Shown here: positions 1 through 64,000 of the stretch, one piece after another
Layout of the letters: each line of letters starts with the position of its first letter
Position numbering within the stretch: position 1 is the first letter of the stretch
DNA from: a plasmid
Reading direction: 5' to 3' (one strand)
Assembly: GCF_053078305.1 (NCBI RefSeq)
Contig: NZ_CP166875.1
DNA length: 64,000 nt
Position numbers and translations under genes: made by a program
Notes under the pieces: generated by a model
Databases searched by the model: none
The model's input: the letters and a program-made list of their open reading frames with translations, nothing else
What the model was told of the DNA's origin: nothing

Positions 1-407
1 GTGAAGGCGCCGGGCGTACCATTCAGCTGGTCAGCGATTTGCGCGGAACAGGAGAAACTGCCGGTGCATGGGAAACATCCACGCCTTACGAATCCCTGCT
101 GGTTTCCATCAGTCAGGCGGTTCGTGCCGGACAACTGCCAGAAGGCTGGTATCAGATCCCCGTGACAAAGGAAACCCTGCAGGCCCCTGCCGGAATGTCC
201 GCAAAAGCTGAAGCCGTATGGACGGGGAATCACCTGAAGATGGTGCGCTTTACCGTGGAAAATAAAACGCTGTCTGCGCTGAATATCCGGGAAAGTGACT
301 TCTGGCAGCCGGGAACCCGGGCGGTGATGTTCAGCCAGCCTGTCAGCCAGTTACTGGTCGCTGCCCGTATGGATGTGTACGTCATTCGTGACGGGGAGGG
401 CAACTGA
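1..407 (+). CDS. traK: TraK C-terminal part (5' end outside window)
   Basis: ORF immediately upstream of traB with ATGA overlap; position in F tra gene order. Confidence 0.55.
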
Positions 408-1837
408 TGGCCAGTATCAACACCATTGTGAAACGCAAGCAGTTCCTGTGGCTGGGGATTGTGATTGTCGGATCGGTATCAGCAATTGGTGGTGCGCTTT
501 ATCTGTCTGATATGGATATGTCCGGGAACACTGATGCCGTTGCAGGGCAGGAGCCTGTGCCGGATATGACCGGTGTTGTGGATACGACCTTTGATGACAA
601 GGTGCGTCAGCATGCCACCACAGAGATGCAGGTGACGGCGGCACAGATGCAGAAGCAGTATGAGGAAATCCGTCGTGAGATGGATGTTCTGAACAAACAG
701 CGTGGTGATGACCAGCGTCGCATTGAAAAGCTGGGGCAGGAGAATGCTGCGCTGGCAGAGCAGGTGAAAGCCCTGGGCGCGAATCCCGTTACAGTGACCG
801 GAGAGCCTGTGCCACAGATGCCGGCATCCCCTCCCGGTCCGGAGGGGGAGCCTCAGCCCGGTAATGCGCCCGTTGCTTTTCCACCGCAGGGGGCAGGTGC
901 AGTGCCACCGCCCACCGCGTTCTATCCGGGCAACGGAGCCACGCCGCCGCCACAGGTGACGTACCAGTCTGTGCCGGTGCCGAACCGGATACAGCGTAAA
1001 ACGTTCAGCTATGATGCTGGCACAAAGCAAACTCCGTCCCTGCCGTACATTCCGTCAGGCAGTTTTGCGAAAGCCATTCTGATTGAAGGGGCGGATGCCA
1101 ATGCTTCTGTCACCGGTAATGAATCCACGGTGCCGATGCAGCTGCGTATCACCGGTCTGGTGGAAATGCCGAACAGCAAAACCTATGACGCAACGGGATG
1201 CTTTGTTGGGCTGGAAGCCTGGGGGGATGTGTCCAGTGAGCGTGCCATCGTGCGTACCCGCAATATCAGCTGCCTGAAGGAGGGTAAAACCATCGATATG
1301 CCGGTTAAAGGGCATGTCAGCTTCCGGGGTAAAAACGGTATCAAGGGTGAAGTGGTGATGCGTAACGGCAAAATCCTCGGCTGGGCATGGGGCGCGGGAT
1401 TTGTTGACGGTATCGGTCAGGGAATGGAGCGCGCTTCCCAGCCGGCTGTCGGGCTGGGTGCCACTGCCGCTTACGGGGCCGGCGATGTCCTGAAAATGGG
1501 TATCGGTGGCGGTGCATCGAAAGCGGCACAGACACTCAGTGACTACTACATCAAACGCGCTGAGCAGTATCACCCGGTGATACCCATCGGGGCGGGTAAT
1601 GAAGTGACGGTGGTGTTCCAGGACGGTTTCCAGCTGAAAACCGTGGAAGAGATGGCGCTGGAGCAGGCTCAGGGGCAGGTGGAAGAGAGTAACCCGGGAA
1701 GTCCCGTGCCGAATCCGCCATCCGCAGAGAGTCACCTGAATGGTCTGAATACCGACCAGATGCTGAAGCAGCTGGGCGACCTGAATCCGCAGCAGTTTAT
1801 GGCCGGTGGTCAGGAAGGGGGCAACGATGGCAAATAA
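407..1837 (+). CDS. traB: TraB, T4SS inner-membrane/periplasmic component (VirB10-like), Pro-rich linker
   Basis: 476 aa, F TraB is ~475 aa; gene order traK-traB-traP; proline-rich central region. Confidence 0.9.
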   Translation: MASINTIVKRKQFLWLGIVIVGSVSAIGGALYLSDMDMSGNTDAVAGQEPVPDMTGVVDTTFDDKVRQHATTEMQVTAAQMQKQYEEIRREMDVLNKQRGDDQRRIEKLGQENAALAEQVKALGANPVTVTGEPVPQMPASPPGPEGEPQPGNAPVAFPPQGAGAVPPPTAFYPGNGATPPPQVTYQSVPVPNRIQRKTFSYDAGTKQTPSLPYIPSGSFAKAILIEGADANASVTGNESTVPMQLRITGLVEMPNSKTYDATGCFVGLEAWGDVSSERAIVRTRNISCLKEGKTIDMPVKGHVSFRGKNGIKGEVVMRNGKILGWAWGAGFVDGIGQGMERASQPAVGLGATAAYGAGDVLKMGIGGGASKAAQTLSDYYIKRAEQYHPVIPIGAGNEVTVVFQDGFQLKTVEEMALEQAQGQVEESNPGSPVPNPPSAESHLNGLNTDQMLKQLGDLNPQQFMAGGQEGGNDGK

Positions 1838-2411
1838 TACGTCGTCCAGTCAGGCGTGCCATACCGCCCGGTATGTTGTCGCCCGGGTTCTGCGTGGACT
1901 GTTCTGGTGTCTGAAATACACCGTCATTCTGCCACTGGCCACAATGGCCCTGATGGCGTTATTTGTTTTATGGAAGGACAACACCACACCAGGGAAATTA
2001 CTGGTTCAGGAAATTGACTTCATAAGACAAACAGCCCCTGCCGGGCAGTTTCCTGTAAGAGAATGTTTGCCTTCTCTGCCAGATCTTCCAGGAGCAGAAG
2101 AGAAAATCTGCCGTTACCGTGCTGCTGATGCTGCAGATTATGTCAGGGAGACTGACCGGTCACTGATGCAACTGGTCACCGCATTATGGGCAACACTGGC
2201 ACTGATGTATGTCTCGCTGGCAGCAATCACCGGGAAATATCTGGTGCGACCCGGAAAAATGAAATGTATCCGGGTGGTAACCGCAGATGAACATCTGAAG
2301 GAAGTTTATACGGAAGATGCTTCCCTGCCGGGAAAAATCAGGAAATGCCATGCTTATTTCCCTGATAACAGAACAAACAGAAACAACGGAGATAAAAATG
2401 AACATGCGTAA
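1827..2411 (+). CDS. traP: TraP inner-membrane protein
   Basis: size and position after traB; start overlaps traB stop; TM helix. Confidence 0.65.
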   Translation: MANNTSSSQACHTARYVVARVLRGLFWCLKYTVILPLATMALMALFVLWKDNTTPGKLLVQEIDFIRQTAPAGQFPVRECLPSLPDLPGAEEKICRYRAADAADYVRETDRSLMQLVTALWATLALMYVSLAAITGKYLVRPGKMKCIRVVTADEHLKEVYTEDASLPGKIRKCHAYFPDNRTNRNNGDKNEHA

Positions 2412-2592
2412 TATTCATGTTATTACGGCCCTCTCTGTACCGGATAAACGCATATCAGATGATTTTATGCATGCTGTTCTCAGTAACTGCACCACAGGAG
2501 TACTTCCTGCACCGGAGAAATTCGGTTCTGAGTCATTGCCGGACAATTTTACTATGACTGCTGTCGGTGTGATGAAGAATTCAGAAATATAA
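2398..2592 (+). CDS. trbD: TrbD small protein
   Basis: 64 aa ORF starting MNMRNIHV, position between traP and trbG. Confidence 0.6.
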   Translation: MNMRNIHVITALSVPDKRISDDFMHAVLSNCTTGVLPAPEKFGSESLPDNFTMTAVGVMKNSEI

Positions 2593-2603
2593 GGAACCCT
2601 TCG

Positions 2604-2855
2604 ATGAATAAGCTGGTTTCTGATGGCAGCGTCAAAAAAATAAATTATCCGGTGCTGTATGAGTCCGGAATAACACCTCCGTTATGTGAAGTCAGTGCAC
2701 CAGAACCTGATGCGGGTGGGAAACGCATTGTGGCATATGTTTATAAATCATCACGGAATACGGTTTTTGAAAATCCTGACATTGTAAAAACCTGTACGGT
2801 CAGGGATTTGAAGAATGATTTTGTGAACTGCGATGAGAAAGGTGAGGGACAATGA
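2604..2855 (+). CDS. trbG: TrbG
   Basis: 83 aa, same length as F TrbG; position upstream of traV. Confidence 0.6.
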   Translation: MNKLVSDGSVKKINYPVLYESGITPPLCEVSAPEPDAGGKRIVAYVYKSSRNTVFENPDIVKTCTVRDLKNDFVNCDEKGEGQ

Positions 2856-3367
2856 AACAGATTTCTTTATTTATTCCGCTGCTGGGGACGTTATTACTTT
2901 CCGGCTGTGCCGGAACAAACTCCGACTTTGAGTGTGATGCCACCACATCCGATACCTGTATGACGATGGAGCAGGCCAATGAGAAGGCCAAAAAACTGGA
3001 GCAGTCCTCAGAAGCAAAGCCGGTTGCGGCATCACTGCAGCGCCTGGCTGAAGGGAACTTCCGGACAATGCCGGTGCAGACCGTCACCGCGACCTCTCCG
3101 TCCGGCAGCAGACCTGCGGTGACGGCACTTCCGGAGCAGAAACTGCTGGCACCACGTCCGCTGTTTACCGCTGCCCGGGAAGTGAAAACGGTTGTTCCGG
3201 TCAGTTCAGTTGCACCGGTAATACCTCCCCGTCCGCTAAGAACGGGTGAGCAGACGGCAGCATTATGGATAGCGCCTTATATTGATAATCAGGATGTTTA
3301 TCATCAGCCATCCAGTGTGTTTTTTGTTATTAAACCGTCTGCGTGGGGAAAACCACGTATTAATTAA
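2852..3367 (+). CDS. traV: TraV outer-membrane lipoprotein of T4SS core
   Basis: 171 aa, lipobox LLLSGCAG, F gene order. Confidence 0.85.
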   Translation: MKQISLFIPLLGTLLLSGCAGTNSDFECDATTSDTCMTMEQANEKAKKLEQSSEAKPVAASLQRLAEGNFRTMPVQTVTATSPSGSRPAVTALPEQKLLAPRPLFTAAREVKTVVPVSSVAPVIPPRPLRTGEQTAALWIAPYIDNQDVYHQPSSVFFVIKPSAWGKPRIN

Positions 3368-3501
3368 CAGGCCCTGAAGTTGTATATCAGCCGGCAATGC
3401 CGGCGGGCTTTCTGTATTCAAAATCTGCCTGTAAAACGAGTGCCCTGTGCGTGAAAAGGGATGGGCGGTAGCGTGTCAGAACATGTCGGGAGGAATATTC
3501 C

Positions 3502-3723
3502 GTGAGTGATGAAGCCGATGAAGCATATTCAGTAACAGAACAACTGACCATGACAGGAATAAACCGGATACGCCAGAAAATAAATGTTCATGGTATTCCT
3601 GTTTATCTCTGTGAAGCATGCGGAAATCCTATTCCGGAAGCCCGGCGGAAAATATTTCCCGGTGTGACGTTGTGCGTTGAATGTCAGGCGTATCAGGAAA
3701 GGCAGAGGAAACACTATGCATAA
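3502..3723 (+). CDS. traR: TraR, DksA-like C4 zinc-finger protein
   Basis: 73 aa, CEACGNPIP...CVEC zinc-finger motif. Confidence 0.85.
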   Translation: MSDEADEAYSVTEQLTMTGINRIRQKINVHGIPVYLCEACGNPIPEARRKIFPGVTLCVECQAYQERQRKHYA

Positions 3724-4189
3724 ATCAGAAAATGAAAAAATAGATTCTATTCTGGATGAACATCAACAGATATATCGCAGACATAACCGAATAGATAACA
3801 TCCTGGCGTTTTTTGCGTGTATTGCATGGATTCCCTGTATTATTGCTGCGTTCGGCGTTGATGGTATATATCTGAAAATCCTGTTTGCGGTCCTTGCCTG
3901 CTGTGGTGCGGTATGCTTTTTTATTTTCTTCTTCACTCTCCTGCCGGAATCACTCATGGTCCTCAGCCGTCAGAGCCTGCTTCAGCTTATGCGTCTGACT
4001 GAAGACGTACCGGATGCGAGACAGGAACTGCTTAACCGTCTGCTGTCCGGTAAAAAACTGACTGGTCGGGATGAAAAGGATATCCGGCGTCTCTGGCAGG
4101 AGAAAGTGGATGCAATGCAGGAGTCTGCCACCCGTCAGCGTGAACAGGATACCATCCGGAAGTTTACTGAAGGGAATAAATCCGAATGA
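3716..4189 (+). CDS. hypothetical membrane protein (2 TM helices plus charged C-terminal helical domain)
   Basis: ORF start overlaps traR stop; hydrophobic segments; no recognised family. Confidence 0.45.
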   Translation: MHKSENEKIDSILDEHQQIYRRHNRIDNILAFFACIAWIPCIIAAFGVDGIYLKILFAVLACCGAVCFFIFFFTLLPESLMVLSRQSLLQLMRLTEDVPDARQELLNRLLSGKKLTGRDEKDIRRLWQEKVDAMQESATRQREQDTIRKFTEGNKSE

Positions 4190-4268
4190 AAATCTGCTGT
4201 GTTTTATAACCTCATAAGTTAACTGAAGGAGTATTCAGTGATTAATATTTCACTGGAGGTAATAAAGA

Positions 4269-4487
4269 ATGCATACCTTTATTTTTCTTGTGCTGATGAA
4301 AAATGTTGGCGGTGGCGGAAGCTGGAATGTTACCCCCATGCCAAATACGGACGTATGCGTGCAGGTTCTTCGGACAATCGAAGCACATGGAGGCAGGGGA
4401 TTTGGAAATACAGGGGAGTGTATTGAAGTTAAAACTAATGAACCTTTGAATAACGTGATGGAAACACTGAATGGTGGTGGGCTATGA
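4269..4487 (+). CDS. hypothetical small Gly-rich protein
   Basis: 72 aa ORF in traR-traC islet; weak. Confidence 0.25.
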   Translation: MHTFIFLVLMKNVGGGGSWNVTPMPNTDVCVQVLRTIEAHGGRGFGNTGECIEVKTNEPLNNVMETLNGGGL

Positions 4488-4514
4488 GTGCTTACTGCTT
4501 CGAAGGAAAATGAA

Positions 4515-4862
4515 ATGAAGTCGATATATTTAAAATATTTTCTGTCTTTTGTATTTGTTGGTGTTATGGCTATGATTGTATGTATTCCTTTTTACATCAT
4601 TTACCTTGCGCAACAACCTGCAACACCAGAACAACTGACAGAGATTTTACAGGAAACTCCCTGTGCAGCAGAAGCATTTCAGGAGACACTTAATTATCAG
4701 TCTGAACCTTTAACATTTGGTAAGGCAAATAAAATCGCATCAGAATGCAGAAAAAGAAATGAAATGGAAGAGGCGCGACGGGTAAGAGAAAACGAGCTCA
4801 ATAAGATACGCGAAAAACAACTTCAGGCATTAAGTGATGCTGATTCAGCAAAGGAACGTTAA
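4515..4862 (+). CDS. hypothetical single-pass membrane protein with coiled-coil C-terminus
   Basis: ORF with TM helix (FLSFVFVGVMAMIVCIPFYIIYL) and charged C-terminal region. Confidence 0.4.
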   Translation: MKSIYLKYFLSFVFVGVMAMIVCIPFYIIYLAQQPATPEQLTEILQETPCAAEAFQETLNYQSEPLTFGKANKIASECRKRNEMEEARRVRENELNKIREKQLQALSDADSAKER

Positions 4863-4992
4863 TTGTAATCCTGGTTTCCTGTTAAAAGCCTCCATCTCTT
4901 ATTTGTGCTGTGGTTTCAGAAATGGCACTGCGTGATATATCCACGCCACAGACTGATATTTTCCTTTTTTAAACGTACTAAGGAATACTCAT

Positions 4993-7623
4993 ATGAGTAA
5001 TAACCCACTTGAGGTCGTCACTCAGGCGGTCAATTCACTGCTGACCGCACTTAAATTACCGGATGAATCTGCTCAGGCTAATCAGATCCTCGGTGAGATG
5101 AACTTCCCGCAGTTCAGCCGTCTGCTGCCATACCGTGATTACAACCAGGAATCCGGTCTGTTCATGAATGACTCCACAATGGGCTTTATGCTGGAAGCCA
5201 TTCCCATCAATGGTGCGAATGAGACCATTGTGGAGGCTCTCGACCATATGCTGCGCACCAAACTGCCGCGCGGTATTCCGCTGTGTATCCATCTGATGTC
5301 CAGCCAGCTGGTTGGCGAGCGGATTGAGTACGGGCTGCGTGAGTTCTCCTGGTCAGGTGAACAGGCAGAACGGTTTAACGCCATTACCCGGGCCTATTAC
5401 ATGAAAGCCGCAGAAACACTGTTTCCGCTGCCGGAAGGGTTGAACCTGCCTCTGACCCTGCGCCATTACCGGGTGTTTATCTCGTACTGTTCTCCCTCGA
5501 AGAAAAAAAGCCGGGCCGACATTCTGGAAATGGAAAACCTGGTGAAAATCATCCGGGCGTCTCTGCAGGGAGCATATATCACCACGCAGACGGTGGATGC
5601 ACAGGCTTTCATCGATATTGTCGGGGAGATGATTAACCATAACCCGGACTCCCTGTACCCGAAAAGACGTCAGCTGGACCCGTATTCTGATTTGAATTAT
5701 CAGTGCGTGGAGGACAGTTTTGACCTGAAGGTCCGGGCAGATTACCTGACGCTGGGACTGCGTGAGAACGGCAGGAACAGCACTGCCCGCATCCTGAATT
5801 TCCATCTGGCCCGTAACCCGGAAATCGCCTTCCTGTGGAACATGGCCGACAACTACAGCAACCTGCTGAACCCGGAACTGTCCATCTCCTGCCCGTTCAT
5901 TCTGACGCTGACCCTGGTGGTGGAAGACCAGGTGAAAACCCACAGCGAAGCCAACCTGAAGTACATGGACCTGGAGAAAAAGTCGAAGACCTCCTATGCC
6001 AAATGGTTTCCGTCCGTGGAGAAAGAAGCGAAGGAGTGGGGGGAACTGCGTCAGCGGCTGGGCTCCGGTCAGTCTTCTGTCGTGTCCTACTTCCTCAACA
6101 TCACAGCATTCTGCAAGGACAATAATGAAACGGCACTGGAAGTGGAGCAGGATATCCTGAACAGCTTCCGTAAAAACGGTTTTGAACTGATTTCACCGCG
6201 CTTTAACCACATGCGCAATTTCCTGACCTGCCTGCCCTTTATGGCCGGGAAAGGGTTGTTTAAACAACTGAAAGAGGCCGGAGTGGTTCAGCGCGCAGAG
6301 AGCTTTAATGTGGCCAACCTGATGCCGTTAGTGGCGGATAACCCCCTGACGCCGGCAGGTCTGCTGGCACCCACCTACCGTAACCAGCTGGCGTTTATCG
6401 ATATTTTCTTCCGGGGGATGAATAACACCAACTACAACATGGCGGTCTGTGGCACTTCCGGGGCCGGTAAAACCGGGCTGATACAGCCACTTATCCGCAG
6501 TGTGCTGGACTCCGGGGGTTTTGCTGTGGTGTTCGACATGGGGGATGGCTACAAGTCCCTGTGTGAAAACATGGGGGGCGTATATCTGGACGGTGAAACC
6601 CTGCGCTTTAACCCGTTTGCGAACATCACCGATATTGACCAGTCAGCGGAGCGTGTCCGTGACCAGCTGTCGGTGATGGCCAGCCCCAACGGTAACCTGG
6701 ATGAAGTGCATGAAGGTCTGCTGCTGCAGGCGGTCAGGGCCTCCTGGCTTACCAGACAGAACCGGGCGCGTATTGATGACGTGGTGGATTTCCTGAAAAA
6801 CGCCCGGGATAACGACCAGTATGCCGAGTCCCCGACCATCCGCAGCCGTCTGGATGAAATGATAGTGCTGCTGGACCAGTACACAGCCAACGGTACTTAC
6901 GGCCAGTATTTTAACTCTGATGAACCGTCCCTGCGGGATGACGCAAAAATGGTGGTGCTGGAGCTGGGTGGACTGGAAGACCGTCCGTCCCTGCTGGTTG
7001 CGGTGATGTTCAGCCTTATCATTTACATCGAGAACCGGATGTACCGCACGCCGCGTAACCTCAAGAAACTGAACGTCATTGATGAGGGGTGGCGTCTGCT
7101 GGACTTCAAAAATCACAAGGTCGGTGAGTTTATTGAGAAAGGTTACCGTACCGCCCGCCGTCATACTGGTGCCTATATCACCATCACACAGAACATCGTC
7201 GACTTTGACTCTGACAAGGCCTCCAGTGCGGCCCGTGCGGCATGGGGTAACTCCTCCTACAAAATTATCCTCAAACAGAGTGCGAAGGAGTTCGCGAAAT
7301 ATAACCAGCTGTATCCGGACCAGTTCCTGCCACTGCAGCGCGACATGATTGGTAAGTTTGGTGCGGCCAAAGACCAGTGGTTCAGTTCCTTCCTGCTGCA
7401 GGTGGAAAACCACTCCTCCTGGCACCGTCTGTTTGTGGACCCGCTAAGCCGTGCCATGTACAGCTCTGACGGCCCGGATTTTGAGTTTGTGCAGCAGAAA
7501 CGTAAAGAGGGGCTGAGTATTCATGAGGCGGTGTGGCAGCTGGCGTGGAAGAAGTCAGGGCCGGAGATGGCTTCGCTGGAAGCATGGCTGGAAGAACATG
7601 AGAAATACAGGAGTGTTGCATGA
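4993..7623 (+). CDS. traC: TraC, VirB4-family T4SS ATPase
   Basis: 876 aa; Walker A GTSGAGKTG; F TraC is 875 aa. Confidence 0.95.
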   Translation: MSNNPLEVVTQAVNSLLTALKLPDESAQANQILGEMNFPQFSRLLPYRDYNQESGLFMNDSTMGFMLEAIPINGANETIVEALDHMLRTKLPRGIPLCIHLMSSQLVGERIEYGLREFSWSGEQAERFNAITRAYYMKAAETLFPLPEGLNLPLTLRHYRVFISYCSPSKKKSRADILEMENLVKIIRASLQGAYITTQTVDAQAFIDIVGEMINHNPDSLYPKRRQLDPYSDLNYQCVEDSFDLKVRADYLTLGLRENGRNSTARILNFHLARNPEIAFLWNMADNYSNLLNPELSISCPFILTLTLVVEDQVKTHSEANLKYMDLEKKSKTSYAKWFPSVEKEAKEWGELRQRLGSGQSSVVSYFLNITAFCKDNNETALEVEQDILNSFRKNGFELISPRFNHMRNFLTCLPFMAGKGLFKQLKEAGVVQRAESFNVANLMPLVADNPLTPAGLLAPTYRNQLAFIDIFFRGMNNTNYNMAVCGTSGAGKTGLIQPLIRSVLDSGGFAVVFDMGDGYKSLCENMGGVYLDGETLRFNPFANITDIDQSAERVRDQLSVMASPNGNLDEVHEGLLLQAVRASWLTRQNRARIDDVVDFLKNARDNDQYAESPTIRSRLDEMIVLLDQYTANGTYGQYFNSDEPSLRDDAKMVVLELGGLEDRPSLLVAVMFSLIIYIENRMYRTPRNLKKLNVIDEGWRLLDFKNHKVGEFIEKGYRTARRHTGAYITITQNIVDFDSDKASSAARAAWGNSSYKIILKQSAKEFAKYNQLYPDQFLPLQRDMIGKFGAAKDQWFSSFLLQVENHSSWHRLFVDPLSRAMYSSDGPDFEFVQQKRKEGLSIHEAVWQLAWKKSGPEMASLEAWLEEHEKYRSVA

Positions 7624-8006
7624 CCACAACGCAAAAAACGACTGATGTGACAGCCCGTCGACGCAGCCACTGGTGGTGGACGGTGCCGGGATGCCTGGCA
7701 ATGGTGTTACTGAACGCAGCCGTCAGTTACGGCATTGTCAGACTGAACACGCCGGTAACCGTCGCCTTCAACATGAAACAGACAGTGGATGCGTTTTTTG
7801 ACAGCGCCAGCCAGAAAAAACTGTCAGAAGCGCAGTCGAAGGCGCTGGCTGACCGTTTTAACGCGGCACTGGAGGCCAGTCTGCAGACGTGGCAGCAGAA
7901 GCACCACGCTGTCATTCTGGTGTCGCCTGCCGTGGTACAGGGGGCACCGGATATCACCCGTGAAATCCAGCAGGATATTGCCCGGCGAATGAGGGCAGAA
8001 CCATGA
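7620..8006 (+). CDS. trbI: TrbI
   Basis: 128 aa with TM helix, position after traC as in F. Confidence 0.8.
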   Translation: MTTTQKTTDVTARRRSHWWWTVPGCLAMVLLNAAVSYGIVRLNTPVTVAFNMKQTVDAFFDSASQKKLSEAQSKALADRFNAALEASLQTWQQKHHAVILVSPAVVQGAPDITREIQQDIARRMRAEP

Positions 8007-8635
8007 GATGCCGGGGGCTGATTGCCCTGCTGGTATGGGGGCAGAGTGTGGCTGCAGCTGATCTTGGCACCTGGGGGGATTTGTGGCCGGTAAAGGAGGC
8101 GGACATGCTGACGGTGATTATGCAGCGTCTGACAGCTCTGGAGCAGTCCGGAGAGATGGGCCGGAAAATGGATGCGTTTAAGGAGCGGGTGATCCGCAAC
8201 AGCCTGCGGCCCCCTGCCGTGCCCGGTATCGGTCGGACGGAGAAATACAGCAGCCGCCTGTTTGACCCGTCTGTCAGACTGGCTGCGGATATCCGGGATA
8301 ACGAAGGTCGTATCTTCGCCCGCCAGGGGGAGGTGATGAACCCGCTGCAGTATGTGCCTTTTAACCAGACACTGTATTTCATCAACGGTGATGATCCTGA
8401 GCAGATTGAATGGATGAAGCGCCAGACGCCTCCCACACTGGAGAGCAAAATTATCCTGGTGCAGGGCAGTATCCCGGAGATGCAGAAGGCTCTGGACAGT
8501 CGTGTTTACTTTGATCAGAACGGCGTGATCTGCCAGCGTCTCGGCATTGATCAGGTGCCGGCACGGGTGAGTGCTGTCAGTGGCGATCGTTTCCTGAAGG
8601 TGGAGTTTATTCCGGTCGGGGAGGGAGGGAAATGA
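8003..8635 (+). CDS. traW: TraW pilus assembly protein
   Basis: 210 aa with signal peptide, F gene order. Confidence 0.85.
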   Translation: MRCRGLIALLVWGQSVAAADLGTWGDLWPVKEADMLTVIMQRLTALEQSGEMGRKMDAFKERVIRNSLRPPAVPGIGRTEKYSSRLFDPSVRLAADIRDNEGRIFARQGEVMNPLQYVPFNQTLYFINGDDPEQIEWMKRQTPPTLESKIILVQGSIPEMQKALDSRVYFDQNGVICQRLGIDQVPARVSAVSGDRFLKVEFIPVGEGGK

Positions 8636-9624
8636 AACGGTGTATGTGGTTGTGTGTGGTTTTGCTGCTGACTGGCCATGTTCCCGCAGCCTCAGCGGAC
8701 GCTGCCTGTGAAGGGCGGTTTGTTAACCCGATCACGGATATCTGCTGGAACTGCATTTTTCCACTGTCGCTGGGCAGCACAAAAGTGAGTCAGGGGAAGG
8801 TGCCGGATACAATAAACCCGTCAATGCCGATCCAGTTCTGTCCTGCGCCACCGCCTGTATTTAAACGTATCGGGCTGGCTATTGGTTACTGGGAGCCGAT
8901 GGCACTGACGGATGTGACCCGCAGTCCGGGATGTATGGTAAATCTTGGAATAACAATCCCGGAGCTGGGGAAAACCGGGCAGGGAACGGCCAAAAAAGAC
9001 GACAAGCAGGTGAACGGGGCATTTTACCATGTTCACTGGTACAAATACCCGCTGACATACTGGCTGAGTATTATCACCTCAGCAGGATGTCTGATGGGCG
9101 GCGATATGGATATCGGGTACATCTCAGAAATTGACCCTACCTGGACAGACAGCAGTCTGACCACCATTCTCAACCCGGAAGCGGTCATCTTTGCAAATCC
9201 GATAGCACAGGGAGCCTGTGCGGTGGATGCCATTGCCAGTGCCTTTAACAAGCCGCTGGATATCCTGTTCTGGTGTGCCGGTTCGCAGGGCAGTATGTAT
9301 CCGTTTAATGGCTGGGTGAGCAATGAATCCAGTCCGTTGCAGTCATCCCTGCTGGTCAGTGAACGGATGGCGTTTAAGCTCCACCGTCAGGGAATGATAA
9401 TGAACAGCATCGGCGTGGATGTGGCTGTCTGTTATGAATATCCGTCGCCCATACTTCCCAAAGAGCGCTGGCGTTATCAGATGGTGAATATGTACCCGGA
9501 CAGCGGACAGTGCCATCCGTTCGGACGCAGTGTGATGCGCTGGGAGACGGGAAAAAATCCGCCCAACACAAAGAAAAACTTCGGTTACCTGATGTGGCGT
9601 AAACGTAACTGTGTGTTCCTGTAA
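8632..9624 (+). CDS. traU: TraU pilus assembly/DNA transfer protein
   Basis: 330 aa with signal peptide, Cys-rich, F gene order. Confidence 0.9.
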   Translation: MKRCMWLCVVLLLTGHVPAASADAACEGRFVNPITDICWNCIFPLSLGSTKVSQGKVPDTINPSMPIQFCPAPPPVFKRIGLAIGYWEPMALTDVTRSPGCMVNLGITIPELGKTGQGTAKKDDKQVNGAFYHVHWYKYPLTYWLSIITSAGCLMGGDMDIGYISEIDPTWTDSSLTTILNPEAVIFANPIAQGACAVDAIASAFNKPLDILFWCAGSQGSMYPFNGWVSNESSPLQSSLLVSERMAFKLHRQGMIMNSIGVDVAVCYEYPSPILPKERWRYQMVNMYPDSGQCHPFGRSVMRWETGKNPPNTKKNFGYLMWRKRNCVFL

Positions 9625-9637
9625 TCGGGAAAATGTG

Positions 9638-10180
9638 ATGCGCAACAGTAAAGTGCAACTTGTATCAATCCTCAGACAGGTCAGTCTTTCACTGAACACG
9701 GAGCCATTACGACAGTTTATCTCTCTGAGGGAGATTGCAGAAGAGACGGATCACGTCGCTGCTCGTTTGTCCGGAGGAAAACGGGTAACACCTGCACAAA
9801 TTTATGAATTGTGTGCACAGTTATGGATGGCCAGGATGAAGGCAGTTGAAGTTTATGGGCGACATTCTGATGTGGTGATGTCTCTGGAAAGACAGACTGA
9901 TTTACTTGAGGCTGCAGGCAACGTATTAAAACAACGCTGGTTTTACCGTCCGTGGGGATCATCAAAAGCATCTGTGATGCTGACAGGTATACTGGTGATC
10001 CCCGTATTTCTGGTTTTATCCGGATTGTTGAGTGCAGGGTATCCCGGGTTATTATGTATTACCGTATCCGGCTGTTATTTTTCCGGGATTGCCGCTTTTT
10101 CTTTGCGGGCTAAAGATCCAGTCGGGCTTTGCTGGTCTGTGTTCTGTTTTATTCTGCTATATCTGCTCCTGAAAAAATGA
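9638..10180 (+). CDS. hypothetical protein, soluble N-terminal domain plus C-terminal TM helices
   Basis: ORF directly after traU stop; not part of canonical F tra set; C-terminal hydrophobic helices. Confidence 0.4.
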   Translation: MRNSKVQLVSILRQVSLSLNTEPLRQFISLREIAEETDHVAARLSGGKRVTPAQIYELCAQLWMARMKAVEVYGRHSDVVMSLERQTDLLEAAGNVLKQRWFYRPWGSSKASVMLTGILVIPVFLVLSGLLSAGYPGLLCITVSGCYFSGIAAFSLRAKDPVGLCWSVFCFILLYLLLKK

Positions 10181-10908
10181 GATTAATTATTCTGCGTCTG
10201 AATAATGAATGCTCCGCCATTGCGATGTACTCTGAATCCATTGGGATGCCTCCTGCAGGAGAACAGTCTGTAGCGGGTTTTTCCCCCATACCTCAGATTC
10301 AGGACAATAGTTTCACAGAGTGGCGTCTTCCTTGCCTTTTCTTTATATAGTATACCTTTTTTTTTCAGGTTATTAGCTATTCTGTTTCGGATTCCGTGGC
10401 GCAGGATGTGAGACTGTAATGTGATCGTGTTATAAGACGGATAGCATAATATGAAATGTTCAATATTTCCGACAAGCTTGTCTGCGTTGATTCTTGAGGA
10501 TACTTTGACAGATGGTCTGGTAATATATTGTGGATGTATATCGATTCTCAGGCTGGATATAAAGGGGGTAAGATAAAGACCCGTAACAGGCGTTCTGAGC
10601 ATGGACGATGAGAAAAAGAACAGAAAAAACCATAGTGTAATTACAGATATCCCTGACCTGATAATTACAGAGTATATGTTTCCGCTGAAAGGTGAATAAT
10701 CTTTTTGTATCATCAGATGTATGATGGATGACAGTAAAAACAAAATAAAGCCAGCCGGGAATGGTCTTCTCAGAACTCTGAAAAAGAGACTGTTATTTAT
10801 GAAGCGAAAACGAAGCAGGACCGTTAACAACAGCGATAAGAATATCAGTATTATGACCATTTGCACTCCGAAACTGATACATGAACAGATGTTTAAGGGT
10901 GATATTAA

Positions 10909-19735: not shown

Positions 19736-22575
19736 ATGAAGTCTATGTGATTGCCGGTGGTGAGTGGTTGCGCAATAACCTGAACGCCATTGCCGCTTTT
19801 ATGGGGACCCGGACGTGGGATTCCATTGAAAAAATTGCGCTCACATTATCTGTTCTCGCAGTGGCTGTGATGTGGGTACAACGGCACAACGTGATGGATT
19901 TGCTGGGCTGGGTGGCCGTGTTTGTGCTTATCAGCCTGCTGGTTAATGTCCGCACATCGGTGCAGATTATTGATAACAGTGACCTGGTTAAGGTTCACCG
20001 GGTGGACAATGTGCCGGTCGGTCTGGCGATGCCACTTTCACTGACGACCCGTATCGGGCATGCGATGGTGGCCGGCTATGAGATGGTGTTCGCTCAGCCG
20101 GACAGCGCCACCTACAGCAAGACAGGCATGCTGTTCGGGGCGAACCTGATTGTGAAAAGCACCGATTTCCTGTCCCGGAATCCGGAAATCATCAATCTGT
20201 TTCAGGACTACGTCCAGAACTGCGTGCTGGGTGATATTTACCTGAACCATAAATACACGCTGGAAGACCTGATGGCCTCCTCTGACCCGTACACCATAAT
20301 CTTTTCTCAGCCCAGCCCTTTACGTCAGGTGCCGAATAATAATTACAGTTTTCTGCAAAGCTCAGAGCCGTTTGTGTCCTGTAAGGACGCATCCGTCGGA
20401 CTGAAGGATAAGCTGAATTTTGATACGAATACCGGAGGCAAGACCTGGAATTATTATGTGCAGCAGATATTTGGCGGCAGGCCGGACCCTGACCTGTTAT
20501 TCAGACAACTGGTGAGTGACAGTTACAGTTATTTCTACGGCTCCAGCCAGTCTGCCAGCCAGATTATGCGCCAGAACGTCACCATGAATGCCCTGAAAGA
20601 GGGTATCACCAGTAATGCGGCCCGTAACGGTGATACCGCCAGCCTGGTGAATCTGGCCACCACCTCATCGATGGAGAAACAGCGTCTGGCACATGTCTCC
20701 ATTGGTCATGTGCTGATGCGAAACCTGCCGATGGTACAGACCATTCTGGTGGGCATTACTATTGGTATCTTCCCGCTCCTGGTGCTGGCTGCGGTCTTCA
20801 ACAAACTGACGCTGTCCGTCCTGAAAGGCTATGTGTTTGCCCTGATGTGGTTCCAGACTTGGCCGTTGCTGTATGCCATCCTGAACAGTGCCATGACATT
20901 CTATGCGAAGCAGAACGGGGCTCCGGTCGTGCTCTCTGAACTCTCTCAGATACAGCTGAAATACTCCGACCTGGCATCAACCGCAGGTTATCTTTCAGCA
21001 ATGATCCCCCCTCTGTCATGGATGATGGTACGAGGCCTTGGTGCCGGATTTTCCAGCGTATACAGCCACTTTGCGTCTTCTTCCATCACGCCAACCGCCA
21101 GTGCGGCAGGCAGTGTGGTTGACGGTAATTACTCCTACGGCAACATGCAGACGAATAACGTGAACGGCTTCAGCTGGAGCACCAACAGCACCACGTCATT
21201 TGGTCAGATGACGCACCAGACCGGTAGTGGTGCAACCGCCACGCAGACCCGTGACGGCAGTATGGTGATGGACGCCAGTGGGGCAATGTCCCGTTTGCCG
21301 GTTGGTATTAATGCAACGCGTCAGATTGCAGCAGCGCAACAGGAAATGGCCCGGGAGTCGATGAATAAGGCGGAAAGTGCCCTGCATGGTTTCAGCAGCA
21401 GTATTGCCAGTGCCTGGAACACACTCAGCCAGTTTGGCTCTAACCGGGGAAGCAGTGATTCAGTCACCAGTGGCGCTGACAGCACGATGAGCGCGCAGGA
21501 CTCCATGATGGCCAGCCGTATGCGCAGTGCGGTGGAAAGCTATGCGAAGGCGCATAATATCAGCGATGAGCAGGCGACAAGAGAACTGGCATCCAGAAGT
21601 ACGAGAGGTTCTGCGGGGATGTATGGTGATGCTCATGCTGAATGGGGGGTTAAACCTAAAATTCTTGGTGTTGGTGGTGGCGCAGGTGTCAGAGGTGGTG
21701 GTAGGACAAGTATTGACTGGAATGATGAGGATGCGCATCAGGCCAGCAGTGGTTCACGGGCCAGCCATGATGCCCGTCATGATATTGATGCCAGAGCTAC
21801 ACAAGACTTTAAAGAAGCAAGCGATTACTTTACCAGTCGCAAGGTCAGTGAATCCGGCAGCCATACTGACAATAATGCCGATTCCAGGGTGGACCAGCTT
21901 TCTGCAGCCCTGAACTCAGCGAAACAGAGTTACGACCAGTACACGACGAATATGACCCGCAGCCATGAATATGCTGAAATGGCCTCCCGTACTGAAAGCA
22001 TGAGTGGGCAGATGAGTGAAGACCTGTCACAACAGTTTGCACAGTATGTGATGAAACACGCGCCGCAGGATGCAGAAGCTATTCTGACAAACACCAGTTC
22101 ACCGGAGATTGCAGAACGTCGTCGGGCAATGGCCTGGTCTTTTGTTCAGGAACAGGTACAGCCTGGTGTTGATAACGCCTGGCGTGAATCCCGTGGCGAT
22201 ATCGGTAAAGGAATGGAGAGCGTACCTTCGGGCGGTGGCAGCCAGGATATTATTGCAGACCATCAGGGGCATCAGGGTATTATTGAGCAAAGAACGCAGG
22301 ACAGTAATATCCGTAACGATGTGAAGCAGCAGGTTGATAATATGGTCACAGAATATCGGGGCAATATCGGGGATACTCAGAACAGCATCCACGGCGAGGA
22401 AAATATTGTAAGAGGGCAGTATTCTGAACTGCAAAATCACCATAAAACAGAGGCATTATCTCAGAATAATAAATATAATGAAGAAAAATCAGCTCAGGAA
22501 GGAATGCCCGGTGCTGACAGCCCACAGGAACTTATGAACAGGGCAAAAGAGTATCAGGATAAGTATAAGCAATAA
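19732..22575 (+). CDS. traG: TraG mating-pair stabilisation/entry-exclusion target (VirB6-like N-terminal domain)
   Basis: 947 aa, polytopic N-terminus, F TraG is 938 aa. Confidence 0.9.
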   Translation: MNEVYVIAGGEWLRNNLNAIAAFMGTRTWDSIEKIALTLSVLAVAVMWVQRHNVMDLLGWVAVFVLISLLVNVRTSVQIIDNSDLVKVHRVDNVPVGLAMPLSLTTRIGHAMVAGYEMVFAQPDSATYSKTGMLFGANLIVKSTDFLSRNPEIINLFQDYVQNCVLGDIYLNHKYTLEDLMASSDPYTIIFSQPSPLRQVPNNNYSFLQSSEPFVSCKDASVGLKDKLNFDTNTGGKTWNYYVQQIFGGRPDPDLLFRQLVSDSYSYFYGSSQSASQIMRQNVTMNALKEGITSNAARNGDTASLVNLATTSSMEKQRLAHVSIGHVLMRNLPMVQTILVGITIGIFPLLVLAAVFNKLTLSVLKGYVFALMWFQTWPLLYAILNSAMTFYAKQNGAPVVLSELSQIQLKYSDLASTAGYLSAMIPPLSWMMVRGLGAGFSSVYSHFASSSITPTASAAGSVVDGNYSYGNMQTNNVNGFSWSTNSTTSFGQMTHQTGSGATATQTRDGSMVMDASGAMSRLPVGINATRQIAAAQQEMARESMNKAESALHGFSSSIASAWNTLSQFGSNRGSSDSVTSGADSTMSAQDSMMASRMRSAVESYAKAHNISDEQATRELASRSTRGSAGMYGDAHAEWGVKPKILGVGGGAGVRGGGRTSIDWNDEDAHQASSGSRASHDARHDIDARATQDFKEASDYFTSRKVSESGSHTDNNADSRVDQLSAALNSAKQSYDQYTTNMTRSHEYAEMASRTESMSGQMSEDLSQQFAQYVMKHAPQDAEAILTNTSSPEIAERRRAMAWSFVQEQVQPGVDNAWRESRGDIGKGMESVPSGGGSQDIIADHQGHQGIIEQRTQDSNIRNDVKQQVDNMVTEYRGNIGDTQNSIHGEENIVRGQYSELQNHHKTEALSQNNKYNEEKSAQEGMPGADSPQELMNRAKEYQDKYKQ

Positions 22576-22590
22576 TGCTGGGTTTGGGAG

Positions 22591-23094
22591 ATGATAATGA
22601 AAAATTTAGCTCATGTTGCTCTGATAACTGTGATACAGCTCATTGCCTGTAATCTGGCTGATTGGGGGGGCGCTGAGACAGTTTTTATCCTGTGCTTTAT
22701 TGTACTATGGCAGGGATTGTTTATATGGTTGTTTTCTCAAATACGAAAAAAACGGCATGTGTCGGATGAGTTTAAATTCAGTAAAGGCGTTTGGTATATA
22801 CTGATGCCAGTATCTTCTTTATTCTCTCCGTTATTAAGCCTGATGACTTTTATCATTGGTACACTATACGAATTAAGGCGAGTTTGTGGTTGTGTAAGTG
22901 TAAGAGAATGGATGCAATCTCAGGTAAATGAAAACACCAATGAAGAATTGCATCTGGATTTTGATGATGTGAATTTTGATTATGTGGATTTTTATCGTAC
23001 TAATCCGGCAACAGGATTAGCTATGCATGGAGGATTTGATTCAGCAGGAAATACTTTTGGGACTTGTTGGCAGGACTATGATGATAGGCGATAA
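22591..23094 (+). CDS. traS: TraS entry exclusion inner-membrane protein
   Basis: hydrophobic ORF between traG and traT. Confidence 0.6.
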
Positions 23095-23125
23095 GAAAAC
23101 TGTAGCTTGTAATAAAGGTAATTTG

Positions 23126-23857
23126 ATGAAAACAAAAAAATTGATGATGGTTACCCTGGTCAGTTCCACTCTGGTCCTTTCAGGGTGTGGTGCGATGAGC
23201 ACAGCAATCAAGAAGCGTAATCTTGAAGTCAAAACTCAGATGAGTGAAACCATCTGGCTGGAGCCTTCCAGTGAACGCACCGTTTTCCTGCAAATCAAAA
23301 ACACATCTGACAAGGATATGAGTGGATTGCAGGCAAAAATCAGTGATGCCGTTAAAGCCAAAGGCTACCAGGTTGTGACCTCACCTGACAAGGCATACTA
23401 CTGGATCCAGGCCAATGTCCTGAAGGCAGACAAAATGGATTTGCGGGAGTCCCAGACCTGGCTGAACAGCGGTTATGAAGGTGCCATTGCCGGTGCAGCA
23501 TTGGGCACCGGCATCACAGGATATAACTCCAGCTCTGCCGGTGCGGCGCTGGGTGTAGGGATTGCCACAGGGTTGATTGGTATGGCTGCCGATGCAATGG
23601 TGGAGGATATCAACTACACCATGATCACGGATGTGCAGATTGCAGAGCGGACAACATCTAAAGTCAGAACTGATAATGTTGCTGCTCTCCGCCAGGGAAC
23701 CTCCGGTGCAAAAGTGCAGACCAGCACATCAACCGGAAATCAACATAAATACCAGACCCGTGTGGTATCTAATGCCAACAAGGTTAACCTGAAATTTGAA
23801 GAAGCGAAGCCTGTACTGGAAGACCAGCTGGCTAAATCCATCGCGAACATCCTGTAA
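23126..23857 (+). CDS. traT: TraT surface exclusion outer-membrane lipoprotein
   Basis: starts [38 protein letters not shown], lipobox, matches F TraT. Confidence 0.9.
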
Positions 23858-23916
23858 ATTACCCATCCGGCCCGGACAGATTGTACCGGGCCGATATTCC
23901 TGCCCCGGATGAATAC

Positions 23917-24177
23917 ATGAACCGTGCAGAATCTCGTCTCTCGCAGGTACTCTTTCTGCTGGGCTATGACAGTGAAAAGTATCCTGAGCATGTATGTCGG
24001 GAGTTATTAAAAGAACTTTACCGGTTTGCTGATGCAACCGGAGATTCTGAACTGGCCATAGCCTGCCAGAGATACCTGACAGCACTGGAACCGTTCTCTG
24101 CATATGAGATCGGCGTAAGCGCAACAGAATATCTTCCTGTGAGTGAATATCCGACCGGACGTCGCAGAAGAAAATAG
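23917..24177 (+). CDS. hypothetical small protein
   Basis: ORF in traT-traD islet, followed immediately by conserved structured element. Confidence 0.35.
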   Translation: MNRAESRLSQVLFLLGYDSEKYPEHVCRELLKELYRFADATGDSELAIACQRYLTALEPFSAYEIGVSATEYLPVSEYPTGRRRRK

Positions 24178-24249
24178 CTGACGCCTCGCGTTGCTCGTTG
24201 TCCAACCCCGGGAAGTAACAAAATAAATTTTGTCACTTCCCGGCGTTTC
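24178..24249 (+). repeat. conserved ~72-bp structured element (copy 1)
   Basis: CTGACGCCTCGCGTTGCTCGTTGTCCAACCCCGGG + 12-bp stem hairpin + CCCGGCGTTTC; second copy at 36456-36530. Confidence 0.6.
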
Positions 24250-24344
24250 CGAAATAAATATGAGAACACTGAACGGTTGTGCAAATTCTTTGTGCGACCG
24301 TGAAGTGTTGCCGGCGAAGCCGGAAGCTTCCGGAGAAAGTCATT

Positions 24345-25076
24345 ATGACATCAGACAATATCGCTGAATATGTTGGTGAGAATAATCAATTTACTGAGAA
24401 GCCTGTAACTGAATACTCCCCGGTGATACAGGATAATACAGCGACCACAAAAGATTATCTGTACAGCAATAATATTGATACTGACCTTTTAGTGGTTATC
24501 GGAGGGCTTATTGTTATATTGTTTCTCATGATGCTTGTCATGTACTTTATTAATTCTCTCAGGCATAAGGAATTAACTGAAATACTGACAAAAATATCTT
24601 TTCCTGAGAAATCCGGGAGCAATCCGCTTAAGCCGGAAGAGGGCCGCTGTAATTTGTTGTCCCTGTGTGTGCTGGCCCCGGTATTCTGTACCCCCAAAAA
24701 ACTGGCAGAAGTCTCCAGACAGATCATCGTGACCAGTGCGAAGGAAATTGCCTGGACGCCCGGGAGTAGCCGTATTGATGGTGAGCAGGAAGAAAATATT
24801 ACCTGGTCTCTGTCGTCACAGACTCATGCCGATAAATACGATCTCATCAATAAAACATCCCGTGTTTCTCCTGACAGTGGCCACTTTTATGAACCGGGCA
24901 CGGCTCTGGATTATCGTGAGCGGGTACGCCTTTTTGTTCAGATCCAGTATTCACACGAGAGTGACTGGTCTGAAATATTGCGCCTGACTGATATCGTGCT
25001 GGAAAAAGTTTCTTCCGGCAGACCAGCAGGCGGCTATCACCACCGGTATACAGGGTATACATGGTTTGTTCTGTGA
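24345..25076 (+). CDS. hypothetical single-pass membrane protein
   Basis: 244 aa ORF with one TM helix (LLVVIGGLIVILFLMMLVMYFI), no recognised family. Confidence 0.45.
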   Translation: MTSDNIAEYVGENNQFTEKPVTEYSPVIQDNTATTKDYLYSNNIDTDLLVVIGGLIVILFLMMLVMYFINSLRHKELTEILTKISFPEKSGSNPLKPEEGRCNLLSLCVLAPVFCTPKKLAEVSRQIIVTSAKEIAWTPGSSRIDGEQEENITWSLSSQTHADKYDLINKTSRVSPDSGHFYEPGTALDYRERVRLFVQIQYSHESDWSEILRLTDIVLEKVSSGRPAGGYHHRYTGYTWFVL

Positions 25077-25131
25077 ATGTATTCCACACCGCTCTTTTCT
25101 GCTCTGTACCTGACTTTACCGGAGTTTCATC

Positions 25132-27330
25132 ATGAGTTTTAACGCAAAGGATATGACCCAGGGCGGTCAGATTGCGTCCATGCGTATCCGCATGTTCAGC
25201 CAGATCGCCAATATCATGCTTTACTGCCTGTTTATTTTTTTCTGGATCCTCGTTGGTCTGGTTTTATGGGTAAAAATAAGCTGGCAGACGTTTGTGAACG
25301 GCTGTATTTACTGGTGGTGCACCACGCTGGAAGGCATGCGGGATTTAATCAGGTCCCAGCCGGTCTATGAGATCCAGTATTACGGCAAAACCTTCCGGAT
25401 GAACGCGGCTCAGGTACTGCATGATAAATACATGATCTGGTGCGGTGAGCAGCTATGGTCTGCATTCGTTCTGGCGTCTGTCGTGGCCCTGGTTATCTGC
25501 CTGATCACCTTCTTTGTTGTCTCCTGGATTCTGGGGCGTCAGGGTAAACAGCAGAGTGAAAATGAAGTCACAGGTGGTCGTCAGCTGACTGACAATCCGA
25601 AAGAGGTTGCCAGGATGCTGAAAAAAGACGGCAAGGACTCCGATATCCGGATTGGCGATCTGCCGATTATCCGGGATTCTGAAATCCAGAATTTCTGTCT
25701 GCACGGCACGGTCGGGGCCGGTAAGTCGGAAGTTATCCGTCGTCTGGCCAACTACGCCCGTCAGCGCGGTGATATGGTGGTGATTTATGACCGATCAGGG
25801 GAATTTGTTAAAAGTTACTATGACCCGTCCATCGATAATATCCTGAATCCGCTGGATGCCCGCTGTGCCGCCTGGGATTTGTGGAAGGAGTGCCTGACAC
25901 AGCCGGATTTTGATAATACGGCAAATACCCTGATCCCGATGGGCACAAAAGAAGACCCGTTCTGGCAGGGCTCAGGACGCACCATTTTTGCGGAAGCGGC
26001 GTACCTGATGCGTAATGACCCCAACCGCAGCTACAGCAAACTGGTGGATACACTACTCTCCATCAAAATTGAAAAACTGCGTACCTTCCTGCGTAACTCA
26101 CCGGCGGCCAACCTGGTGGAAGAGAAAATCGAGAAAACGGCGATTTCCATCCGTGCTGTGCTGACCAACTACGTGAAAGCCATCCGTTACCTGCAGGGGA
26201 TTGAGCATAATGGTGAGTCCTTCACCATCCGTGACTGGATGCGGGGTGTCCGTGAAGATAAGAAAAACGGCTGGCTGTTTATTTCGTCGAATGCCGACAC
26301 CCATGCTTCCCTGAAACCGGTGATCTCCATGTGGCTGTCCATCGCCATTCGTGGCCTGATGGCGATGGGGGAGAACCGTAACCGTCGTGTGTGGTTCTTC
26401 TGTGATGAGTTACCCACGTTACACAAACTGCCGGACCTGGTGGAGATCCTGCCGGAAGCCCGTAAGTTCGGTGGCTGTTATGTGTTCGGTATCCAGTCCT
26501 ATGCCCAGCTGGAAGATATCTACGGTGAGAAATCGGCAGCCTCGCTGTTTGACGTCATGAACACCCGTGCCTTTTTCCGTTCCCCCAGCCATAAGATTGC
26601 AGAGTTCGCTGCCGGTGAAATTGGTGAGAAAGAGCACCTGAAAGCCAGCGAGCAGTATTCCTACGGTGCTGATCCGGTACGTGACGGGGTATCGACCGGT
26701 AAGGATATGGAGCGCCAGACGCTGGTCAGTTATTCCGACATTCAGTCTCTGCCGGATCTGACCTGTTATGTCACCCTGCCCGGACCGTATCCGGCAGTAA
26801 AACTCTCCCTGAAATATCAGGCACGACCGAAGGTTGCTCCGGAGTTTATTCCGCGTGACATCAATCCTGAAATGGAGAACCGTCTGAGTGCCGTACTTGC
26901 CGCAAGGGAAGCAGAAGGTCGTCAGATGGCCAGCCTCTTCGAACCGGATGTCCCGGAGGTTGTTTCCGGAGAAGACGTGACTCAGGCTGAACAGCCGCAA
27001 CAGCCGCAACAGCCGCAACAGCCGCAACAGCCGCAACAGCCGCAACAGCCGGTGTCTCCTGCCATCAACGATAAGAAGTCAGATGCAGGTGTGAATGTTC
27101 CGGCAGGGGGGATCGAGCAGGAGCTGAAAATGAAACCGGAAGAAGAGATGGAACAGCAACTGCCACCCGGGATCAGTGAATCCGGTGAAGTGGTGGATAT
27201 GGCCGTTTATGAGGCATGGCAACGGGAGCAGAATCCGGATATCCAGCAGCAGATGCAGCGCCGTGAAGAGGTGAATATCAACGTGCACCGGGAGCGCGGG
27301 GAGGATGTTGAGCCGGGAGATGATTTCTGA
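25132..27330 (+). CDS. traD: TraD type IV coupling protein
   Basis: 732 aa, Walker [10 protein letters not shown]-terminal QPQ repeats as in F TraD. Confidence 0.95.
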
Positions 27331-30300
27331 TGTTGAGTTTCAGCGTTGTTAAATCGGCAGGCAGTGCCGGAAACTATTACACCGACAAGGATAATTACTA
27401 TGTGCTGGGTAGCATGGGGGAACGCTGGGCGGGCAAGGGGGCTGAACAGCTTGGGCTGCAGGGCAGTGTTGATAAGGATGTCTTTACCCGTCTTCTGGAG
27501 GGGAAGCTGCCGGACGGGGCGGATTTAAGCCGTATGCAGGATGGCAGTAATAAGCATCGTCCCGGCTATGACCTGACCTTCTCCGCCCCCAAAAGTGTCT
27601 CCATGATGGCCATGTTAGGTGGCGATAAGCGCCTGATTGATGCACATAATCAGGCCGTGGATTTTGCTGTCCGTCAGGTGGAGGCGCTGGCTTCCACACG
27701 GGTGATGACGGACGGACAGTCAGAAACGGTACTGACCGGTAATCTGGTGATGGCACTCTTTAACCACGACACCAGTCGCGATCAGGACCCACAGTTACAC
27801 ACGCATGCGGTGGTGGCTAATGTCACGCAGCATAACGGCGAATGGAAGACACTGAGCAGTGATAAAGTGGGGAAAACCGGTTTTTCCGAGAACGTGCTCG
27901 CGAACCGTATTGCGTTCGGGAAAATATATCAGAGTGAGTTACGTCAGCGCGTTGAGGCGCTGGGCTATGAAACTGAAGTGGTGGGTAAGCACGGTATGTG
28001 GGAGATGCCGGGCGTACCGGTGGAGGCCTTTTCCGGACGCTCACAGGCTATCCGGGAGGCCGTCGGGGAAGACGCCTCGCTGAAATCCCGGGATGTGGCG
28101 GCACTGGATACGCGAAAATCCAAACAGCACGTCGATCCTGAAGTCAGAATGGCTGAATGGATGCAGACGCTGAAGGAAACCGGGTTCGACATCCGGGCGT
28201 ATCGTGACGCGGCAGACCAACGGGCGGAGACCCGCACGCAGACACCCGGACCCGCTTCACAGGACGGGCCGGATGTGCAGCAGGCGGTGACACAGGCCAT
28301 TGCCGGATTAAGTGAACGAAAAGTGCAGTTCACGTACACGGACGTGCTGGCCAGGACGGTCGGCATACTGCCGCCGGAAGCCGGTGTGATTGAGCGGGCG
28401 CGTGCCGGTATCGATGAGGCCATCAGCCGTGAGCAGCTTATCCCCCTCGACCGTGAGAAGGGGCTGTTCACGTCCGGGATTCATGTGCTCGATGAGCTGT
28501 CCGTCCGGGCACTCAGTCGTGACATCATGAAACAGAACCGGGTGACTGTACATCCGGAGAAAAGTGTTCCCCGGACGGCCGGTTACAGCGATGCGGTCAG
28601 TGTTCTGGCACAGGATCGCCCGTCGCTGGCCATTGTGTCCGGGCAGGGCGGTGCAGCCGGGCAGCGTGAGCGGGTGGCTGAACTGGTCATGATGGCCCGG
28701 GAGCAGGGGCGGGAGGTGCAGATTATTGCCGCTGACCGTCGCTCACAGATGAACCTGAAGCAGGATGAACGGCTGTCCGGTGAACTGATAACCGGACGTC
28801 GTCAGCTGCTGGAAGGCATGCCCTTCACGCCGGGCAGTACCGTTATCGTCGACCAGGGCGAAAAACTCTCCCTGAAAGAGACGTTAACCCTGCTGGACGG
28901 TGCCGCACGTCATAACGTACAGGTCCTGATAACCGACAGCGGGCAGCGAACCGGTACAGGCAGTGCGCTGATGGCCATGAAGGATGCCGGGGTGAACATA
29001 TATCGCTGGCAGGGGGGAGAGCAGCGACCGGCAACCATCATCTGTGAACCGGACCGTAATGTCCGCTATGCCCGGCTGGCCGGAGATTTTGCGGCCAGCG
29101 TGAAAGCCGGAGAAGAGAGCGTGGCACAGGTCAGCGGAGTACGGGAACAGGCCATACTGACACAGGCCATTCGCAGTGAACTGAAAACGCAGGGCGTACT
29201 CGGGCAGAGGGAGGTGACCATGACGGTGCTGTCACCGGTCTGGCTGGACAGCCGGAGTCGTTATCTGCGGGATATGTACCGCCCGGGGATGGTGATGGAG
29301 CAGTGGAACCCGGAGACACGCAGTCATGACCGCTATGTTATCGACCGGGTGACAGCGCAGAGTCACAGCCTGACCCTGCGGGATGCGCAGGGCGAAACGC
29401 AGGTGGTGCGTATATCCTCCCTGGACAGCAGCTGGTCGTTGTTCCGGCCGGAAAAAATACCGGTGGCAGACGGCGAGCGTCTGAGGGTGACAGGGAAAAT
29501 TCCCGGACTCCGCGTCTCCGGCGGTGACCGCCTGCAGGTGGCATCCGTCAGTGAAGATGCGATGACGGTTGTTGTGCCGGGGCGGGCTGAACCGGCCACC
29601 CTGCCTGTGAGCGATTCACCGTTCACGGCACTGAAGCTGGAGAGCGGCTGGGTGGAAACGCCCGGGCATTCCGTCAGTGACAGTGCGAAGGTTTTTGCCT
29701 CCGTCACACAGATGGCAATGGACAACGCCACCCTGAACGGTCTGGCCCGCAGCGGTCGTGATGTCCGGCTGTATTCCTCACTGGATGAAACCCGTACTGC
29801 GGAAAAACTTGCCCGTCACCCCTCCTTTACGGTGGTTTCTGAGCAGATAAAGGCGCGTGCCGGTGAGACATTGCTGGAAACCGCTATCAGTCTGCAGAAA
29901 GCCGGGCTTCACACGCCGGCACAGCAGGCCATTCATCTGGCCCTTCCTGTGCTGGAAAGTAAAAACCTGGCCTTCAGCATGGTGGACCTGCTGACAGAGG
30001 CGAAGTCGTTTGCTGCAGAAGGAACCAGTTTTACTGAACTGGGAGGGGAAATCAATGCGCAGATAAAACGCGGTGATTTGCTGTATGTGGATGTGGCAAA
30101 AGGCTATGGCACAGGCCTGCTGGTTTCCCGTGCGTCGTATGAGGCAGAAAAGAGCATTCTTCGCCATATTCTCGAAGGTAAGGAGGCGGTCACGCCGCTG
30201 ATGGAGAGGGTACCCGGCGAACTCATGGAGACACTGACGTCGGGGCAGCGTGCCGCCACCCGCATGATACTGGAAACGTCCGACCGTTTCACGGTGGTGC

Positions 30301-32600
30301 AGGGTTATGCCGGTGTGGGTAAGACCACACAGTTCCGGGCGGTGATGTCAGCCGTGAAGATGCTGCCGGAGAGTGAGCGTCCCCGTGTCGTGGGGCTGGG
30401 CCCCACGCACCGTGCGGTCGGTGAGATGCGCAGCGCCGGCGTGGATGCACAGACACTGGCATCCTTTCTGCATGACACGCAGCTGCAGCAGCGCAGCGGA
30501 GAAACGCCGGATTTCAGCAACACGCTGTTCCTGCTCGATGAGAGCTCTATGGTGGGCAATACCGACATGGCACGGGCATACGCCCTGATTGCGGCCGGTG
30601 GTGGTCGTGCCGTGGCCAGCGGTGACACGGACCAGCTGCAGGCTATCGCGCCCGGTCAGCCTTTCCGTCTCCAGCAGACGCGCAGTGCTGCCGATGTGGT
30701 CATCATGAAGGAGATTGTGCGTCAGACGCCGGAACTGCGGGAGGCGGTATACAGCCTGATTAACCGGGATGTGGAAAGGGCACTGTCCGGGCTTGAGAGT
30801 GTGAAACCGTCTCAGGTGCCACGTCAGGAGGGCGCATGGGCACCGGAGCACTCCGTGACGGAGTTCAGTCACAGCCAGGAAGCGAAACTGGCAGAAGCGC
30901 AGCAGAAGGCGATGCTGAAAGGCGAGGCTTTTCCGGATGTCCCCATGACACTGTATGAAGCCATTGTCCGCGACTATACCGGCAGAACACCGGAAGCACG
31001 GGAGCAGACGCTGATTGTCACGCACCTGAATGAGGACCGGCGCGTACTGAACAGCATGATTCATGATGTACGGGAAAAGGCCGGTGAGCTGGGGAAAGAG
31101 CAGGTCATGGTGCCTGTCCTGAACACAGCGAATATACGTGACGGAGAGCTGCGTCGTCTCTCCACCTGGGAGACACATCGGGACGCACTTGCCCTGGTGG
31201 ATAATGTGTATCACCGGATTGCCGGTATCAGTAAGGATGACGGGCTGATAACCCTGGAGGATGCGGAAGGTAACACGCGGCTGATTTCGCCCCGGGAGGC
31301 GGTGGCTGAAGGTGTCACACTGTACACCCCGGACACCATCCGGGTGGGGACCGGTGACCGGATGCGCTTCACGAAGAGTGACCGGGAGCGCGGCTATGTG
31401 GCCAACAGCGTCTGGACGGTGATGGCGGTTTCCGGTGACAGTGTCACGCTTTCTGACGGACAGCAGACCCGGGTGATTCGCCCCGGCCAGGAGCAGGCAG
31501 AGCAACATATTGACCTGGCCTATGCCATCACCGCTCACGGTGCGCAGGGGGCGAGTGAAACCTTTGCCATCGCGCTTGAAGGCACGGAAGGTAACCGGAA
31601 ACAGATGGCCGGCTTTGAGTCAGCCTATGTGGCCCTGTCGCGTATGAAGCAGCATGTGCAGGTGTACACCGATAACCGTCAGGGCTGGACGGATGCCATC
31701 AGCAAAGCCGTACAGAAAGGAACGGCCCATGATGTGCTGGAGCCGGGGGCTGACCGGGAGGTCATGAATGCAGAGCGGTTGTTCAGTACGGCACGGGAGC
31801 TGCGGGATGTGGCAGCTGGCCGTGCTGTTCTCCGCCAGGCGGGACTGGCCGGGGGCGACAGTCCGGCACGGTTTATTGCACCGGGGCGCAAATATCCGCA
31901 GCCGTATGTGGCCCTGCCGGCTTTTGACCGTAACGGCAAGTCCGCCGGTATCTGGCTGAACCCACTGACCACGGATGACGGAAACGGGCTGCGGGGATTC
32001 AGTGGTGAAGGCCGGGTGAAAGGCAGCGGGGATGCGCAGTTTGTGGCCCTGCAGGGCAGCCGTAACGGCGAGAGCCTGCTGGCTGATAATATGCAGGATG
32101 GTGTCTGGATTGCCCGTGATAACCCCGACAGCGGTGTGGTGGTGAGAATCGCCGGTGAAGGTCGTCCGTGGAATCCCGGTGCCATCACCGGTGGCCGCGT
32201 GTGGGGGGATATCCCGGACAACAGCGTCCAGCCGGGGGCCGGAAACGGTGAGCCGGTCACGGCAGAGGTGCTGGCACAGCGGCAGGCTGAAGAGGACATC
32301 CGTCGTGAAACGGAACGCCGTGCGGATGAGATTGTCAGAAAAATGGCAGAGGAAAAACCTGACCAGCCGGATGGTAAAACAGAGCAGGCTGTCAGGGCTA
32401 TTGCCGGGCAGGAGCAGGACAGGGCTTCGTCATCAGAACGGGAAACTGCGCTGCCGGAAAGTGTGCTGCGTGAGTCTCAACGGGTGCAGGACGCTGTCCG
32501 GGAGGTTGCCCGGGAAAATCTGCTGCAGGAGCGACTTCAGCAGATGGAGCGGGATATGGTCCGTGACCTGCAGAAAGAGAAAACCCTGGGCGGAGACTGA
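27330..32600 (+). CDS. traI: TraI relaxase/helicase
   Basis: 1756 aa (F TraI is 1756 aa); N-terminal relaxase with HTH motif region, helicase Walker A GYAGVGKT. Confidence 0.95.
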   Translation: MLSFSVVKSAGSAGNYYTDKDNYYVLGSMGERWAGKGAEQLGLQGSVDKDVFTRLLEGKLPDGADLSRMQDGSNKHRPGYDLTFSAPKSVSMMAMLGGDKRLIDAHNQAVDFAVRQVEALASTRVMTDGQSETVLTGNLVMALFNHDTSRDQDPQLHTHAVVANVTQHNGEWKTLSSDKVGKTGFSENVLANRIAFGKIYQSELRQRVEALGYETEVVGKHGMWEMPGVPVEAFSGRSQAIREAVGEDASLKSRDVAALDTRKSKQHVDPEVRMAEWMQTLKETGFDIRAYRDAADQRAETRTQTPGPASQDGPDVQQAVTQAIAGLSERKVQFTYTDVLARTVGILPPEAGVIERARAGIDEAISREQLIPLDREKGLFTSGIHVLDELSVRALSRDIMKQNRVTVHPEKSVPRTAGYSDAVSVLAQDRPSLAIVSGQGGAAGQRERVAELVMMAREQGREVQIIAADRRSQMNLKQDERLSGELITGRRQLLEGMPFTPGSTVIVDQGEKLSLKETLTLLDGAARHNVQVLITDSGQRTGTGSALMAMKDAGVNIYRWQGGEQRPATIICEPDRNVRYARLAGDFAASVKAGEESVAQVSGVREQAILTQAIRSELKTQGVLGQREVTMTVLSPVWLDSRSRYLRDMYRPGMVMEQWNPETRSHDRYVIDRVTAQSHSLTLRDAQGETQVVRISSLDSSWSLFRPEKIPVADGERLRVTGKIPGLRVSGGDRLQVASVSEDAMTVVVPGRAEPATLPVSDSPFTALKLESGWVETPGHSVSDSAKVFASVTQMAMDNATLNGLARSGRDVRLYSSLDETRTAEKLARHPSFTVVSEQIKARAGETLLETAISLQKAGLHTPAQQAIHLALPVLESKNLAFSMVDLLTEAKSFAAEGTSFTELGGEINAQIKRGDLLYVDVAKGYGTGLLVSRASYEAEKSILRHILEGKEAVTPLMERVPGELMETLTSGQRAATRMILETSDRFTVVQGYAGVGKTTQFRAVMSAVKMLPESERPRVVGLGPTHRAVGEMRSAGVDAQTLASFLHDTQLQQRSGETPDFSNTLFLLDESSMVGNTDMARAYALIAAGGGRAVASGDTDQLQAIAPGQPFRLQQTRSAADVVIMKEIVRQTPELREAVYSLINRDVERALSGLESVKPSQVPRQEGAWAPEHSVTEFSHSQEAKLAEAQQKAMLKGEAFPDVPMTLYEAIVRDYTGRTPEAREQTLIVTHLNEDRRVLNSMIHDVREKAGELGKEQVMVPVLNTANIRDGELRRLSTWETHRDALALVDNVYHRIAGISKDDGLITLEDAEGNTRLISPREAVAEGVTLYTPDTIRVGTGDRMRFTKSDRERGYVANSVWTVMAVSGDSVTLSDGQQTRVIRPGQEQAEQHIDLAYAITAHGAQGASETFAIALEGTEGNRKQMAGFESAYVALSRMKQHVQVYTDNRQGWTDAISKAVQKGTAHDVLEPGADREVMNAERLFSTARELRDVAAGRAVLRQAGLAGGDSPARFIAPGRKYPQPYVALPAFDRNGKSAGIWLNPLTTDDGNGLRGFSGEGRVKGSGDAQFVALQGSRNGESLLADNMQDGVWIARDNPDSGVVVRIAGEGRPWNPGAITGGRVWGDIPDNSVQPGAGNGEPVTAEVLAQRQAEEDIRRETERRADEIVRKMAEEKPDQPDGKTEQAVRAIAGQEQDRASSSERETALPESVLRESQRVQDAVREVARENLLQERLQQMERDMVRDLQKEKTLGGD

Positions 32601-32619
32601 TACAGGAAGACAAACGCTG

Positions 32620-33366
32620 ATGACAACGGATAACACGAACACGACACGTAACGATTCACTGGCTGCCCGGACCGATACCTGGCTGCAGTCGTTGCTGGTC
32701 TGGTCACCCGGACAGCGGGATACCATCAAAACGGTGGCACTGGTGCTGATGGTGCTGGACCATGCAAACCGCATTCTGCATCTGGAGCAGACGTGGATGT
32801 TTCTGGCCGGGCGGGGCGCGTTTCCGCTGTTTGCGCTGGTCTGGGGACTGAATCTGTCCCGTCATGCGCATATCCGTCAGGCGTCCGTAAACCGCCTGTG
32901 GGGATGGGCTGTTGTGGCGCAGTTCGGGTACTTTCTGGCGGGATATCCGTGGTATGAGGGCAATATTCTGTTTGCCTTTGCGGTGGCAGCACAGATGCTG
33001 AAATGGTGTGAATATCACTCGCTGGTATGGTCAGTCAGTGCACTTACACTTCTGGTTCTCTGGTTCCCGTTATCTTCCACCAGTTACGGTGCTGTCGGGA
33101 TCATATTACTGATGCTCTGTCACAGGATATACAGGACGACGCACCTTTCTGTACGGAGCATGCTGGCGCTTTGTCTTTTCCCGGTCGTTGCTCTCGTTAA
33201 CCTGCAGGACAGCGTGACTGCCGCTGTCAGTGGTGTGTTAGTGACATACATGGTCGTCAGGATGGTATCCGGTATCCGGTGGCCTGCTGCCCGTTTCTGG
33301 CCGGCAGACTTTTTCCCGGTATTTTATGTCTGTCATCTCGCTGTGCTGGGAGTGATGGCCCTGTAG
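32620..33366 (+). CDS. traX: TraX pilin N-acetylase, polytopic membrane protein
   Basis: 248 aa from in-frame ATG after traI stop; matches F TraX length. Confidence 0.85.
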   Translation: MTTDNTNTTRNDSLAARTDTWLQSLLVWSPGQRDTIKTVALVLMVLDHANRILHLEQTWMFLAGRGAFPLFALVWGLNLSRHAHIRQASVNRLWGWAVVAQFGYFLAGYPWYEGNILFAFAVAAQMLKWCEYHSLVWSVSALTLLVLWFPLSSTSYGAVGIILLMLCHRIYRTTHLSVRSMLALCLFPVVALVNLQDSVTAAVSGVLVTYMVVRMVSGIRWPAARFWPADFFPVFYVCHLAVLGVMAL

Positions 33367-33445
33367 CAGGAAGCGCAAGAAAGCGGATGAACTGTGAAAG
33401 TCTTTTTGTTTAAATCAGAGCGCATTCAGGAAAAAACAGGAGCAG

Positions 33446-33817
33446 ATGATGAAAAAAATATTACTGGTGGCAGCCATTACGGGAATGTTCGTTCAGGGGG
33501 TATGGGCAAAATCAGATCAGCAAATCCGGGATGAGGCTAAAAATAATGTGATCACTGTTTCTCAGGTGAGTGACATGACGGAGGGGACCGGTGTGACGCT
33601 GAATGGTCAGATAGTGAAGCAACTGGCAGCCGAAGAGGATCATTTTGAACTCAGTGATGCATCAGGAAGTATTGTCATTGATGTCGATGATGAAGTATGG
33701 CGCCCGCTGGCCCTGAAAGCCGGAGATAAAGTTCAGGTTGTGGGAGAAGTGGATATTTCTGATGAGGGAAACCGGAAAGCCACGGTGGATGTACTGACTC
33801 TTGAGCGTCTTCGCTGA
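33446..33817 (+). CDS. periplasmic OB-fold protein (YgiW/BOF-like)
   Basis: signal peptide and sequence pattern of BOF family; inference from memory. Confidence 0.5.
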   Translation: MMKKILLVAAITGMFVQGVWAKSDQQIRDEAKNNVITVSQVSDMTEGTGVTLNGQIVKQLAAEEDHFELSDASGSIVIDVDDEVWRPLALKAGDKVQVVGEVDISDEGNRKATVDVLTLERLR

Positions 33818-33852
33818 TATGAACAACGGATACCGGTGAGGGCAGGTGAGTT

Positions 33853-34410
33853 ATGACAGAGCAGAAACGGCCAGTACTGACACTGAAACGAAGAACCGAC
33901 GTGGAAACACCGACCCGGAGCCGGAAAACCATCATCAATGTCACCACGCCACCAAAATGGAAGGTGAAAAAGCAGAAACTGGCGGAGAAGGCTGCCCGGG
34001 AAGCAGAGCTGGCGGCGAAGAAAGCACAGGCCAGACAGGCGCTGTCCATTTATCTGACGCTGCCCTCGCTGGATGAGGCGGTGAACACTCTGAAACCCTG
34101 GTGGCCGGGATTGTTTGACGGTAACACGCCCAGGCTTCTTGCCTGCGGTATCCGGGAGGTTTTACTGGATGAGGTGTCTCAGCGAAATATCCCGCTCTCT
34201 CATAAAAAACTCAGCCGGGCGCTGAAAGCCATCACCCGTTCGGAAAGTTATCTGTGCGCAATGAAAGCCGGCGCCTGCCGCTATGATACGGAAGGCTATG
34301 TGACAGAACATATCACACAGGAAGAAGAACAGTATGCGCAGGCGCGCCTGGAAAAGGTGCGCAGACAGAACCGGATCAAGGATGAGCTGCGGGCGATCCT
34401 GGCTGAATAA
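33853..34410 (+). CDS. finO: FinO RNA chaperone (fertility inhibition)
   Basis: 185 aa, basic N-terminus, matches remembered FinO. Confidence 0.9.
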
Positions 34411-34417
34411 TAAAAAC

Positions 34418-34438
34418 GCCCTCTGTATGACAGAGGGC
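34418..34438. terminator. hairpin GCCCTCTGT-ATG-ACAGAGGGC downstream of finO
   Basis: 9-bp perfect stem; A-tract 5' and no T-tract 3' on + strand, so may serve the opposite strand. Confidence 0.35.
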
Positions 34439-34562
34439 AACAGCGAAAAAATCGGGAAAACAGACATCCAGAGTTTTGATGGAGAAAAACACCCAACCGT
34501 TCAGGGATGTTTCATAATGTTTCTGACATAATCCGGGCGCCGGGTCAAGGGGGGGATAAAAA

Positions 34563-34766
34563 ATGGCTGTATCCAGTGGATTATCTGAGCACAGCGGTAT
34601 TTATCGCTATCAGCGCGTGGGGCGTCATGCCGTCCGTCAGGAGATTCGTGGCTTTTTCAGGGAAGCCGCTGAGGCCTGGCAGAATGCGGCCCGGCTGGCA
34701 CCCTGTGAAGCATGGCGGGATTTTGCCCTGAAGAGGGCATCTGCATGCCGGTGTAAGTGCCGATAA
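34563..34766 (+). CDS. hypothetical small basic protein
   Basis: 67 aa ORF with strong GGGGGGAT RBS; weak. Confidence 0.25.
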   Translation: MAVSSGLSEHSGIYRYQRVGRHAVRQEIRGFFREAAEAWQNAARLAPCEAWRDFALKRASACRCKCR

Positions 34767-35511
34767 AAATAACCCCCGTCGCGGAGCTCCGGGGGATCAG
34801 GCTTATATGGCAGATCGTTATTATTATTATTATAGTGGTGTAAGAAGGAGTTGCCCTGTCTTTCAAACGGACATCACAGAATTAACATATTTCACCTCCC
34901 GGGTAAGCCAGCAGGGATAAAAAATGTGATGAATTTCAAGAAGCAGGAGGTGACAGTGGCATGCATAACAGCAGGGTTATCCGGTGAATCTGACAGACAG
35001 CCGGGCTGTATTCGCGGCAGGATAAAGAAAAACCGGGAGATGACTCTCCCGGTCCGTCTTATCGCTAATCCCCTGAGCAGGGCATGTATGACTTATCTAT
35101 GACCATTATATTCAGCGCCACATCCGGTAGCCTGCGATATAACACAGTTATCCTGTCAGTAAGAGCAGGTATGATGAATACACGGAGATTAAAAATATAA
35201 TCTCCGTCACATGTTACCCCCGGAAACCGGTAACGCCGTCACGGGAAAGACGTGACAGAAAAAGCAGCCTCCGTTACTCCAGGTATCAGAAGGCTGAATA
35301 ATGCATGAGACTTTCTTTCTTATGTGTCTGGTCAGGCTGGCTGACCAGCGTTTTTAGTAACACATAGCCATATGTGTATTAAGCCACCTCATCTTATTTT
35401 GTTGAATTGATCACAATTCAACGGTTTATTTTTGGCGTGATGTGTGAGCCGTTATTCATCCCGGCATGGAATTCATGCAATAACGAAAAGTAATCAGTGA
35501 CGGAGAGTAAA

Positions 35512-35973
35512 ATGAAGAAATATATACCACTGGTATTATTTGTTTTTTCATGTCAGGTATTTTCTGCTGATATTCATGGACGGGTTGTGCGTGTTCTGGA
35601 TGGCGATACCATTGACGTTATGTTATCTCAGCATCCGGTGCGTGTCCGTCTTGTTAATATTGATGCACCTGAAAAGAAACAGGACTATGGCCGGTGGTCT
35701 GAAAAAATAATGAAATCTCTGGTTGCGGGAAAAACGGTTACTGTCACATATTTTCAGCGAGATCGTTATGGTCGTATTCTCGGGCAGGTTTATGCACCAG
35801 ACGGAATGAATGTTAATCAGTTTATGGTCCGTGCAGGCGCTGCATGGGTTTATGAGCAGTACAACACCGATCCTGTTCTTCCCGTCCTGCAGGGAGAAGC
35901 ACGACAGCAGAAACGTGGTCTGTGGGCAGACAGCGCTCCTGTTCCGCCCTGGGTATGGCGCTCACGGAAATAA
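35512..35973 (+). CDS. secreted thermonuclease-family (SNase-like) nuclease
   Basis: signal peptide; RVVRVLDGDTIDV...VRLVNIDAPE motif typical of staphylococcal-nuclease fold. Confidence 0.75.
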   Translation: MKKYIPLVLFVFSCQVFSADIHGRVVRVLDGDTIDVMLSQHPVRVRLVNIDAPEKKQDYGRWSEKIMKSLVAGKTVTVTYFQRDRYGRILGQVYAPDGMNVNQFMVRAGAAWVYEQYNTDPVLPVLQGEARQQKRGLWADSAPVPPWVWRSRK

Positions 35974-36060
35974 TGATATTTCTGTGGCTATTGAGTTCTC
36001 ATTGAAATGCGATATTTAAAAGTATGAAGCATATTACATTATTAACTTATTTCTCTGTTA

Positions 36061-36459
36061 ATGAAAGGTGAACAAATGAACTATCAGGCAGTATCAGAAT
36101 TAATCACATCGTCTAATCATAATGTTCTTATTGTGGGGGACTCAGCTTCTGAAGTTGATAGCTTTTTAAATAAACTGAATATTACTGATTATAAGTATTA
36201 TGATTTCAGCCAGATTTACAGTTGTTCTGACAGAACATTAAATGATTATGCGGTTATTTTTATCAGGGATGCACTGAACGCCAGTGAGCATATTATTATT
36301 TTTAATTGTACAGGATGGCCTGATTTGAATAATGAATCTGCCGTCATGCAGTTTGCCAGAGTGGCACGAAAATCAGGAAAACAACTGATAGTCGCAGTAA
36401 GAGAACAGGATATGAAAAAAATGGAAGCAGAGTTTGGAAGGATCATAAAAATCCACTGA
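36061..36459 (+). CDS. hypothetical protein with alternating strand/helix pattern
   Basis: 132 aa AT-rich ORF; followed immediately by second copy of structured element. Confidence 0.4.
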   Translation: MKGEQMNYQAVSELITSSNHNVLIVGDSASEVDSFLNKLNITDYKYYDFSQIYSCSDRTLNDYAVIFIRDALNASEHIIIFNCTGWPDLNNESAVMQFARVARKSGKQLIVAVREQDMKKMEAEFGRIIKIH

Positions 36460-36530
36460 CGCCTTCGCGTTGCTCAGTTGTCCAACCCCGGGGACGGGAA
36501 AAAGCAAGTTTTCCCCGCCCCCGGCGTTTC
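36456..36530 (+). repeat. conserved ~72-bp structured element (copy 2)
   Basis: same flanks as 24178-24249 with a different but self-complementary stem. Confidence 0.6.
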
Positions 36531-36681
36531 TGTAGTGAAAAGCGGGAAATGGAGGGAATGGTCAGTAACAGGGAATGTGGTATTATCGCGGCGGGTGTCT
36601 GAGCCTTTCTGGTTCAGGCAAGACGCAGGTACTAGAAATGCGAAGACCCCACTTGTTAATCCATTAACTCGTGAGGCCTGC

Positions 36682-36888
36682 ATGAAGTACTTGAACACTA
36701 CTGATTGTAGCCTCTTCCTTGCAGAGAGGTCAAAGTTTATGACGAAATATGCCCTTATCGGGTTGCTCGCCGTGTGCGCCACGGTGTTGTGTTTTTCACT
36801 GATATTCAGGGAACGGTTATGTGAGCTGAATATTCACAGGGGAAATACAGTGGTGCAGGTAACTCTGGCCTACGAAGCACGGAAGTAA
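36682..36888 (+). CDS. srnB: SrnB/PndA-type Hok-family type I toxin
   Basis: MKYLNTTDCSLFLAERSKFMTKYALIGLLAVCATVLCFSLIFRERLCELNIHRGNTVVQVTLAYEARK matches remembered SrnB. Confidence 0.8.
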   Translation: MKYLNTTDCSLFLAERSKFMTKYALIGLLAVCATVLCFSLIFRERLCELNIHRGNTVVQVTLAYEARK

Positions 36889-37171
36889 GCTGCCGGGCGG
36901 GGACGGAAGTCCCCGCTTTCCGGAAGTGTGAGGTATTTCAGGGGCAGACACCCGACATGCCAGAAACCGCCGGTCCCGCCCGGGGCCGGCACACAGGTTA
37001 AGGCATTTCCTGTTTTTCAGCCATTTCGCAACAAAAATCACATTAAACAACAGTAATCACCGTTGATTTGTGCGCCAACACAGATCTTCGTCACAATTCT
37101 CAAGTCGCTGATTTCAAAAAACTGTAGTATCCTCTGCGAAACGATCCCTGTTTGAGAATTGAGGAGGCGAG

Positions 37172-37432
37172 ATGTCGCAGACAGAAAATGCAGTGACTTC
37201 CTCATTGAGTCAAAAGCGGTTTGTGCGCAGAGGTAAGCCTATGACTGACTCTGAGAAACAAATGGCCGCTGTTGCAAGAAAACGTCTTACACACAAAGAG
37301 ATAAAAGTTTTTGTCAAAAATCCTCTGAAAGATCTCATGGTTGAGTACTGCGAGAGAGAGGGGATAACACAGGCTCAGTTCGTTGAGAAAATCATCAAAG
37401 ATGAACTGCAGAGACTGGATATACTAAAGTAA
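37172..37432 (+). CDS. copB: CopB (RepA2) transcriptional repressor of repA
   Basis: 86 aa, matches IncFII CopB; position upstream of copA/repA1. Confidence 0.85.
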
Positions 37433-37494
37433 AGACTTTACTTTGTGGCGTAGCATGCTAGATTACTGATCGTTTAAGGAATTTTGTGGCTGGC

Positions 37495-37585
37495 CACGCC
37501 ATAAGGTGGCAGGGAACTGGTTCTGATGTGGATGTACAGGAGCCAGAAAAGTGAAAACCCCGATAATCTTCTTTAACTTTGGCGA
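37495..37585 (-). ncRNA. copA: CopA antisense RNA (approximate bounds)
   Basis: region between copB and tap matches remembered R100 copA target sequence; bounds estimated. Confidence 0.55.
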
Positions 37586-37656
37586 GTGAGAAAGATTACC
37601 GGGGCCATCTAAAAACCGTATAGCCAACAATTCAGCTATGCGGGGAGTATAGTTAT

Positions 37657-37731
37657 ATGCCCGGAAAAGTTCAAGACTTCTTTCTGTGCTCGCTCCTTCT
37701 GCGCATTGTAAGTGCAGGATGGTGTGACTGA
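37657..37731 (+). CDS. tap: Tap (RepA6) leader peptide
   Basis: 24-codon [27 protein letters not shown] ending just after repA1 GTG start. Confidence 0.6.
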
Positions 37732-38581
37732 TCTTCAACAAACGTATTACCGCCAGGTAAAGAACCCGAATCCGGTGTTTACACCCCGTAAAGGTGCCGG
37801 AACGCTGAAGTTCTGCGAAAAACTGATGGAAAAGGCGGTGGGCTTCACCTCCCGTTTTGATTTCGCCATTCATGTGGCGCATGCCCGTTCGCGTGGTCTG
37901 CGTCGACGCATGCCACCGGTGCTGCGTCGACGGGCTATTGATGCGCTGCTGCAGGGGCTGTGTTTCCATTATGACCCGCTGGCCAACCGCGTCCAGTGTT
38001 CCATTACCACACTGGCCATTGAGTGCGGACTGGCGACAGAGTCCGGTGCAGGAAAACTCTCCATCACCCGGGCCACCCGGGCCCTGACGTTCCTGTCAGA
38101 GCTGGGACTGATTACCTACCAGACGGAATATGATCCGCTTATCGGGTGCTACATTCCGACCGATATCACGTTCACACCGGCGCTGTTTGCCGCCCTTGAT
38201 GTGTCTGAGGATGCAGTGGCAGCTGCGCGCCGCAGCCGTGTGGTATGGGAAAACAGACAGCGCAAAAAGCAGGGGCTGGATACCCTGGGTATGGATGAGC
38301 TGATAGCGAAAGCCTGGCGTTTTGTCCGTGAGCGTTTCCGCAGTTACCAGACAGAGCTTAAGTCCCACGGCATGAAACGTGCCCGTGCGCGCCGCGATGC
38401 AGGCAGAACCCGCCAGGACATTGTCACCCTGGTGAAACGGCAGCTGACGCGTGAAATCGCGGAAGGGCGTTTCCGGGGAAGCCTGGAGGCCGTGAAGCGC
38501 GAAATCGACCGTCGTGTGAAGGAACGCATGATAATGTCGCGTAACAACAACTACACACGGCTGGCCACTGCCTCCCCCTGA
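37724..38581 (+). CDS. repA1: RepA1 IncFII replication initiator (GTG start)
   Basis: [22 protein letters not shown]... near-identical to remembered R100 RepA1. Confidence 0.9.
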
Positions 38582-38599
38582 GTTTTACCTCATCTGAAT

Positions 38600-38900
38600 A
38601 ATCCGGCCTGCGCCGGAGGCATCTGCACGCCTGAAGCCTGTCAGCGAACAAAAAAACAGCACCACATACAAAAAACAATCTCATCATCCCGCTTCTGGTG
38701 CATCCGGCCCCCCTGTTTTCGATACAAAACATGCCTCACTGACGGGGAATTTTGCTTATCCACATTTAACTGCAAGGGACTTCCCCATAAAGTTACAACC
38801 GTTCATGTCATAAAGCGCCAGCCGCCAGCCTTACAGGGTGCAATGTATCTTTTAAACACCTGTTTATATCTCCTTTAAACCACTTAACTACATTCATTTA
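38600..38900. promoter_or_regulatory. oriR-type origin region with DnaA box TTATCCACA at 38756-38764
   Basis: DnaA box and AT-rich stretch downstream of repA1 as in R1/R100. Confidence 0.6.
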
Positions 38901-39157
38901 AAAAGAAAACCTATTCACTGCCTGTCCTGTGGACAGACAGATATGCACCTCCCACCGCAAGCGGCGGGCCCCGACCGGAGCCACTTTAGTTACAACACTC
39001 AGATACAACCACCAGAAAAACCCAAGTCCCGCGCAGAACTGAAACCACAAAGCCCCTCCTCATAACTGAAAAGCGGCCCCGCCCCGGCCCAAAGGGCCGG
39101 AACAGAGTCGCTTTTAATTATGAATGTTGTAACTATACTCCATCATTGCTGTCAGTA

Positions 39158-39427
39158 TTCTGGCTGGAAGTCCTCAGTACACGCTCGTAAGCGGCCCTCA
39201 CGGCCCGCTAACGCGGAGATACGCCCCGACTTCGGGTAAACCCTCGTCGGGACCACTCCGACCGCGCACATAAGCTCTATCATAGCTGACAGCGGGTATG
39301 GCTTTGCAGGGTGGGGATGGGTAAGGTGAAATCTATCAATCAGTACCGGCTTACGCCGGGCTTCGGCGGTTTTACTCCGGTATCACATGTAACCACAGCG
39401 TGCCGCCTTACATGCGCTGACGCGCAT
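39158..39427. repeat. 270-bp GC-rich structured segment, copy A (IncFII ori-downstream type)
   Basis: ~90% identical direct repeat of 41040-41310. Confidence 0.7.
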
Positions 39428-39516
39428 AAACAACAAGTTGCTACATTAGCTTACAGGTTAATTCACCTTGCATAAGATTAGCATATAGGTTAATGTTTAT
39501 CGAAATGGGAGGTCAT

Positions 39517-39846
39517 ATGTTTAGCGTTGTTTATCACCCGGAAGCCAGGGAAGAAGCCACAGCATTACCCATAAAAATCAGGGTGAAGTTTGACCGTCTC
39601 ATCAGCAAACTGGAATATGACGCCCGATTACTGCGGGAACCGGATACAAAGCCCCTGGGGGATGGACTTTTTGAGATCCGCACGATGGGGACGGACATAG
39701 CCAGAGGCATCTGGGTATACCACAAAGGCAATACCATCATCATGCTCCGGGTTTTCATCAAGAAGTCTCAGAAAACGCCAGCAAAAGAAATCGATCTCGC
39801 CAAAAAGCGGTTAGCGGAGGTACTTAATGAAACTGGTAAGCCATAA
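39517..39846 (+). CDS. HigB/RelE-family toxin
   Basis: toxin-first order followed by overlapping HTH gene. Confidence 0.65.
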   Translation: MFSVVYHPEAREEATALPIKIRVKFDRLISKLEYDARLLREPDTKPLGDGLFEIRTMGTDIARGIWVYHKGNTIIMLRVFIKKSQKTPAKEIDLAKKRLAEVLNETGKP

Positions 39847-40108
39847 AGAACTGCATAACGAGTGGATGCAGGACGACGAATATCGCGCTGCATGGCAGGA
39901 AGAAGAACGTAAGGAGAAACTCAGGGAGTTGCTTGCAGAATGGCGTAAGCATGACAATTTGACAAAAGCGCAGGTTGCTGAACGCATGGGGGTTACTCCT
40001 CCTGTTATTTCCCGCCTGGAAAACAACATCACTAAAGCCAGCATCGACACCCTGACTCGCTATGCCCATGCGTGCGGTATCAAAAAACCTGTTATTACGC
40101 TGTACTGA
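39827..40108 (+). CDS. HigA-like HTH-XRE antitoxin
   Basis: 93 aa, HTH motif LTKAQVAERMGVTPPVISRLEN. Confidence 0.65.
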   Translation: MKLVSHKELHNEWMQDDEYRAAWQEEERKEKLRELLAEWRKHDNLTKAQVAERMGVTPPVISRLENNITKASIDTLTRYAHACGIKKPVITLY

Positions 40109-40296
40109 ACTCTGCTCTATGGCTGCCAGTTCTGGAGAAATCAGTAACTAAATTTTAATTAGCTACGTTATGGTAAATCTGCCTGATGTGTCGATTTCTC
40201 TGAAAGTAATTCGGCTTCTGTGGGCTGCGTTTGCCTTGTGCCACCTGAATGTAATCACTATGATTAAATATGATTAACAACTAATCGGATATACAA

Positions 40297-40575
40297 ATGA
40301 AAAACAATACCGCACAGGCAACAAAAGTAATTACCGCGCATGTGCCATTACCTATGGCTGATAAAGTCGACCAGATGGCCGCCAGACTGGAACGCTCCCG
40401 GGGCTGGGTTATCAAACAGGCACTTTCTGCATGGCTTGCCCAGGAGGAGGAGCGTAATCGCCTGACGCTGGAAGCCCTGGACGATGTGATATCCGGACAG
40501 ATTATCGACCATCAGGCTGTACAGGCCTGGGCAGACAGCCTCAGTACTGACAATCCGTTACCGGTTCCACGCTGA
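40297..40575 (+). CDS. ribbon-helix-helix antitoxin (ParD/CopG-like)
   Basis: 92 aa upstream of and coupled to ParE-like ORF. Confidence 0.6.
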   Translation: MKNNTAQATKVITAHVPLPMADKVDQMAARLERSRGWVIKQALSAWLAQEEERNRLTLEALDDVISGQIIDHQAVQAWADSLSTDNPLPVPR

Positions 40576-40850
40576 TGGAACTGAAGTGGACCAGTAAGGC
40601 GCTTTCTGATTTGGCGCGGTTATATGATTTTCTGGTGCTGGCCAGTAAACCTGCCGCCGCCAGAATGGTACAGTCCCTGATACAGGCACCGGTCATTCTG
40701 TTAACTCATCCACGTATGGGAGAACAGTTGTTTCAGTTTGAACCCAGGGAGGTCAGACGGATTTTTGCTGGCGAGTACGAAATCCGTTACGAACTTAATG
40801 GGCTGCGTTTGGGAAACGTACAATATTGTACGGTTGCGCTATTGCGGTAG
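40575..40850 (+). CDS. ParE/RelE-family toxin
   Basis: 91 aa, ATGA overlap with antitoxin. Confidence 0.6.
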   Translation: MELKWTSKALSDLARLYDFLVLASKPAAARMVQSLIQAPVILLTHPRMGEQLFQFEPREVRRIFAGEYEIRYELNGLRLGNVQYCTVALLR

Positions 40851-41039
40851 GGTGTACTCCAACGCTATACGGTATTTGGCAGACCTTTAGGGACATGAGA
40901 TAACCTAAATGCAATAAGAGAAAAGCAATAACTTAAAGGCGATAGCTGATCACGATGAATCAATCAGTTACTTATCCGCATCGATTAAAAAATGCTCCTA
41001 ACGTACAATAATTCCGTTTCCCAAACCGACCCCTCAGTG

Positions 41040-41310
41040 TTCTGGCTGGAAGTCCTCAGTACACGCTCGTAAGCGGCCCTGACGGCCCGCTAACGCGGAG
41101 ATACGCCCCGACTTCGGGTAAACCCTCGTCGGGACCACTCCGACCGCGCACAGAAGCTCTCTCATGGCTGAAAGCGGGTATGGCTTAACAGGGTGGGAAT
41201 GGGATAGGCGAAATCTATCAATCAGTACCGGCTTACGCCGGGCTTCGGCGGTTTTACTCCGGTATCACATGTAACCACAGCGTACCGCCTTCCATGCCGC
41301 TGGCGCGGCA
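41040..41310. repeat. 270-bp GC-rich structured segment, copy B
   Basis: direct repeat of 39158-39427. Confidence 0.7.
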
Positions 41311-41385
41311 TATCATGGTGACGATATCTGAATCGTTATATACTGTGTATATACGTGGTAATGACGAGGTGATAAATGGCACAGG

Positions 41386-41469
41386 TTAATATGAGTTTAA
41401 GAATCGACGCTGAACTGAAGGATGCTTTTATGGGGTCAGCCTGGAATTCGGAAAATAAACCACGTTAAG
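41386..41469 (+). pseudogene. truncated RHH antitoxin remnant (MAQVNMSLRIDAELKDAF...)
   Basis: 27-codon ORF with RelB/ParD-like N-terminus, no toxin partner. Confidence 0.4.
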
Positions 41470-41640
41470 ACTATTTTTTAGCCAAATGACTGTCAGGAAT
41501 CCGGACGGTCGGAACATTTCGTACAGCCTTTACGTTCAGTGAGTTAGCTGGCCTGGATGTAACCACTCGTTCAACTCAATTCTCTTAGCGTGGGAAAATT
41601 TCCGTTTTCCAAGCGGACCCCTAGAAGAAGGGAAGCGATA

Positions 41641-42057
41641 TCAAGCCCAGGGATTAATAATTGATACTCCGGTTAATTCAAAATCACCAACATTTCTGGT
41701 TACAACCGTCATCCCATGTACCAGCGCCGTTGCTGCGATCAATGCGTCTCGTTCACTGCGCCTGTCGGGAACATGTAAACGAGAACAACGTAATGCAACC
41801 GCAGTATCTACAGGAAGTATCTTATCAGAAAACGCTGGTAACACATGCTGATCCATCCAAGAACGTAGCATAATCCCTTGTCGCATATCTCGACGTTCAA
41901 CTTGTAATATTCCCTGTTCAAGTTCCATTATGGAAATAACAGAAATAAAGAAATCTGCCGCATCTGTATGCAATACCCATTTTGCAACATTATTATCTAT
42001 ACGTCCTGTCCGAGCCTTCCGTAGCTCAGAGATAACATTAGTATCAAGAATATACAC
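41641..42057 (-). CDS. vagD: VapC/VagD PIN-domain toxin
   Basis: 138 aa, MYILDTNVISE PIN motif. Confidence 0.85.
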   Translation of the reverse strand: MYILDTNVISELRKARTGRIDNNVAKWVLHTDAADFFISVISIMELEQGILQVERRDMRQGIMLRSWMDQHVLPAFSDKILPVDTAVALRCSRLHVPDRRSERDALIAATALVHGMTVVTRNVGDFELTGVSIINPWA

Positions 42058-42311
42058 TATAAAAACTCCGCAGGTTTTAAACTAACCGTAATACGAGGCG
42101 GTTCAAATTCAACTGCATCAGCATCGGGCATCGCCAGAATGTCAATGAGAGTTCGTCGTTGTTGCGTCAATTTTCGGTATTCTTCGATACTAAGAAGTAC
42201 ATGTGCGGTTTTACCCCGATCAGTAATAAATACTGGACCATAATTCGTGGCGCGTTTGGCTCGAGTTACATCTTGATTAAGTTCCCGACTGGATAGGGTT
42301 GTAATCTTCAT
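42057..42311 (-). CDS. vagC: VapB/VagC antitoxin
   Basis: MKITTLSSRELNQDV..., overlaps toxin start. Confidence 0.8.
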   Translation of the reverse strand: MKITTLSSRELNQDVTRAKRATNYGPVFITDRGKTAHVLLSIEEYRKLTQQRRTLIDILAMPDADAVEFEPPRITVSLKPAEFL

Positions 42312-42424
42312 GCTGTTGCCTTTTGATGTATATAGGTACGTTACTACATTGTAGGGCATGAAATAGTACAATGCAAGAAATGTACTTGATTAGGGGTAGT
42401 CTTCGCCGCTTGTTGCTGTCAGAT

Positions 42425-42458
42425 ATTAATGCTAATGTATGCATACATTAGCATTAAT
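42425..42458. promoter_or_regulatory. 34-bp perfect palindrome ATTAATGCTAATGTATGCATACATTAGCATTAAT
   Basis: perfect dyad in divergent intergenic region. Confidence 0.45.
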
Positions 42459-42470
42459 GAGGGATGATAT

Positions 42471-42884
42471 GTGAGAGACAAAACCAGGGAGGCCATGCGG
42501 TTTTTTTTAGGCGGCAGGTGTTACACGGCTGAAAACCTTGAAAAGGATTATCTGGCTGAAGTTGCTAATTACAGTGACGACCGCTGGGAAGCACCCCAAC
42601 GCGCCGCACGTCTGGCAGCTGCCGTAAAGCGTTACAAGACATCAGAAATGCTGCGCTTTATTTTTGCTACCACTGCCTACGATCCCGATCCAGATTTAAC
42701 CCCGCTGACTGTGAGACGTTTGTGCAAGGCATTGTTCGGCAGAACAGGAAGCCAGTGGCTGGTTGTTGAAGTTTTTGGGGAGAAGGGGCGTCAGCACCGC
42801 AGCGCGGACAGCAATCCGGAGATGGTGGAAAAAGGGGGTTCGCGCCCATTTCCTCTAAAAGTCTCACCTTGCTTAGGTAATTAA
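42471..42884 (+). pseudogene. hypothetical ORF whose 3' end runs into the Tn3-family left IR
   Basis: ORF C-terminus encoded by IR sequence at 42834-42884. Confidence 0.35.
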
Positions 42885-42890
42885 TTGAAT

Positions 42891-43472
42891 TTATTTATAA
42901 AACGTTGCAATTTTAGCATCATTTTTTATTGTTCTTTTTAACCTGAAGTACGTCGATCGAGAGATACCTGTTTTTTCTGTCACACTGCCCAGAGATTCTC
43001 CCTGTGATATAAGCTCCAACGCTGTAGGCGTTCGTGGATGCTTCTTCCTGCCAAATTTTACGCCTGCGGCAAGTGCCGCTATTCTTCCGTCGTTTGTCCG
43101 CTCCAGAATACGCTCACGTTCCGCTTCAGCTACAGCAGCAAGGATTTGGATAACCATTTTGCCCATTGTCCCTTCTGTACTGAGACCGTTCTCCAGGAAC
43201 CGGATGGCGATCCCCTTTTTGTAACAGCTATCAACCACACGAATCATGTCAGCAGTGTTACGCCCCAGTCGGTCCATTTTTGTACAGATGATTACGTCGT
43301 CTTTCTCTGCACGGGCCAACAACCGCTGTAGTCCTTCCCGTTCATCAGTTGCGCCAGTCATCATATCCGTAAAAATACGATCTTCCCGTACCCCGGCATT
43401 TTTTAGCTCCGAGATTTGATGTGTTAGCTTCTGATGACTGGTTGATACCCGTGCATACCCCAATAACGCCAT
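42891..43472 (-). CDS. tnpR: serine-recombinase resolvase TnpR
   Basis: MALLGYARVSTSHQ catalytic Ser motif, C-terminal HTH. Confidence 0.85.
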   Translation of the reverse strand: MALLGYARVSTSHQKLTHQISELKNAGVREDRIFTDMMTGATDEREGLQRLLARAEKDDVIICTKMDRLGRNTADMIRVVDSCYKKGIAIRFLENGLSTEGTMGKMVIQILAAVAEAERERILERTNDGRIAALAAGVKFGRKKHPRTPTALELISQGESLGSVTEKTGISRSTYFRLKRTIKNDAKIATFYK

Positions 43473-43484
43473 TTTTAGTCTCAC

Positions 43485-43628
43485 TTATCGTTTTTGACAC
43501 TGCATGGTATCATAATGTACAAAATACGATTTTTGAAACCTGCTTTTATGCTGTTTTAGACAGGTATCAGATATCTTAATATTTGATACTAGCCATATTT
43601 AACAAATATTTAGCATTTTGGTAAATGT
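43485..43628. promoter_or_regulatory. res site region between tnpR and tnpA
   Basis: divergent intergenic region with TGTC..GACA-type dyads. Confidence 0.5.
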
Positions 43629-46600
43629 ATGCAGAAGTACAAGAAAAGAATTAGTATATTAACAAAAAGTGAAATAAATGAATTATATCAAGTCCCCTCT
43701 TTTAATCCTGTTGAAAGGGATGAGTTTTTTTCGCTGGATATCAGCCTTAAAAGAGAAATTGATAAAATAATAAATATAGAAAGCAGGGTGTATCTGATAT
43801 TAATAACAGGGTATTTCAGATATAAACCTGTGATTCCTGAATTTACATTAAAAGACGTAAAAAGGGATGTGAAATATATTATCCAGACATATTATAAAAA
43901 CGAAAGTACTAATCTCAATTTAAACATACCTAAAAGTACAAAGTACCGCCTTGTTAAACGAATGCTTTCTACTCTAGGATTTGAACAACTCACCCCATCT
44001 ATAAAAAATGAGTTAAGTGAACGTCTGAATGATGTTGCTACTATATGTATGGAACCAAAATATATTTTTGATGAATTACTTGCTTTTTTAGGACAGCGGC
44101 GTATAGCTCTTCCTGGATACAGTACTGTCCAGAACCTCGTTTCAGATGCTTTAAACTTTGAAAGGAAAAGGACAATTAATATTTTGTCAAAGAGAATTTA
44201 TCCTGCCACTGCACAAAAGATTACATCCATCATCCATGATGATGGAATATTAAATTCCATCAGGGGATATAATTATAGCACGAGAGACTTCTCAGCATCA
44301 GAAATAGAAAATGAATTAAGAACTCACAATGTGATAAGTAGTATTTACTATGAAATAAAAGATATAATTAATTCATTAGGTATATCCCAGGGAAACATGG
44401 AGTACTATGCAACTATCGTAAAACACAGTACAACATTCAGACTTAAGCGACACCCTAAATGGCAAGGAATACTTTATTTGTGCTGCTACTTGTACTTCAG
44501 ATACAGAGAGATAAATGATAAAATAATCACAGCCTTCAGATATTTAGTAAAAAAACATAAAGACGCTTCAGTTTTGTTTGCAAAAGCTCGGGCAACAGAG
44601 GAAATAGATCTAATAAATAAAAAGCTTAAGTTTGCGAGTAAAATATTTAACTTCTTCGTTGATAGTAACATTGAAGACAGCATCCCTTTTGGATATGTTC
44701 GTGAAAAGGTTTTTTCACTTATATCGAAAGATGATATGCATCTTGTGAGTGAATTTTTTGACAAAAATAAAATCGATGTAATTGAATATCAATGGCAGTA
44801 TATTGACAGCCATCACCTTAAGATCGCCAATTCAATCCGAAAGCTTTTTCTGGCTATAGATATAGTATATGACAACGAGAAGTCTGTTATTGGCCAGCAA
44901 ATTACTGCTGCCAAGGATGATCTCAGAGGAAAAGGAAAGCTGGATGCTAAGGATCTGAGGGTAATTCATCCATCCGAGAAAAATTACATTGTAAAAGAAG
45001 GAGAAATTAACACTCAACGATTCGAATTTCATATGTACAGCAGGGTATCTAACCATCTGGAAAACGGTGTCTTTTATGCTGCGGAGAGTGAACAAAACAA
45101 GAGACTGGAAGATGATCTCATAGAACGAAGTTACTGGCATAAGAATAAATCGATTTTGATAGAGAAAACAGGCCTTGAACGACTTATCACACCAATAACG
45201 CAGACTCTTAATGAGCTGGAGAATACCTTTAGCGATAAACTGGCTCGTATAACCATTGGAATAAACTCAGATGCTAATGAGTTTGTGAAAAAACAACCAC
45301 ACTCCAACAGATTACAGTGGAGTCTGGCCAGTAAAAAATGGAAGACCAGCATCGATAATCCGATTTACAATCAGATAAAAAATATCGGAATAGTTGACGT
45401 AATGAAGTATGTAAACAATGAGACGAATTTTTTGTCTGTGTTTAATGCCATATCATCCAGGAAAAATAATCTTGAAGCTGACTATAATGACCTTCTTGCC
45501 TGTATATTTGGTAATGGCGCAAATTATGGTGTTCACAGAATGGCATCTGCATCAGACCGTAGTATTGGAATACTACGTGATGTGAATGACAAATTCATTC
45601 GTCCAGAAACAACAGGAATGGCCAACACAGTAATATCTGATGCAATTGCAAATCTTTCTGTATATAAATACTGGACGATAAATGAAGATTCTCCATTTGG
45701 AAGTGTTGATGGGCAGAAGCACACTTGCAGAATAAATACATTTAAAGCCCGTTATTCTGCCAAGTATTTCAGAAAGGGGAAAGGGGTTTCTGCGATGACA
45801 CTGGTATCTAATCATGTGCCATTATCAACTGTGGTAATTTCTCCAAATGAATATGAAGGTCATTTTGCATTTGACTTGTTATATAACAACACCAGTGAAA
45901 TACAACCAAAGTCATTAGCGACTGACAATCATGGTATAAACAACGTTAATTTTGCGATTCTTGACATTTTTGGCTATCAGTTTTCACCACGTTATGCAAA
46001 ATTCAAGAAAATATTTAATGAATTATTTGATGTTATACTGGAGAGTGATAAACTCATTATAAAACTTAAAAAACAATTTAACTTTAAGCTCATTGAACAT
46101 GAATGGGAAAACATCCAACATATTATTTGTTCTTTAAGCAGAAAAACAACCATTCAAAGTACGGTTGTTAAGAAGTTATCTAATACAAAGCGTAGCAACA
46201 AGACATTAGCAGCACTTCGGGAGTATGACCGAGTTATAAAATGCATATATGTCCTGGATTATGCTGACAATAAAACCTTAAGGCAATTTGTGCAACAAGC
46301 ACTGAACAGAGGTGAAGCTTATCATCAACTAAGAAGAGCAATAGCATCAGTAAATGGAAATCAATTTCGCGGTGGTAATGACTACCAAATAGATCAATGG
46401 AACGACTGTGCGAGGTTAATAGCTAATTGTGTAATCTATTATAATTCAGCAATATTATCCAGGCTGGTCGAGAAATTTGAAAAAGAAAATAATAAAAAAG
46501 CGATAGATGTTCTGGCTAACTTATCCCCAGTAGCATGGAGACACATTCTCCTTGGAGGGAATTATTCTTTTGAAGATCAAGTTGCGATCACAAATTTGGA

Positions 46601-46667
46601 CAGTCTTTTGGAGGGAGTAGACCCACTAAGTGATATCGGAGATATTGAGTCCGAATATGACGGTTAA
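43629..46667 (+). CDS. tnpA: Tn3-family transposase TnpA
   Basis: 1012 aa, AT-rich, typical size for the family. Confidence 0.9.
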   Translation: MQKYKKRISILTKSEINELYQVPSFNPVERDEFFSLDISLKREIDKIINIESRVYLILITGYFRYKPVIPEFTLKDVKRDVKYIIQTYYKNESTNLNLNIPKSTKYRLVKRMLSTLGFEQLTPSIKNELSERLNDVATICMEPKYIFDELLAFLGQRRIALPGYSTVQNLVSDALNFERKRTINILSKRIYPATAQKITSIIHDDGILNSIRGYNYSTRDFSASEIENELRTHNVISSIYYEIKDIINSLGISQGNMEYYATIVKHSTTFRLKRHPKWQGILYLCCYLYFRYREINDKIITAFRYLVKKHKDASVLFAKARATEEIDLINKKLKFASKIFNFFVDSNIEDSIPFGYVREKVFSLISKDDMHLVSEFFDKNKIDVIEYQWQYIDSHHLKIANSIRKLFLAIDIVYDNEKSVIGQQITAAKDDLRGKGKLDAKDLRVIHPSEKNYIVKEGEINTQRFEFHMYSRVSNHLENGVFYAAESEQNKRLEDDLIERSYWHKNKSILIEKTGLERLITPITQTLNELENTFSDKLARITIGINSDANEFVKKQPHSNRLQWSLASKKWKTSIDNPIYNQIKNIGIVDVMKYVNNETNFLSVFNAISSRKNNLEADYNDLLACIFGNGANYGVHRMASASDRSIGILRDVNDKFIRPETTGMANTVISDAIANLSVYKYWTINEDSPFGSVDGQKHTCRINTFKARYSAKYFRKGKGVSAMTLVSNHVPLSTVVISPNEYEGHFAFDLLYNNTSEIQPKSLATDNHGINNVNFAILDIFGYQFSPRYAKFKKIFNELFDVILESDKLIIKLKKQFNFKLIEHEWENIQHIICSLSRKTTIQSTVVKKLSNTKRSNKTLAALREYDRVIKCIYVLDYADNKTLRQFVQQALNRGEAYHQLRRAIASVNGNQFRGGNDYQIDQWNDCARLIANCVIYYNSAILSRLVEKFEKENNKKAIDVLANLSPVAWRHILLGGNYSFEDQVAITNLDSLLEGVDPLSDIGDIESEYDG

Positions 46668-46733
46668 CAACATGATAAATAATGGTTTTTATGCTAAGAG
46701 TGAGACTTTTGGAGGAAATGGGCGCAGAACCCC

Positions 46734-46957
46734 TGTATCTGCCGTTCGGTTTTTGCACGAAGTTTTTCTGAGCTTTTACCGAACTGCATACGTTGCAGTT
46801 TCGCAACCAGCGCCTTCAGCCGGTTGATTTCGGAAGCATAAGCCGCCACCCGCTGTGAGAGCAGGCGGTTGTATTCAGCCATCTGGCGGATGGTGTCCTG
46901 TTGCGTCTGCAACAGTGCCCGCAGGCGGGCGTTCTCATGAGCAAGTGAGGTGTCCAT
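46734..46957 (-). pseudogene. IS66-family TnpC N-terminal fragment truncated by Tn3-family insertion
   Basis: leucine-zipper N-terminus MDTSLAHENARLRALL...; ORF ends at Tn IR. Confidence 0.7.
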
Positions 46958-46976
46958 ATCCTCACTTTACAACGGG

Positions 46977-47324
46977 TTATATGCGGATTCCAGCGCGTTC
47001 CGTTCGTTTCGGGTGCTTCCAGTTGATACCTTCAAGAAGCATGGATAACTGAGCCGGAGTAAGGTGCACCTTGCCGTCACGGGTGACTGGCCAGACGAAG
47101 CGGCCCCGCTCCAGGCGTTTGGTGAAGAGGCACAGTCCGTCACTGTCAGCCCACAACACTTTTATCTGGTCACCCCGGCGTCCGCGGAAGATGAACAGGT
47201 GTCCGGAGAACGGGTCATCCTTCAGGACGTTCTGAACTTTTGATGCCAGGCCGTTAAAGCCATTTCGCATATCGGTGATACCTGCAACCAGCCAGATACG
47301 CGAACCTGCAGGGAGAGATATCAT
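46977..47324 (-). CDS. IS66-family TnpB (orf2)
   Basis: 115 aa, typical IS66 orf2 size and sequence. Confidence 0.8.
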   Translation of the reverse strand: MISLPAGSRIWLVAGITDMRNGFNGLASKVQNVLKDDPFSGHLFIFRGRRGDQIKVLWADSDGLCLFTKRLERGRFVWPVTRDGKVHLTPAQLSMLLEGINWKHPKRTERAGIRI

Positions 47325-48001
47325 CAGTGGCTGCTCCCTTTTATTTCGCGGATAAGTGTCTGTAATAACGCCGGCGTCAGTTTACCTTTAAGCCTGAGAG
47401 TTCCGGCCGGCAGAACCAGCTCACAACACAGACTGTCGGACGGTGTATTTATCTGCTCTGGTTCCTGTGCGGGGGCCGGGATTTTATTATCCGGCTCCGG
47501 CGTTAACGTCACGGGAAGCAGTGCCGGCATATTTTTTCCGGAAGGCAGCAGGCCACCTTTCCGGTATTGATGGCGCCAGTTGAAGAGCAGGTTATCGTTG
47601 ATTCCGTTTTCCCGGGCGATCTGCGCCACACAGGCTCCGGGCTGCAGTGACTGCTCCACTAAGGCGATTTTAAACTCATAAGGGAAGTTGGGCCGCCGGG
47701 GACGTTTTTTTACCACGGGGGCTTCGGATATAACGGTGCTTTCAGGACGTACGACTGGTACCGTGGAAAATTGTCCGTAAAGGCAGGCATCAAGTTCCTG
47801 CTCCGACATGCCTGCGGGCAAAGGCCACGAAAGGCCAGCTCTCCGAAAGCGCACGAACATACTACAAACTGTTGATTTTGGTACACCCAGGCGACGCCCG
47901 GCCACAACCCGGGGTAAATGTTCTTCAAAGTGAAGACGTAAAGCTTCAGTGATCCAGGTCCGGTGTTTCATACGATAGTGTCCATTAAAAATGATGGACA
48001 T
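47324..48001 (-). CDS. IS66-family TnpA (orf1)
   Basis: contains KRPRRPNFPYEFKIALVEQSL...LLFNWRHQYR HTH region; start uncertain. Confidence 0.7.
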   Translation of the reverse strand: MSIIFNGHYRMKHRTWITEALRLHFEEHLPRVVAGRRLGVPKSTVCSMFVRFRRAGLSWPLPAGMSEQELDACLYGQFSTVPVVRPESTVISEAPVVKKRPRRPNFPYEFKIALVEQSLQPGACVAQIARENGINDNLLFNWRHQYRKGGLLPSGKNMPALLPVTLTPEPDNKIPAPAQEPEQINTPSDSLCCELVLPAGTLRLKGKLTPALLQTLIREIKGSSH

Positions 48002-48329
48002 TATTTTTGTAGAGCCGGAGGAAACAGACCAGACGGTTTAAATGAGCCGGTTACAAACAAATTCGCTTCATAAATTTCATAGTGCAGACCACATCCCCAA
48101 TGAGCCTGCTTTTCCAGCCTGCTGATCACCACATCAGCCCGGATAACATCAAAGGGATTGCGGGAATGAATATTACGAATAAAGCCATCGGTACGTGCTG
48201 CTGACATATTTCTGCCCATCTTTAATACACCTCTGTTTTTTGCCCCCATCATCTGTTGAGTTTCGGGAGCCGCGGTTTTGACGTTTTGCGGGGACCTGCC
48301 TTTTGTTCCCTCCGGTATTCACCATCACC

Positions 48330-48720
48330 TGTTTGAGAACCTTCGCCGCAAGGGGCATCACTGCCACGGCCGGAAACGACTGTCCGGGGGCAGACCGCAA
48401 AAGTTTTTGCCTGCTTTTGGGCAAAAAGTTTTGCGGGATGTGCATTTCACCCCTGGACTGGCGGAGACGGTTGTGGCTGTCTTTGCCCCCGGCGACAGGG
48501 GCTTAAACAGGTGTATGGCACCGGACACAACAACGGGCAGGGACCCGCCGCAACGACGAAGAGCGCGTGCGCGAAACGGCGTTGCCCCTTACATCCCGGC
48601 GGCCTTTTGCCGGGATGCCAGGAGCGCAGGCCACGGCGCGACAGAGGCGGCGCGACCGGAACGGTCGCTGCAAGCCCGGGGTTTCGCGTCAGGGATGGAA
48701 GCCCGCCAGGGCGGAGACAG
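48330..48720. promoter_or_regulatory. GC-rich hairpin repeat, copy 1 (candidate Frpo/ssi-type single-strand element)
   Basis: homologous to 53740-54010; core GAGCGCAGGCCACGGCGCGACA.AGGCGGCGCGACCG...CGGTCGCTGCAAGCCCGG. Confidence 0.5.
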
Positions 48721-49078
48721 CTTCGCTGGCTCCGTTCACGACAGCCCGCCCCGCCTGGGGGACGCCCGGAAAAGGCATAAGCAGGAGAACAACAAAACAG
48801 ACAATAATCAGGGCAGCAGTAATCAGAGTCAGAACAGGAGGAAAAAGAGAATAATCAAAGGGAAGGTGATGTGATTTCCGACAGGTCATAAACAGAGAAG
48901 GCGGGGGAAAAGAACGGGCGCCGCAGGCGCGCGTTCATCCCCGTTCCCGGAGGGAATCGGCCTTCCTGGCAGTCTGGTTGTTCATGCTGCTGCAATGTCA
49001 GCAAGGAGAAAGGGGCCACCGGCGAACCAGCAGCCCCTTTATAAAGGCGCTTCAGTGCAGTCAGACCAGCATCAGCCC

Positions 49079-49104
49079 TGAAAAGGCGGGCCTGCGCCCG
49101 CCTC
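49079..49104 (-). terminator. rho-independent terminator of hok transcript
   Basis: GGCGGGCGCAGGCCCGCC hairpin followed by T-tract on - strand. Confidence 0.6.
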
Positions 49105-49111
49105 CAGGTTG

Positions 49112-49270
49112 CTACTTACCGGATTCGTAAGCCATGAAAGCCGCCACCTCCCTGTATCCGTCTCTGTAACGAATCTCGCACAGCGATTTTCGTGTCAGAT
49201 AAGTAAATATCAACAGTGTGAGACACACAATCAACACACACCAGACAAGAGAGCTGCGTGGTAGTTTCAT
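49112..49270 (-). CDS. hok: Hok host-killing type I toxin; overlapping mok frame extends to 49411
   Basis: [52 protein letters not shown]. Confidence 0.85.
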
Positions 49271-49544
49271 GGCCTTCTTCTCCTTGCGCAAAGCGCGGTA
49301 AGAGGCTATCCTGATGTTGTCAGACATATGGGATGCCTCGTGGGTTAATGAAAAATTAACTACGGGGCTATCTTCTTTCTGCCACACAACACGGTAACAA
49401 ACCACCTTCACGTCATGAGGCAGAAAGCCTCAAGCGCCGGGCACATCATAGCCCATATACCTGCACGCTGACCACACTCACTTTTCCTGAAAATAACCCG
49501 CTCATTCAGGCTGTTTACGGGTAATCTGTGTGATTGTTGCCGCA

Positions 49545-50264
49545 TCACGCCGCCTCCCGGAGTTTGTTCGGCACCATCCACCGCTCCATCTCACGGACAG
49601 CGTGACCCGCCTCCCTTGCTGCCATACCTGCCTCTGCGATGACCTGCCAGAATGGCATATCCTGCCACTGCCAGCGTTCCATCCCGGCCAGTGACGGAAA
49701 ACGCTCACCCCACTGCCAGAACAGGGTTTCCAGGTCATGCTCTGCCACCCGGTCACTCCAGCGTGCATACCAGCTTCCGACTGTTTCCGGTGAATGGAAC
49801 GCCAGTTCGATTTCAGCCTGAGCGACCAGCGTCTGGTACGCACGGGCTTTCTGCTCTGCCTCCCGTGCCTGCTGGCGGCTGTACTTCTGCATGACCAGCA
49901 CGGATTTATGGCGACTGCGTTCCCTGACACGGAACCGCACCGACGGGAACAACCGCTCTGCTGCATCACCGGGAAGGGGAAGGAGGCAGACCTCGCCCTG
50001 TGTTTCAATCAGCACATCGACGGCATACAGCCACTGAGAACGGTTGCCGCGCAGTTCTTCTGCGGTCAGGGACGGCATGAAAAATCGCAGGTCAGACAGC
50101 GAAATCCTGCGGCTTCCGTTCAGACAGCGGAAAAACGCCCCCGCATACGGATATTCCGCCAGCGTGTTACCCTGGTGGCGGCGTTTTTCTGTCTCCGCCA
50201 CCGCCCGCCATGCGGCCTGTTGCTCTGTGCTGAGAGGAACCAGTGCCTGTGAACGTGCGCTCAT
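49545..50264 (-). CDS. psiA: PsiA plasmid SOS-inhibition protein
   Basis: 239 aa matching remembered F PsiA. Confidence 0.9.
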
Positions 50265-50695
50265 GCCTGACCTCCTTCCGCCATCAGGATATGGATGATG
50301 TCACTGACGCTGTATCCCTGTTCATCCAGTGATGCCGCCAGTGCCAGTGAATGGCTGACAGCTTCCGGTGCAAACCGCCGCTGCACCTGAACCACCGCAA
50401 ACGGCTCACCACCGGCATTCACCAGAACCAGCACCCAGACCTGAGAGACATCGCCCGGTGAACATAACGCCAGGTGAAAACGTTCGTGGGCAGGCGTGAA
50501 ACGGACCTGGACGGGGAAAAAGCCGCCGAACTCGCTGCCGTACTCGCCATTCATCGTCCAGTTGTCCGGCGCATCCAGTTCCCGCATCACGGCGTGTGTC
50601 AGCTCACGGCGTTCATCACTTCCGGCAGCCCGGATATCTTCATATTCCTGTGCGCTCATGGTCTGTAATACATTCAGGGTCAGTTCAGTTTTCAT
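50261..50695 (-). CDS. psiB: PsiB RecA inhibitor
   Basis: [66 protein letters not shown] matches F PsiB. Confidence 0.9.
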
Positions 50696-50749
50696 CACGG
50701 TATCTCCCTTGCTGCCGCCCCGTCTCCGGCGGGGCGGTGTGGTTGTTCA

Positions 50750-52708
50750 TCAGGCGGCATCAGCCAGGTTATCGGCGCGTTCAGTGGCATCCGTCTGTGG
50801 ACGTGGTGAACCCATCCAGCCAGGCACCCAGCGGTTGTCTTTCATGTGGAACTCTGCATGTTCAGCGGCATCGCCTTTCTTCATCTTCTCCGCGTCCCGT
50901 GCGGCACCGGACAGTCCGGCATCATTCAGGGCATCGATAATCTGCGGCTTTTTCAGGTGACCGAAGAAGTTTGCTTTTGTCGGCTGCCACCAGTCACGCA
51001 TGTGAAAGCCGATGGCGCTCTCCAGCGAGTCCAGCGGACTGCGTGACGTGTGACCATACTCGCGGGTCTGAACGCCGTGGATGCTGCACGCGGTGCAGAA
51101 ACTGAGCAGTGATAACAGCACGTCCTGGCTGAGTGACAGGAACGTCGTCATGTCCCGTGCCCATCCCTCCGGTAACAGGGCAGCAAGACGGGCTTTTTCT
51201 GCCATCATCGCCATGAATGCGGCACCGTCCTTCCCCGATGGCGCATCGCTGGTCAGCGAATAATGTTTACATTCCAGGCTGATTTGTGCTGGTTTACTGT
51301 ACGCTCCGCTGCCAAACACATTCAGGCAGAGCGTCCATGCCAGCAGTGCCAGAGATTTGTCCGGTTGCTGCATGAGTGCCGCCTGGACTGCCAGCGTGCG
51401 TTCGGAAGACATTTTCGTCAGCAGTGGCAGACTGATTTCCTCCACTGACGCTTTCTCCTGCACCTGTTCCGTGCGGTCAGCGTCGTCAGTCACGTCATCT
51501 TCACTGCGCAACTGCACACCACGCTGGACACACACATTACCGTAACGCCAGGACACCACCACGCCACTTCCGGCACGCATCTCCGGCGTCCACGCCCTGA
51601 CCTTCGCCATGCAGTCAATCAGCTTCATTTCTGCTGCCAGCAGGTCAGATTCCTCACACTGGTTTTCCAGCGCGTCGTAACGCATCATCAGTTCGTTCAG
51701 GCGTTCTTCTTCTGCCTCCGTCAGCACCGCTTCCGGCTCCGGCAGGTTGCGGTATGCCCGGGAATCTTCACGGCACTCACCGACAGGCTCCATGCGTCCG
51801 GCGCACCATTCCCAGCCTTCGGCTTCCCGAAGGTGTTCAGCGACAGCCTGGAGTTTTTCCAGCAGGGCGGCATCGAGCGCCACGCAGTCCACATAGCCAC
51901 CCTCGTCATCGCTGAACAAATCAGTACGCAGTTCGTCAGGTGAGAAAGCATCAGCCCCCACGAAGCGGAATTTAGTGTTGTCCTTCACCGCCACTTCACT
52001 TTCCGTAATCAGATTGCGGATAACCCGCACATCCGGTTTACCGCCCCATCCTGACTGGCAGGCCGCTTCAAACACCTGCACCTGACGCGCGGTGTCGTTC
52101 TCCAGCGCCAGCGCCTGACAGTGCTCGGTGGTGATGCGGTCTTCTGCCAGCGCATCGAGGATGACAGGCGCAAGGTCTGCCAGTTTCAGCATTCGCTGAA
52201 CGTGGCGGGGCGAATAACCCAGCAAATCACCGATTTGTGCAGGTGTTTTGCCTTCCTGCGCCATTGCACGGAATCCGGCAATCTGTTCGGCAGGGTGCAT
52301 ATCCCGACGATGACCGTTCTCGGTCATCGATGCGGCAGTCGCCAGCTCCTGCGGAATGACCTTCACACGGACAGGCCAGTCAACCTGAATGATGTCACGC
52401 TCTGCCAGCATGTTGAGTGCTGCCAGTCGGCGACCACCTGCGGCGACACCGTAACGGTCACCTGGCAGGGCATGAACAACCAGATTCTGTAACAGGCCGA
52501 CACCTTTAATGGAGTCCGCCAGTTCGCTGACGGACTCCGCAGAATACGGCACCGTGCGCACATTCAGCGGAGACTTAATCAGCGAGGCCAGCGGCACGCT
52601 CACTTCCTCCGTCTGCGCCAGCAGGGCCGACAGGACTGTTTCCTGCGTTTTTGCAGGTTTACGGCTGGATTTACGCTCCGTTTTTGCCTTAGACTCTGTA
52701 ACTGACAT
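50750..52708 (-). CDS. ParB-like nuclease domain protein of leading region
   Basis: ~652 aa with N-terminal ParB/Srx fold motif; position between ssb and psiB as in F. Confidence 0.8.
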   Translation of the reverse strand: MSVTESKAKTERKSSRKPAKTQETVLSALLAQTEEVSVPLASLIKSPLNVRTVPYSAESVSELADSIKGVGLLQNLVVHALPGDRYGVAAGGRRLAALNMLAERDIIQVDWPVRVKVIPQELATAASMTENGHRRDMHPAEQIAGFRAMAQEGKTPAQIGDLLGYSPRHVQRMLKLADLAPVILDALAEDRITTEHCQALALENDTARQVQVFEAACQSGWGGKPDVRVIRNLITESEVAVKDNTKFRFVGADAFSPDELRTDLFSDDEGGYVDCVALDAALLEKLQAVAEHLREAEGWEWCAGRMEPVGECREDSRAYRNLPEPEAVLTEAEEERLNELMMRYDALENQCEESDLLAAEMKLIDCMAKVRAWTPEMRAGSGVVVSWRYGNVCVQRGVQLRSEDDVTDDADRTEQVQEKASVEEISLPLLTKMSSERTLAVQAALMQQPDKSLALLAWTLCLNVFGSGAYSKPAQISLECKHYSLTSDAPSGKDGAAFMAMMAEKARLAALLPEGWARDMTTFLSLSQDVLLSLLSFCTACSIHGVQTREYGHTSRSPLDSLESAIGFHMRDWWQPTKANFFGHLKKPQIIDALNDAGLSGAARDAEKMKKGDAAEHAEFHMKDNRWVPGWMGSPRPQTDATERADNLADAA

Positions 52709-52773
52709 AGTTAGTACCTCCCAAAACGGTAATAATGATTGTCTGCCGGACGCGTTCCCGTCCGGCACCTCTC

Positions 52774-53049
<276 letters not shown>

Positions 53050-53064
53050 TCACAGTCAGGCCAG

Positions 53065-53592
53065 TCAGAACGGGATATCGTCTGAAAATCCGTAATCCTC
53101 CCCCTCCGGCGGCTGAGGCTGAGGCTCGGGCTGCGCGGCCTTACGTCCACGGCCTTTCGTTTTCGCGCCACTTTTTTTCGTCGCGTCAGCACTCTGTGGC
53201 TGCCCATTCTGCTGAGGCTGCGGTTGTGCCTGAGCGTTCTGCTGTGGTGCAATCCCCAGCATCTGCATGGTGCCCGTGGTCTTAACAAGAATTTCAGTGA
53301 CGTAACGGGTGATACCGTTATCTTCCCAGCTACGGGTTCGGAGTTGCCCCTCGATATAGACCTGCGCGCCCTTGCGCAGATATTCACCAGCCACTTCCGC
53401 GAGCTTGCCGAACAGCACCACGCGGTGCCATTCCGTCTGCTCCCGCATCTCCCCCGTCTTTTTGTCGCGCCAGCTTTCTGATGTGGCCACCTGCAGGTTT
53501 GCCACTGCGCCCCCGTTGGGGATGTAACGGACCTCCGGATCATTGCCCAGACGCCCGACGAGGATGACCTTGTTGATACCACGTGCACTCAT
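53065..53592 (-). CDS. ssb: plasmid single-stranded DNA-binding protein
   Basis: [25 protein letters not shown]-fold; acidic C-terminal tail DDIPF. Confidence 0.9.
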
Positions 53593-53739
53593 GAGAACCT
53601 CCTGACTGAAAGATGTGAGATAAACCGGATACCGGAGACGGGACGTTCATATGCCCCTTCAGAGGAGCGAAAGCTCCTCCTGCCGTCCACTTCTTCGGGG
53701 TTTCTCCCCGCAGTGGACCTTTCCGATGGGGGCCCGTTT

Positions 53740-54010
53740 ACCGCCTCACGGGACAGCTGTCCGGGGGCGGACGCAAAATTTTTTGCCGGGTTCATGGCTA
53801 AAAATTTTGTGGCCGGTATATCTTCCCCTGGACTGATGGAACGGGAGGTGGTTACGTCTGCCCCCCGGAAAGTCCACAGCGGGAAACAGGCCGCAGAGGT
53901 GGCGGCAGAAGAGGAGCGCAGGCCACGGCGCGACAAAGGCGGCGCGACCGTTCCGGTCGCTGCAAGCCCGGGTTTTCACGCATCGGACCGTAGCGACAGC
54001 CCGAAACCGC
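53740..54010. promoter_or_regulatory. GC-rich hairpin repeat, copy 2, upstream of ssb
   Basis: homologous to 48330-48720. Confidence 0.5.
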
Positions 54011-54292
54011 GCCAGCGGGTTCGGCGGAGACTGGCGGGTGCGCCAGCAGTTGCCTGTCGGAGTCGGGCCTGACGACCGGATGCCGCCAGGCAGCCGGGAG
54101 CCGAAGGGGCGCATGTGTAAGAAGGTTCTTTAACGACAGGTCTGTAACAGGTACTTCCTGAAACAACGCCTGTCACCAACAGGAAGGGTAACGGGCGACG
54201 CGCCAGCGTGGCCCGCATCCCTTCCGGCAGGCGCCAGCCTGCCAGGGGTTTTCGCGCGGGCTGACAGGCGGCCTCCACCGCCTACCCCTGTA

Positions 54293-54484
54293 TCACCTGT
54301 GCCTGCTGCCCTGAAGGATGTAGTGACCACCGAGGAAAACCGCCTGCTGATTCGCCACAAAATCACAGATTTCATCAACAATCTGCGCGGTGGTGAGCGG
54401 TTTCTGCCCCATTTCACGACGCCGCGCATTAATCACGGCTTTGTAATTGCGCAGAATTTCGCGGGTTTCCGTGCTGATATTCAT
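54293..54484 (-). CDS. hypothetical small protein
   Basis: 63 aa ORF. Confidence 0.35.
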   Translation of the reverse strand: MNISTETREILRNYKAVINARRREMGQKPLTTAQIVDEICDFVANQQAVFLGGHYILQGSRHR

Positions 54485-54903
54485 TACCCGTTCTCCCCGT
54501 CCAGCGCCTGACGCATTACCCGCATAATCTCACGTTCTTCCCTGACAAATGCGTCACCGTCGCCCCCGTTCTCGCTCCCTACAGCATGGAGGCGATAAAT
54601 TTCACTACCAGCCATCACCATCACTTTTTCCAGCAGCACCGCAGGGACTGTTACAAGACGGTTTACGCGCTTTTCCTCCATCAGTTCATTGACAATATCG
54701 GAAACAACTCTGTCACATGCGCCATATACAAAAGCATCGTCCAGCCGCTGCATGACGGTTTCCAGCTCATCGTCTGACAGGTTCCAGTCCCGGGCTATGT
54801 GGCGCACATCCCCGCGGGTCAGCACCACGGCAAAAACACATTCACTGTCCGGCACGTCTGTATTCAGCACTTCGCGGATAATTTCTTTAACAGTACAGTA
54901 CAT
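54484..54903 (-). CDS. hypothetical acidic protein (paralog of 56437-56871)
   Basis: shared LSD.E..TV..RL.D and VTVPA.LL motifs with 56437-56871 product. Confidence 0.5.
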   Translation of the reverse strand: MYCTVKEIIREVLNTDVPDSECVFAVVLTRGDVRHIARDWNLSDDELETVMQRLDDAFVYGACDRVVSDIVNELMEEKRVNRLVTVPAVLLEKVMVMAGSEIYRLHAVGSENGGDGDAFVREEREIMRVMRQALDGENG

Positions 54904-54949
54904 GTTCTCGTCTCCTTTACAGGGGCGGCATTGCCGCCCCGTCCGTTAA

Positions 54950-55375
54950 TCAGTCCAGTGCCGCGTAAATCGCGTTACATTCGGGGTGAAATTCGATGTG
55001 GCTCCACAACTGCGCATCGCGCATCCGGTAAAGCTGGGTCAGTCCTGCATCCCCGCTGTCGTGGTACAGCCACAACTGGCGGTTAATCACAAGGGAAGTC
55101 AGGATGATACCTGCGGCATCAGCACTCACAGTGCGGTCAAACCAGTTTTCACCGTTGACCAGATGAAAACGGTCGCCATCCGGCATCATGTAACCGCCAC
55201 CGTCCGGCAGGCGGATGAAATGCCAGAAGCCTCCCTGATATTCCGGCATCATTTTTTGCGCCAGCGCGTACACATACGCCTCGGCATACAGAAAATCGTT
55301 GCCAAACAGGTAAGGCAGAAAGGAGAGACGGTCGCACTCTTCAACGTTCAGAGTGACAGATTTCGCATACTGCAT
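54950..55375 (-). CDS. klcA: KlcA/ArdB-family anti-restriction protein
   Basis: 141 aa from [30 protein letters not shown]; family assignment from memory. Confidence 0.6.
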
Positions 55376-55621
55376 GGGATTTCCTCCGTTGTTCACATAT
55401 TCCGCGACACCGGGCGGTGCCGTGCCTCCAGAAAAGCCGGGCGATAAGGCGGGGATGCAAGGGCGCAAGGGAAGCCGCAGCCTGACGCACACGGCTGGCG
55501 GGAGTTGGAGGGTGAGACCGCGAAATCTGAGCGGGTGAACGACCGGAAAATCACGGCAGACGGGAAGGAGGGACCGGGTGACCGCCGCGTGCATTTTACC
55601 CTTGCATCCCCGCCAGCGTCA

Positions 55622-56392
55622 TCATTTCCGGATTTTCGCCAGTGCATCCGCCATGCTGCGGATTTCATCCCGTGCCTCCAGAACAACCTCCCGCAGAATA
55701 TCCCTGTCAAACCAGCGACGGGACGGTTCATCCGGTATACGCAGCACATCACAGACCAGACCACTGGCCAGGATATGCTCCACACACTCACAGACCAGGT
55801 ACATTTCCACCGCCGAAAAACGGGCGCCACGGTTCAGAATGGCATCGAGCACCACGGGCAGATTTTCGTCATCTTCATCAAGCCAGCAGGGGTAATCGCT
55901 TTCCTTCACGACCAGACGAAAGCGGCGCGTCTGGCGGGTCAGCAACGTCTGACCGGTGGTGGTCAGCGCCGCCCGGATACGCCGCGTATCTTCTGCCACC
56001 TGGTAACAGATGCTTCGTACTGCATTGCGCACCGCATCAAGAACTGCCCTGATTTCTTCCTCCGTCAGCCATTCACCGGCATACGGGAAAGACACCTGCG
56101 TTCCGTCTGCCGGAAGTACCGGCAGCGCCTGCCACTGGCTGCCGGACAGAACAAGTTCCGCTCCGGTTCCGGTCAGTTTCTGAATGGCGGAGGCCAGGTG
56201 CGGCGGCAGTACGCCATCATGGCGGCTGATAAGTAACGTCGCCAGCCGGGATATATCCAGTCGCACATAAATGCTGATCCAGCCCGGATAGTGCGGATTC
56301 AGTTGTTCAATATCCGTCTCTTCCGGCCAGCCCTGCGCCAGCAGCAGGTTACGGGCGTGGCGACAAACCAGTGCATTCAGCGTTTTGTTCAT
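55622..56392 (-). CDS. hypothetical protein
   Basis: 256 aa ORF from MNKTLNALV. Confidence 0.45.
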
Positions 56393-56436
56393 GATTAATG
56401 GTCTCCCTGAATCGCCGCCCGAAGGCGGCGATAACA

Positions 56437-56871
56437 TCAGTCGTTTTCGTGTGTGTTGTTTTTCAGCAGGGCGCGGGCCTGATTAACCACCGCCTGACGG
56501 CGGGTGACGCATTCCGGGACGACGAGGCCGTTATCACGGGCGTCCCACTCACGTTTCCACAGTGCCTGTTCGGCGGTCTGAATCAGGGACGCCAGCAGTT
56601 CAGCCGGGACGGTCACCTGGCGGTTTTCGCTCACGTTGCTGATAATCTCCATCGCCACGCCGGAAGAAATACCGGACTCAGTCCGCTGGTCTTCCGGGAT
56701 GTCCTCCAGGCGCACCAGGACGGTCCTGATTTCATGATCGGACAGGGAAATATCCATTCCGTCAGCGAGGGCCTGAATCTCTTCCGGGGACCAGACAACC
56801 AGCATCAACGGCGTGTCTCCCGGATACTTTACTGCCAGCGCCCGGCAGAGCGTTTCGCATGTTCCGTACAT
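56437..56871 (-). CDS. hypothetical acidic protein (paralog of 54484-54903)
   Basis: 144 aa, shared motifs with 54484-54903 product. Confidence 0.5.
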
Positions 56872-56882
56872 ACTCTCTCCCC

Positions 56883-57104
56883 TCAATCTTTGAAGCAGGA
56901 ATCCAGTTCCAGAATTTCGGTATATGCCTCCATCAGGAGGCGGTTTGCGCGAAACAGCGTCTGACGCACCAGACGTTCCGGCAGGGTGTCAGCATTAAAG
57001 CTGTACCGCCGCTCCATCTCATTCATGGTTGTACGCAGGTCGCACATGGCATTGGCCACCTCCGCCACTTCGGCGCGAAGGTTTTCATGTCCGGCATAGT
57101 TCAT
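56883..57104 (-). CDS. hypothetical small protein
   Basis: 73 aa ORF. Confidence 0.35.
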   Translation of the reverse strand: MNYAGHENLRAEVAEVANAMCDLRTTMNEMERRYSFNADTLPERLVRQTLFRANRLLMEAYTEILELDSCFKD

Positions 57105-57788
57105 TTACGCAGCCTCCGGCATAAACCAGTCATCATTTGCGGCCCCCTGCTGCATGGCCCGCTGTACGGCAGCCAGACGTTGCTGTCCGGCACGGTGATA
57201 CTGCTCAAGCAGCTCGATACCGATATACCGGCGTCCGGACTGGAGGGCGGCGACGCAGGTTGAGCCGCTGCCTGCAAACGGGTCCAGCACAATCGCGTTC
57301 GGATGTGTGAAGCTCTCAATCAGTGGTTGCAGGCTGGTAACGGGCTTTTCCGTCGGGTGATGGCGGTTGCCCGAATATTTCCAGCCCAGCACATCCGGCA
57401 GCGGGTTACGGGGCCGGGCCGGACTGCCCTTTGCCAGGATGTAAGCGCATTCGTGGCGGTACGCGACATACACAGATTTGGATGTGTAGTTTTTGGTGAA
57501 GACCAGGTGCCCAACCACGCTGAATCCGGCGCGTTTCCAGGCCGCCATAAAGCGGTCAATACGGTGCCAGCCGTAGAAGCTGACCATCAGCGCGTCTTTT
57601 TTGAGTACGCGGTACATCTCATTGCTGGCAGGTTGCAGCCAGTCATCATTAACGTCACCGGCAATGGTGCGCCCGGAACGGTCACGGAAACCGACGAGAT
57701 ATGGCGGATCGGTTAATATGAAATCAATGGCGTTATCAGGAATCGTGGCCATAACACGCACGCAGTCACCCAGGATAAAACGGGACAT
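57105..57788 (-). CDS. orphan N6-adenine DNA methyltransferase
   Basis: DPPY catalytic motif, FAGSGSTCVAA AdoMet-binding motif, no adjacent restriction enzyme. Confidence 0.8.
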   Translation of the reverse strand: MSRFILGDCVRVMATIPDNAIDFILTDPPYLVGFRDRSGRTIAGDVNDDWLQPASNEMYRVLKKDALMVSFYGWHRIDRFMAAWKRAGFSVVGHLVFTKNYTSKSVYVAYRHECAYILAKGSPARPRNPLPDVLGWKYSGNRHHPTEKPVTSLQPLIESFTHPNAIVLDPFAGSGSTCVAALQSGRRYIGIELLEQYHRAGQQRLAAVQRAMQQGAANDDWFMPEAA

Positions 57789-58171
57789 AACAGCTCCTTC
57801 TCTTACAGAGGGCACCGGGAGGGCACCCCTGTGGTGCCCGTTCCCCGCTGCCTGTGGGCTGTACACCGCGTCCGGTAACGGGTCAGGCCGACCGTGGAAT
57901 ACCGCAGCCGTCGTCTTTTTGACGGCAAGGTTATGCCGCGAAAGCGGCTTGAAGGGCGTTCATCAGAAAAGGGCGACGGGCTGGCGTACACTGTCACCGA
58001 CGCCAGCCGGGAGCGGTAAAAGCGCCCGTCCCGTGCCCGGCCGGACGCGGGACACTGACCACAGGCAGCGTTTATGCCGCGCCGCATCAGCCGGCGCAGT
58101 AAAAAGAGGAGCACAGCGACATCCTTTACCGGAAAAGAAACGGGCGGTTGCCCGCCCGTCTCCGTCATACT

Positions 58172-59098
58172 TCATCCGCCATAATGCGCCACCTTGTCGA
58201 CTATCCACGCAGGTCCGGTGACTTCCGGCAGCTCATCGTCATCTGTCGGGGAAGACCATTCCAGTTCCCCCCACAGCACATCAACGAGCTCTCCGCGCTC
58301 ATACAACTGCCAGCCACAGAAATCACAGCCCTGTTCGGCATACCAGTGCTCCAGCGTGCAGCTGAAACGGCGGCTTAATTCTGCAATAACGTCGCTTTCC
58401 GGCTGACACCACGGCGTGTCGAAATCAACCTGAATGAAGTTGTCTCCCTGACTACTGATATTCACCTCATACCCCACAGGCCACTTCACGCCATACCGTT
58501 CCGTATACCAGTGATATGCAGAAGGAACACCGTTCAGAACACCACCGTTAAAGCCATTCACTTCAACATCCAGGCGGGTCGGCAGAACCGTCAGCAGGTC
58601 AAACGGCATGGTTTTTTCCGGCAGTACGTTGTCACACAGACGGTTCCACCACACCGATACATCCTCGTTACTCCAGAAGCCACACCAGTCACCTCTTTTT
58701 GCGGTGAAAAGTGCGGTGATGGTATCCCTGACATCGTCCGGTAATCCTTTCCAGCGACGCTGTCCAGTACCGCTCTGCAGCCAGAGTTCATGCAGCATCA
58801 GGCAGTTTTGCTCATCCAGCAGTACACCGTCCTGCAGGTGTGTCAGCCAGCGGGTGAACGCGATATTCTCCGGCGATACAACGCCACGTCCGGCAGCCGT
58901 CAGTCCGGGGCATGGTTCAAACCGCACATCTTCAGTGGTCTGCAGAAGTCCGGCACTTCCGGCCAGAAACAGCTGAATACCTTCATTTGTGGCGCGGCGA
59001 TAAAGCGGTGTGACTGCACCGCTGGCCAGTCGTTTAATCTCAGCAATCTGTGCCGGTTCACCAGAAAAATGCATACGATTTGAGCACCAGTTTGGCAT
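58172..59098 (-). CDS. hypothetical Cys/Trp-rich protein
   Basis: 309 aa from MPNWCSNRMHF; no recognised catalytic motif. Confidence 0.45.
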   Translation of the reverse strand: MPNWCSNRMHFSGEPAQIAEIKRLASGAVTPLYRRATNEGIQLFLAGSAGLLQTTEDVRFEPCPGLTAAGRGVVSPENIAFTRWLTHLQDGVLLDEQNCLMLHELWLQSGTGQRRWKGLPDDVRDTITALFTAKRGDWCGFWSNEDVSVWWNRLCDNVLPEKTMPFDLLTVLPTRLDVEVNGFNGGVLNGVPSAYHWYTERYGVKWPVGYEVNISSQGDNFIQVDFDTPWCQPESDVIAELSRRFSCTLEHWYAEQGCDFCGWQLYERGELVDVLWGELEWSSPTDDDELPEVTGPAWIVDKVAHYGG

Positions 59099-59450
59099 GG
59101 GAATTCTCCTCTCACATGCGGCCTCCATCAGGCCGTGCCGCACCTGTAACCGGGCGACCGCATACGAATGCAGGTGCGGCCCCGAAGCCGCATCGCGTGG
59201 AGGAGGAACGACGAAACGTGACCGGGTGAGGAGGCTGGCGACAGCGACACACTTGCATCGGATGCAGCCCGGTTAACGTGCCGGCACGGCCTGGGTAACC
59301 AGGTATTTTATTCACAGAACCGTGCGCAAAATGCTGTGGATAAGCTGGACACAGCAGTCCACAGCAGGCATACAGCCACCCCCTCAGAGAATTGAGCGTT
59401 TTTTAGTCACAATAATGACATTTGACTGTGTGGATTCAGTTATTAGAATG

Positions 59451-59466
59451 CTGTATATACATACAG
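59451..59466 (+). promoter_or_regulatory. LexA box CTGTATATACATACAG upstream of impC
   Basis: matches CTGT-N8-ACAG SOS box consensus. Confidence 0.75.
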
Positions 59467-59489
59467 CAATAGAAAAGGGAGATGAGAAC

Positions 59490-59738
59490 ATGATCCGCAT
59501 TGAAATTCTTTTCGACCGCCAGAGCACAAAAAACCTCAAATCAGGCACACTTCAGGCGCTACAGAATGAAATCGAACAACGTCTGAAACCACACTACCCG
59601 GAAATCTGGCTGCGTATAGACCAGGGCAGCGCCCCGTCTGTATCTGTCACAGGAGCCCGCAACGACAAGGATAAAGAACGTATCCTGTCTCTGCTGGAAG
59701 AAATCTGGCAGGACGACAGCTGGCTGCCTGCAGCATGA
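59490..59738 (+). CDS. impC: ImpC
   Basis: 82 aa MIRIEILFDRQSTKN...; first gene of impCAB. Confidence 0.75.
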   Translation: MIRIEILFDRQSTKNLKSGTLQALQNEIEQRLKPHYPEIWLRIDQGSAPSVSVTGARNDKDKERILSLLEEIWQDDSWLPAA

Positions 59739-60172
59739 GTACCGTTTATCACCGTCCGGCTGACCCTTCAGGCGATGACAGTTACGTGCGACCGTTGTTT
59801 GCCGATCGTTGCCAGGCCGGTTTTCCTTCGCCTGCCACTGATTATGCTGAGCAGGAACTGGATCTGAACAGCTATTGCATCAGCAGACCTGCAGCCACCT
59901 TCTTTCTGCGCGCCAGCGGTGAATCGATGAACCAGGCTGGCGTGCAGAATGGTGATCTGCTGGTAGTGGACAGGGGCGAAAAACCACAACACGGGGACAT
60001 CGTTATCGCTGAGATCGACGGTGAGTTCACCGTCAAACGACTGCTGTTGCGCCCACGCCCGGCACTGGAGCCGGTTTCAGACAGCCCGGAATTCCGCACA
60101 CTGTATCCGGAAAACATCTGTATTTTTGGTGTTGTCACTCACGTGATACACAGGACGCGGGAGTTACGCTGA
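59735..60172 (+). CDS. impA: ImpA/UmuD-like self-cleaving mutagenesis protein
   Basis: 145 aa, LexA-like S24 peptidase motif GESM...K. Confidence 0.85.
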   Translation: MSTVYHRPADPSGDDSYVRPLFADRCQAGFPSPATDYAEQELDLNSYCISRPAATFFLRASGESMNQAGVQNGDLLVVDRGEKPQHGDIVIAEIDGEFTVKRLLLRPRPALEPVSDSPEFRTLYPENICIFGVVTHVIHRTRELR

Positions 60173-61446
60173 TGTTTGCACTGGCTGATATCAACAGTTT
60201 CTACGCCTCATGTGAAAAAGTTTTCCGCCCGGACCTTCGCAACGAACCGGTCATCGTACTCAGCAATAACGATGGCTGTGTGATCGCGCGCAGCCCGGAG
60301 GCAAAAGCCCTTGGCATCAGAATGGGGCAGCCCTTGTTTCAGGTGAGACAAATGCGCCTGGAGAAGAAAATACATGTATTTTCCAGCAATTATGCGCTGT
60401 ACCACAGCATGAGCCAACGGGTCATGGCTGTTCTGGAGTCGCTTTCTCCCGCAGTTGAGCCCTACTCAATTGATGAAATGTTTATTGATTTGCGGGGGAT
60501 AAATCATTGCATCTCTCCGGAGTTTTTTGGTCATCAGCTCAGGGAACAGGTAAAGAGCTGGACAGGACTCACCATGGGGGTGGGCATTGCGCCTACAAAA
60601 ACGCTGGCTAAAAGTGCACAGTGGGCAACAAAGCAATGGCCACAGTTTTCCGGTGTGGTCGCGCTGACGGCAGAAAACCGTAATCGGATCTTGAAGCTAC
60701 TGGGACTGCAGCCAGTTGGTGAGGTCTGGGGAGTAGGACACAGACTGACGGAAAAGCTGAATGCGCTGGGTATTAACACAGCACTGCAGCTGGCGCAGGC
60801 TAACACGGCATTCATCCGGAAAAACTTCAGCGTCATTCTTGAGCGTACGGTACGCGAACTCAACGGCGAGTCCTGCATATCCCTGGAAGAAGCACCACCG
60901 GCAAAACAGCAGATTGTCTGTAGTCGCAGTTTTGGTGAACGAATCACAGACAAAGATGCCATGCACCAGGCTGTTGTTCAGTATGCAGAGCGGGCCGCAG
61001 AGAAACTACGTGGGGAGCGTCAGTATTGCCGGCAGGTGACGACATTTGTACGGACATCCCCCTTTGCAGTAAAAGAACCCTGTTACAGCAATGCCGCTGT
61101 GGAAAAGCTTCCATTGCCCACACAGGACAGCCGGGACATTATTGCCGCCGCATGCAGAGCCTTAAACCATGTCTGGCGTGAAGGGTACCGCTATATGAAG
61201 GCAGGAGTCATGCTGGCTGATTTCACACCATCGGGTATAGCGCAGCCGGGATTATTTGATGAAATCCAGCCCCGTAAAAACAGTGAAAAGTTAATGAAAA
61301 CACTCGATGAACTGAACCAGTCGGGAAAAGGGAAAGTGTGGTTTGCGGGGCGAGGAACCGCCCCTGAATGGCAAATGAAACGGGAAATGTTGAGTCAGTG
61401 TTATACAACTAAATGGCGAGATATTCCCCTGGCCAGGCTGGGTTAG
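60172..61446 (+). CDS. impB: ImpB/UmuC-like Y-family DNA polymerase
   Basis: 424 aa, MFALADINSFYASCE N-terminus typical of UmuC. Confidence 0.85.
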   Translation: MFALADINSFYASCEKVFRPDLRNEPVIVLSNNDGCVIARSPEAKALGIRMGQPLFQVRQMRLEKKIHVFSSNYALYHSMSQRVMAVLESLSPAVEPYSIDEMFIDLRGINHCISPEFFGHQLREQVKSWTGLTMGVGIAPTKTLAKSAQWATKQWPQFSGVVALTAENRNRILKLLGLQPVGEVWGVGHRLTEKLNALGINTALQLAQANTAFIRKNFSVILERTVRELNGESCISLEEAPPAKQQIVCSRSFGERITDKDAMHQAVVQYAERAAEKLRGERQYCRQVTTFVRTSPFAVKEPCYSNAAVEKLPLPTQDSRDIIAAACRALNHVWREGYRYMKAGVMLADFTPSGIAQPGLFDEIQPRKNSEKLMKTLDELNQSGKGKVWFAGRGTAPEWQMKREMLSQCYTTKWRDIPLARLG

Positions 61447-61447
61447 T

Positions 61448-61864
61448 TCAGTCATCTCCGAACATATTTTCAGCGTTTCTTCTGGTCTGGTCTTCACCGT
61501 CATTTCTCGACAGACTCTGCTCTGTAAGAGGAGTACTGCAATCCACAGACGTATGGAGACCAGATTGTTTTTCCAGTAATTCAAGCAATTTCTTTTCAAC
61601 CGAAAAAGCACCTGGTATCACGCTGGAAATCACCTTATTAATATCATCCAGAGTCGTATTTTCTGTCAGTAACTCCGATATCAGCAAAGGAAGACGTTTA
61701 TCTATAGCTGCAAACGCCGCACCAGTAACTAACATCGCGCGCATGAAACGTCCCCGCTCCTTCAGTTTTTCATTTGCAATGAGCTCATCTGCTATCTTAT
61801 CTCCTGTCCGTTCATCCGGGAAAAGTTCAAATGAGCAGCGTCTGGATTTATTTTCATCACTCAT
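61448..61864 (-). CDS. parR: ParR/StbB centromere-binding adaptor
   Basis: 138 aa downstream of parM, similar to R1 ParR. Confidence 0.7.
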   Translation of the reverse strand: MSDENKSRRCSFELFPDERTGDKIADELIANEKLKERGRFMRAMLVTGAAFAAIDKRLPLLISELLTENTTLDDINKVISSVIPGAFSVEKKLLELLEKQSGLHTSVDCSTPLTEQSLSRNDGEDQTRRNAENMFGDD

Positions 61865-62837
61865 TAGTCACACCACCTTTCATTTTTATCATTCCCATGA
61901 CTAAATCAAACTGCGGGGATGAGCTCAGATAAAAGCGCTCATCAGGAACCTTAGTCAGGTTCTTCACAGCCTCGGCCACAATTTCAGCCCCACCACCAAC
62001 ACACATTACATGTGTATAGTCGGTGAAACGGCTGATGACATCATTAACTCGTTTAATAAGCAACTTCTGCCGTTCATTGATAACATTAATGATAGACTCA
62101 CGCTGTTCAGCATTATAAATGCGACGGGAAAGGTAGTCAGGTTCATTACGGTGCACAATGATATTGTCAGCCTGGAATGAGCTCACTCTTGTATTAGCAT
62201 GTACAGCCATCTGTTCCTTAACCCCGGATGTAATCAGGGACACGCCGATATTCGGATCACACCAGGTTTTTGTAATCCCTGTCATTTTGCTACGAACATG
62301 CGACACATCAAGAGTTGTACCACCGAGATCTACGATCAAAAGGGATTCATCATCCTCAAGCCCCGCAAGAACACTGAAACCAGCGGGAATACTTTCAGGA
62401 AGAACGGAAACACTGCGAATAACAAATGCATCACTCCCCTGCACCCGTACTTCACGCATCACATTTTTTTTCTTTCTTTCAATGTTTTGCTTATTTTTCT
62501 GATTGTTGGCGTCAAGGTATTCAGAGATCGGCAATGTGACGATGACATCAACAGGCTGCGCTTTCAGGCCGGTCTGCTGTAGCGCATGCTGAATGGCCAC
62601 AACATTCACATCACTGTACTGATAGCGTGTTTCAGTCGTTACGACAGCATCAGCACTTAATGGATCAAATGAAAACTTCTCGCCGTCGATCTCGTAATTA
62701 GCCGGGGCAGCATCATCCAGTAAACTAAAAGACCATTCCGGTTTAAAGCTGTTAGGGCTGATTAACGTTTTCACGTCACCATCCTCCAACCAGGCAAGTT
62801 TAATGTTGGTAGAACCATCATCAATAAAGATTTTCAT
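61857..62837 (-). CDS. parM: ParM/StbA actin-like segregation ATPase
   Basis: MKIFIDDGSTNIKLAW... clear similarity to R1 ParM. Confidence 0.85.
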   Translation of the reverse strand: MKIFIDDGSTNIKLAWLEDGDVKTLISPNSFKPEWSFSLLDDAAPANYEIDGEKFSFDPLSADAVVTTETRYQYSDVNVVAIQHALQQTGLKAQPVDVIVTLPISEYLDANNQKNKQNIERKKKNVMREVRVQGSDAFVIRSVSVLPESIPAGFSVLAGLEDDESLLIVDLGGTTLDVSHVRSKMTGITKTWCDPNIGVSLITSGVKEQMAVHANTRVSSFQADNIIVHRNEPDYLSRRIYNAEQRESIINVINERQKLLIKRVNDVISRFTDYTHVMCVGGGAEIVAEAVKNLTKVPDERFYLSSSPQFDLVMGMIKMKGGVTNE

Positions 62838-63100
62838 AACCAGTCTCCGTTGCTCATAAACAAATAGAAAAAACAAACATGCTTCATACATGCAATGTAT
62901 ATTTAATTATAATGAAAAAATGGTCTTTCTGAAAGGAGAAATACAACATAAAAACACGATAAATTGCATGTGCATTGTACACACAACTTTAAGACCAGAG
63001 GAAATCATAGATACAAAAACATTATGAAGGTTATATGTAATACATAAATGCAATATAAAAACATCTTTGACATCATGGTTCAGGTTAAGGGAAAAGGAAT
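62838..63100. promoter_or_regulatory. candidate parC-like centromere/promoter region
   Basis: AT-rich region upstream of parM with reiterated ATGCAAT/ACATGC motifs. Confidence 0.35.
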
Positions 63101-63250
63101 GACATGGTGAAACTGAGAGGAAAGGAAAGCGGTGACGAATCATGTCACCATAAACAGAAAGATGTCTAATGGGGACTCTTTAGGTACGTGAAGAATCCCC
63201 ATAACGCATTTAAAAGACACACATCAGATACCCTTAAGGTATCCGATAGT

Positions 63251-63559
63251 TTATTGACCTATTGCACCATCACGTTCAAGCTTCTCTCTTATAGCCTCAA
63301 TAATATATGAGCTAAAATCCAGAGATGTTTTACTGGTCGCTTTAAGTTCCGCATGAGCTTCAAAATACGACAGCGGTATGGCCTTAAGATTCTTAGCCTT
63401 CGTCCTGGCAGCCACGGGACGACCTGAAACTTCCTCTGCACCTTCATTTGGCTGAGACGGGGCTGTTGCTGTTACGGCAGAAGAAGAAGTTTGTAATCTG
63501 GCAGAATCCACCAGGTTTTTCAGTTTTTCAGCCTGTGCACTAAATTTCGCTTTGCTCAT
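63251..63559 (-). CDS. candidate ribbon-helix-helix partition protein (ParG-like)
   Basis: 102 aa, C-terminal pattern consistent with RHH fold; inference only. Confidence 0.35.
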   Translation of the reverse strand: MSKAKFSAQAEKLKNLVDSARLQTSSSAVTATAPSQPNEGAEEVSGRPVAARTKAKNLKAIPLSYFEAHAELKATSKTSLDFSSYIIEAIREKLERDGAIGQ

Positions 63560-63645
63560 GAGATAACCAAGGATGTTTGTTAGATACTTAAAAGATATCC
63601 ATTAAAAGCCCAAAGGATACTATATGGATACCCAATAGATACACC

Positions 63646-64000
63646 TTACTGTTTGTTATTTTCAATCAGATGATTGATTTCTTCGATCAGGGCAATAACT
63701 TCCTTACCTCCTGCCGAATAGCGCCCATGAACAGACTCAGTGATTCCCATCCCAGTCTCAATGACATCCTCAAATTCTGCACGAGCAGAAATGCGGCTCT
63801 TCATCAGTTTCAGATGTTTGAACGATGGCAGGATTGCATCAAGCTTAGGGAATTTCTTCTTGTTAGGATTAACTTTACAGAGATACAGGTGAGCAGTTAT
63901 ATCGGTCCCCATGATAGAGCTGATTTCGTCCAGTACTCCATCAAAATGCATCAAACCAATACGTTCAGTCAGGGAGTCTTTTGAAGGGACAATAACGCAG
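63646..64000 (-). CDS. candidate ParA-type ATPase, C-terminal part (N-terminus outside window)
   Basis: C-terminal sequence pattern resembles ParA/ParF; open to window edge. Confidence 0.35.
   Translation of the reverse strand, partial: CVIVPSKDSLTERIGLMHFDGVLDEISSIMGTDITAHLYLCKVNPNKKKFPKLDAILPSFKHLKLMKSRISARAEFEDVIETGMGITESVHGRYSAGGKEVIALIEEINHLIENNKQ

Follow-up and report, generated by a model that had tools for sequence, protein, structure and literature searches.

Conserved accessory genes orfG, orfH and orfI in a polymorphic slot between traR and traC of F-like plasmids

In Escherichia coli, Klebsiella and Salmonella, resistance and virulence genes travel mainly on F-like plasmids. What is modelled about the transfer machinery of these plasmids derives largely from classical F, which is transfer-proficient. 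In F, small and often membrane-anchored Trb proteins (TrbI, TrbD, TrbG, TrbE) are encoded interspersed among the essential tra genes and are dispensable under laboratory conditions. The traR product is a DksA/TraR C4 zinc-finger protein binding RNA polymerase, and in F it reprograms the polymerase and turns on the envelope-stress regulon of sigma-E. Sigma-E activation by TraR, like the finding that the protein is non-essential, goes back to work that PMC8744291 cites and PMC5102898 includes in its reference list. For R100, the ORF following traR was termed YfhA, with no counterpart in F (PMC2762410). The comparative "Five shades of F" paper limited its scoring to named tra/trb genes, and a preprint of the Christie laboratory reported the uncharacterised orfX1-3 of pED208 inside the OMCC gene cluster (bioRxiv 10.1101/2023.12.05.570194).

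The window analysed here, i.e., the whole stretch of 64,000 nucleotides taken from plasmid contig NZ_CP166875.1 (assembly GCF_053078305.1), starts within an F-type (MPF_F, MOBF12) tra operon. The following features were found:

407-1837: traB, F-type tra operon at the window start
Between traB and traV: traP, then trbD/trbG
2852-3367: traV, upstream of traR
3502-3723, + strand: traR, 73 aa (NCBIfam NF010268, E=4e-54; Pfam PF01258, E=1.7e-13; PGAP annotation in NZ_CP045714)
3716-4189, + strand: ORF1, here "OrfG", 157 aa (ORF list, AF2 model, family alignments, traR synteny)
4190-4268, + strand: spacer orfG-orfH, 79 nt, with the GGAGG ribosome-binding site of ORF2
4269-4487, + strand: ORF2, OrfH, 72 aa (UniProt O32536)
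4515-4862, + strand: ORF3, OrfI, 115 aa, with an alternative GTG start at 4488
4863-4992, + strand: spacer before traC, 130 nt
4993-7623, + strand: traC, VirB4-type T4SS ATPase, downstream boundary of the variable slot (ORF list, PGAP)
Downstream of traC, in this order: trbI, traW, traU

The three small same-strand ORFs between traR and traC had been proposed in an initial annotation made from the sequence alone, and PGAP placed them at identical coordinates. Positions 3400-5100 were 100% identical to the E. coli plasmid pFHI_NMBU_11_02 (NZ_CP045714, IncFIA/FIC), for which PGAP lists exactly these three CDS, each as "hypothetical protein". The longest open frames begin at 3677 for ORF1 (ATG at 3716) and at 4488 for ORF3 (ATG at 4515). 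A Shine-Dalgarno-like motif precedes each ATG, namely GAGGAA (3716), GGAGG (4269) and AAGGA (4515). In cactATGcaTAA (also given as ATGCATAA) the start codon of orfG, ATG, overlaps with the stop of traR; the two genes share 8 nt, and orfG is predicted to be translationally coupled to traR. In the spacer between orfG and orfH, a GTG at 4238 lies out of frame and has an AAGGAG motif of its own; according to the alignment, E. coli plasmids share this spacer, and Klebsiella shares it from about position 4226. From the spacer before traC, local alignments showed F to share just the last ~20 nt, ACTAAGGAAT..., which are the traC ribosome-binding site. Promoter and terminator scans detected no promoter-like or terminator-like site in 3300-5200, and an Rfam scan of the interval returned no match. 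An embedded RNA or an internal promoter was therefore dropped as explanation, and co-transcription of orfG, orfH and orfI with the long tra operon is the simplest reading of the sequence.

The three ORFs are already catalogued in R1 and R100 as ORFs of unassigned function and are not tra/trb genes. Exact-sequence look-ups and homology searches retrieved only "hypothetical protein" or systematic names, and no homology search identified them as named tra or trb genes. The 72-aa protein falls into the same 90% cluster as UniProt O32536, "OrfH" of R1. Family members of ORF3 are named "YfiC protein" after the R100 nomenclature, and ORF3 corresponds to OrfI by its position in R1. By position, ORF1 is YfiA in the R100 nomenclature, while its paralogue in R100/R1 is named "YfhA" and "Conjugative transfer protein" (O32534). 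Scanning the three proteins and the R100 paralogue against Pfam, NCBIfam, PHROG and PADLOC gave nothing above threshold. All three stayed below the curated cut-offs of the NCBIfam/Pfam Tra/Trb models, with best E values of 0.01-0.8 to unrelated families, compared to E=4e-54 for TraR scanned alongside. No Pfam or NCBIfam match pointed to exclusion proteins of the TraS/TraT type. The best PADLOC hit of ORF1 and of the R100 paralogue was sub-threshold, to a model for Type II REases (E=0.016-0.026), and ORF2 and ORF3 had no match. Fold searches were uninformative and revealed no fold similarity to Tra/Trb families. Full-text literature searches found no functional study of these ORFs; an IncX4 PixR paper was inspected and bears no relation to them. 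The family libraries and the literature searched thus assign no function to any of the three, in line with the initial annotation.

In order to follow the selection acting on the block, its counterparts were extracted from R100 and six further plasmids (83-95% identity at the nucleotide level), and dN/dS was calculated by the method of Nei and Gojobori. All three ORFs remain open in these seven plasmids. Indels between intact copies are in-frame (5 codons in orfI, 1 codon in orfG). Median dN/dS was 0.08 for traC, 0.18 for both traV and traR, 0.37 for orfH, 0.66 for orfI and 0.68 for orfG. Resolving orfG by domain, allele versus allele, gave 0.43 for the N-terminal helix, 1.1-1.2 for the TM hairpin and 0.2-0.36 for the C-terminal domain. 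Against the Klebsiella homologues dN/dS was 0.19 for orfH and 0.37 for orfI, at near-saturating or saturating dS values of 0.95 and 1.66, respectively; the corresponding dN of orfH (0.18) was lower than that of traV (0.37). Apparently disrupted copies were also encountered in a few plasmids. A 1-nt deletion interrupts orfH in the plasmids L006 and L009, frameshifted orfH variants were found in P0162 and P0164 as well, and orfG of L007 is without the usual ATG. That orfG, orfH and orfI are real coding genes is shown jointly by their conservation, by dN/dS values under 1, by the in-frame character of the indels and by the confidence of the structure models. Constraint is clear for orfH and the OrfG C-domain, and only weak for orfI and the OrfG membrane anchor. 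The GC3 values of orfI (0.27), traR (0.37), orfH (0.40) and orfG (0.46) lie below the 0.68 of traC and traW. This low GC3 of the three genes, 0.27-0.46 versus 0.68 for traC, suggests an accessory-gene origin separate from the core tra genes.

ORF1 had been described as a 157-aa two-TM protein, and two hydrophobic helices were indeed recovered by Kyte-Doolittle windows (>1.6 over residues 25 to 66) as well as by AF2. The AF2 model, computed from a 15-sequence family alignment, has a pLDDT of 87.9 (>93 across residues 81-150) and places helices at residues 3-47 (N-terminal helix running into TM1), 51-75 (TM2), 85-97, 99-110 and 117-153. The predicted architecture of OrfG is thus an N-terminal helix followed by a two-TM hairpin (at about residues 29-75) and then by a cytoplasmic three-helix domain. 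The charge distribution suggests an N-in, C-in topology. Even in members with as little as 22-25% identity the C-domain motif RLLSGKxLTGRDExDI hardly changes, in contrast to the freely varying TM region. Within the motif, L109 and G112 are invariant in both family alignments and L110 in one, and R108, S111, T116, D119 and I123 show at least 90% conservation over the same identity range. The N-terminal and TM half occurs as two alleles, each attached to a near-identical C-domain. An exhaustive HMMER search yielded 68 family representatives at 50% clustering; a Pfam scan of 15 members gave no family in common. Relatives with 25-46% identity directly follow traR in four further F-type loci, with an overlap of 14 nt in L013, overlaps of 8 nt in L024 and L026 (L026/27), and a gap of 13 nt in L025. 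Other relatives were found without traR and outside T4SS operons, one behind a ProQ/FinO-like gene of a colicin Ia plasmid, others beside hicAB and in a chromosomal island. The members share the two TM segments and the motif by which the family is defined; adjacency to traR is not family-wide. The OrfG family is plasmid-associated, and often but not always associated with a T4SS.

For ORF2 the expectation of a Gly-rich peptide held with respect to composition (16.7% Gly), but the structure predicted is that of a folded domain (beta-beta-alpha-beta-alpha) and not of a loose peptide. AF2 (pLDDT 78.3) assigned beta(4-13)-beta(18-24)-alpha(27-40)-beta(49-56)-alpha(60-68), a fold that is provisional as it was modelled from a shallow alignment of close relatives. 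Hydropathy reached a maximal KD19 of 0.91, with no hydrophobic segment of TM strength, and Cys30 and Cys51 are conserved in the alignment. From the model, OrfH is probably a small, folded, soluble alpha/beta protein, which refines the initial annotation. In the AF2 model its invariant N-terminus, MH(T/A)FIFLVLM, makes up one of the core strands. This hydrophobic N-terminus had raised the idea of a signal-peptide-bearing or pheromone-like peptide. The hydrophobic run comprises 8 residues and a basic n-region is absent, while the conserved Cys pair would fit export. A secreted OrfH, though still conceivable, was set aside because the model places the N-terminus in a core strand and hydropathy is far below that of a TM or signal segment. 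The OrfH family comprises about 77 clusters, exclusively from Enterobacteriaceae, and a PLSDB search with the orfH segment gave over 2,300 matching Klebsiella plasmids, with a nucleotide identity of about 74%. Entries of a "120-aa OrfH" in one homologue cluster were recognised as a 120-aa OrfI variant.

ORF3 was found to be single-pass by hydropathy, as had been noted before. One N-terminal TM segment (about residues 8-31) is preceded by two lysines and followed by an acidic region, and the C-terminal tail, taken for a coiled coil in the initial annotation, is charged and putatively helical. The conserved core reads ATPEQL..I...PCA.E.F...PL..G.A..IA..C and contains an invariant Cys50/Cys78 pair. 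We infer a type II orientation, in which the Cys50/Cys78 domain would be periplasmic and carry a disulfide. An unannotated OrfI homologue was detected in Klebsiella pGR-1870 (L004:4582-4839) with 36% identity, E=4e-13 and both Cys residues conserved.

The slot differs strongly in content between plasmids. In R1 (orfF-orfI) and R100 (yfhA-yfi ORFs) position and order are the same as in the window. The full-length R100 (L003) copies are identical to those of the window by about 94% for the 157-aa, 92% for the 72-aa and 88% for the 115-aa protein. R100 carries a fourth ORF of 137 aa (YfhA), whereas the window represents the three-ORF form. This 137-aa ORF is a truncated allele-2 OrfG fused to a duplicated TraR C-terminus (...QRKHYA), and an OrfG ending in the C-terminus of TraR marks the scar of a tandem duplication of the traR 3' end plus orfG. 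Classical F has the same flanking genes as the window, but only 159 bp between traR and traC, in agreement with the canonical order traR to traC given in the initial annotation. Over about 117 nt directly after its traR stop, F retains sequence homologous with the 5' end of allele-2 orfG, which forms a frameshifted remnant of 34 codons (MHKSVAEHSDLIPDEHEWIFRKQKSLYMRREMAR*). Since the gap of F aligns with the 5' end of orfG as a frameshifted remnant, F lost the block, and its arrangement, taken as canonical in the initial annotation, is a secondary deletion leaving a remnant of ORF1.

The suggestion in the initial annotation that variable small ORFs occur here in some F-like plasmids proved right, with four ORFs in R100, two in a pSLT-like plasmid and six in a Klebsiella pKpQIL-like plasmid. 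In the pSLT-like plasmid the slot holds an OrfG homologue and an 87-aa ORF. In the pKpQIL-like pGR-1870 the six ORFs of the traV-traC slot come without traR and without a member of the OrfG family. The slot contains, besides the unannotated OrfI homologue, a 72-aa OrfH homologue with 72% amino acid identity to that of the window and four other small membrane ORFs, two of which are paralogous TM-plus-Cys proteins. A Klebsiella 136-aa "lipase chaperone" ORF was considered as the OrfG equivalent and rejected, as the family motif is absent. Among metagenomic F-type loci, L024 has OrfG alone and L026 two OrfG paralogues plus a 124-aa four-TM ORF. OrfG relatives with the same architecture and an RLLSGK..TGRD motif were also found in IncX-like pilX operons at 24-29% identity; these encode a VirB-type and not an F-type system and have no TraR. 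There, the relatives are promoter-proximal in the T4SS operon, downstream of an RNA-polymerase-binding regulator, the NusG-like ActX, and preceding VirB1-VirB4. A small ORF between ActX and the OrfG relative looked ribbon-helix-helix-like by eye.

In PLSDB 3,755 records matched a probe spanning the traR-traC junction of F, 2,256 of them in the contiguous short form, while about 1,210 plasmids carry at least 80% of the three-ORF block. Our initial assumption that most F-like plasmids carry the block was overturned by these counts, the short form being the commoner one. Among plasmids of this traR/traC type about a third carry the three genes and about 60% do not, so any benefit must be conditional. 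As F transfers with an orfG remnant only and 2,256 records have the short junction, the genes are dispensable for transfer. Thus, orfG, orfH and orfI are conserved accessory genes, dispensable for transfer and located in a polymorphic slot.

What the proteins contribute was considered in the light of these data. The reading we favour, at about an even chance with its vaguer form included, is that they modulate the burden or assembly of the T4SS in donor cells rather than build the T4SS. The products of orfG, orfH and orfI would then be made only in cells expressing the transfer operon. The sequence-tolerant two-TM hairpin would tether OrfG to the inner membrane, exposing the three-helix domain to the cytoplasm, and OrfG might act with TraR at the membrane-cytoplasm interface. 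OrfH would be a small soluble alpha/beta protein. OrfI, a putative single-pass inner-membrane protein with a probable periplasmic disulfide formed by its Cys pair, would act on the periplasmic side, and the three proteins would tune envelope burden or T4SS assembly. Support for the modulator proposal comes from annotated CDS that match the block in no fewer than 1,200 plasmids, from the ribosome-binding motifs and the lack of promoter-like, terminator-like or Rfam matches in the interval, from purifying selection on the OrfG C-domain, OrfH and OrfI (versus Klebsiella), from the AF2 models, from the overlap of orfG with traR and the position of OrfG relatives after traR and at the head of pilX operons, and from dispensability for transfer. 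Against it, neither homology nor experiment ties any of the three proteins to a function, whole-gene dN/dS of orfG and orfI among E. coli plasmids is high (about 0.66-0.68), with about 1.1-1.2 for the OrfG TM hairpin, the block is absent from about 60% of the plasmids, OrfG relatives occur without traR or T4SS operons, the low GC3 points to a separate origin, the OrfH model comes from a shallow alignment, and the fold searches were uninformative. A possible, though rather doubtful, alternative is that they are minor subunits with a structural or assembly role in the F-type T4SS or pilus, analogous to TrbD, TrbG, TrbI, TrbE, TrbJ and TrbF, which would directly contact the inner-membrane complex or periplasmic assembly factors and conditionally affect pilus dynamics or mating efficiency. 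The genes lie inside the pilus-assembly gene block from traV to traC, and pED208 has its orfX1-3 within the OMCC gene cluster (bioRxiv 10.1101/2023.12.05.570194); OrfG and OrfI are predicted membrane proteins, the Cys pair of OrfI fits a periplasmic, disulfide-dependent F-type component, and the IncX-like OrfG relatives adjoin the VirB1-VirB4 genes. However, F and about 2,256 other plasmids build the same machine without them, similarity to Tra/Trb in sequence or fold was not found, some OrfG relatives lie far from T4SS genes, and a near-neutral OrfG hairpin (dN/dS 1.1-1.2) is unexpected for a helix in a conserved complex.

The wide variation of the slot can be read differently, as the tra operon might serve unrelated cargo just for expression in transfer-competent cells, with roles such as competition with or exclusion of related plasmids, protection against pilus-specific phages or another donor trait, and with the OrfG hairpin alleles as specificity variants. 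As a hot spot of recombination, the slot holds from zero to six different small ORFs, depending on the lineage. Two OrfG N-terminal/TM alleles sit on a near-identical C-domain, tandem OrfG paralogues occur in R100 and L026, the composition is foreign (GC3 0.27-0.46), and OrfG relatives elsewhere adjoin toxin-antitoxin and colicin genes. We nevertheless regard cargo as unlikely: PADLOC and PHROG gave no match, the conserved part of OrfG is its cytoplasmic domain and is not surface-exposed, exclusion is already covered by TraS and TraT of the operon (in R100 by TraT and an ORF in the TraS position), and the tight conserved coupling to traR would be left unexplained. Presence/absence polymorphism with the short form being commoner, dN/dS of 0.66-0.68 for orfG and orfI among E. 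coli variants, the frameshifted orfH copies (L006, L009, P0162, P0164) and the L007 orfG without its usual ATG would all fit decaying remnants with no present function, kept open by recent common ancestry and hitchhiking in an essential operon. Such decay is improbable in view of OrfH and OrfI being kept across the E. coli and Klebsiella lineages at dN/dS of 0.19 and 0.37, an orfH dN (0.18) below that of TraV (0.37), the persistence of the OrfG C-domain motif to 25% overall identity across plasmid types, and the confident AF2 models of OrfG and OrfH. A more specific proposal on OrfG is a long shot, namely that it represents an unrecognised widespread family partnering RNA-polymerase-binding conjugation regulators (TraR, possibly ActX) and gating TraR reprogramming and sigma-E activation. 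In this same long-shot reading the membrane-tethered OrfG would be an anti-sigma-like sequestration switch, lost by classical F, whose anchor would let the gating depend on the state of the envelope or of the assembling T4SS.

New in this study are the remnant in F, the duplication scar in R100, the domain-specific selection, the fold prediction for OrfH, the Klebsiella OrfI homologue and the traR-orfG synteny. We consider the locus a catalogue entry with a testable lead and not a discovery; the most informative lead is the traR-orfG module. OrfH is present in thousands of Klebsiella plasmids under constraint at least equal to that of TraV, and classical F, the main source of the transfer models, happens to be without the block. 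If the modulator proposal holds and the genes tune conjugation cost or envelope stress, or if they gate TraR, differences in transfer rate and fitness between similar resistance plasmids would be partly explained. Compared to the Trb proteins of F, the ORFs of the window have no sequence similarity and are missing from F itself; they are alike in small size, and trbG has a similarly low GC3 (0.37).

The accessory genes are compositional islands inside the tra operon. In the window, GC content fell to 0.38-0.46 over trbD/trbG, traR and orfG/H/I (2200-3000 and 3400-5000), compared with 0.53-0.60 in the core genes traB, traC and traW. Likewise, GC3 was 0.27-0.46 for the small non-essential genes versus 0.61-0.68 for the core genes. 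OrfG-family genes were repeatedly found just downstream of small regulators that bind nucleic acids or RNA polymerase (L014:1894-3272, L018:4179-5492, L022:4343-5477), namely TraR, the NusG-like ActX together with a small ORF that may be RHH-like, and a protein resembling ProQ/FinO. This adjacency may be a coincidence or may reflect a functional link. The following features of the traR-traC slot were identified in other plasmids:

L004:4582-4839 (Klebsiella pGR-1870), unannotated OrfI homologue of 85 codons with a TTG start, 36% identity, E=4e-13
L006:3553-3771 and L009:3556-3771, orfH deletion variants, equivalent to window 4297-4303
L003:4699-5112 (R100), YfhA, an extra 137-aa ORF, OrfG allele ending in the last residues of TraR
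L012:3575-3691 (F plasmid), orfG 5'-end remnant, frameshifted, in the traR-traC "intergenic" region

In pGR-1870 both cysteines of OrfI are kept in the homologue. Two further ORFs in the slot of this plasmid (L004:3230-3520 and 4147-4551) each combine a TM segment with the Cys-containing motif HWxxDCxxLExNI...CxxxIxNV and look like paralogues of one another. The 136-aa ORF of pGR-1870 is annotated as "lipase chaperone", a name for which Pfam gave no supporting match. Another family of small multi-TM proteins fills the slot of other F-type loci; its member in the metagenomic locus L026 (3968-4342) is intact with 124 aa, and the gene of L013 (5507-5803) is apparently split into ORFs of 45 aa and 51 aa.

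Comparing the E. coli and Klebsiella plasmids, 28 of the first 30 nt of orfH were identical (window 4269-4298 versus L004:3544-3573), with approximately 74% identity over the remainder, and the upstream ribosome-binding region was likewise conserved. This conservation may reflect constraint on the core beta-strand, or translation initiation may be constrained at the nucleotide level. In L006 and L009, which both also carry a 120-aa OrfI variant, a 1-nt deletion in a short A-run after codon 10 shifts the orfH frame, and PGAP left the gene unannotated. In these two plasmids, the frame that covers the conserved OrfH body begins instead at an out-of-frame upstream GTG (window 4238), which in the window has its own AAGGAG ribosome-binding motif. 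The affected copies could be pseudogenes or use an alternative start, or the deletion could be a sequencing error in the homopolymer.

Tandem OrfG paralogues were observed in the metagenomic locus (L026:3028-3971) and again in R100, where the C-terminus of YfhA consists of the terminal TraR residues (..QRKHYA), showing that the traR 3' end and orfG were duplicated in tandem. In the classical F plasmid, the traR-traC "intergenic" region is itself what is left of the frameshifted orfG 5' end, a 34-codon ORF with the translation MHKSVAEHSDLIPDEHEWIFRKQKSLYMRREMAR followed by a stop.

What the first reader, a model, noticed from the sequence alone, without database searches (positions are those of the whole stretch)
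24178..24249. Recurring ~72-bp structured element immediately after the stop codon of two unrelated accessory ORFs
The sequence CTGACGCC(T)CGCGTTGCTC(A/G)TTGTCCAACCCCGGG, then a hairpin, then CCCGGCGTTTC occurs at 24178-24249 and again at 36456-36530. Each copy begins within a few bases of the stop codon of a hypothetical ORF. The flanks are conserved but the central stems differ in sequence while remaining self-complementary (12-14 bp). That pattern of conserved flanks with a covarying stem argues for a selected secondary structure. It could be a cassette-boundary or recombination site, a structured 3' UTR or sRNA, or a miniature mobile element end. The - strand carries a GTTGGAC motif resembling an integron core site, but no integrase is nearby.
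Basis: seen in the sequence. Interest (0 to 1): 0.6.

Follow-up and report, generated by a model that had tools for sequence, protein, structure and literature searches.

The report
Strand-specific hairpin element of F plasmids
The two 72-76 bp repeats are copies of a widespread, unannotated structured element of F-type conjugative plasmids; it folds on the DNA strand that is transferred during mating, not on the mRNA strand, so it is probably a single-stranded-DNA signal rather than a 3' UTR or integron site.

Summary
Two copies (24178-24250, 36456-36531) share sharp conserved edges (CTGACGCC...GCGTTTC) around different, self-complementary stems, and they follow unrelated ORFs.

The window is an F-like plasmid. 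Copy 1 lies between traT and traD. Copy 2 lies after finO, before hok/sok and the IncFII replicon.

The element occurs in at least 5000 PLSDB plasmids and in 3031 of 5426 complete E. coli genomes, almost always on plasmids. It keeps both positions in Pantoea plasmids whose Tra proteins are about 40% identical.

The stem covaries: 11 of 19 pairs show compensatory changes and 96.8% of cells are paired. The wobble pairs are one-sided: 50 G.U/G.T on the minus strand against 2 on the plus strand. All 28 variants fold better on the minus strand.

That strand is antisense to the tra genes. It carries the F nic motif in a close relative, so it is the transferred T-strand.

Neither strand has a U-tract. 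The element has no Rfam match, no attC features and no Frpo similarity.

Best guess (about 0.4): a T-strand single-stranded-DNA signal, possibly a priming site for complementary-strand synthesis. The main rival is an antisense RNA element. No function has been shown.

The parts
24178..24250 (-). Copy 1 of the element (subtype A), between traT/ORF98 and ORF265/traD. The folding strand is the minus strand.
   Evidence: Covariance model hit of 78.3 bits, E 1.4e-22. Sequence. Fold energies: RNA -35.3 (minus) against -30.0 (plus) kcal/mol; DNA -23.6 against -18.0 kcal/mol.
24204..24247 (-). Long hairpin of copy 1. It has a 3-bp AAC/GTT base, a G x G mismatch, a 16-bp stem (24208-24223 with 24228-24243) and a 4-nt loop.
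   Evidence: The stem has one G.U pair on the minus strand, which is an A.C mismatch on the plus strand.
24197..24203 (-). Conserved single-stranded linker: GGACAAC on the minus strand, GTTGTCC on the plus strand.
   Evidence: Unchanged in the nine BLAST-derived plasmid copies, which were not selected on this motif. It recurs as GGACAA in divergent copies found by the model.
24178..24196 (-). 3' module on the folding strand: a short, weak, variable hairpin ending in the conserved GGCGTCAG.
   Evidence: The stem sequence and register differ between subtypes, but the 3' end (G/A)CGTCAG is conserved.
36456..36531 (-). Copy 2 of the element (subtype B), between ORF132 and the hok/sok locus and IncFII replicon.
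   Evidence: Covariance model hit of 98.2 bits, E 7e-29. Fold energies: RNA -42.7 (minus) against -31.1 (plus) kcal/mol; DNA -24.7 against -17.6 kcal/mol.
36484..36528 (-). Long hairpin of copy 2. It has the AAC/GTT base, a G x G mismatch, a 16-bp stem (36488-36503 with 36509-36524) and a 5-nt loop.
   Evidence: The stem has two G.U pairs on the minus strand, which are two mismatches on the plus strand.
36477..36483 (-). Conserved linker of copy 2 (GGACAAC on the minus strand).
36456..36476 (-). 3' module of copy 2 (CTGAGCAACGCGAAGGCGTCAG on the minus strand). The plus-strand TGA at 36457-36459 serves as the stop codon of ORF 36061-36459.

Best explanation
The two repeats belong to a conserved cis-acting family of F-like (MOBF/MPF-F, IncFII-type) plasmids. 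The functional form is a fold of the strand antisense to the tra genes, which is the strand nicked at oriT and transferred (the T-strand).

Read 5' to 3' on that strand, the element has four parts:
- nnAAC;
- a 16-23 bp hairpin;
- GTT-GGACAA as a single-stranded linker;
- a short variable hairpin, ending in (G)CGTCAG.

I propose that it acts as single-stranded DNA during conjugation. After the T-strand enters the recipient, the hairpins stay free of SSB and present the conserved single-stranded motifs to a host or plasmid protein. The most likely role is a single-strand initiation (priming) site for complementary-strand synthesis.

Synthesis from a primer laid at copy 2 would run straight into hok/nuc-copB-repA-oriR. 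Synthesis from copy 1 would run into traD-traI. These operons would therefore become double-stranded soon after entry.

The abundance of G.T pairs on the T-strand would have a second effect. It weakens the mirror hairpin in the plus-strand mRNA, so that transcription of the tra operon is not terminated.

Shown: the family, its sharp edges, its covariation, its strand bias, its fixed positions and orientation, and the identity of that strand with the nicked strand.

Inferred: that the active molecule is DNA rather than RNA, that the process is priming, and the argument about avoiding mRNA termination.
For: Selected structure
- On a model-based alignment of 28 distinct copies, 96.8% of cells are paired and 11 of 19 pairs show compensatory changes. 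None of 500 shuffles reaches this, and registers slid by 1-3 columns give 44-67% paired.

Strand bias
- The minus strand has 463 Watson-Crick, 50 G.U and 17 non-standard cells. The plus strand has 463, 2 and 65.
- All 28 unique variants fold better on the minus strand, by 9.1 kcal/mol on average.
- Four more divergent copies fold better on that strand by 8-13 kcal/mol.
- The bias is not mutational. The plus strand of the tra region is G-rich (skew +0.06 to +0.15). That is the opposite of what C-to-T decay of the minus strand would produce.

T-strand identity
- The F nic motif GGGGTGT|GGTGCTTTTGGTGG lies on the strand antisense to the tra genes in the near-identical relative CP057156.1.

Orientation and position
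- Every copy on a given plasmid has the same orientation.
- The positions are conserved down to about 40% Tra protein identity. In Pantoea locus L039, one copy lies between traG and traD and one lies between finO and repA.
- Copy B always sits 0.2-1.4 kb upstream of copB/repA.

Against a self-contained RNA gene
- No promoter or terminator pattern is attached to the element on either strand, and the flanks are unrelated between subtypes.

Internal calibration
- The Frpo-like single-stranded-DNA promoters in this same window show the same kind of bias toward their template (T) strand: -67 against -53 and -60 against -49 kcal/mol.

Precedent
- The conjugative element ICEBs1 carries an orientation-specific single-strand origin just after its relaxase gene. 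It also has a second, redundant one, and both matter for establishment in transconjugants (PMC4595007).
Against: - No experiment and no sequence similarity links the element to any known priming signal. It shares no motif with the five published Frpo/ssi sequences.
- It has no conserved CTG for DnaG.
- Its stem is too short (about 20 bp) to hold -35 and -10 boxes as Frpo does.
- In F-like plasmids nearly all backbone genes are co-oriented. 'T-strand' and 'antisense to local transcription' therefore cannot be separated by orientation.
- G.U-rich stems (about 10% of pairs) are more typical of RNA than of DNA.
- The element is intact in non-conjugative pO157-like and Shigella pINV plasmids. These copies are nearly identical to those on conjugative plasmids, so this test has little power.
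- Some F-like plasmids lack the copy upstream of traD (L011 and L019).
- The model-based alignment was fitted to the minus strand and the sequences are related, so cell counts overstate the number of independent events.
Confidence: 0.4

Rival explanations
1. The element is an antisense RNA module. The minus strand is transcribed, by read-through from Sok, CopA or internal antisense promoters, or from weak local promoters. The two-hairpin RNA then acts as a processing or stability element, as a protein-binding site (for example FinO/ProQ-type), or as a barrier that keeps antisense transcription out of the tra operon.
For: - G.U pairs make up about 10% of stem pairs, and all of them are on the minus strand. 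This is classic behaviour for a structured RNA.
- The layout of two hairpins with a conserved single-stranded linker resembles FinP or RepX-type RNAs (from memory, and PMC8136791).
- Antisense RNAs are known inside F-like tra regions. Rfam families AS-traI, AS-traG and AS-pc02 all hit this window.
- Weak -35/-10-like hexamers can be read on the minus strand to the right of some subtypes (my reading of the sequences; not flagged by the scan).
Against: - There is no conserved promoter. The right flanks are unrelated between subtypes, and the promoter scan finds none on the minus strand next to either copy.
- There is no U-tract after either hairpin on the minus strand, so no intrinsic terminator.
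- Nothing in Rfam 15 matches, even at E up to 1.
- An RNA with no fixed 5' or 3' end is hard to reconcile with the very sharp edges of conservation.
Confidence: 0.25
2. The element is a plus-strand mRNA feature. It would be a partial transcription terminator or insulator, or a 3'-end stabiliser, that ends the strong traS/traT transcripts before traD and shields copB/repA from read-through out of the tra/finO region.
For: - The position fits. In the IncFII(K) plasmid pBIC1a, expression falls from 282 RPKM (traT) to 8 and 7 (next ORF and traD) (PMC6286996).
- The plus-strand hairpin is still stable (-30 and -31 kcal/mol). It is followed by CGUUUC(U), which is a poor U-tract.
- Insulating the replicon from upstream transcription would be useful.
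Against: - Selection for a plus-strand RNA hairpin should leave G.U pairs on the plus strand. Only 2 are seen, against 50 on the other strand, and the plus strand carries 65 non-pairing cells.
- In the commonest E. coli subtype, the centre of the plus-strand stem is an internal loop.
- The terminator scan does not call the element on either strand.
- A separate hairpin directly after traT, which does have a T.G pair on the plus strand, is a better candidate for the traT terminator.
Confidence: 0.12
3. The element is a recombination or cassette junction, or the relic of a small mobile element. It would be a site at which accessory genes are exchanged, by a site-specific recombinase or by homologous recombination at a conserved island, or a MITE-like insertion.
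For: - Homology between plasmids starts and stops exactly at the element's edges, while the genes on both sides vary: traT, ORF98, DUF2726, ORF132, a PIN-domain gene, a pyocin immunity gene and dsbA on the left; orf265, hok, PLD nuclease and copB on the right.
- Three unrelated ORFs end at or inside the first four bases.
- In Buttiauxella locus L031, two copies bracket a block of four small genes.
- In Erwinia dacicola locus L019, the site before traD keeps only CTGAC...CGTTTTTC, without the hairpin.
Against: - No recombinase co-occurs with the element.
- There are no target-site duplications, and the ends share only 5 bp (ACGCC/GGCGT) as an inverted repeat.
- Copy number is fixed at 1-3 per plasmid, at fixed backbone positions, across genera. 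This is not the behaviour of a mobile repeat.
- Neither recombination junctions nor double-stranded sites explain a one-sided wobble-pair bias.
- attC criteria are not met (see the membership test).
Confidence: 0.1

Closest known systems
Frpo / ssi single-stranded-DNA promoters and priming signals of F, ColIb-P9 and related plasmids (Masai & Arai 1997; Nomura 1991; sequences in PMC11541004 supplementary file 4)
   Same: - Both are cis elements of conjugative plasmids that fold on the transferred strand.
- Both are orientation-fixed and intergenic, upstream of operons.
- Both show the same bias of G.T pairs toward the T-strand. This was measured for the Frpo-like regions of this window.
   Different: - Frpo elements are about 300-330 nt, lie in the leading region, and carry -35/-10 boxes in a long stem.
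- This element is 72-76 nt, with a stem of about 20 bp and no promoter boxes.
- It lies at the far (late-entering) end of the plasmid.
- It shares none of their motifs.
Single-strand origins (sso) of rolling-circle plasmids, and sso1 of ICEBs1 (PMC4595007)
   Same: - Both are small, orientation-specific, hairpin-forming sites on the displaced or transferred strand.
- ICEBs1 sso1 lies just downstream of the relaxase gene, and a second redundant site exists. This parallels the two copies that bracket traD-traI-finO here.
   Different: - There is no sequence similarity.
- The sso types have defined RNA polymerase or primosome requirements, and conserved RSB/CS-6 motifs that are absent here.
- Function is untested for this element.
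Integron attC sites
   Same: - Both follow ORFs.
- Both are imperfect palindromes whose bottom strand (opposite to the ORF) is the folding strand.
- Both contain RYYYAAC (GTCCAAC) near the 5' side and GTT near the 3' side.
   Different: - The stem here is continuous, without extrahelical bases or an unpaired central spacer.
- Only AAC/GTT of the R box pairs.
- The primary sequence is conserved across genera.
- There is an extra conserved module of about 25 nt.
- There are no cassette arrays and no linked integrase.
Rho-independent terminators and REP-type intercistronic hairpins
   Same: Both are GC-rich hairpins in intergenic positions at the ends of genes.
   Different: - No U-tract follows the hairpin on either strand.
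- The fold is selected on the non-mRNA strand.
- The element is plasmid-restricted, with 1-3 copies, whereas REP elements occur in hundreds of chromosomal copies.
FinP/RepX-type two-hairpin antisense RNAs
   Same: Both are about 75 nt, with two stem-loops and a short single-stranded spacer, and both are encoded antisense to plasmid genes.
   Different: - FinP and RepX have their own promoter and a terminator hairpin with a U tail, and they overlap a target ribosome-binding site.
- This element has none of these features.

Membership tests
Integron attC recombination site | Paired R''/R' boxes (RYYYAAC with GTTRRRY) at the base of the folded bottom strand | tested here: not met
   GTCCAAC fits R''. 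The 3' partner, however, is GTTTC(C/T)G, so only AAC/GTT pairs.
Integron attC recombination site | Extrahelical bases in the L box and an unpaired central spacer, which impose strand choice | tested here: not met
   The stem is a continuous 16-bp helix with a single G x G mismatch next to AAC/GTT and no bulged bases.
Integron attC recombination site | Structure conserved but sequence not conserved; arrays of cassettes next to intI/attI | tested here: not met
   The flank sequences are conserved across the Escherichia, Klebsiella and Enterobacter plasmid copies found by BLAST, and the same layout recurs in Erwinia and Pantoea. Plasmids carry 1-3 copies at fixed backbone positions. No integrase search was run in the window.
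Intrinsic (Rho-independent) terminator | GC-rich hairpin followed immediately by a U-tract on the transcribed strand | tested here: not met
   The scan calls no terminator at either copy on either strand. The tails are CGUUUCC/CGUUUCU on the plus strand and GGUUGGACAAC on the minus strand.
Frpo-type single-stranded-DNA promoter | Long stem (about 300 nt element) that reconstitutes -35 and -10 boxes; similarity to known Frpo/ssi sequences | tested here: not met
   The stem is about 20 bp with no promoter hexamers. The motifs TTGGACAA and TTGTCCAA are absent from all listed Frpo/ssi sequences. The covariance model gives no significant hit (weakest E about 0.6 or worse) in the window's Frpo-like regions.
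Single-strand initiation signal (ssi / primosome assembly site / sso) | Orientation-dependent priming of complementary-strand synthesis on single-stranded DNA | not testable with these tools
   Only indirect support is available: the element folds on the T-strand, its orientation is fixed, and its size of about 70 nt is similar to phiX-type sites (size comparison from memory).
Single-strand initiation signal, G4/DnaG type | Conserved 5'-CTG-3' start site next to the hairpin | tested here: not met
   CTG follows the hairpin only in some subtype B copies (GGACAACTGAGC). Subtypes A and B' have GGACAACGA.
Any described RNA family (Rfam 15) | Covariance-model match | tested here: not met
   No hit at the element at gathering score in the window, nor at E up to 1 in two loci that carry it.
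MITE / small mobile repeat (including REP) | Terminal inverted repeats, target-site duplication, many dispersed copies | tested here: not met
   Only a 5-bp ACGCC/GGCGT repeat at the ends, and no duplications at the junctions. In E. coli genomes, 5074 of 5102 places are on plasmids and the median is 1 per genome.

The most novel reading that the evidence does not exclude
F-type plasmids, which are present in more than half of sequenced E. coli, carry a previously unrecognised class of short structured signals on the transferred strand. These lie outside the leading region, at the entrances to the traD-traI module and to the IncFII replicon. They would organise what happens to the incoming single strand: priming of the complementary strand, or recruitment of a specific host or plasmid protein. 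They have also evolved G.T-rich stems, so that the mirror hairpin does not terminate tra transcription.
Probability: 0.35. Interest if true: 0.75.

Novelty: new variant of a known kind. Interest (0 to 1): 0.55.

Why it matters
How the 60-100 kb single strand of an F-type plasmid is converted to duplex DNA in the recipient is still poorly understood beyond the Frpo promoters of the leading region. F plasmids encode no primase.

A conserved, orientation-fixed element that folds on the T-strand, placed just before the replicon and the relaxase/coupling-protein module, would be a concrete candidate for the missing priming or recognition sites. It is directly testable.

The element is carried by the main vehicles of antibiotic resistance and virulence in Enterobacteriaceae: at least 5000 PLSDB plasmids and 56% of complete E. 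coli genomes. It is unannotated everywhere I looked.

Even if its function proves different, it is a useful marker of F-backbone module boundaries. It also illustrates that the direction of wobble pairs can assign a hairpin to a strand.

Tried and rejected
1. Shared 3' end of homologous genes. Rejected: the ORFs are unrelated and homology starts at the element's edge.

2. Known RNA family. Rejected: no Rfam hit.

3. Phage origin. Rejected: no match in 50,697 phage records.

4. attC site. Rejected on structure.

5. Canonical terminator on either strand. Not called by the scan.

6. Frpo/ssi homology. No shared motifs.

7. Mutational (deamination) origin of the strand bias. Disfavoured by the positive GC skew of the plus strand.
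   - A single sequence's strand asymmetry proves nothing. Random 70-nt windows differ by +/-10 kcal/mol in both directions.
   - The case therefore rests on the comparative counts.

8. Extra or divergent copies in the window. None found with the covariance model with filters off or with a motif-plus-hairpin scan.

9. A closing stem between the two ends (ACGCC/GGCGT). Not conserved in divergent copies.

10. Resemblances recalled from memory. These were the Tn3 inverted repeat (CTGACGC...TCAGT), the ColE1 origin (GGAAAAACGCCAGCAACGCGGCC), the R388 nic region (TTGTCT) and the pBBR1 repeat (GGTGTCCAACCGG).
    - They are confined to one subtype or are very short.
    - They could not be tested: the RSF1010 record was not in the collection.
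    - I treat them as coincidence.

11. Literature. Eight full-text searches and eight papers read gave no description of this element. Older subscription papers on the traT terminator (Ogata 1982; Jalajakumari 1987; Yoshioka 1990) could not be read and may mention the inverted repeat after traT.

Full report
**What the window is**

The window is part of an F-like conjugative plasmid with its tra genes on the plus strand.
- traG is at 19732-22575, traS follows, and traT is at 23027-23857 (NCBIfam PRK13731, E 1e-156).
- traD is at 25132-27330 and traI at 27330-32600.
- finO is at 33853-34410, and a thermonuclease-like gene is at 35497-35973.
- A hok/sok locus is at 36593-36749, CopA is at 37549-37639 on the minus strand, and IncFII repA is at 37712-38581.

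Copy 1 of the reported element lies between traT and traD. It comes directly after a small hypothetical ORF (23881-24177) and before another hypothetical ORF (24279-25076). Copy 2 lies after a third hypothetical ORF (36061-36459), about 30 bp upstream of the hok promoter region.

**Check of the observation**

- The conserved 5' flank is expected zero times by chance.
- The two upstream ORFs are unrelated and have no family assignment.
- Copy 1 begins right after the TAG stop. In copy 2 the ORF uses the TGA inside the element's CTGACG.
- A covariance model built later scores the copies at 98.2 and 78.3 bits and finds no third copy. An independent motif-plus-hairpin scan agrees.

**Distribution**

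The organisms are mainly Escherichia, Klebsiella, Salmonella and Shigella, and also Enterobacter, Citrobacter, Yersinia, Serratia and Pantoea. About 80% of the hit plasmids are typed as conjugative.

Among 5426 complete E. coli genomes, 3031 carry the element. Of 5102 places, 5074 are on plasmids, and the median is one per genome. No phage record has it.

A pattern scan of one genome per species returned 32 loci.
- About 28 are real copies. All are on contigs with F-like tra genes, IncFII repA, or both. They come from Pantoea, Erwinia, Kluyvera, Kosakonia, Lelliottia, Buttiauxella, Klebsiella, Citrobacter and others.
- Some real copies are on obvious contaminant contigs.
- The remaining four are chance matches without the hairpin.

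**Anatomy and edges**

Alignments show that similarity between plasmids begins at CTGACGCC and ends at GCGTTTC(C/T). Both flanks are unrelated beyond those points.
- The gene on the left can be traT (plus its own hairpin), ORF98, a DUF2726 gene, ORF132, a gene of a PIN-domain pair, a pyocin immunity gene or dsbA.
- The gene on the right can be orf265/traD, hok/sok, a PLD-family nuclease, or copB directly.
- The element is sometimes flush with a stop codon: ORF98, ORF132 and DUF2726, the last two using the element's own TGA. In other plasmids it lies 22-160 nt downstream. Adjacency to a stop codon is therefore not a defining property.

**Structure and strand**

Both copies fold significantly better than shuffles on either strand. 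The minus strand is better, both as RNA (-35.3 against -30.0 and -42.7 against -31.1 kcal/mol) and as DNA (-23.6 against -18.0 and -24.7 against -17.6).

One sequence proves little, because random 70-nt windows of this plasmid differ between strands by +/-10 kcal/mol in both directions. The comparative data are decisive.
- All 28 unique variants fold better on the minus strand, by 9.1 kcal/mol on average.
- On a model-based alignment of 28 distinct copies, 96.8% of stem cells are standard pairs.
- In that alignment 11 of 19 pairs show changes on both sides. None of 500 shuffles reaches any of the measures, and registers slid by 1-3 columns give only 44-67% pairing.
- The same columns read on the two strands give 463 Watson-Crick, 50 G.U and 17 non-pairs on the minus strand. 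They give 463, 2 and 65 on the plus strand.
- Wobble pairs appear at 13 of the 19 pair positions, so this is not one inherited event.
- A mutational explanation (C-to-T decay of the minus strand) is not supported. The plus strand of the tra region is G-rich, which points the other way.

By contrast, the separate hairpin right after traT in other plasmids (GGAGGCTGGTC/GACCGGCCTCC) has its wobble pair on the plus strand. That is what a real mRNA terminator should show.

**Wider family**

The model also detects divergent copies with entirely different stems but the same layout on the same strand. Read 5' to 3', the layout is:
- nnAA(C/T);
- a 19-23 bp hairpin;
- (G/A)TT-GGACAA;
- a short hairpin closed by GAC/GTC (GCC/GGC, GCCC/GGGC or ATCCGGC/GCCGGAT);
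- (G/A)CGTCAG.

Four of these divergent copies, plus the weaker copies in L007 and L041, fold better on the model strand (by 8-13, 9 and 4 kcal/mol). The one in L029 is a perfect palindrome with no strand preference.

In Pantoea locus L039, whose Tra proteins are 37-50% identical to those of the window, one divergent copy lies between traG and traD. A canonical copy lies between finO and repA. The two positions are therefore old.

Other divergent copies lie elsewhere, for example between a resolvase gene and parA in Kluyvera locus L022. Every copy on a given contig has the same orientation.

The 3' short hairpin is heterogeneous, and it is weak in the E. coli subtypes.

Not all F-like plasmids keep the copy before traD (L011 and L019). 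In L019 the site retains only CTGAC...CGTTTTTC.

**Which strand is it?**

In CP057156.1, which matches copy 1 at 100%, the F nic motif GGGGTGT|GGTGCTTTTGGTGG lies on the strand antisense to traM-traR. The leading-region genes share the tra orientation.

The folding strand of the element is therefore the nicked, transferred strand. It is equally the template strand of essentially all neighbouring genes, so orientation alone cannot separate 'T-strand DNA' from 'antisense RNA'.

As an internal calibration, the Frpo-like regions of a second, inverted leading region in this window (about 48.3-48.5 kb and 53.7-53.9 kb) also fold 11-14 kcal/mol better on their template strand. Elements that act as T-strand DNA therefore do carry this signature.

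**What it is not**

- It matches no Rfam family.
- It is not a canonical terminator on either strand.
- It is not an attC site. It has no extrahelical bases and no central spacer, only AAC/GTT pairs at the base, and its sequence is conserved.
- It is not Frpo. It is far too short, has no promoter boxes and shares no motifs.
- It is not a MITE or REP. It has no duplications, only a 5-bp terminal repeat, and fixed positions with 1-3 copies.

**Most likely mechanism, and how sure I am**

I regard the following as established (about 0.9): this is a conserved, selected, strand-specific structured cis element of F-like plasmids, and it folds on the strand antisense to the tra genes.

Its function is inferred. 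I favour a role as single-stranded DNA on the incoming T-strand (about 0.4), with priming of complementary-strand synthesis as the specific guess (about 0.2). Several observations fit this view.
- The element is restricted to F-type plasmids.
- Its orientation is fixed.
- It lacks a promoter or terminator of its own.
- It has conserved single-stranded motifs between hairpins, as protein-recognised single-stranded-DNA sites usually do.
- It sits just 'upstream' of the replicon and of traD-traI. DNA synthesis from a primer at the element would run into those operons.
- ICEBs1 offers a precedent. It has an orientation-specific single-strand origin right after its relaxase gene, plus a redundant second site.

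The surplus of G.T pairs can be read as a compromise. It keeps the hairpin on the DNA strand and spoils it on the mRNA, so that tra transcription is not stopped.

The main rival is a minus-strand RNA module (0.25). It is favoured by the frequency of G.U pairs, but weakened by the absence of any conserved promoter or terminator.

A plus-strand terminator or insulator (0.12) fits the position, and it fits the drop in expression after traT in pBIC1a. It is contradicted by the direction of the wobble pairs.

A recombination or cassette junction (0.1) describes the mosaic flanks but explains neither the strand bias nor the fixed positions.

**Novelty**

I found no annotation under the element in any record examined, apart from the ends of neighbouring CDSs. 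I also found no description of it in the searchable literature. Early papers on traT probably noted an inverted repeat there, but I could not read them.

The family-level picture appears to be new. It comprises two or more copies per plasmid, ancient positional conservation, and folding on the transferred strand. It is closest in kind to ssi, sso and Frpo elements, but differs from all of them in sequence and architecture.

**Caveats**

- The model-based alignment was fitted to the minus strand.
- The sequences are related, so counts are not independent events.
- The pattern used for the species scan forced CTGACGCC and GTTGTCCAAC to be present. Their invariance is only partly informative. It is, however, also seen in the nine BLAST-derived copies and, as GGACAA, in the model-derived divergent copies.

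Noticed in passing
window 48321-48520, 48620-48688, 53701-53900, 53912-53980: A 69-nt direct repeat (91% identical) matches the 3' tails of published Frpo/ssi single-stranded-DNA promoters. The adjacent 200-nt stretches fold 11-14 kcal/mol better as plus-strand DNA. That strand is the template for the psiA/psiB/ssb-like genes lying on the minus strand at about 49.5-53.6 kb. This looks like a second leading region with Frpo-like elements, inverted relative to the tra operon.
   Followed up: partly
window 39031-39270 (minus strand); repeats 39152-39415 and 41034-41297: There is strongly structured minus-strand DNA 450-690 bp downstream of IncFII repA. From memory, this is where R1/R100-type origins have the primase 'G-site' (ssiA). 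Part of it is duplicated 1.9 kb away at 95% identity.
   Followed up: partly
window 23867-23893: A hairpin (CGGCCCGG...CCGGGCCG) lies 10 nt after the traT stop codon. Other plasmids carry a different hairpin at the same place, with a T.G pair on the plus strand. This is probably the real traT mRNA terminator, and it is distinct from the element studied.
   Followed up: partly
window 24276-24300: A small hairpin, GGTTGTGCAAATTCTTTGTGCGACC, lies just downstream of copy 1. It is conserved from E. coli to Erwinia dacicola upstream of traD or orf265. It gave a weak plus-strand model hit (16 bits). Its function is unknown.
   Followed up: no
window 9482-9624 and 11366-11543: A direct repeat of about 130-160 nt, 95-97% identical, lies inside the tra region. 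It brackets a minus-strand ORF (10183-10974). It may be an insertion or duplication between tra genes (families D3 and D7).
   Followed up: no
window 26974-27060: A run of 9-nt CAGCCGCAA repeats (Gln-Pro-Gln) lies near the 3' end of traD. This is the known variable QQP tract of TraD. It gives a spurious, very stable minus-strand fold.
   Followed up: no
window 36593-36749 (+) and 49268-49439 (-): There are two hok/sok-type loci (Rfam sok, 94.6 and 87.2 bits) in opposite orientations, one next to copy 2 and one in the inverted leading region. Rfam antisense RNAs AS-traG, AS-traI and AS-pc02 are also present.
   Followed up: no
L031 4529-4604 and 7050-7125 (Buttiauxella MAG contig): Two copies of the element, of different subtypes, lie 2.5 kb apart between dsbA/finO and repA. 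They bracket four small ORFs of unknown function. This is the only cassette-like arrangement I saw.
   Followed up: partly
L044 2504-2579 (Shigella flexneri plasmid of pINV type): This copy has a G-to-A change in the purine arm of the folding strand. It creates an A.C mismatch and costs about 4 kcal/mol. This is a single anecdote of possible relaxed constraint.
   Followed up: no

Follow-up and report, generated by a model that had tools for sequence, protein, structure and literature searches.

A codon-aligned nonamer array in an F-type traD gene corresponds to the known QQP motif and very probably encodes a length-tolerant spacer

A short, perfect tandem repeat lies inside the reading frame of a conjugation gene in a 64,000-nucleotide stretch of plasmid DNA (the whole of which is called the window hereafter), and it raises the question of what this array is, how it changes, and whether its length matters to the protein that carries it. 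Tandem Repeats Finder delimited a period-9 tract at 26990..27051 on the plus strand (62 nt, 6.9 copies, 100% matches, no indels, score 124), within which an exact-match script placed six complete, codon-aligned CAGCCGCAA units at 26992..27045 (plus strand), followed by CAGCCG at 27046..27051. Between 26980 and 27060 the sequence reads ...ACTCAGGCTGAA(CAGCCGCAA)x6 CAGCCG GTGTCT.... The first CAG is codon 621 of the open reading frame 25132..27330 (frame offset 0, as (26992-25132) mod 3 = 0); each unit reads CAG CCG CAA, i.e. Q P Q, and the six QPQ triplets (residues 621-638) with the closing QP (639-640) give the product E620-(QPQ)6-QP-V641, which amounts to 20 of the 732 residues (621-640). 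Both tools thus substantiate the first-pass annotation in its description of a real array of six in-frame nonamers encoding QPQ. The coordinates given there (26992-27050) were right to within one or two bases, as the end fell one base short of 27051 and the periodicity begins at 26990, two bases before the first unit and within the GAA codon of Glu620. The array holds six of the eight CAA codons of traD, and a two-unit pattern with at most one mismatch was matched five times in the window, always within the array, and not once in any of 100 dinucleotide-preserving shuffles.

By the thresholds applied (at least 3 copies, unit periods of 4-30, at least 20 nt), the 64 kb contains just two perfect tandem arrays, of which this is one. 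The other (CGGACAG x7, period 7, 49 nt, 11381-11429) is situated among short unsupported open reading frames in a variable insert downstream of traU, and runs into the first part of a 128-nt stretch (11416-11543) with matches to the traU 3' end in thousands of plasmids. In the closest relative, NZ_CP045714.1, the corresponding span is 7 nt shorter, which fits one unit fewer.

The host gene (traD, 25132..27330, plus strand, 732 aa) encodes an intact F-type type IV coupling protein. Its product scored 1675 bits against NCBIfam NF010254 (cut-off 1221) over residues 1-732 and 830 bits against TIGR02759 (cut-off 521), with the TraD_N membrane region (PF12615) at residues 32-128, a TrwB-like nucleotide-binding/DNA-binding domain at residues 172-561 (25645..26814, plus strand; PF10412, E 3.6e-117) and a Walker A motif (GTVGAGKS) starting at residue 192. 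Directly downstream, the start codon of the traI relaxase/helicase gene (27330..32600, plus strand, 1756 aa; NF010263, 3299 bits) shares 1 nt with the stop codon of traD. On sequence grounds, the full-length models, the domain content, the tail sequence and the gene context all agree that this is the F-type TraD of MPF-F/MOB-F conjugation systems, and the assignment made at first reading is upheld by curated models scoring above their cut-offs.

The surroundings of traD differ between plasmids. In F128 (L026, NZ_CP014273.1) an antisense vapBC toxin-antitoxin cassette (3069-3694) separates traD from traI, and in two further loci (L015 and L022, for which 100 nt of flank were read) an antisense vapC starts 8 nt past the traD stop; many match-table rows that name traD alone probably reflect this vapBC-type variant. 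Within traD itself, a G6 homopolymer is found at window positions 27106-27111, 55 nt downstream of the array. In NZ_CP102948.1 (L024) it is reduced to G5 (541-545), and the gene is annotated as frameshifted, its product ending in ...VPAGGSSRS and a stop, so that ~80 C-terminal residues are lost and the TraM-binding tail with them. The same type of ending is shared by the database proteins P0026 and P0052, and G6 is intact in all 24 other loci.

That the array is a recognised feature of F-type TraD, as had been proposed from the letters of the window, is confirmed by the literature: a "QQP motif" has been described as a variable region of F-like TraD, 5 residues long in F and 23 residues long in R1 (Lang et al. 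2011, Mol Microbiol 82:1071, PMC3245843). The array is this published, already known motif. It shares with the QQP motif of F, R1, R100/NR1 and other plasmids the gene, the site (within the C-terminal extension, past the nucleotide-binding domain and ahead of the TraM-interaction region), the Q-Q-P periodicity and the length heterogeneity between related plasmids, and F128 TraD has identical flanks (...EDVTQAE, array, VSPAINDKK...). Only length sets the window apart (20 residues, where F has 5 and R1 has 23), its array being an intermediate allele of the QQP feature, and the range met in our sample extends past both published values, up to 62 residues in pBL12EC-3.

The region that holds the array, the C-terminal extension (residues 574-732; 26851..27327, plus strand), is acidic, low in hydropathy and without a solved homologue. 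The only solved homologues of TraD are the structures of TrwB from R388 (PDB 1E9R/1GL6), whose ATPase/DNA-binding core aligns with residues 160-573 (E 1.3e-46); neither the extension nor the Gln-Pro array has a counterpart in TrwB, and the search of PDB returned no match past residue 573. The mean hydropathy of the extension (0.372) falls below the charge-hydropathy boundary (0.458), i.e. on the disordered side, whereas the value for the ATPase domain exceeds the boundary that applies to it, and the extension has been described as unstructured (Lang et al. 2011, PMC3245843). Residues 551-732 were modelled with AlphaFold (mean pLDDT 60); as the alignment behind the model had only 11 sequences, a low pLDDT in it speaks weakly for disorder. 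The model predicts, ahead of the array, a helix (residues 579-603, model positions 29-53; 26866..26940, plus strand; block pLDDT up to 92), a low-confidence coil around the array itself (residues 610-673; 26959..27150, plus strand; pLDDT <50 except at residue 664) and a helical pair downstream (residues 690-717, model positions 140-150 and 152-167; 27199..27282, plus strand; pLDDT about 88), the last lying in a conserved block of the homologue alignment with a nearly invariant 12-residue stretch. In the same alignment, which reaches homologues down to 44% identity, the array is the least conserved position of the extension, flanked by conserved blocks (...LFEPD before; GG.EQEL... to ...EPGDDF after), and distant homologues carry at its place a non-repetitive Pro/Ala/Val-rich filler of variable length.

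The first-pass annotation had called the array the tail of TraD, and this part of the description is a misnomer: 92 residues follow it, and the tail proper is formed by the last ~8 (...EPGDDF). This C-terminal tail (DVEPGDDF; 27304..27327, plus strand) has an ending identical to that of F128 TraD (L010). A groove in the TraM tetramerisation domain takes up the last ~8 residues of TraD, which set plasmid specificity; one tail on its own binds weakly, and both avidity and the flexibility of the TraD C-terminus are thought to strengthen the binding (Wong et al. 2011, PMC3159463). As modelled, the array is a mid-extension linker between two predicted helical segments, and not a tail.

In order to follow the array across plasmids, we used the 631 nt at 26700-27330 as a query, which matched 3,983 plasmid records of PLSDB and, among 5,426 complete E. 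coli genomes, 3,213 records from 2,803 of them. From these, 115 complete records (57 plasmid, 58 E. coli) were sampled at even steps down the ranking. The expectation that copy number varies between plasmids held: spans differed from 631 by exact multiples of 9 in 113 of the 115 (57/57 plasmid, 56/58 E. coli), with differences of -54 to +126 nt (-6 to +14 units), and the span of the window was found in 13 of them. The two exceptions are frameshift-annotated records in which the indels lie outside the array (the G6-to-G5 change in L024, several in L025). Arrays were then read directly in 20 loci fetched across the length range and spanned 1 to 20 units, or 5 to 62 residues. A single unit was present in F128 (L010, QPQQP, as published for F) and in L011, two in L020, three in L019, four in L018, five in L017, six in L021 (AP026744.1) and L025, seven in L016 and L023, eight in L015, nine in L014, eleven in L013 and L024, thirteen in L001 (CP027641.1), L012 and L008, fourteen in L022, seventeen in L009 and twenty in L007 (pBL12EC-3, 62 residues). 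Every array that was directly read is internally pure, and the units come as two synonymous alleles, CAGCCGCAA (with CCG, the window type) and CAGCCACAA (with CCA), which are never mixed within one array, the terminal partial unit excepted.

The lineage with CAGCCACAA units (seen in L009, L011, L012, L023, L024 and L002-L006) also has a left flank that is 9 nt (3 residues) shorter and reads EPEVASGEDV. A higher-order duplication was recorded in L008 (NZ_CP124503.1 pAVS0970-A, 340-560), where left flank and array are repeated as a block, the first copy being (QPQ)13-Q; the corresponding 730-nt span occurs in 3 of the 57 sampled plasmids.

Differences in length are also found between close relatives. 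Plasmid CP027641.1 has flanks 100% identical to those of the window and 99.94% identity over 9.3 kb upstream, yet it carries 13 units, and among the 30 plasmids with the closest flanks (at least 98.6% identity) the inferred counts were 3, 6, 7, 9, 10, 11, 13 and 14. Neither the plasmid collection nor that of E. coli contains a record that combines identical flanks with six units. As judged from these comparisons, the array appears to change faster than point substitutions accumulate. It is nevertheless not unstable on short timescales, because the span is the same in all of four identical 90,645-bp plasmids that come from one farm study. Two further features of CP027641.1 (L001) were recorded: about 1.26 kb (9737-11000), absent from the window at ~17700, may be an insertion sequence, and its traI has only 98.7% identity to that of the window, where the sequence upstream reaches 99.8-99.9%, a drop indicative of a mosaic junction in or close to the array.

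Slippage and unequal recombination are processes that yield perfect units, whole-unit changes, purity within lineages and no dependence on the divergence of the flanks. The array has this very pattern, with perfect units, whole-unit changes, concerted purity per lineage and lengths that do not depend on flank divergence; its head-to-tail identical units, altered only as wholes and homogeneous within a lineage, are those of a coding minisatellite (VNTR). We consider that replication slippage is most probably the mechanism, in that slipped-strand misalignment between identical units during replication would produce gains and losses of whole 9-nt units, with unequal recombination between identical units as a possible second route. 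Since 9 is a multiple of 3 and the units are codon-aligned, no such change of length ever breaks the reading frame. The phase-variable simple sequence repeats of Neisseria and Haemophilus (contingency loci) are likewise perfect, slippage-prone tandem repeats, but the 9-nt codon-aligned unit of traD never turns the gene off, the outcome being a length polymorphism and no on/off switch. A role as a contingency locus or frameshift switch was accordingly discarded, as the units are codon-aligned, the intact sampled alleles are all in frame and there is no promoter signal within the array. Hairpin-driven expansion was rejected as well, given that with DNA folding parameters neither strand surpassed its shuffles (z +0.97, -0.16); the bottom-strand fold of -37 kcal/mol obtained with RNA parameters owes its apparent strength to the counting of G-U pairs.

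Taken as a protein element, the array is very probably the known QQP coding minisatellite acting as a slippage-prone, length-tolerant flexible spacer in the disordered extension of TraD. It would serve as a flexible spacer or tether that joins the TrwB-like ATPase domain to the TraM-engaging C-terminal segments, and is most likely not a specific binding site, given that 5 to 62 residues are tolerated. The points that favour a spacer are the variability of the site among homologues, the low structural confidence, and the occurrence of all these lengths in plasmids typed as conjugative; moreover, a long array is not required, because F, the reference conjugative plasmid, has only QPQQP. Array length thus seems to be nearly neutral. 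Proline-rich spacers in proteins that span the envelope, for instance the (Glu-Pro)n/(Lys-Pro)n region of TonB, may offer an analogy, as likewise low-complexity, proline-containing extended linkers between modules whose length is largely tolerated; the TonB spacer belongs to another protein and cell compartment, differs in composition, and is not known to have a perfect tandem array as its coding DNA or to vary notably in copy number.

The alternative that survives best, and that we nonetheless hold to be unlikely, is that array length is functionally tuned, so that it would decide how far the six TraD C-termini reach towards the TraM tetramers on oriT, or with what avidity they bind them, or modulate ATPase regulation, mobilisation specificity or sensitivity to the RNA phage R17, with lengths selected per plasmid or host. 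The literature lends it some ground: variation in the TraD C-terminus was raised as a possible basis of plasmid-specific differences between F and R1, with phage resistance suggested to drive the diversification of type IV coupling proteins (Lang et al. 2011, PMC3245843), and TraM-TraD binding was argued to need avidity and a flexible TraD C-terminus (Wong et al. 2011, PMC3159463). Wide length variation even on near-identical backbones could be read in the same direction. However, arrays of 5 to 62 residues are all found in plasmids typed as conjugative, the 115 sampled spans form a broad distribution with no obvious optimum, and distant homologues have unrelated filler at this position. The stronger proposal, that the QQP array is a fast-evolving tuning element whose tether length adjusts the reach of TraD C-termini to TraM tetramers on oriT, is in our estimation quite improbable, and the length-tolerant spacer is kept as the preferred reading.

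A different objection concerns the count of six itself, which might be an assembly artefact, the array having been collapsed or wrongly resolved. Contigs from short reads do break off within it: an NCBI contig of 325 nt ends after two units, and four Logan contigs of 15.2 kb start with 29 nt of repeat, possibly on account of a small assembly k-mer. Among the proteins similar to the C-terminal 182 residues, several large clusters with "partial" TraD are bounded by the array in the same manner, as P0016 (304 members) starts with QQPQQPQQP, P0043 (61 members) ends in ...AEQPQQPQ, and P0042 and P0047 end in ...EDVTQA, directly before it. The 13 units of CP027641.1, a plasmid with identical flanks, could be read in favour of an artefact as well. 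Against this, the 62-nt tract is perfectly in frame and shorter than normal Illumina reads, the span of the window is common to 13 of the 115 sampled complete records, of which AP026744.1 (L021), with flanks 99.4% identical, and L025 both have six units by direct reading, and a collapsed array is not expected to settle on a particular value. We therefore regard an artefactual count as very improbable and the assembly risk for the 62-nt copy of the window as modest. The warning that the array would mis-assemble easily stands in so far as short-read contigs break inside it, and has to be narrowed in that the risk attaches mostly to longer arrays or small k.

It is scarcely credible that the repeat acts at the level of DNA or RNA or through the opposite strand (as a protein-binding array, an internal traI promoter, a hairpin or an antisense open reading frame), for while an antisense frame of 208 aa (26419..27045, minus strand) does start inside the array, its start is the repeat read backwards (MRLLRLL...), neither DNA strand folds better than shuffles, and F works with about one unit. 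As a gene, this antisense frame was dismissed as a by-product of the repeat without a family match (no Pfam match at E up to 1). The array contained no promoter-like or terminator-like sites, and the numbers of such sites around it were not above shuffled expectation.

As a polymorphic spacer already on record in a thoroughly studied protein, the repeat carries little biological weight. Its practical bearing is on how F-like plasmids are assembled, annotated and followed. The array is a site where short-read IncF plasmid assemblies fragment, and since the length of traD differs between otherwise identical backbones, differences in TraD length should not be annotated as truncations. The number of units, together with the CCG/CCA unit allele, could provide a cheap, high-resolution marker for tracking F-like plasmids. 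Were the length of the array to be tuned after all, the efficiency or specificity of transfer, or else the susceptibility to RNA phages of the F pilus, would be tuned with it, which would give these plasmids a heritable and reversible means of adjusting conjugation.

Follow-up and report, generated by a model that had tools for sequence, protein, structure and literature searches.

The 64,000-nucleotide stretch of plasmid DNA analysed here (contig NZ_CP166875.1 of assembly GCF_053078305.1; in the following designated the window) carries, between traX and finO, a gene of the BOF family that is accessory cargo of one rare F-like plasmid lineage and no core tra gene. The mildly new points are limited to two, namely that the traX-finO junction is a three-state cargo slot, which is empty or harbours either the gene of an alpha/beta hydrolase or the BOF gene, and that traX of this lineage is chimeric. 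As a joint explanation, to which we assign a probability of about 0.6, we propose that the BOF gene was imported by recombination, is transcribed with the tra operon, and encodes an exported periplasmic protein which would bind cationic stressors.

The BOF-family gene and its product

The gene extends from 33446 to 33817 on the plus strand (123 codons from the first ATG, TGA stop codon at 33815-33817), as supported by the open reading frame, the Pfam and NCBIfam assignments, and the structure. Two adjacent ATG codons are located at 33446 and 33449, and the Shine-Dalgarno motif AGGAG at 33438-33442 is separated from them by 3 and 6 nt, respectively. PGAP/RefSeq selected the second one (33449), which results in a protein of 122 aa (WP_000722532.1); either start codon leads to the identical mature protein. 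The RefSeq name of this entry is "NirD/YgiW/YdeI family stress tolerance protein", and since the databases carry an annotation of this kind, the gene as such is an ordinary one. A chance reading frame was ruled out by the scores obtained with the Pfam family BOF and the NCBIfam model NF033674.

The upstream neighbour, traX (32620-33366, plus strand), encodes the F-type pilin acetylase (Pfam TraX, 158 bits) and corresponds to the PGAP annotation in pRM10466-2. In the NCBIfam profile search, TraX reached 317 bits with TIGR02755 (cut-off 149) and 400 with the equivalog PRK13706, just under the cut-off of 419. Downstream of the BOF gene, finO (33853-34410, plus strand) encodes the fertility inhibition RNA chaperone, which matched FinO_N with 126 bits, ProQ/FinO with 95 bits, and NF010317 with 342 bits (cut-off 136). 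Pfam and NCBIfam thus confirmed both neighbours named in the first-pass annotation, according to which the gene follows traX and precedes finO at the tra operon's distal end. According to our reading of the sequence, the spacer between traX and the BOF gene comprises 79 nt (33367-33445, plus strand) and includes the AGGAG motif, and that between the BOF gene and finO comprises 35 nt (33818-33852, plus strand) and includes the finO ribosome-binding region AGGTGA (33844-33849).

The first 21 residues of the BOF protein (33446-33508, plus strand) have the sequence features of a signal peptide with a predicted cleavage site after VWA. By inspection, the N-terminus MMKKILLVAAITGMFVQGVWA, which is followed by KSDQ, displays the canonical layout composed of a positively charged n-region with two lysine residues, a hydrophobic core of 12 residues, and V-W-A at positions -3 to -1, in agreement with the earlier description of the 123-aa product as a secreted protein. 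Alanine-21 and the adjoining K/R-S/T-D motif are conserved throughout the BOF subclade described below, and residues 1-20 are those with the lowest pLDDT of the AlphaFold model. As the protein is devoid of cysteine, it is not a lipoprotein. The mature OB-fold domain of 102 aa (33509-33814, plus strand) has a mass of 11.1 kDa and a pI of 4.4, and its net charge of about -10 compares with a median of -6 in the BOF family, in which 90% of the members are negative.

The match to the Pfam family BOF (PF04076) scored 58.7 bits (gathering threshold 25.8; E = 6.8e-16) and extended over positions 17-102 of the 103 in the profile, and NF033674, the NCBIfam model of the NirD/YgiW/YdeI stress_OB_fold domain, was matched with 85.8 bits at a cut-off of 35. 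The Pfam assignment had been named beforehand as a check of the BOF-family proposal; as a BOF match was obtained, the refuting outcome, a profile search without such a match, was not seen. All residues conserved in the family (G54, D71, G74, D81, W85, G100-E-V-D103, and V116) are kept in the plasmid protein. A phmmer search of the PDB sequences gave E. coli YgiW (1NNX, E = 1.8e-8) as the sole meaningful match. The AlphaFold2 model, based on an alignment of 94 sequences, has a mean pLDDT of 90.2 and shows a five-stranded barrel (strands at residues 49-59, 66-71, 74-80, 95-105, and 111-121) that is preceded by two short helices. When it was compared with the PDB by Foldseek, 1NNX was again the top match (rmsd 1.6 Å over 91 columns, target TM 0.85, 30% identity), so that profiles, sequence match, and fold comparison all bear out the BOF/YgiW-like OB-fold proposed earlier. 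The subfamily models were not reached: the score with TIGR00156 (YgiW/YdeI) was 54.6 bits, under the cut-off of 108.15, and that with the YdeI equivalog NF007471 was 25.3 bits, under the cut-off of 179. These scores and the location at a traX-finO plasmid site instead of a chromosomal one beside qseBC exclude a YgiW/YdeI orthologue, and as judged from the profiles, the protein is to be regarded as a member of the broad BOF family. It also matches phrog_1230, and none of the PADLOC defence-protein families was matched at E <= 0.01.

Relatives of the protein are few. An exhaustive search with HMMER among 1.84 billion representative proteins returned 429 sequences at E <= 0.001 and just 23 at E <= 1e-10, the nearest full-length ones being 45-54% identical (44-53% in a word-indexed search). 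The nearest relatives with a name are chromosomal genes of Acinetobacter, with identities of 42-55% (A. pecorum 50%, strain ANC 4169 52%, A. pittii 50%, A. baumannii 42%), and in the species-representative genomes this Acinetobacter locus has the conserved order LysE-VTT-DoxX-BOF. In 23 BOF loci of the species-representative genome scan, mostly from Acinetobacter and Pseudomonas, neither TraX nor FinO was found nearby. The divergent BOF subclade to which the plasmid protein belongs has common features, in particular the cleavage region VWA/KSDQ and the core GSIVIDVDD...LKAGDKV.V.GEVD; relative to the other members, the last loop of the plasmid protein contains an insertion of two residues.

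Distribution and origin of the gene in the traX-finO slot

At a nucleotide identity of at least 99%, the BOF gene is present in 25 of the 72,556 plasmids in PLSDB, all of which are conjugative IncF plasmids of E. coli with sizes of 54-133 kb and differing replicon combinations. Of 5,426 complete E. coli genomes, 26 contain the gene, every copy being plasmid-borne and none chromosomal. The sources of these 26 genomes are mainly cattle, sheep, Eastern bongo, beef, and STEC from human stool, and the STEC serotypes among the carriers include O103:H2, O111:H8, and O22:H8. With 25 plasmids as opposed to at least 5,000 F-like plasmids in which traX and finO were matched, the gene is not conserved across the F-like (MOBF12/MPF_F) plasmids, and it is not among the entries of the tra/trb gene catalogue of PMC5102898.

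The whole traX-BOF-finO query was covered in 24 plasmids. In the other plasmids, among the matches listed, the slot was either empty, as in pNDM-d2e9, where 54 nt separate traX from finO, or occupied by the gene of an alpha/beta hydrolase of 286 aa, of which pP15-385-a and pSTEC17_183-a provide examples (hydrolase coordinates 1089-1949 in L003 and 1009-1869 in L021). The hydrolase was the occupant in about 15 of 40 plasmids of a spread sample, and the closest tra lineages among the matches listed, the flanks of which are 93-95.5% identical, all have it. This hydrolase is probably 'orf286' of the older R6-5/R100 literature. An upstream orf286 reportedly raises finO mRNA levels, an effect that is attributed to work of van Biesen and Frost from 1992; a full-text literature search found no paper containing the term 'orf286'.

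The chimeric nature of traX became evident by comparison with pSTEC17_183-a (L021), the nearest tra lineage. Over the first approximately 250 nt (32617-32866) the identity is 94-100%, followed by 76-80% at about 32867-33016 and by 42-76% up to the end of traX. At the protein level, the N-terminal half of TraX is 90% identical to the nearest tra lineage and the C-terminal half 46%. In a tblastn search of the plasmid collection, the C-terminal 117 aa were at least 99% identical in exactly 25 plasmids and, among the matches listed, less than 60% identical in all of the at least 4,975 others. On the other side of the BOF gene, homology to the hydrolase-slot plasmids restarts at 33839, which is 14 nt 5' of the finO start codon; finO matches pSTEC17_183-a at 86% identity over its initial 50 nt and at about 100% thereafter. 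These breakpoints in nucleotide identity delimit a recombination tract (33013-33838, plus strand) composed of the 3' half of traX, the spacer, and the BOF gene.

From the identity pattern, this tract of about 830 bp appears to have been imported as one block from an unsampled F-like plasmid, and it most likely displaced the hydrolase gene in the slot. The tblastn search for a donor of the traX 3' half gave nothing above 55% identity beyond the 25-plasmid lineage, among the matches listed, and when the C-terminal 117 aa were used as query at the protein level, the sole match was a fragment of the same TraX. The chimeric traX documents recombination with an F-like lineage that is missing from current plasmid collections. 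The GC3 values (0.67 for the 5' half of traX, 0.60 for its 3' half, 0.45 for the BOF gene, and 0.63 for finO) suggest a history in two steps, in which the BOF gene would have entered the donor plasmid from a source of lower GC content and the traX-BOF segment would later have entered the present lineage. The Acinetobacter BOF genes are too divergent to have been the direct donor.

Insertion as a transposon or cassette was considered and rejected, as flanking repeats are lacking and the boundaries within traX and at the start of finO fit homologous recombination. At the flanks of the BOF gene, the search for direct repeats or terminal inverted repeats yielded nothing but short, probably fortuitous matches. 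The latter include two pairs of 13-nt inverted repeats (33269-33281/33824-33836 and 33287-33299/33862-33874, each 92% complementary) that bracket the gene in a crossing, non-nested manner and are probably chance matches.

The 601-bp query was spanned completely by 24 of the 25 plasmid copies, including one with a frameshift, and the 25th ends with its record. The polymorphisms among the copies are all protein-changing (D43G, V19G, T48S, A61V, T112R, and the frameshift) and none is synonymous; the substitutions are too few for dN/dS or a selection test and give no positive sign of purifying selection. The absence of synonymous changes and the frameshifted copy would agree with a neutral hitchhiker that owes its persistence solely to its location in a recombination tract in the context of an essential operon, and which may be decaying. 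Any effect of the gene would then be an indirect one, via the spacing or stability of the finO message, for which the reported influence of orf286 upstream of finO on finO mRNA provides a parallel, and the empty slot of pNDM-d2e9 demonstrates that an occupant is dispensable. We nevertheless consider this explanation unlikely, as the 24 complete copies are spread over plasmids of 54-133 kb with varied replicons and as the gene has a good Shine-Dalgarno motif, an intact signal peptide, and every family-conserved residue. Moreover, the frameshift, which occurs in the plasmid of strain 2013C-4282 (L014, NZ_CP027580.1), results from the loss of 1 bp from a G-run at codon 17 (equivalent to position 33496 of the window) and could represent a homopolymer sequencing error as well as a real pseudogene; the other copies examined are intact.

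Several other features of the plasmid were recorded. Downstream of finO, a gene at 35497-35973 (plus strand) encodes a protein of the staphylococcal-nuclease (SNase) family with an N-terminal hydrophobic leader (PGAP: 'thermonuclease family protein'), and an open reading frame of 132 aa at 36061-36459 (plus strand; GC content 0.35, GC3 0.32) encodes the hypothetical protein WP_001109063.1, for which no convincing match was obtained with Pfam, NCBIfam, or PADLOC. Within the tra operon, the stretch between the traU and trbC homology blocks (9617-12098) is about 2.5 kb long compared to about 0.6 kb in pRM10466-2, with which it shares no match of 400 bp or more, and looks like a further variable insertion point. 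The ranges 42891-46667 and 48234-59298 comprise a pair of a Tn3-family resolvase and transposase, with an IS transposase fragment at 47324-48001, and beyond it the leading region (psiB/ssb/parB-like segment). The orientation of the leading region is inverted with respect to pRM10466-2, so that an inversion mediated by a transposon or an IS element is suggested. A subunit of a UmuC/ImpB-family translesion polymerase (60172-61446, plus strand) and the plasmid segregation ATPase ParM (61857-62891, minus strand) represent ordinary backbone or cargo.

Expression and proposed function

In the preferred reading, i.e. an exported stress-tolerance cargo, expression of the BOF gene would depend on the tra operon. 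A simple consensus scan of both strands between 32600 and 34800, which a weak or non-canonical promoter may escape, detected no sigma-70 promoter-like site, and a motif scan detected no terminator-like site on the plus strand between traX and finO. The RNAs of the spacers upstream and downstream of the BOF gene were predicted to fold no better than shuffled sequences (z = -1.04 and z = -0.21, respectively). On the basis of these scans and z-scores, a promoter, terminator, or regulatory RNA belonging to the BOF gene itself was judged improbable. Since neither a promoter nor a terminator was found between traX and finO, we infer that the gene is probably co-transcribed with the distal tra operon and finO by read-through and translated from its own Shine-Dalgarno motif, its mRNA being a part of the distal tra/finO transcript.

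The activities reported for members of the BOF family are disparate. SipA of Vibrio cholerae is a periplasmic protein that binds antimicrobial peptides and has OmpA as a partner, and E. coli ygiW is able to cross-complement it (PMC6370654). Porin partners in the family are OmpA, OmpF, or OmpD (PMC6370654), and VisP (YgiW) of Salmonella binds peptidoglycan and inhibits LpxO (PMC5636140). A transfer of function from YgiW to the plasmid protein is risky because of the identity of only about 30% and the failed YgiW/YdeI subfamily cut-offs. The strong acidity of the protein and the retained family core nevertheless make a periplasmic binder of cationic stressors the best-supported guess, and we infer location, ligand, and phenotype from these features and from the signal peptide. 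According to this model, homologous recombination with an unsampled F-like plasmid would have delivered the traX 3' half together with the BOF gene, whose product would be exported via the Sec pathway to become a small soluble OB-fold protein of the periplasm. By analogy to SipA, YdeI, and YgiW, the acidic mature protein would most likely bind positively charged stressors, for instance metal cations or antimicrobial peptides, possibly together with an outer-membrane porin, and the result would be a higher envelope-stress tolerance of the plasmid host.

Porins are receptors for F-type TraN, and one may envisage a protein that is co-produced with the type IV secretion system and has the envelope of the donor as its target, where it would offset the permeability or stress caused by pilus assembly or alter mating behaviour by binding porins from the periplasmic side. 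The BOF gene is located inside the tra transcription unit, with a promoter or terminator of its own being absent from the scan, the family has the porin partners described above, and inheritance in one block with the divergent traX 3' half indicates that the traX-BOF linkage is older than the present lineage; all this is consistent with a conjugation-linked role. Such a role is distinctly improbable, however, in view of the fact that more than 99% of the F-like plasmids do without the gene and have an empty slot or an unrelated hydrolase in its place, that in the 23 loci scanned no BOF relative adjoins TraX or FinO, and that the other mobile-element BOF copies examined occur in contexts which have nothing to do with conjugation. 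A more specific version, in which the protein would be a dedicated accessory of a divergent, unsampled F-type transfer system, co-expressed with its type IV secretion system and either binding OmpA, OmpF, or OmpC from the periplasmic side or plugging pilus leaks, must be considered very improbable. If it were true, changed TraN-receptor properties of the donor might lead to a new function in exclusion or mate choice, and the block inheritance with the foreign traX 3' half would reflect a functional linkage and not an accident. A cytoplasmic nucleic-acid-binding OB-fold protein, as the label 'DNA-binding protein' in AP026744.1 and the matches to the Pfam OB-fold families RMI2 and tRNA_anti-codon and, at lower Foldseek ranks, to RPA, CST, and tRNA-synthetase anticodon-binding OB folds might imply, can be dismissed with near certainty, since the Pfam matches are weak and all below the gathering scores, the OB-fold structures fit more poorly than 1NNX, and the signal peptide and the acidic pI of 4.4 with a net charge of -10, which is unsuited to nucleic acid, rule out this annotation.

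If the plasmid protein is a periplasmic stress-tolerance factor, as we prefer to assume, the ruminant- and STEC-associated lineage would use the traX-finO slot for an extra periplasmic stress-tolerance paralogue, in strains of STEC that already have ygiW and ydeI on the chromosome and a further BOF copy on a Stx phage. Should it bind antimicrobial peptides of the host, it might contribute, as a minor plasmid-encoded factor, to fitness in gut colonisation, with its expression tied to conjugation. The practical value of the finding is modest.

Comparison with known systems

Like E. coli YgiW and Salmonella VisP (1NNX), the plasmid protein consists of a signal peptide and one BOF OB-fold domain (about 100 residues), and it shares with them D-x-x-G, W, and G-E-V-D as conserved positions. 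Differences are the identity of about 30%, the score below TIGR00156, the plasmid-borne location that is not beside qseBC, and the last loop, which reads ISDEGNRKAT with its two-residue insertion in the plasmid protein and THRxKPTD in YgiW. YdeI (OmdA) of Salmonella is a periplasmic BOF protein, tied to antimicrobial-peptide resistance and porin interaction (PMC6370654, PMC5636140), but it is chromosomally encoded and stress-regulated. SipA of V. cholerae (VCA0732) is a BOF-family member as well and is located in the periplasm, as is predicted for the plasmid protein; its induction depends on a two-component system of its own, whereas for the plasmid BOF gene neither a regulator nor a promoter is visible and expression appears to be tied to tra. 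The paralogue encoded in the Acinetobacter LysE-VTT-DoxX-BOF locus shares the VWA/KSDQ cleavage region and the GSIVIDVDD...LKAGDKV core, but is chromosomal and located downstream of the gene for the membrane protein DoxX, with no TraX or FinO nearby.

BOF genes are known as cargo of mobile elements, namely of Stx phages and of a Klebsiella IncFII plasmid. The BOF gene of Stx-converting phages (L0136 of 933W, VT2-Sakai) resembles the plasmid gene in that a mobile element of STEC carries it as accessory cargo, but its product is only 36% identical and it occurs in a phage context adjoining a hok-like gene, outside of any tra operon. On the IncFII plasmid pKAM645_4 of Klebsiella quasipneumoniae (L005), a separate BOF paralogue with 38% identity is encoded at 4923-5288, next to genes for an ECF sigma/anti-sigma pair and a cluster of MsrPQ, DoxX, CMD-family, and DUF692 proteins. 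This cluster links plasmid BOF proteins to periplasmic oxidative-stress modules, and together with the DoxX linkage of the nearest relatives it makes a role of the present protein in oxidative stress possible. The closest counterpart with respect to position is the 286-aa alpha/beta hydrolase, which occupies exactly the same slot from the traX stop codon to the finO ribosome-binding site, but belongs to an unrelated protein family and, unlike the BOF gene, is common among IncF plasmids.

Follow-up and report, generated by a model that had tools for sequence, protein, structure and literature searches.

Between finO and yigB on an F-like plasmid: a probable mosaic of familiar backbone parts

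What occupies the kilobase between finO and the nuclease gene that follows it on an F-like (IncF) plasmid? The window considered here is a stretch of 64,000 nucleotides from plasmid contig NZ_CP166875.1 (assembly GCF_053078305.1). Within it, finO (33853–34410) and a gene for a nuclease of the SNase family (35512–35973) flank the interval, which is the placement originally proposed. The original prediction went on to describe mostly non-coding DNA with only weak small open reading frames (ORFs), several hairpins, a possible small RNA and a palindromic operator for the nuclease. The non-coding character holds for about 870 nt, the remainder once yigA is subtracted; it does not hold for the 67-aa ORF, which is a conserved protein-coding gene. 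The reading preferred here, with a probability of about 60%, is that the interval is the finO–yigB spacer of the F-like plasmid backbone, a recombinational mosaic assembled from known types of part and not one new element. The parts (table 1) are yigA, half of an antisense RNA, a set of terminators and an imperfect dyad. All are known, and the interval would therefore be mostly ordinary plasmid backbone; no new kind of system is found among its parts.

Table 1. Features of the finO–yigB interval and the gene that bounds it on the right.
Feature	Position	Strand	Basis or stability
Intrinsic terminator directly past the finO stop; stem GCCCTCTGT/ACAGAGGGC then UUUUU	34413–34438	-	−16.5 kcal/mol, z −4.7
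Ribosome-binding region of yigA; G7 run then ATAAAAA	34549–34562	+	sequence
yigA; 67 aa, putative divergent ANR-family (AraC negative regulator) small three-helix protein	34563–34766	+	HMM, homology, AlphaFold2
Hairpin CCCCCG...CGGGGG directly past the yigA stop; U-run on minus strand	34763–34795	-	−16 kcal/mol
Non-coding segment, 476 nt, between yigA and the AS-pc02-homologous block	34767–35242		lineage comparison
(TTA)5 microsatellite	34818–34832		3–5 copies among relatives
Strongest intrinsic terminator of the region; GGACCGGGAGA-GUCA-UCUCCCGGUUUUUCUUU	35020–35060, stem 35030–35055	-	−22.3 kcal/mol, z −5.4, 0/200 shuffles
Perfect 10-bp hairpin; ACGGAGATTA/TAATCTCCGT	35182–35207		−14.6 kcal/mol, z −5.0
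Match to Rfam RF02876, AS-pc02 ('Antisense to pHK01_099')	35193–35335	-	61.6 bits, gathering score 40
Hairpin CTGGTCAG/CTGACCAG then TTTTT; plus-strand terminator in the window lineage	35328–35355, stem 35328–35348	+	−13.9 kcal/mol
Candidate promoter; −35 TTAATA (35382–35377), 17-nt spacer with TGn, −10 TACTAA (35359–35354)	35354–35382	-	putative
9-4-9 inverted repeat; GTTGAATTG-ATCA-CAATTCAAC then GGTTTATTTTTG	35401–35434, arms 35401–35409 and 35414–35422	+	−10.1 kcal/mol
yigB; secreted SNase-family (thermonuclease) gene	35512–35973	+	Pfam SNase 1.4e-29; annotated in relatives; context only

The 67-aa ORF lies where it was predicted, with GGGGGGGATAAAAAATG ahead of its start. It is not one of the weak ORFs: its product has homologues in the ANR family, invariant residues and a three-helix model. 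YigA is 53% identical (E 8e-20) to the annotated ANR protein encoded after finO in pBH100-1, and ANR genes are annotated at the same place after finO in other IncF plasmids. Despite this identity between the proteins, the DNA of yigA no longer aligns with the syntenic ANR gene. Against the NCBIfam model NF033650 (ANR), YigA scores 29 bits (E 6.8e-7), 3 bits short of the cutoff of 32; the syntenic homologue scores 40.1 bits, and 20 of 21 aligned homologues match the model at E ≤ 0.001. Seven residues are invariant in the homologue alignment (A23, E27, A35, W39, A43, A46 and P47). The published ANR signature comprises A10, E14, A22, W26, A29, W43 and R47 plus a conserved C-terminal Cys; YigA residues A23, E27, A35, W39 and A42/A43 align with its first five positions, and W51, R58 and C62 are present at a spacing unlike that of the signature. 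At 67 aa, YigA is within the size range of ANR proteins, which are 39–80 aa long and smaller than 10 kDa (PMC4038620, PMC4983702). AlphaFold2 predicts helices at residues 6–29, 32–45 and 49–66 (pLDDT 88.1). A structure search with this model found no solved structural relative of YigA, its only hits being generic TPR-/MIT-like helical matches (E > 0.5). Judged by homology and predicted fold, yigA is a real gene encoding a divergent ANR-family protein.

Relatives annotate the gene as yigA or as a hypothetical protein. The annotation can be corrected: the gene product listed as a 'hypothetical protein' downstream of finO in some 250 F-like plasmids is, on the same grounds, a divergent ANR-family regulator. 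Many plasmids of this type come from STEC and livestock E. coli. The G-run ahead of the gene varies in the alignment of relatives, where it has 7, 8 or 9 Gs or reads GAGGGGGG. ANR proteins are small three-helix proteins that act by protein–protein contacts with AraC/XylS regulators and H-NS and not by DNA binding. Since they modulate AraC-type virulence activators as well as H-NS, a route of regulatory crosstalk between plasmid and host is plausible. An AraC-type domain is absent from all 10 large non-tra ORFs of the window.

Downstream of yigA lies the lineage-specific 476-nt segment. A search of 72,556 plasmids matched it in about 250, and 219 genomes have it among 5426 complete ones of E. 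coli; among the matches listed, nearly every record has no feature annotated beneath it. R100/pBH100-type plasmids lack the segment. Stop codons occur in all its frames, and profile searches found no protein-family match in it. The 3' end of yigA together with 174 nt makes up a fragment that is present elsewhere in relatives L004 and L005. Several candidates within the segment were set aside. A decayed second ANR gene was looked for with tblastn and short-word blastn, which gave no remnant and no more than a single 13-mer repeat, GGGATAAAAAATG (E 0.008). For a long-range pairing of TCACCTCC with GGAGGTGA (34892/34946), the substitutions in relative L006 are not compensatory. The terminator and promoter scan gave a single promoter-like match, at 34807–34836; it is unlikely to be a fixed promoter because the variable (TTA)n microsatellite sits in its spacer, which would measure 12, 15 or 18 nt as a result.

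A mosaic of this kind could also be a mere scar: apart from yigA, the interval would then be a functionless product of recombination, its hairpins leftover terminators of earlier gene arrangements and its fragment of the antisense RNA AS-pc02 a dead relic. The homology boundaries of the mosaic are indeed sharp, and the microsatellite, the G-run and indels vary among relatives. The same reading accommodates a truncated AS-pc02 score, which in L006 drops under threshold, a polymorphic dyad, and promoter scores of which none in the window is above chance. However, in about 240 plasmids that span several genera the 476-nt segment shows 95–99% conservation, and every aligned window-type relative has its strong terminator intact and unchanged. 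Hairpins are far denser than chance allows, and in both lineages the blocks resembling a promoter upstream of AS-pc02 hardly vary. We consider the scar unlikely; the 476-nt segment may have some function.

That several stable hairpins would be found in the interval proved correct. It contains seven terminator-like hairpins versus 1.2 ± 1.3 in shuffles. Perfect inverted repeats, defined by arms of at least 9 bp and loops of 3–10 nt, number three distinct examples against an expectation of 0.04, and none of 1000 dinucleotide shuffles reaches three. Fold z-scores for the larger segments of the interval range from −2.6 to −4.2. Several of the hairpins also recur or stay conserved in relatives. Next to finO, a GC-rich hairpin with U4–U8 after it on the minus strand is present in each of the 12 IncF plasmids compared, with stem sequences that differ; in the window, no T-run follows the stem on the plus strand. 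The hairpin at the yigA stop is read as a minus-strand terminator because its U-run is on that strand, and it is possibly also a 3' stabiliser of yigA mRNA. Its stem is kept with changed bases in L005 (about 80% identical) and lost in L006. The perfect 10-bp hairpin has no U-run after it on either strand. The stem at 35328–35348 is conserved in 11 plasmids, with one compensatory change from T–A to C–G; the T-run after it is confined to window-type plasmids. The Rfam model of AS-pc02 begins within the left arm of this hairpin, on the opposite strand.

The suggestion that the region could hold a small RNA gains support from that curated Rfam family, whose match on the minus strand exceeds the gathering score. 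AS-pc02 is reportedly a cis-antisense sRNA of the IncFII plasmid pHK01. The truly homologous part in the window is limited to 35243–35335, approximately model positions 1–95 of 185, which is the 5' half; in place of positions 98–149 the window has 14 nt, and the 3' hairpin shows no homology. DNA homology to R100-type plasmids likewise starts at 35243. In those plasmids AS-pc02 is full length, scores 182–230 bits and overlaps the last 104 nt of the ANR gene (for example in L003). In the window, 427 nt separate the end of yigA from the match, and the antisense overlap with the ANR gene is absent. The window-type relative L006 has an AS-pc02 score under the gathering threshold. Other Rfam families gave sub-threshold noise only, FinP included (14.9 bits, E 8).

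Transcription of such an RNA would need a minus-strand promoter, and the putative one listed in table 1 has both hexamers in nearly invariant blocks of the 11-plasmid alignment, GTATTAAG and AGTARCACA. Its position-weight score is not above chance, and the scan of the window as a whole gave best scores of 9–10 against a shuffle maximum of 10.7 ± 1.6, none above chance. Relative to the 5' end of the Rfam model, candidate start sites would lie 12–49 nt upstream.

At the position homologous to the window dyad and centred 4 bp to its left, the sister IncF lineage carries a perfect TGTGA-N6-TCACA. This CRP core is found in all nine R100-type loci with a match, each time at the homologous position and also in loci that have no nuclease gene. 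By its agreement with the consensus the box would be a CRP site. It is located in the upstream region of the putative antisense promoter: the box and the −35 of the best promoter-like match overlap, and the predicted start of a second candidate follows about 60 nt downstream of the box. The corresponding site of the window, TGTTGaattgaTCACA, has two mismatches to the core; there are 35 such matches in the window versus 32.9 expected, which is chance level.

The dyad itself had been described as a perfect 20-bp palindrome, TTGAATTGATCACAATTCAA, at 35402–35421. That sequence is not self-complementary, its reverse complement being TTGAATTGTGATCAATTCAA; what exists is a pair of 9-bp arms around a non-palindromic ATCA. 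The dyad region includes a GATC site and the CRP half-site TCACA (35411–35415). The exact 56-mer with the perfect form of the dyad occurs in 6 of 227 related plasmids. Two other alleles were seen, both with a single uncompensated arm mismatch; one of the two occurs in at least 107 plasmids. Compared in this way, the dyad is under no visible selection for symmetry. Two further interpretations were dropped. Both observed polymorphisms keep G·U pairs on the minus-strand RNA (2/2), which is not significant under a transitions-only null (p about 0.25); and an FNR box, TTGAT-N4-ATTCA, matches at only 3 of 5 positions in its right half.

The proposal that the dyad is an operator, through which a dimeric repressor encoded by plasmid or host controls the nuclease gene, is not supported as stated. 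In its favour, the 9-bp inverted repeat is real, about 90 bp separate it from the nuclease ATG downstream, and a −35-like hexamer, TTGAAT, is present within each arm, on both strands. Relatives have a transcription-factor site, the CRP box, at the equivalent position, and all seven aligned window-type sequences share the right half-site TCACA unchanged. Against these points stand the allele counts given above and the lack of an adjoining gene for a helix-turn-helix regulator or other DNA-binding repressor; nor is DNA binding known for ANR proteins. Compared with the sister lineage, moreover, two 7-nt indels alter the distance to the nuclease gene, and the sister-lineage box persists where the nuclease gene is absent. 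An operator for the nuclease is quite improbable; a cis-regulatory role of some kind is possible for the site.

The dyad may equally be viewed together with the hairpin at 35328–35348, as tandem rho-independent terminators that stop plus-strand transcripts arriving from yigA and the 476-nt segment, leaving the nuclease gene insulated or attenuated. Both sites are called terminator-like on the plus strand, and the stability of their stems (−13.9 and −10.1 kcal/mol) is consistent with such a function. Both T-runs are specific to the window-type lineage, the one that gained upstream sequence, and the T-run past the dyad is kept or lengthened in relatives. The dyad stem, however, is AU-rich with three G–C pairs, and the two other alleles would each place a C·A mismatch in the plus-strand RNA stem. 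Tandem termination is possible, though less likely than not.

Further small proteins have also to be weighed: an 83-aa ORF at 34851–35102, or a hydrophobic peptide of 18–20 aa from adjacent ATGs at about 35302–35306, which with AS-pc02 would form a type I toxin–antitoxin pair. Such ORFs exist, the short one has an SD-like sequence (AAGGAG or GAAGG) ahead of it in some plasmids, MRLSFLCVWSGWLTSVF and MRFAFFNIRSGSMTGQF are similar-looking peptides, and the antisense RNA covers the start region. But the 83-aa ORF is frameshifted by a 2-nt indel in L001 and L006, indels of 1 and 2 nt break the short ORF in L009, L012, L015 and L016, and the apparent conservation of the latter coincides with a conserved hairpin. 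PGAP annotates neither. Because relatives carry these frameshifting indels and no family matches were found, both readings were rejected as extremely unlikely.

For the preferred reading, that of a mosaic backbone spacer, the following history can be proposed. (i) In typical IncF plasmids AS-pc02 would be transcribed on the minus strand from downstream of the ANR gene and overlap the 3' end of that gene, the minus-strand terminator at the finO stop being placed to halt leftward transcription before finO. (ii) In the lineage of the window the ANR allele would have been replaced by yigA and the 476-nt non-coding segment. (iii) Of AS-pc02, only the 5' half (35243–35335) and its upstream region survive, now about 480 nt from yigA. 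(iv) A minus-strand transcript from about 35347–35385 would read on into the new sequence, and the strong terminator at 35055–35030 would end it. (v) The outcome would be a chimeric RNA of about 300–350 nt that has lost its overlap with coding sequence; two more minus-strand terminators, at the yigA and finO stops, are placed to halt leftward transcription before those genes. (vi) The dyad at 35401–35422 would be the diverged counterpart of the CRP box of the sister lineage. Its left half-site would have been lost, and with its T-run it would now look like a plus-strand terminator, a weak one, in front of the nuclease gene.

A bolder model gives this transcript a function. The AS-pc02 promoter and 5' half, fused to the lineage-specific segment, would give rise to a chimeric RNA on the minus strand, about 300–350 nt long (from about 35385/35347 to 35025), or a shorter two-hairpin RNA ending at 35055–35030. 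With its cis target lost, the RNA would work in trans, for instance as a regulator bound by FinO/ProQ or by Hfq. In the ancestral IncF module, CRP would control an antisense RNA, and this RNA would tune an ANR-type protein that antagonises H-NS and AraC regulators. Taken as a whole this is speculative and very unlikely to be right in full; if true, the ancestral module would tie host carbon status to the silencing of plasmid and host genes.

Each part of the interval can be set beside a known system. With the ANR family (Aar of EAEC, Rnr of C. rodentium, Cnr of ETEC; NF033650) YigA shares its small size (67 aa, below 10 kDa), the predicted three-helix fold, the A, E, A, W, A positions and C-terminal Cys, the HMM match and synteny with the annotated ANR genes after finO. 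It differs in falling below the curated cutoff (29 vs 32 bits), in being only 53% identical to the common IncF ANR allele, and in the spacing of the W...R motif of the third helix. ANR genes are typically, not strictly by definition, encoded near an AraC/XylS activator; unlike them, yigA has no such partner gene nearby, its neighbours being finO and the nuclease gene. In common with a CRP site, the window retains the right half and flank, GATCACA, intact at 35409–35415, in a position homologous to the perfect box. Its left half, in contrast, reads TGTTG (TGTCG in the allele of at least 107 plasmids), the two mismatches leaving it at chance level, and the symmetry axis is shifted by 4 bp. Rho-independent terminators are matched by the GC-rich stem and U-run of the sites at 34417–34439, 34771–34795 and 35030–35055 on the minus strand and at 35328–35348 on the plus strand; unlike the usual arrangement, the three minus-strand sites oppose the direction of all annotated genes. 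As a plus-strand terminator (35399–35424), the AU-rich dyad is marginal.

AS-pc02 provides the closing comparison. The ANR gene of IncF plasmids is normally paired with a convergent AS-pc02 and minus-strand terminators, with a consensus CRP box in the main lineage. The copy in the window lies on the same strand and in the same position relative to the nuclease gene, and homology extends over roughly 95 nt at its 5' end, the invariant UUCAG-CCUU-CUGAA hairpin among them. The 3' half, elsewhere complementary to the ANR coding sequence, has been swapped for unrelated sequence; the score is 62 bits compared with 182–230, no ORF is overlapped, and the terminator downstream (35055–35030) is a different and stronger one. 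RNA and gene are uncoupled in this lineage, which therefore offers a natural comparison for testing the role of AS-pc02.

Annotation of ORFs together with Rfam, Pfam and NCBIfam matches identifies the window as part of an F-like (IncF) conjugative plasmid. The interval 34430-35500, which lies between finO and a nuclease gene and contains a 67-aa ORF as originally described, is a mosaic backbone spacer of known kinds of parts: a putative divergent gene of the ANR (AraC negative regulator) family, a truncated AS-pc02 antisense RNA, intrinsic terminators, a decayed CRP-box region and a 476-nt insert. Plasmid pS88 has the same order, named finO-yigA-yigB(nuclease)-repA2 (PMC3438092). The YgiW/BOF-type OB-fold stress protein encoded before finO has an N-terminus resembling a signal peptide; elsewhere among IncF plasmids this traX-finO spot is often taken by an alpha/beta hydrolase gene. 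The 132-aa ORF sits where R100-type plasmids have hha and a DUF2726 gene. Downstream of the replicon are a Tn3-family transposase gene (43629-46667) and an IS-type HTH transposase ORF (47324-48001), and leading-region genes (psiA, parB-like, antirestriction, DNA methylase, umuC-like, parM) occupy 49.5-63 kb.

Coordinates of features in the window and in L003, a locus of the sister lineage (R100/pBH100-type IncF plasmids with the common ANR allele); other L numbers are loci of related IncF plasmids
Feature	Position	Strand	Remark
traI	27330-32600		followed by traX
YgiW/BOF OB-fold gene	33446-33817		between traX and finO
finO	33853-34410
Terminator hairpin	34417-34439	minus	directly after finO stop
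476-nt segment	34767-35242		between yigA and AS-pc02 block
Terminator hairpin	34771-34795	minus	directly after yigA stop
(TTA)n microsatellite	34818-34832		5 copies in window; 4 in L001/L002; 3 in L005-L008
Strongest terminator of region	35055-35030	minus	-22.3 kcal/mol, z -5.4; within 476-nt segment
Perfect 10-bp hairpin	35182-35207		in 476-nt segment
SNase-family nuclease gene	35512-35973		downstream of interval 34430-35500
132-aa ORF	36061-36459		after nuclease gene; no Pfam or NCBIfam family
hok/sok	36593-36749		coordinates of the Rfam sok match
copB/repA2			followed by CopA
CopA	37549-37639	minus
L003 ANR gene	2301-2513
L003 AS-pc02	2410-2593	minus
L003 CRP core	2660-2675		between ANR gene/AS-pc02 and nuclease gene; also in L004, L009-L014, L016

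The several dyads reported for this interval are far above chance. The interval has 7 terminator-like sites where shuffled sequence has 1.2 +/- 1.3, and 3 distinct inverted repeats whose perfect arms measure 9 bp or more where 0.04 are expected (0 of 1000 shuffles reach 3); segment fold z-scores run from -2.6 to -4.2. In three hairpins the U-run lies on the minus strand, an orientation opposed to the genes. At the finO-proximal spot, a GC-rich hairpin with a minus-strand U4-U8 run is present in 12 of 12 IncF plasmids compared; stem and loop sequences differ, and the plus strand lacks a T-run. We infer that leftward transcription over the ANR gene is probably a regular feature of IncF plasmids and would be halted before finO. 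The minus strand at 35023-35088 has a two-hairpin shape, with the strong terminator at its end, that looks like FinO/ProQ-type sRNA ligands and adjoins finO; its FinP match is very weak (14.9 bits, E 8) and is not evidence.

The sRNA or regulatory region envisaged in the original prediction is supported by a minus-strand match (35193-35335) to Rfam AS-pc02 (RF02876, "Antisense to pHK01_099"); it scores 61.6 bits, above the gathering score of 40, though only half of the RNA is represented. The family is said to have been defined by Jiang et al. in 2017 from RNA-seq of pHK01. R100/pBH100-type plasmids contain the 185-nt model in full length (182-230 bits), overlapping the 3' end of the ANR gene by 104 nt. 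Homology in the window is limited to model positions 1 to about 95, and DNA homology with these plasmids starts sharply at 35243. The match in L006, a relative with the window's yigA allele and 476-nt segment (window-type), is below the gathering score. By homology, the window AS-pc02 is truncated and displaced from the ANR-family gene. The lineage naturally uncouples this RNA from its ANR target, which is, with the re-annotation of yigA, one of the two most useful outputs of the analysis.

Among 72,556 plasmids about 250 carry the 476-nt segment, as do 219 of 5426 complete E. coli genomes. Copies are almost all plasmid-borne, and nearly all listed records lack an annotated feature under the match. 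Its sequence is that of non-coding DNA, because stop codons occur in all frames, there are no Pfam or NCBIfam matches, and an 83-aa ORF is frameshifted by a 2-nt indel in L001 and L006. A second, decayed ANR gene was considered; no remnant was found within the segment, which we regard as a non-coding insert. Its (TTA)n microsatellite separates the hexamers of the region's only consensus promoter match. In two IncFIA/FIB plasmids (L004, 2501-2758; L005, 2501-2664), a separate fragment between hok and aphA comprises, at 78-81% identity, the last ~90 nt of yigA with its hairpin and ~174 nt of the segment that follows, which fits a history of recombination.

The suggested operator was described as a perfect 20-bp palindrome, which it is not, since TTGAATTGATCACAATTCAA and its reverse complement disagree at the central four bases. 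The actual dyad (35401-35422) is a 9-4-9 inverted repeat, GTTGAATTG-ATCA-CAATTCAAC, and is polymorphic within the window-type family. Counted by exact 56-mer match, the perfect form occurs in 6 of 227 related plasmids and an allele with GTCGAATTG in the left arm in at least 107; an allele with CAACTCAAC in the right arm was seen in L018 and L019. Neither mismatched allele has a compensating change, so the symmetry is not being maintained, which argues against a classical operator. At the same position the sister lineage has ATTTTGTGA-TTAATT-TCACAAAAT (alignment of 11 plasmids), a perfect CRP core, TGTGA-N6-TCACA. One copy is found in 9 of 9 R100-type loci with a match, always at the homologous position, and it is retained in plasmids lacking the nuclease gene (L010, L016). 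This core is not mentioned in the literature searched. In the window the right half, GATCACA, is intact and the left half is TGTTG, a 2-mismatch site at chance level; the symmetry axis is shifted 4 bp right of the CRP box axis. On this alignment the window dyad is a decayed CRP-box region, by happenstance an imperfect dyad. In the window lineage a T-run comes after each of two features, TTTATTTTT after the dyad and TTTTT after the upstream hairpin (35328-35348). The sister lineage has neither run; dyad and hairpin can therefore reasonably be read as a pair of weak plus-strand terminators before the nuclease gene.

Two nearly invariant minus-strand blocks upstream of AS-pc02 form a candidate promoter, TTAATA-N17(TGn)-TACTMA, whose start is predicted at the 5' hairpin, near 35347; relative to this start, the sister-lineage CRP box lies at about -60.5. 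The best-scoring promoter-like match of R100-type plasmids is TTGTGA-N16-TAAAAT, also on the minus strand; in it, the right half of the CRP box forms the -35 hexamer. Within the window, no promoter-like score is above chance. The predicted starts precede the 5' end of the AS-pc02 model by 12-49 nt. With either candidate, the CRP box would be part of the antisense transcript's upstream region, and not clearly of the nuclease gene's. In L006, also the relative with the sub-threshold AS-pc02 match, an 11-nt tandem duplication, AGTAACACATA (~1490-1512, window ~35350-35365), falls exactly over the candidate -10 element.

The 67-aa ORF, earlier rated weak, is a real gene, labelled yigA or hypothetical protein WP_001365608.1 in relatives. 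YigA shares 53% identity (E 8e-20) with the ANR-family protein annotated in pBH100-1, and such a protein takes its place after finO in this and numerous further IncF plasmids. At DNA level the two alleles can no longer be aligned; the similarity has therefore been kept in the protein, strong evidence for a coding ORF. Among close relatives, the poly-G run in its ribosome-binding region (34549-34555) has 7, 8 or 9 Gs or reads GAGGGGGG, and is a possible slippage site. The 13-mer GGGATAAAAAATG, spanning ribosome-binding site and start codon (34553-34565), recurs 360 nt downstream (34914-34926; E 0.008 for the comparison), where it runs straight into a stop codon (ATG TGA); this copy may be left over from a duplication of the gene start. 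Of 22 relatives found by an exhaustive HMMER search, 21 were aligned, and 20 of these match the ANR model. YigA itself scores 29 bits (E 6.8e-7) against NCBIfam ANR_neg_reg (NF033650), just below the curated cutoff of 32 bits. Three points count against simple ANR membership: this score, a residue spacing in helix 3 that differs from the published signature, and that none of the window's large non-tra ORFs encodes an AraC-family partner. From its sequence and predicted fold, we file YigA as a putative divergent ANR-family member. The confident AlphaFold2 model (pLDDT 88) has three helices, in agreement with the family description, and A23, E27, A35, W39 and A43, invariant in the homologue alignment, are counterparts of the published ANR signature A10, E14, A22, W26 and A29 (PMC4983702).

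Follow-up and report, generated by a model that had tools for sequence, protein, structure and literature searches.

The 64,000-nucleotide stretch of plasmid DNA analysed here (the window; NZ_CP166875.1 of assembly GCF_053078305.1) carries an IncFII-type replicon and, to the right of it, two direct copies of one segment, referred to below as SEG. The replicon opens with copB/repA2 (37172-37432, plus strand), an ORF annotated as 'replication regulatory protein RepA' in a 99%-identical relative (L001), followed by the CopA antisense RNA on the minus strand (37549-37639; 98.9 bits to Rfam RF00042, whose gathering score is 60) and by the initiator gene repA1 (37724-38581, plus strand; coordinates from the L001 annotation), whose product matches the Pfam family IncFII_repA at 3e-25. 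A DnaA box read directly in the sequence (TTATCCACA, 38757-38765, plus strand) marks oriR, which we take to span about 38736-38938 by analogy with R1, whose oriR measures 188 bp. Two Ter-like sites in inverted orientation come next, TGAGTGTTGTAACTAA on the minus strand (38986-39001), with two mismatches to AGNATGTTGTAACTAA, and TGAATGTTGTAACTAT on the plus strand (39121-39136), likewise two mismatches away from the consensus and lying just left of the first SEG copy.

This first copy (copy A, 39152-39427) begins 571 bp beyond the stop codon of repA1 (38581), close to the 600 bp estimated in the first-pass annotation, and thus occupies the ori-downstream position of IncFII plasmids, beyond an IncFII_repA-family gene, a DnaA box and oriR; a local mosaic patch (39127-39199) covers its left edge. 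The second (copy B, 41034-41311) is an orphan, with neither rep, ori nor Ter-like sites to its left. Between the two lie a higBA-like operon (39493-40108, plus strand), comprising a RelE/ParE-family toxin (start at 39493 or 39517, end at 39846) and an HTH antitoxin (39827-40108), and a parDE-like operon (40297-40850, plus strand) with an RHH antitoxin (40297-40575) and a ParE toxin (40575-40850). A 236-bp element (40800-41035) reaches from the 3' end of parE to copy B. Copy B is followed by the first 22 codons of yacA, a RelB/DinJ-type antitoxin gene (41376-41441, plus strand; tblastn identity 91% over 22 of 89 aa), then by vagCD on the minus strand (41641-42311; VapC PIN toxin 41641-42057, Phd-type antitoxin 42057-42311) and by an ORF resembling hyp160 (42471-42884, plus strand; 95% DNA identity to positions 6950-7380 of the canonical IncFII locus L002, tblastn 93% over 125 of 160 aa). 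This order of toxin-antitoxin (TA) genes, including the truncated antitoxin ahead of vagCD, is the one first proposed for the locus, and the toxin and antitoxin families agree as well.

In IncFII replicons a conserved stretch known as the 'repA4 region' follows ori, and SEG belongs to it; copy A, the native ori-downstream segment and putative G site, forms its 3' part. Primers used for repA4 qPCR on a published IncFII plasmid lie at 39036-39157, immediately next to copy A. Jiang et al. (in 1993) reportedly dealt with the repA4 region and stable inheritance. The region includes the ter sites, and TraDIS on pEC958 indicated that stable maintenance needs it (PMC4398462).

Structure and lineage of the two copies

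The boundaries of the copies were set with MAFFT and BLAST. A repeat search returned a single direct family (39152-39415 and 41034-41297, 95% ungapped identity), the remaining families within 37000-44000 being only 22-33 nt long at 73-82% identity. Pairwise alignment over 278 columns gave 17 mismatches or indels, i.e. 93.9% identity, with longest perfect runs of 74, 71 and 41 bp; chance would not come near producing a 276-bp repeat at 94%. The direct orientation originally described therefore holds, while the identity is about 94% instead of about 90% and the copies start 6 bp further left. Their richness in GC is borne out (57-58% vs 40-50% in the surroundings). Single-strand folding is modestly more stable than that of shuffled sequences (z = -2.5 for the minus strand, -2.1 for the plus strand), and the plus strand of both copies holds a terminator-like hairpin with a T-run. 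An Rfam scan of 30000-50000 placed no RNA family in copy A or copy B.

Among 95 unique SEG copies, an ultra-conserved block (39180-39268) shows major-allele frequencies of 98-99.7%, and two stem-loop structures are predicted within it. Its conservation is independent of the search pattern with which the sample of loci was retrieved, an exact 21-mer inside SEG that is itself invariant by construction and that skews the sample to close relatives. RNAalifold on the same 95 copies found compensatory changes in 1 of 59 pairs, a near-absence of covariation that reflects how little the sequence varies. The hairpin at the right edge, ATG(C)CGC-TGRC-GCG(G)CAT (39409-39425), displays a paired deletion as well as C:G to A:T and C:G to T:A double changes, and homology between lineages ends there completely.

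The two copies belong to different lineages. Copy A is native to the replicon in which it sits, and is 99.3% identical to the SEG of a lineage with a single SEG copy and higBA (L001); a single-copy relative, such as the first-pass annotation had suggested looking for, exists in the STEC plasmid NZ_CP129254, where the same replicon with higBA and parDE is 99.5% identical. Copy B stems from another IncFII flank, one of the canonical kind: it is 96.4% identical to the SEG of L002, and together with the yacA stub (41034-41433) it is 97% identical to the SEG-yacA flank of that locus, the similarity of the yacA DNA (97%) extending as far as 41433. The canonical order is SEG-yacAB-exo-hyp160, usually ending with hyp160; here an inverted vagCD stands in place of yacB, exo and the 3' part of yacA, and a Tn3-family insertion, to which a resolvase at 42891 belongs, has cut off the C-terminus of hyp160. 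STEC plasmids have, at a locus without rep, a 98.8%-identical counterpart of the stretch from 41225 to 42833. Since the copies differ in lineage (L001 vs L002), they derive from two different IncFII-type origin flanks, which supports the recombination between two such flanks initially suggested. The 236-bp element preceding copy B has counterparts in STEC and IncK plasmids (100% identical at an unrelated STEC-plasmid site, 95% in an IncK plasmid), but no record in the collections searched spans the junction at 41034/5, which is so far peculiar to the window.

Distribution across replicon families

SEG occurs at 90-99% identity in at least 5000 PLSDB plasmids, in keeping with the proposed likeness to the conserved IncFII ori-downstream segment, a likeness established across this collection. 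In E. coli, SEG was found at 7182 places in 6349 records, and in 4075 of 5426 complete genomes (75%). Its adjacency to IncFII replicons, on which the earlier reading depended, is thereby confirmed on a large scale; annotated examples have SEG beginning about 570 bp past the repA stop. A scan of genome contigs returned 10 loci, mostly mis-binned MAG contigs, and these lack taxonomic breadth.

Together with the Ter region from about 38945 onwards, SEG is also 89-92% identical behind the rep genes of IncI2 (L004) and IncK/I-gamma (L008) plasmids, and among metagenome loci it follows an IncK-type rep in 16 and an IncI2-type rep in 2. Between RepA1 and the IncK/I-gamma and IncI2 Rep proteins BLASTP detected no similarity, their sole link being a weakly shared Pfam family. 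What, then, could hold one segment so constant behind initiators so different? Perhaps the answer lies in what the segment does.

A putative leading-strand priming site

Judging from its sequence, SEG most likely serves as a G site, a single-strand initiation signal for leading-strand priming. We presume it to be the G site of R1/R100; the G site of those plasmids sits 380-400 bp downstream of oriR and shows limited homology near the primer start. Masai and Arai (in 1989), Bernander et al. (in 1992) and Tanaka et al. (in 1994) are said to have described it as a G4-type, primase-dependent ssi. A putative primer start lies on the minus strand at 39300-39309 (plus strand GGCTTTGCAG, leading-strand template CTGCAAAGCC), with a 10-nt identity to the primer-start region of phage G4, and the leading-strand primer is predicted to start at about 39308. 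The CTG at 39307-39309 (minus strand) is present in every one of the 95 unique copies, copy B included; its neighbours vary, as do the other CTGs of SEG. This CTG lies about 370 bp past the inferred end of oriR, in loose agreement with the 380-400 bp of R1/R100.

When G4 oric is aligned locally with the minus strand, the best match coincides with the primer start annotated in G4 (CCCTACTGCAAAGCCA vs CCCACCCTGCAAAGCCA), its score of 23 being only about 3 sd above shuffled sequences, individual shuffles reaching up to 26. The identity surfaced only by such targeted local alignment, and blastn of SEG against 50,697 phage records gave no G4-like match. The arrangement is not that of the phage either, as the block at 39180-39268 lies behind the predicted start, whereas in G4 the hairpins lie ahead of it. 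A map of miniR1 places ssiA next to oriR1 (PMC10989972).

On this most likely reading, RepA- and DnaA-dependent opening of oriR and unwinding by DnaB would be followed by priming of the leading strand by DnaG on the minus strand, at the invariant CTG (39307-39309), with synthesis then proceeding rightwards. SEG would in that case rely on host factors and not on the initiator, and this would be the reason why it has stayed nearly unchanged across IncFII, IncK/I-gamma and IncI2 replicons.

A separate proposal, namely that the left ends of truncated SEG copies correspond to primase CTG starts (TCAGTA at 39152, 39174 and 39340), was abandoned because these CTGs are not conserved; it is further disfavoured by the many truncated copies that go back to one ancestral junction between hyp160 and a partial SEG (SEG').

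Cargo at the right edge

SEG ends abruptly on its right, at a module junction where 137 instances are followed by 33 unrelated downstream clusters. Type II TA operons make up about 73% of this cargo, roughly 100 of the 137 instances opening with a TA pair, and the parDE cassette of the window directly follows SEG in 11 other loci. In about 10% of loci, units of SEG plus TA are stacked, SEG-TA-SEG'-TA arrays being present in L046, L053, L067, L081, L082, L092, L104, L109 and L138, and the canonical L002 carries a 45-bp SEG remnant after hyp160. The pairs appear to be type II TA modules, as in each a small antitoxin gene adjoins a small toxin gene and both show homology at the level of the family. 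Their names rest on the RefSeq annotation of near-identical (99%) relatives; in NCBIfam, the TA proteins encoded in the window and in the cargo clusters mostly stayed under the family cut-offs, the matches for VapC, Phd and the HTH antitoxin being weak yet consistent and the yacAB family matching RelB/DinJ and RelE/StbE.

Origin of the tandem arrangement

Taken together, we consider it probable, with reasonable though not full confidence, that SEG is a G-site module and that its tandem copies arose by homologous recombination through SEG itself. SEG is a patch of homology of 270-480 bp carried by most enterobacterial F-like and I-like plasmids, and recombination through it is the most likely origin of the tandem arrangement that we can infer. 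Along one route, two plasmids would have formed a cointegrate and subsequently lost the redundant rep, ori and Ter; along another, a circle bearing SEG and TA genes would have entered by Campbell-type insertion. More than one route fits the present arrangement. The TA genes would be retained because their loss is lethal, and SEG remnants would therefore persist on their left side. Today the copies should be substrates for RecA-dependent deletion of the 1,882-bp SEG-higBA-parDE unit, against which post-segregational killing should select; the predicted product of this deletion was found in no database plasmid searched.

Might copy B instead have been kept for a function of its own, as a second (re-)priming site or as a terminator or insulator ahead of the downstream cassette? 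Its integrity invites the idea, as it departs from consensus at none of 231 conserved columns, retains the CTG and all hairpins, is co-oriented with replication and shares the terminator-like T-run hairpin with copy A. A young duplication would look equally intact, however, and in the relatives L003 and L005 the vagCD unit is preceded by just the last 85 bp of SEG, while many secondary copies elsewhere are truncated or have fallen to 74-83% identity, so that an intact copy is evidently not needed. We regard such a function as unlikely.

To the same small degree we entertain the possibility that units of SEG and TA genes are translocatable cassettes and not just passengers of passive homology. 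The 1,882-bp SEG-higBA-parDE unit might be excised as a circle between direct SEGs and re-inserted at the SEG of any IncF or I-complex plasmid, and the G site, single-stranded and primase-bound at each initiation, might promote the exchange. If so, TA arrays would build up behind plasmid origins without an integrase, ratcheted by addiction.

A shade more doubtful is the view that SEG, or the hairpin at its end, actively captures cassettes, in a site-specific or replication-coupled manner, and so assembles TA arrays behind the origin by template switching at the leading-strand start or by an integron- or pdif-like system. The first-pass annotation had raised the segment as a hotspot capturing TA modules, and the pattern it anticipated is there, in the 33 cargos, the share of TA operons (about 73%) and the stacking elsewhere. 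The razor-sharp right edge with its conserved hairpin, where 33 unrelated cargos join at one base, the stacking of cassette-like SEG'-TA units in one orientation, and truncated copies beginning at or near the predicted primer start (e.g. at 39306 in L015, L109 and L110) could all be read in its favour. The special mechanism has fared less well. Neither the window nor the loci examined contain an integrase or recombinase between rep and the cassettes, and none is consistently linked; when this edge was searched for Xer/dif-like sites, the best scores in the 33 cluster representatives were 10-13 of 22, no better than a background of 11.7 +/- 1.0. Moreover, the left ends of secondary copies vary from 39170 to 39385, many stemming from one ancestral hyp160-SEG' junction, a sharp edge is expected anyway where functional constraint ends, and perfect runs of 41-74 bp suffice for RecA-mediated recombination.

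Very improbable is the reading of the repeat as a duplicated protein-coding gene, repA4, for a small replication protein. In some records a minus-strand ORF of 39-43 aa lying exactly on SEG is labelled 'replication protein RepA4', 43-aa ORFs are present in both copy A and copy B, and plus-strand repA4 ORFs are annotated in other records (PMC2762410). Yet these ORFs differ in strand and frame between records and are often truncated or frameshifted. An 87-nt core of SEG is invariant at all three codon positions among the 95 unique copies, and the variable sites of SEG lack 3-periodicity (10/7/8). Jiang et al. (in 1993) reportedly found the RepA4 protein not to be needed. The reading was dropped for want of codon periodicity: the constraint on SEG is not protein-coding, and the copies are not parts of a single gene.

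Equally improbable is an assembly artefact in which two co-resident plasmids were collapsed or joined as a chimera. The junction at 41034/5, matched in no database record, and the nature of SEG as a classic assembler-confusing repeat might suggest it. The copies, however, differ at 17 positions and in their flanks on both sides, analogous stacks are seen in numerous complete plasmids and contigs of independent origin, and a chimera would more readily join inside the repeat than yield two full copies.

Implications

The duplication itself is one more case of plasmid mosaicism of a common, fairly ordinary sort. Of wider significance is that a replication module of about 276 bp, presumably dependent on host factors, is common to replicon families with barely related initiators at about 90% identity, and that it forms the common left flank of at least 10 different TA cassettes, which become stacked. 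Homologous recombination through SEG would give addiction modules and their passengers a concrete way to pass between IncF and IncI/K plasmids, and the sharing of SEG would explain the growth of TA clusters close to replicons. For annotation, 'RepA4' and 'hypothetical protein' calls on SEG are probably spurious, and orphan SEG copies may serve as marks of old replicon fusions.

Comparison with known systems

The closest counterpart is the repA4/ter region of R100 (NR1) and R1, which, like SEG here, follows repA1, a DnaA box, oriR and two inverted Ter-like sites; in contrast to that region, 276 bp recur in the window 1.9 kb downstream, free of Ter sites and of an origin. With the G site of R1/R100 the segment shares the leading-strand template, a position about 370 bp past oriR, an invariant CTG and predicted GC-rich stem-loops, whereas G4 oric has no detectable similarity to it beyond the start region.

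The cargo also has its precedents. R1 with parD/kis-kid and R100 with pemIK carry a type II TA module right after the basic replicon and co-directional with replication, as in the window, and in R1 the module near the basic replicon is functionally coupled to replication (PMC4344636; for the TA module see also PMC4398462). Unlike in those plasmids, the modules here are higBA, parDE, vagCD and a yacA stub, stacked and each with a SEG-derived left flank. The pdif (XerC/D) modules of Acinetobacter and integron arrays similarly consist of small units, often TA pairs, that a recurring sequence bounds and that move from plasmid to plasmid. Unlike pdif or attC, however, the boundary here is a 276-bp replication module and not a 28-bp recombinase site, a recombinase is not linked to it, and the exchange of SEG between plasmids is best explained by homologous recombination.

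The duplicated segment and its surroundings

Within 37000-44000, a repeat search recovered a single long direct repeat (39152-39415 and 41034-41297, 95% identity), the limits of which were widened by alignment and BLAST to 39152-39427 (copy A) and 41034-41311 (copy B). The duplication proposed in the first-pass annotation is therefore real: pairwise alignment of the copies gives 17 differences in 278 columns (93.9% identity), with perfect runs of 74, 71 and 41 bp. Their GC content is 57-58%, vs 40-50% in the surroundings, and their single-strand folding is slightly above that of shuffled sequences (z = -2.5 for the minus and -2.1 for the plus strand). Across 231 well-conserved columns, copy B never deviates from the family consensus. 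No natural boundary marks the left limit of the repeat: native copies are conserved leftwards through Ter to about 38945, and copy B starts at a breakpoint, 41034/5. On the plus strand of both copies, a terminator-like hairpin, CGCCGGGCTTCGGCG, precedes GTTTTAC (39354-39368, 41236-41250), and it may block read-through into the toxin-antitoxin (TA) operons from the origin region.

The backbone is that of an F-like plasmid. Its features are a sok RNA, copB, CopA RNA (Rfam, 98.9 bits), tap and repA1 (37724-38581; Pfam IncFII_repA, 3e-25), together with a consensus DnaA box (38757-38765) and two mutually inverted Ter-like sites, at 38986-39001 (minus strand) and 39121-39136 (plus strand), the second being directly followed by copy A. 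The gene content is as first described, with higBA-like (39493-40108) and parDE-like (40297-40850) pairs between the copies, and a 22-codon yacA stub and then vagCD (minus strand) after copy B. Beyond lie genes for a serine resolvase (42891-43484, minus strand) and for a Tn3-family transposase of 1012 aa (43629-46667); where they begin (42885-46667), the C-terminus of an ORF resembling hyp160, which closes the canonical IncFII unit, is lost. Past the transposase comes the F leading region (hok/sok, psiAB, ssb) in inverted orientation. The plasmid encodes two sok-type antitoxin RNAs (Rfam RF01794), at 36593-36749 by the replicon and 49268-49439 in the leading region, and so has at least five addiction modules in 13 kb.

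Origin of the two copies

A single-copy relative exists: the STEC plasmid NZ_CP129254, 99.5% identical to 38501-40801, carries the same replicon and one segment (99.3% identity with copy A), with higBA, parDE and, past these, unrelated genes. Next in the window comes a 236-bp element (40800-41035), starting within the parE 3' end, which recurs 100% identical in the same STEC plasmids, at an unrelated, unannotated site by an IS66 remnant, and with 95% identity 0.7 kb past the segment of an IncK plasmid. Copy B with the first 58 bp of yacA (41034-41433) shares 97% identity with the canonical IncFII flank (locus L002), and 42404-42833 is 95% identical to hyp160, the last gene of the canonical order segment-yacAB-exo-hyp160; between 41433 and 42404, the yacA 3' part, yacB and exo are replaced by inverted vagCD. 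A rep-less locus in the STEC plasmids matches 41225-42833 at 98.8% identity and has just the last 85 bp of the segment. With copy A matching the replicon of the STEC relative and copy B the canonical flank, the earlier reading of recombination between IncFII-type flanks holds.

All nine differences from the STEC relative in 38501-39440 fall inside a 73-bp patch, 39127-39199, which takes in the 3' part of Ter and copy A's left edge, and five of them agree with the canonical IncFII lineage; this marks the patch as a local recombination footprint and points to a tract of conversion or crossover. Junction 41034/5 is spanned by no record in PLSDB or among complete E. coli genomes, nor does any record there extend over 80% or more of the two-copy region. 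The event is ordinary mosaic recombination, with a junction new to these collections.

A 35-bp perfect palindrome, ATTAATGCTAATGTATGCATACATTAGCATTAAT, lies just 5' of the hyp160-like ORF (42425-42459); elsewhere it flanks hyp160 on both sides (6973-7005 and 7526-7562 in L002; 5200-5233 and 5741-5776 in L003, a relative with the vagCD unit), and could be an operator or a recombination site.

Identity and distribution of the segment

The IncFII ori sits between repA1 and 'repA4', and the repA4 region, with its ter sites, is important for stability and essential by TraDIS (PMC4398462). Primers published for repA4 qPCR fall at 39036-39157, directly next to copy A, and a 39-aa minus-strand ORF on exactly this stretch is named 'RepA4' in one record. 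Together with its position, these points identify the segment as the 3' portion of the classical repA4 region; the repeat does not include the Ter sites. It is almost certainly the conserved ori-downstream module, and the element is already known, as the repA4/ter region with its putative G site.

Matches occur at no fewer than 5742 places in at least 5000 PLSDB plasmids, and in 4075 of 5426 complete E. coli genomes (6349 records, 7182 places), almost all on plasmids. The Ter region and segment also lie behind the rep genes of IncI2 (L004, 3895-4282) and IncI-gamma/K (L008, 1446-1874) plasmids, with 89-92% identity to 38945-39427; among 129 metagenome or genome loci, 61 have a RepA1-type rep upstream, 16 an IncK-type and two an IncI2-type rep. 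BLASTP found no similarity between RepA1 and the Rep proteins of these IncI2 and IncK/I-gamma loci, which have in common with it only a weak Pfam IncFII_repA match. Judging from these alignments, the module must move horizontally between replicon families, since vertical co-descent is impossible for non-coding DNA about 90% identical beside such diverged initiators; a haplotype patchwork inside the segment is consistent with such exchange. Two IncK-type loci (L046, 9860-10345; L053, 7354-7839) carry, directly 5' of rep, a fragment of 165-166 aa that is 59-60% identical to IncFII RepA1 and may be a remnant of a hybrid or ancestral replicon. The enterobacterial replicon also appears on ten genome or MAG contigs (L010-L019) labelled Streptomyces, Clostridiales, Lachnospiraceae, Collinsella, Acidobacteria, Sporosarcina and Ignatzschineria, labels that most likely reflect contamination or mis-binning.

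Right edge, cargo and stacked units

Homology stops abruptly past the terminal hairpin in seven aligned replicons of three Inc types, and major-allele frequency collapses past 39425; the right edge is a true module junction. Downstream of 137 instances with at least 600 bp of following sequence lie 33 unrelated clusters, the largest including yacAB (41 instances), a YafN/Phd-type antitoxin with RelE/StbE (15), the parDE of the window (11), a CPBP membrane protease (9), the higBA of the window (7), a second ParE-like pair (7) and a second higBA (6), as well as vagCD, an RHH+GNAT pair, relB-relE pairs and IS insertions. A TA pair comes first in about 100 of the 137, 55-135 bp past the edge and usually co-directional with replication.

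Duplications of this kind occur elsewhere. In about 15 of the 129 loci, a second full or partial segment lies 1-7.5 kb past the replicon-linked one, almost always with matching orientation. A protein panel mapped onto the loci gave a recurring order, rep-ori-segment-yacAB-exo-hyp160-secondary segment-another TA (parDE, a ParE-like pair or an RHH+GNAT pair), in both IncFII-type and IncK-type replicons. Secondary copies always keep their right end beside their TA, with left truncation at 39170-39385; even L002 has a 45-bp remnant directly after hyp160, and in L005 the yacAB unit is inverted, with an 85-bp secondary copy. The general pattern, in which a host-dependent replication module common to IncF and I-complex replicons forms the left flank of many stacking TA cassettes, is of mild interest.

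Proposed mechanism and alternatives

How might such repeats arise? We infer that the segment serves as a homology patch common to plasmids. One crossover between the segments of two co-resident plasmids would fuse them, and deletion of the redundant rep, ori and Ter would then leave segment-cargo 1-junction-segment-cargo 2; equivalently, a circle of segment and cargo could insert by a Campbell-type crossover. Either route would give direct repeats around a cargo unit, as in the window. Because loss of a TA operon would kill the cell, tidying deletions may take DNA left of a TA cassette but never the cassette, which would explain the left-truncated remnants on TA genes and the growing TA stacks. 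The perfect runs of 41-74 bp would permit RecA-dependent loss of the 1,882-bp segment-higBA-parDE unit, and post-segregational killing by two toxins should keep the arrangement in place. In R1, the TA module kis-kid adjoins the basic replicon and is functionally coupled to it (PMC4344636).

It is possible that copy B, which is intact and has the terminator-like hairpin, works as a second priming site or terminator, but relatives hold the same cassette with 85 bp of the segment, so that a working copy is not required. That the repeat is a duplicated RepA4 protein gene is unlikely: every position of 39180-39259 is 98-99.7% conserved and variable sites in the small ORF lack codon periodicity (10/7/8), so constraint on the segment acts at the nucleotide level. 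RNAalifold gives 59 pairs with one compensatory change only, there being almost no sequence variation; the exception is the terminal hairpin (39409-39425), with a paired deletion and double substitutions of two kinds. An assembly artefact is likewise improbable, given the number of differences between the copies, their distinct flanks and the many independent analogues. Finally, a dedicated capture site, site-specific or replication-coupled, is conceivable but finds no support: there is no linked recombinase, scores for Xer/dif-like sites do not rise above background, and the left ends are variable.

A predicted leading-strand priming signal

In R1 and R100, leading-strand synthesis begins outside oriR, about 380-400 bp past it, at a 'G site', where DnaG primase directly recognises a signal on the single-stranded template, as at the phage G4 complementary-strand origin; plasmid G sites are not known to resemble those of phages beyond the vicinity of the primer start. 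This start and its G site were reportedly treated by Masai and Arai in 1989, Bernander et al. in 1992 and Tanaka et al. in 1994. On a recent map of miniR1, an 'ssiA' adjoins oriR1 (PMC10989972).

The best local alignment of the G4 origin (annotated in the phage record with primer 3970-3997 and origin 3998) to the segment falls exactly at the G4 start, CCCTACTGCAAAGCCA vs CCCACCCTGCAAAGCCA, on the minus strand, the leading-strand template for rightward replication; it scores 23, vs 16.5 +/- 2.2 for shuffles with a shuffle maximum of 26. The CTG at the predicted start (plus-strand CAG, 39307-39309), about 370 bp past the inferred oriR end, is invariant in 95 of 95 unique copies, among which its neighbours and the remaining CTGs vary, and the conserved block 39180-39259 sits behind this start. 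The segment quite probably holds the leading-strand priming signal, and its likeness to the G4 origin lies at the primer-start region, on the leading-strand template.
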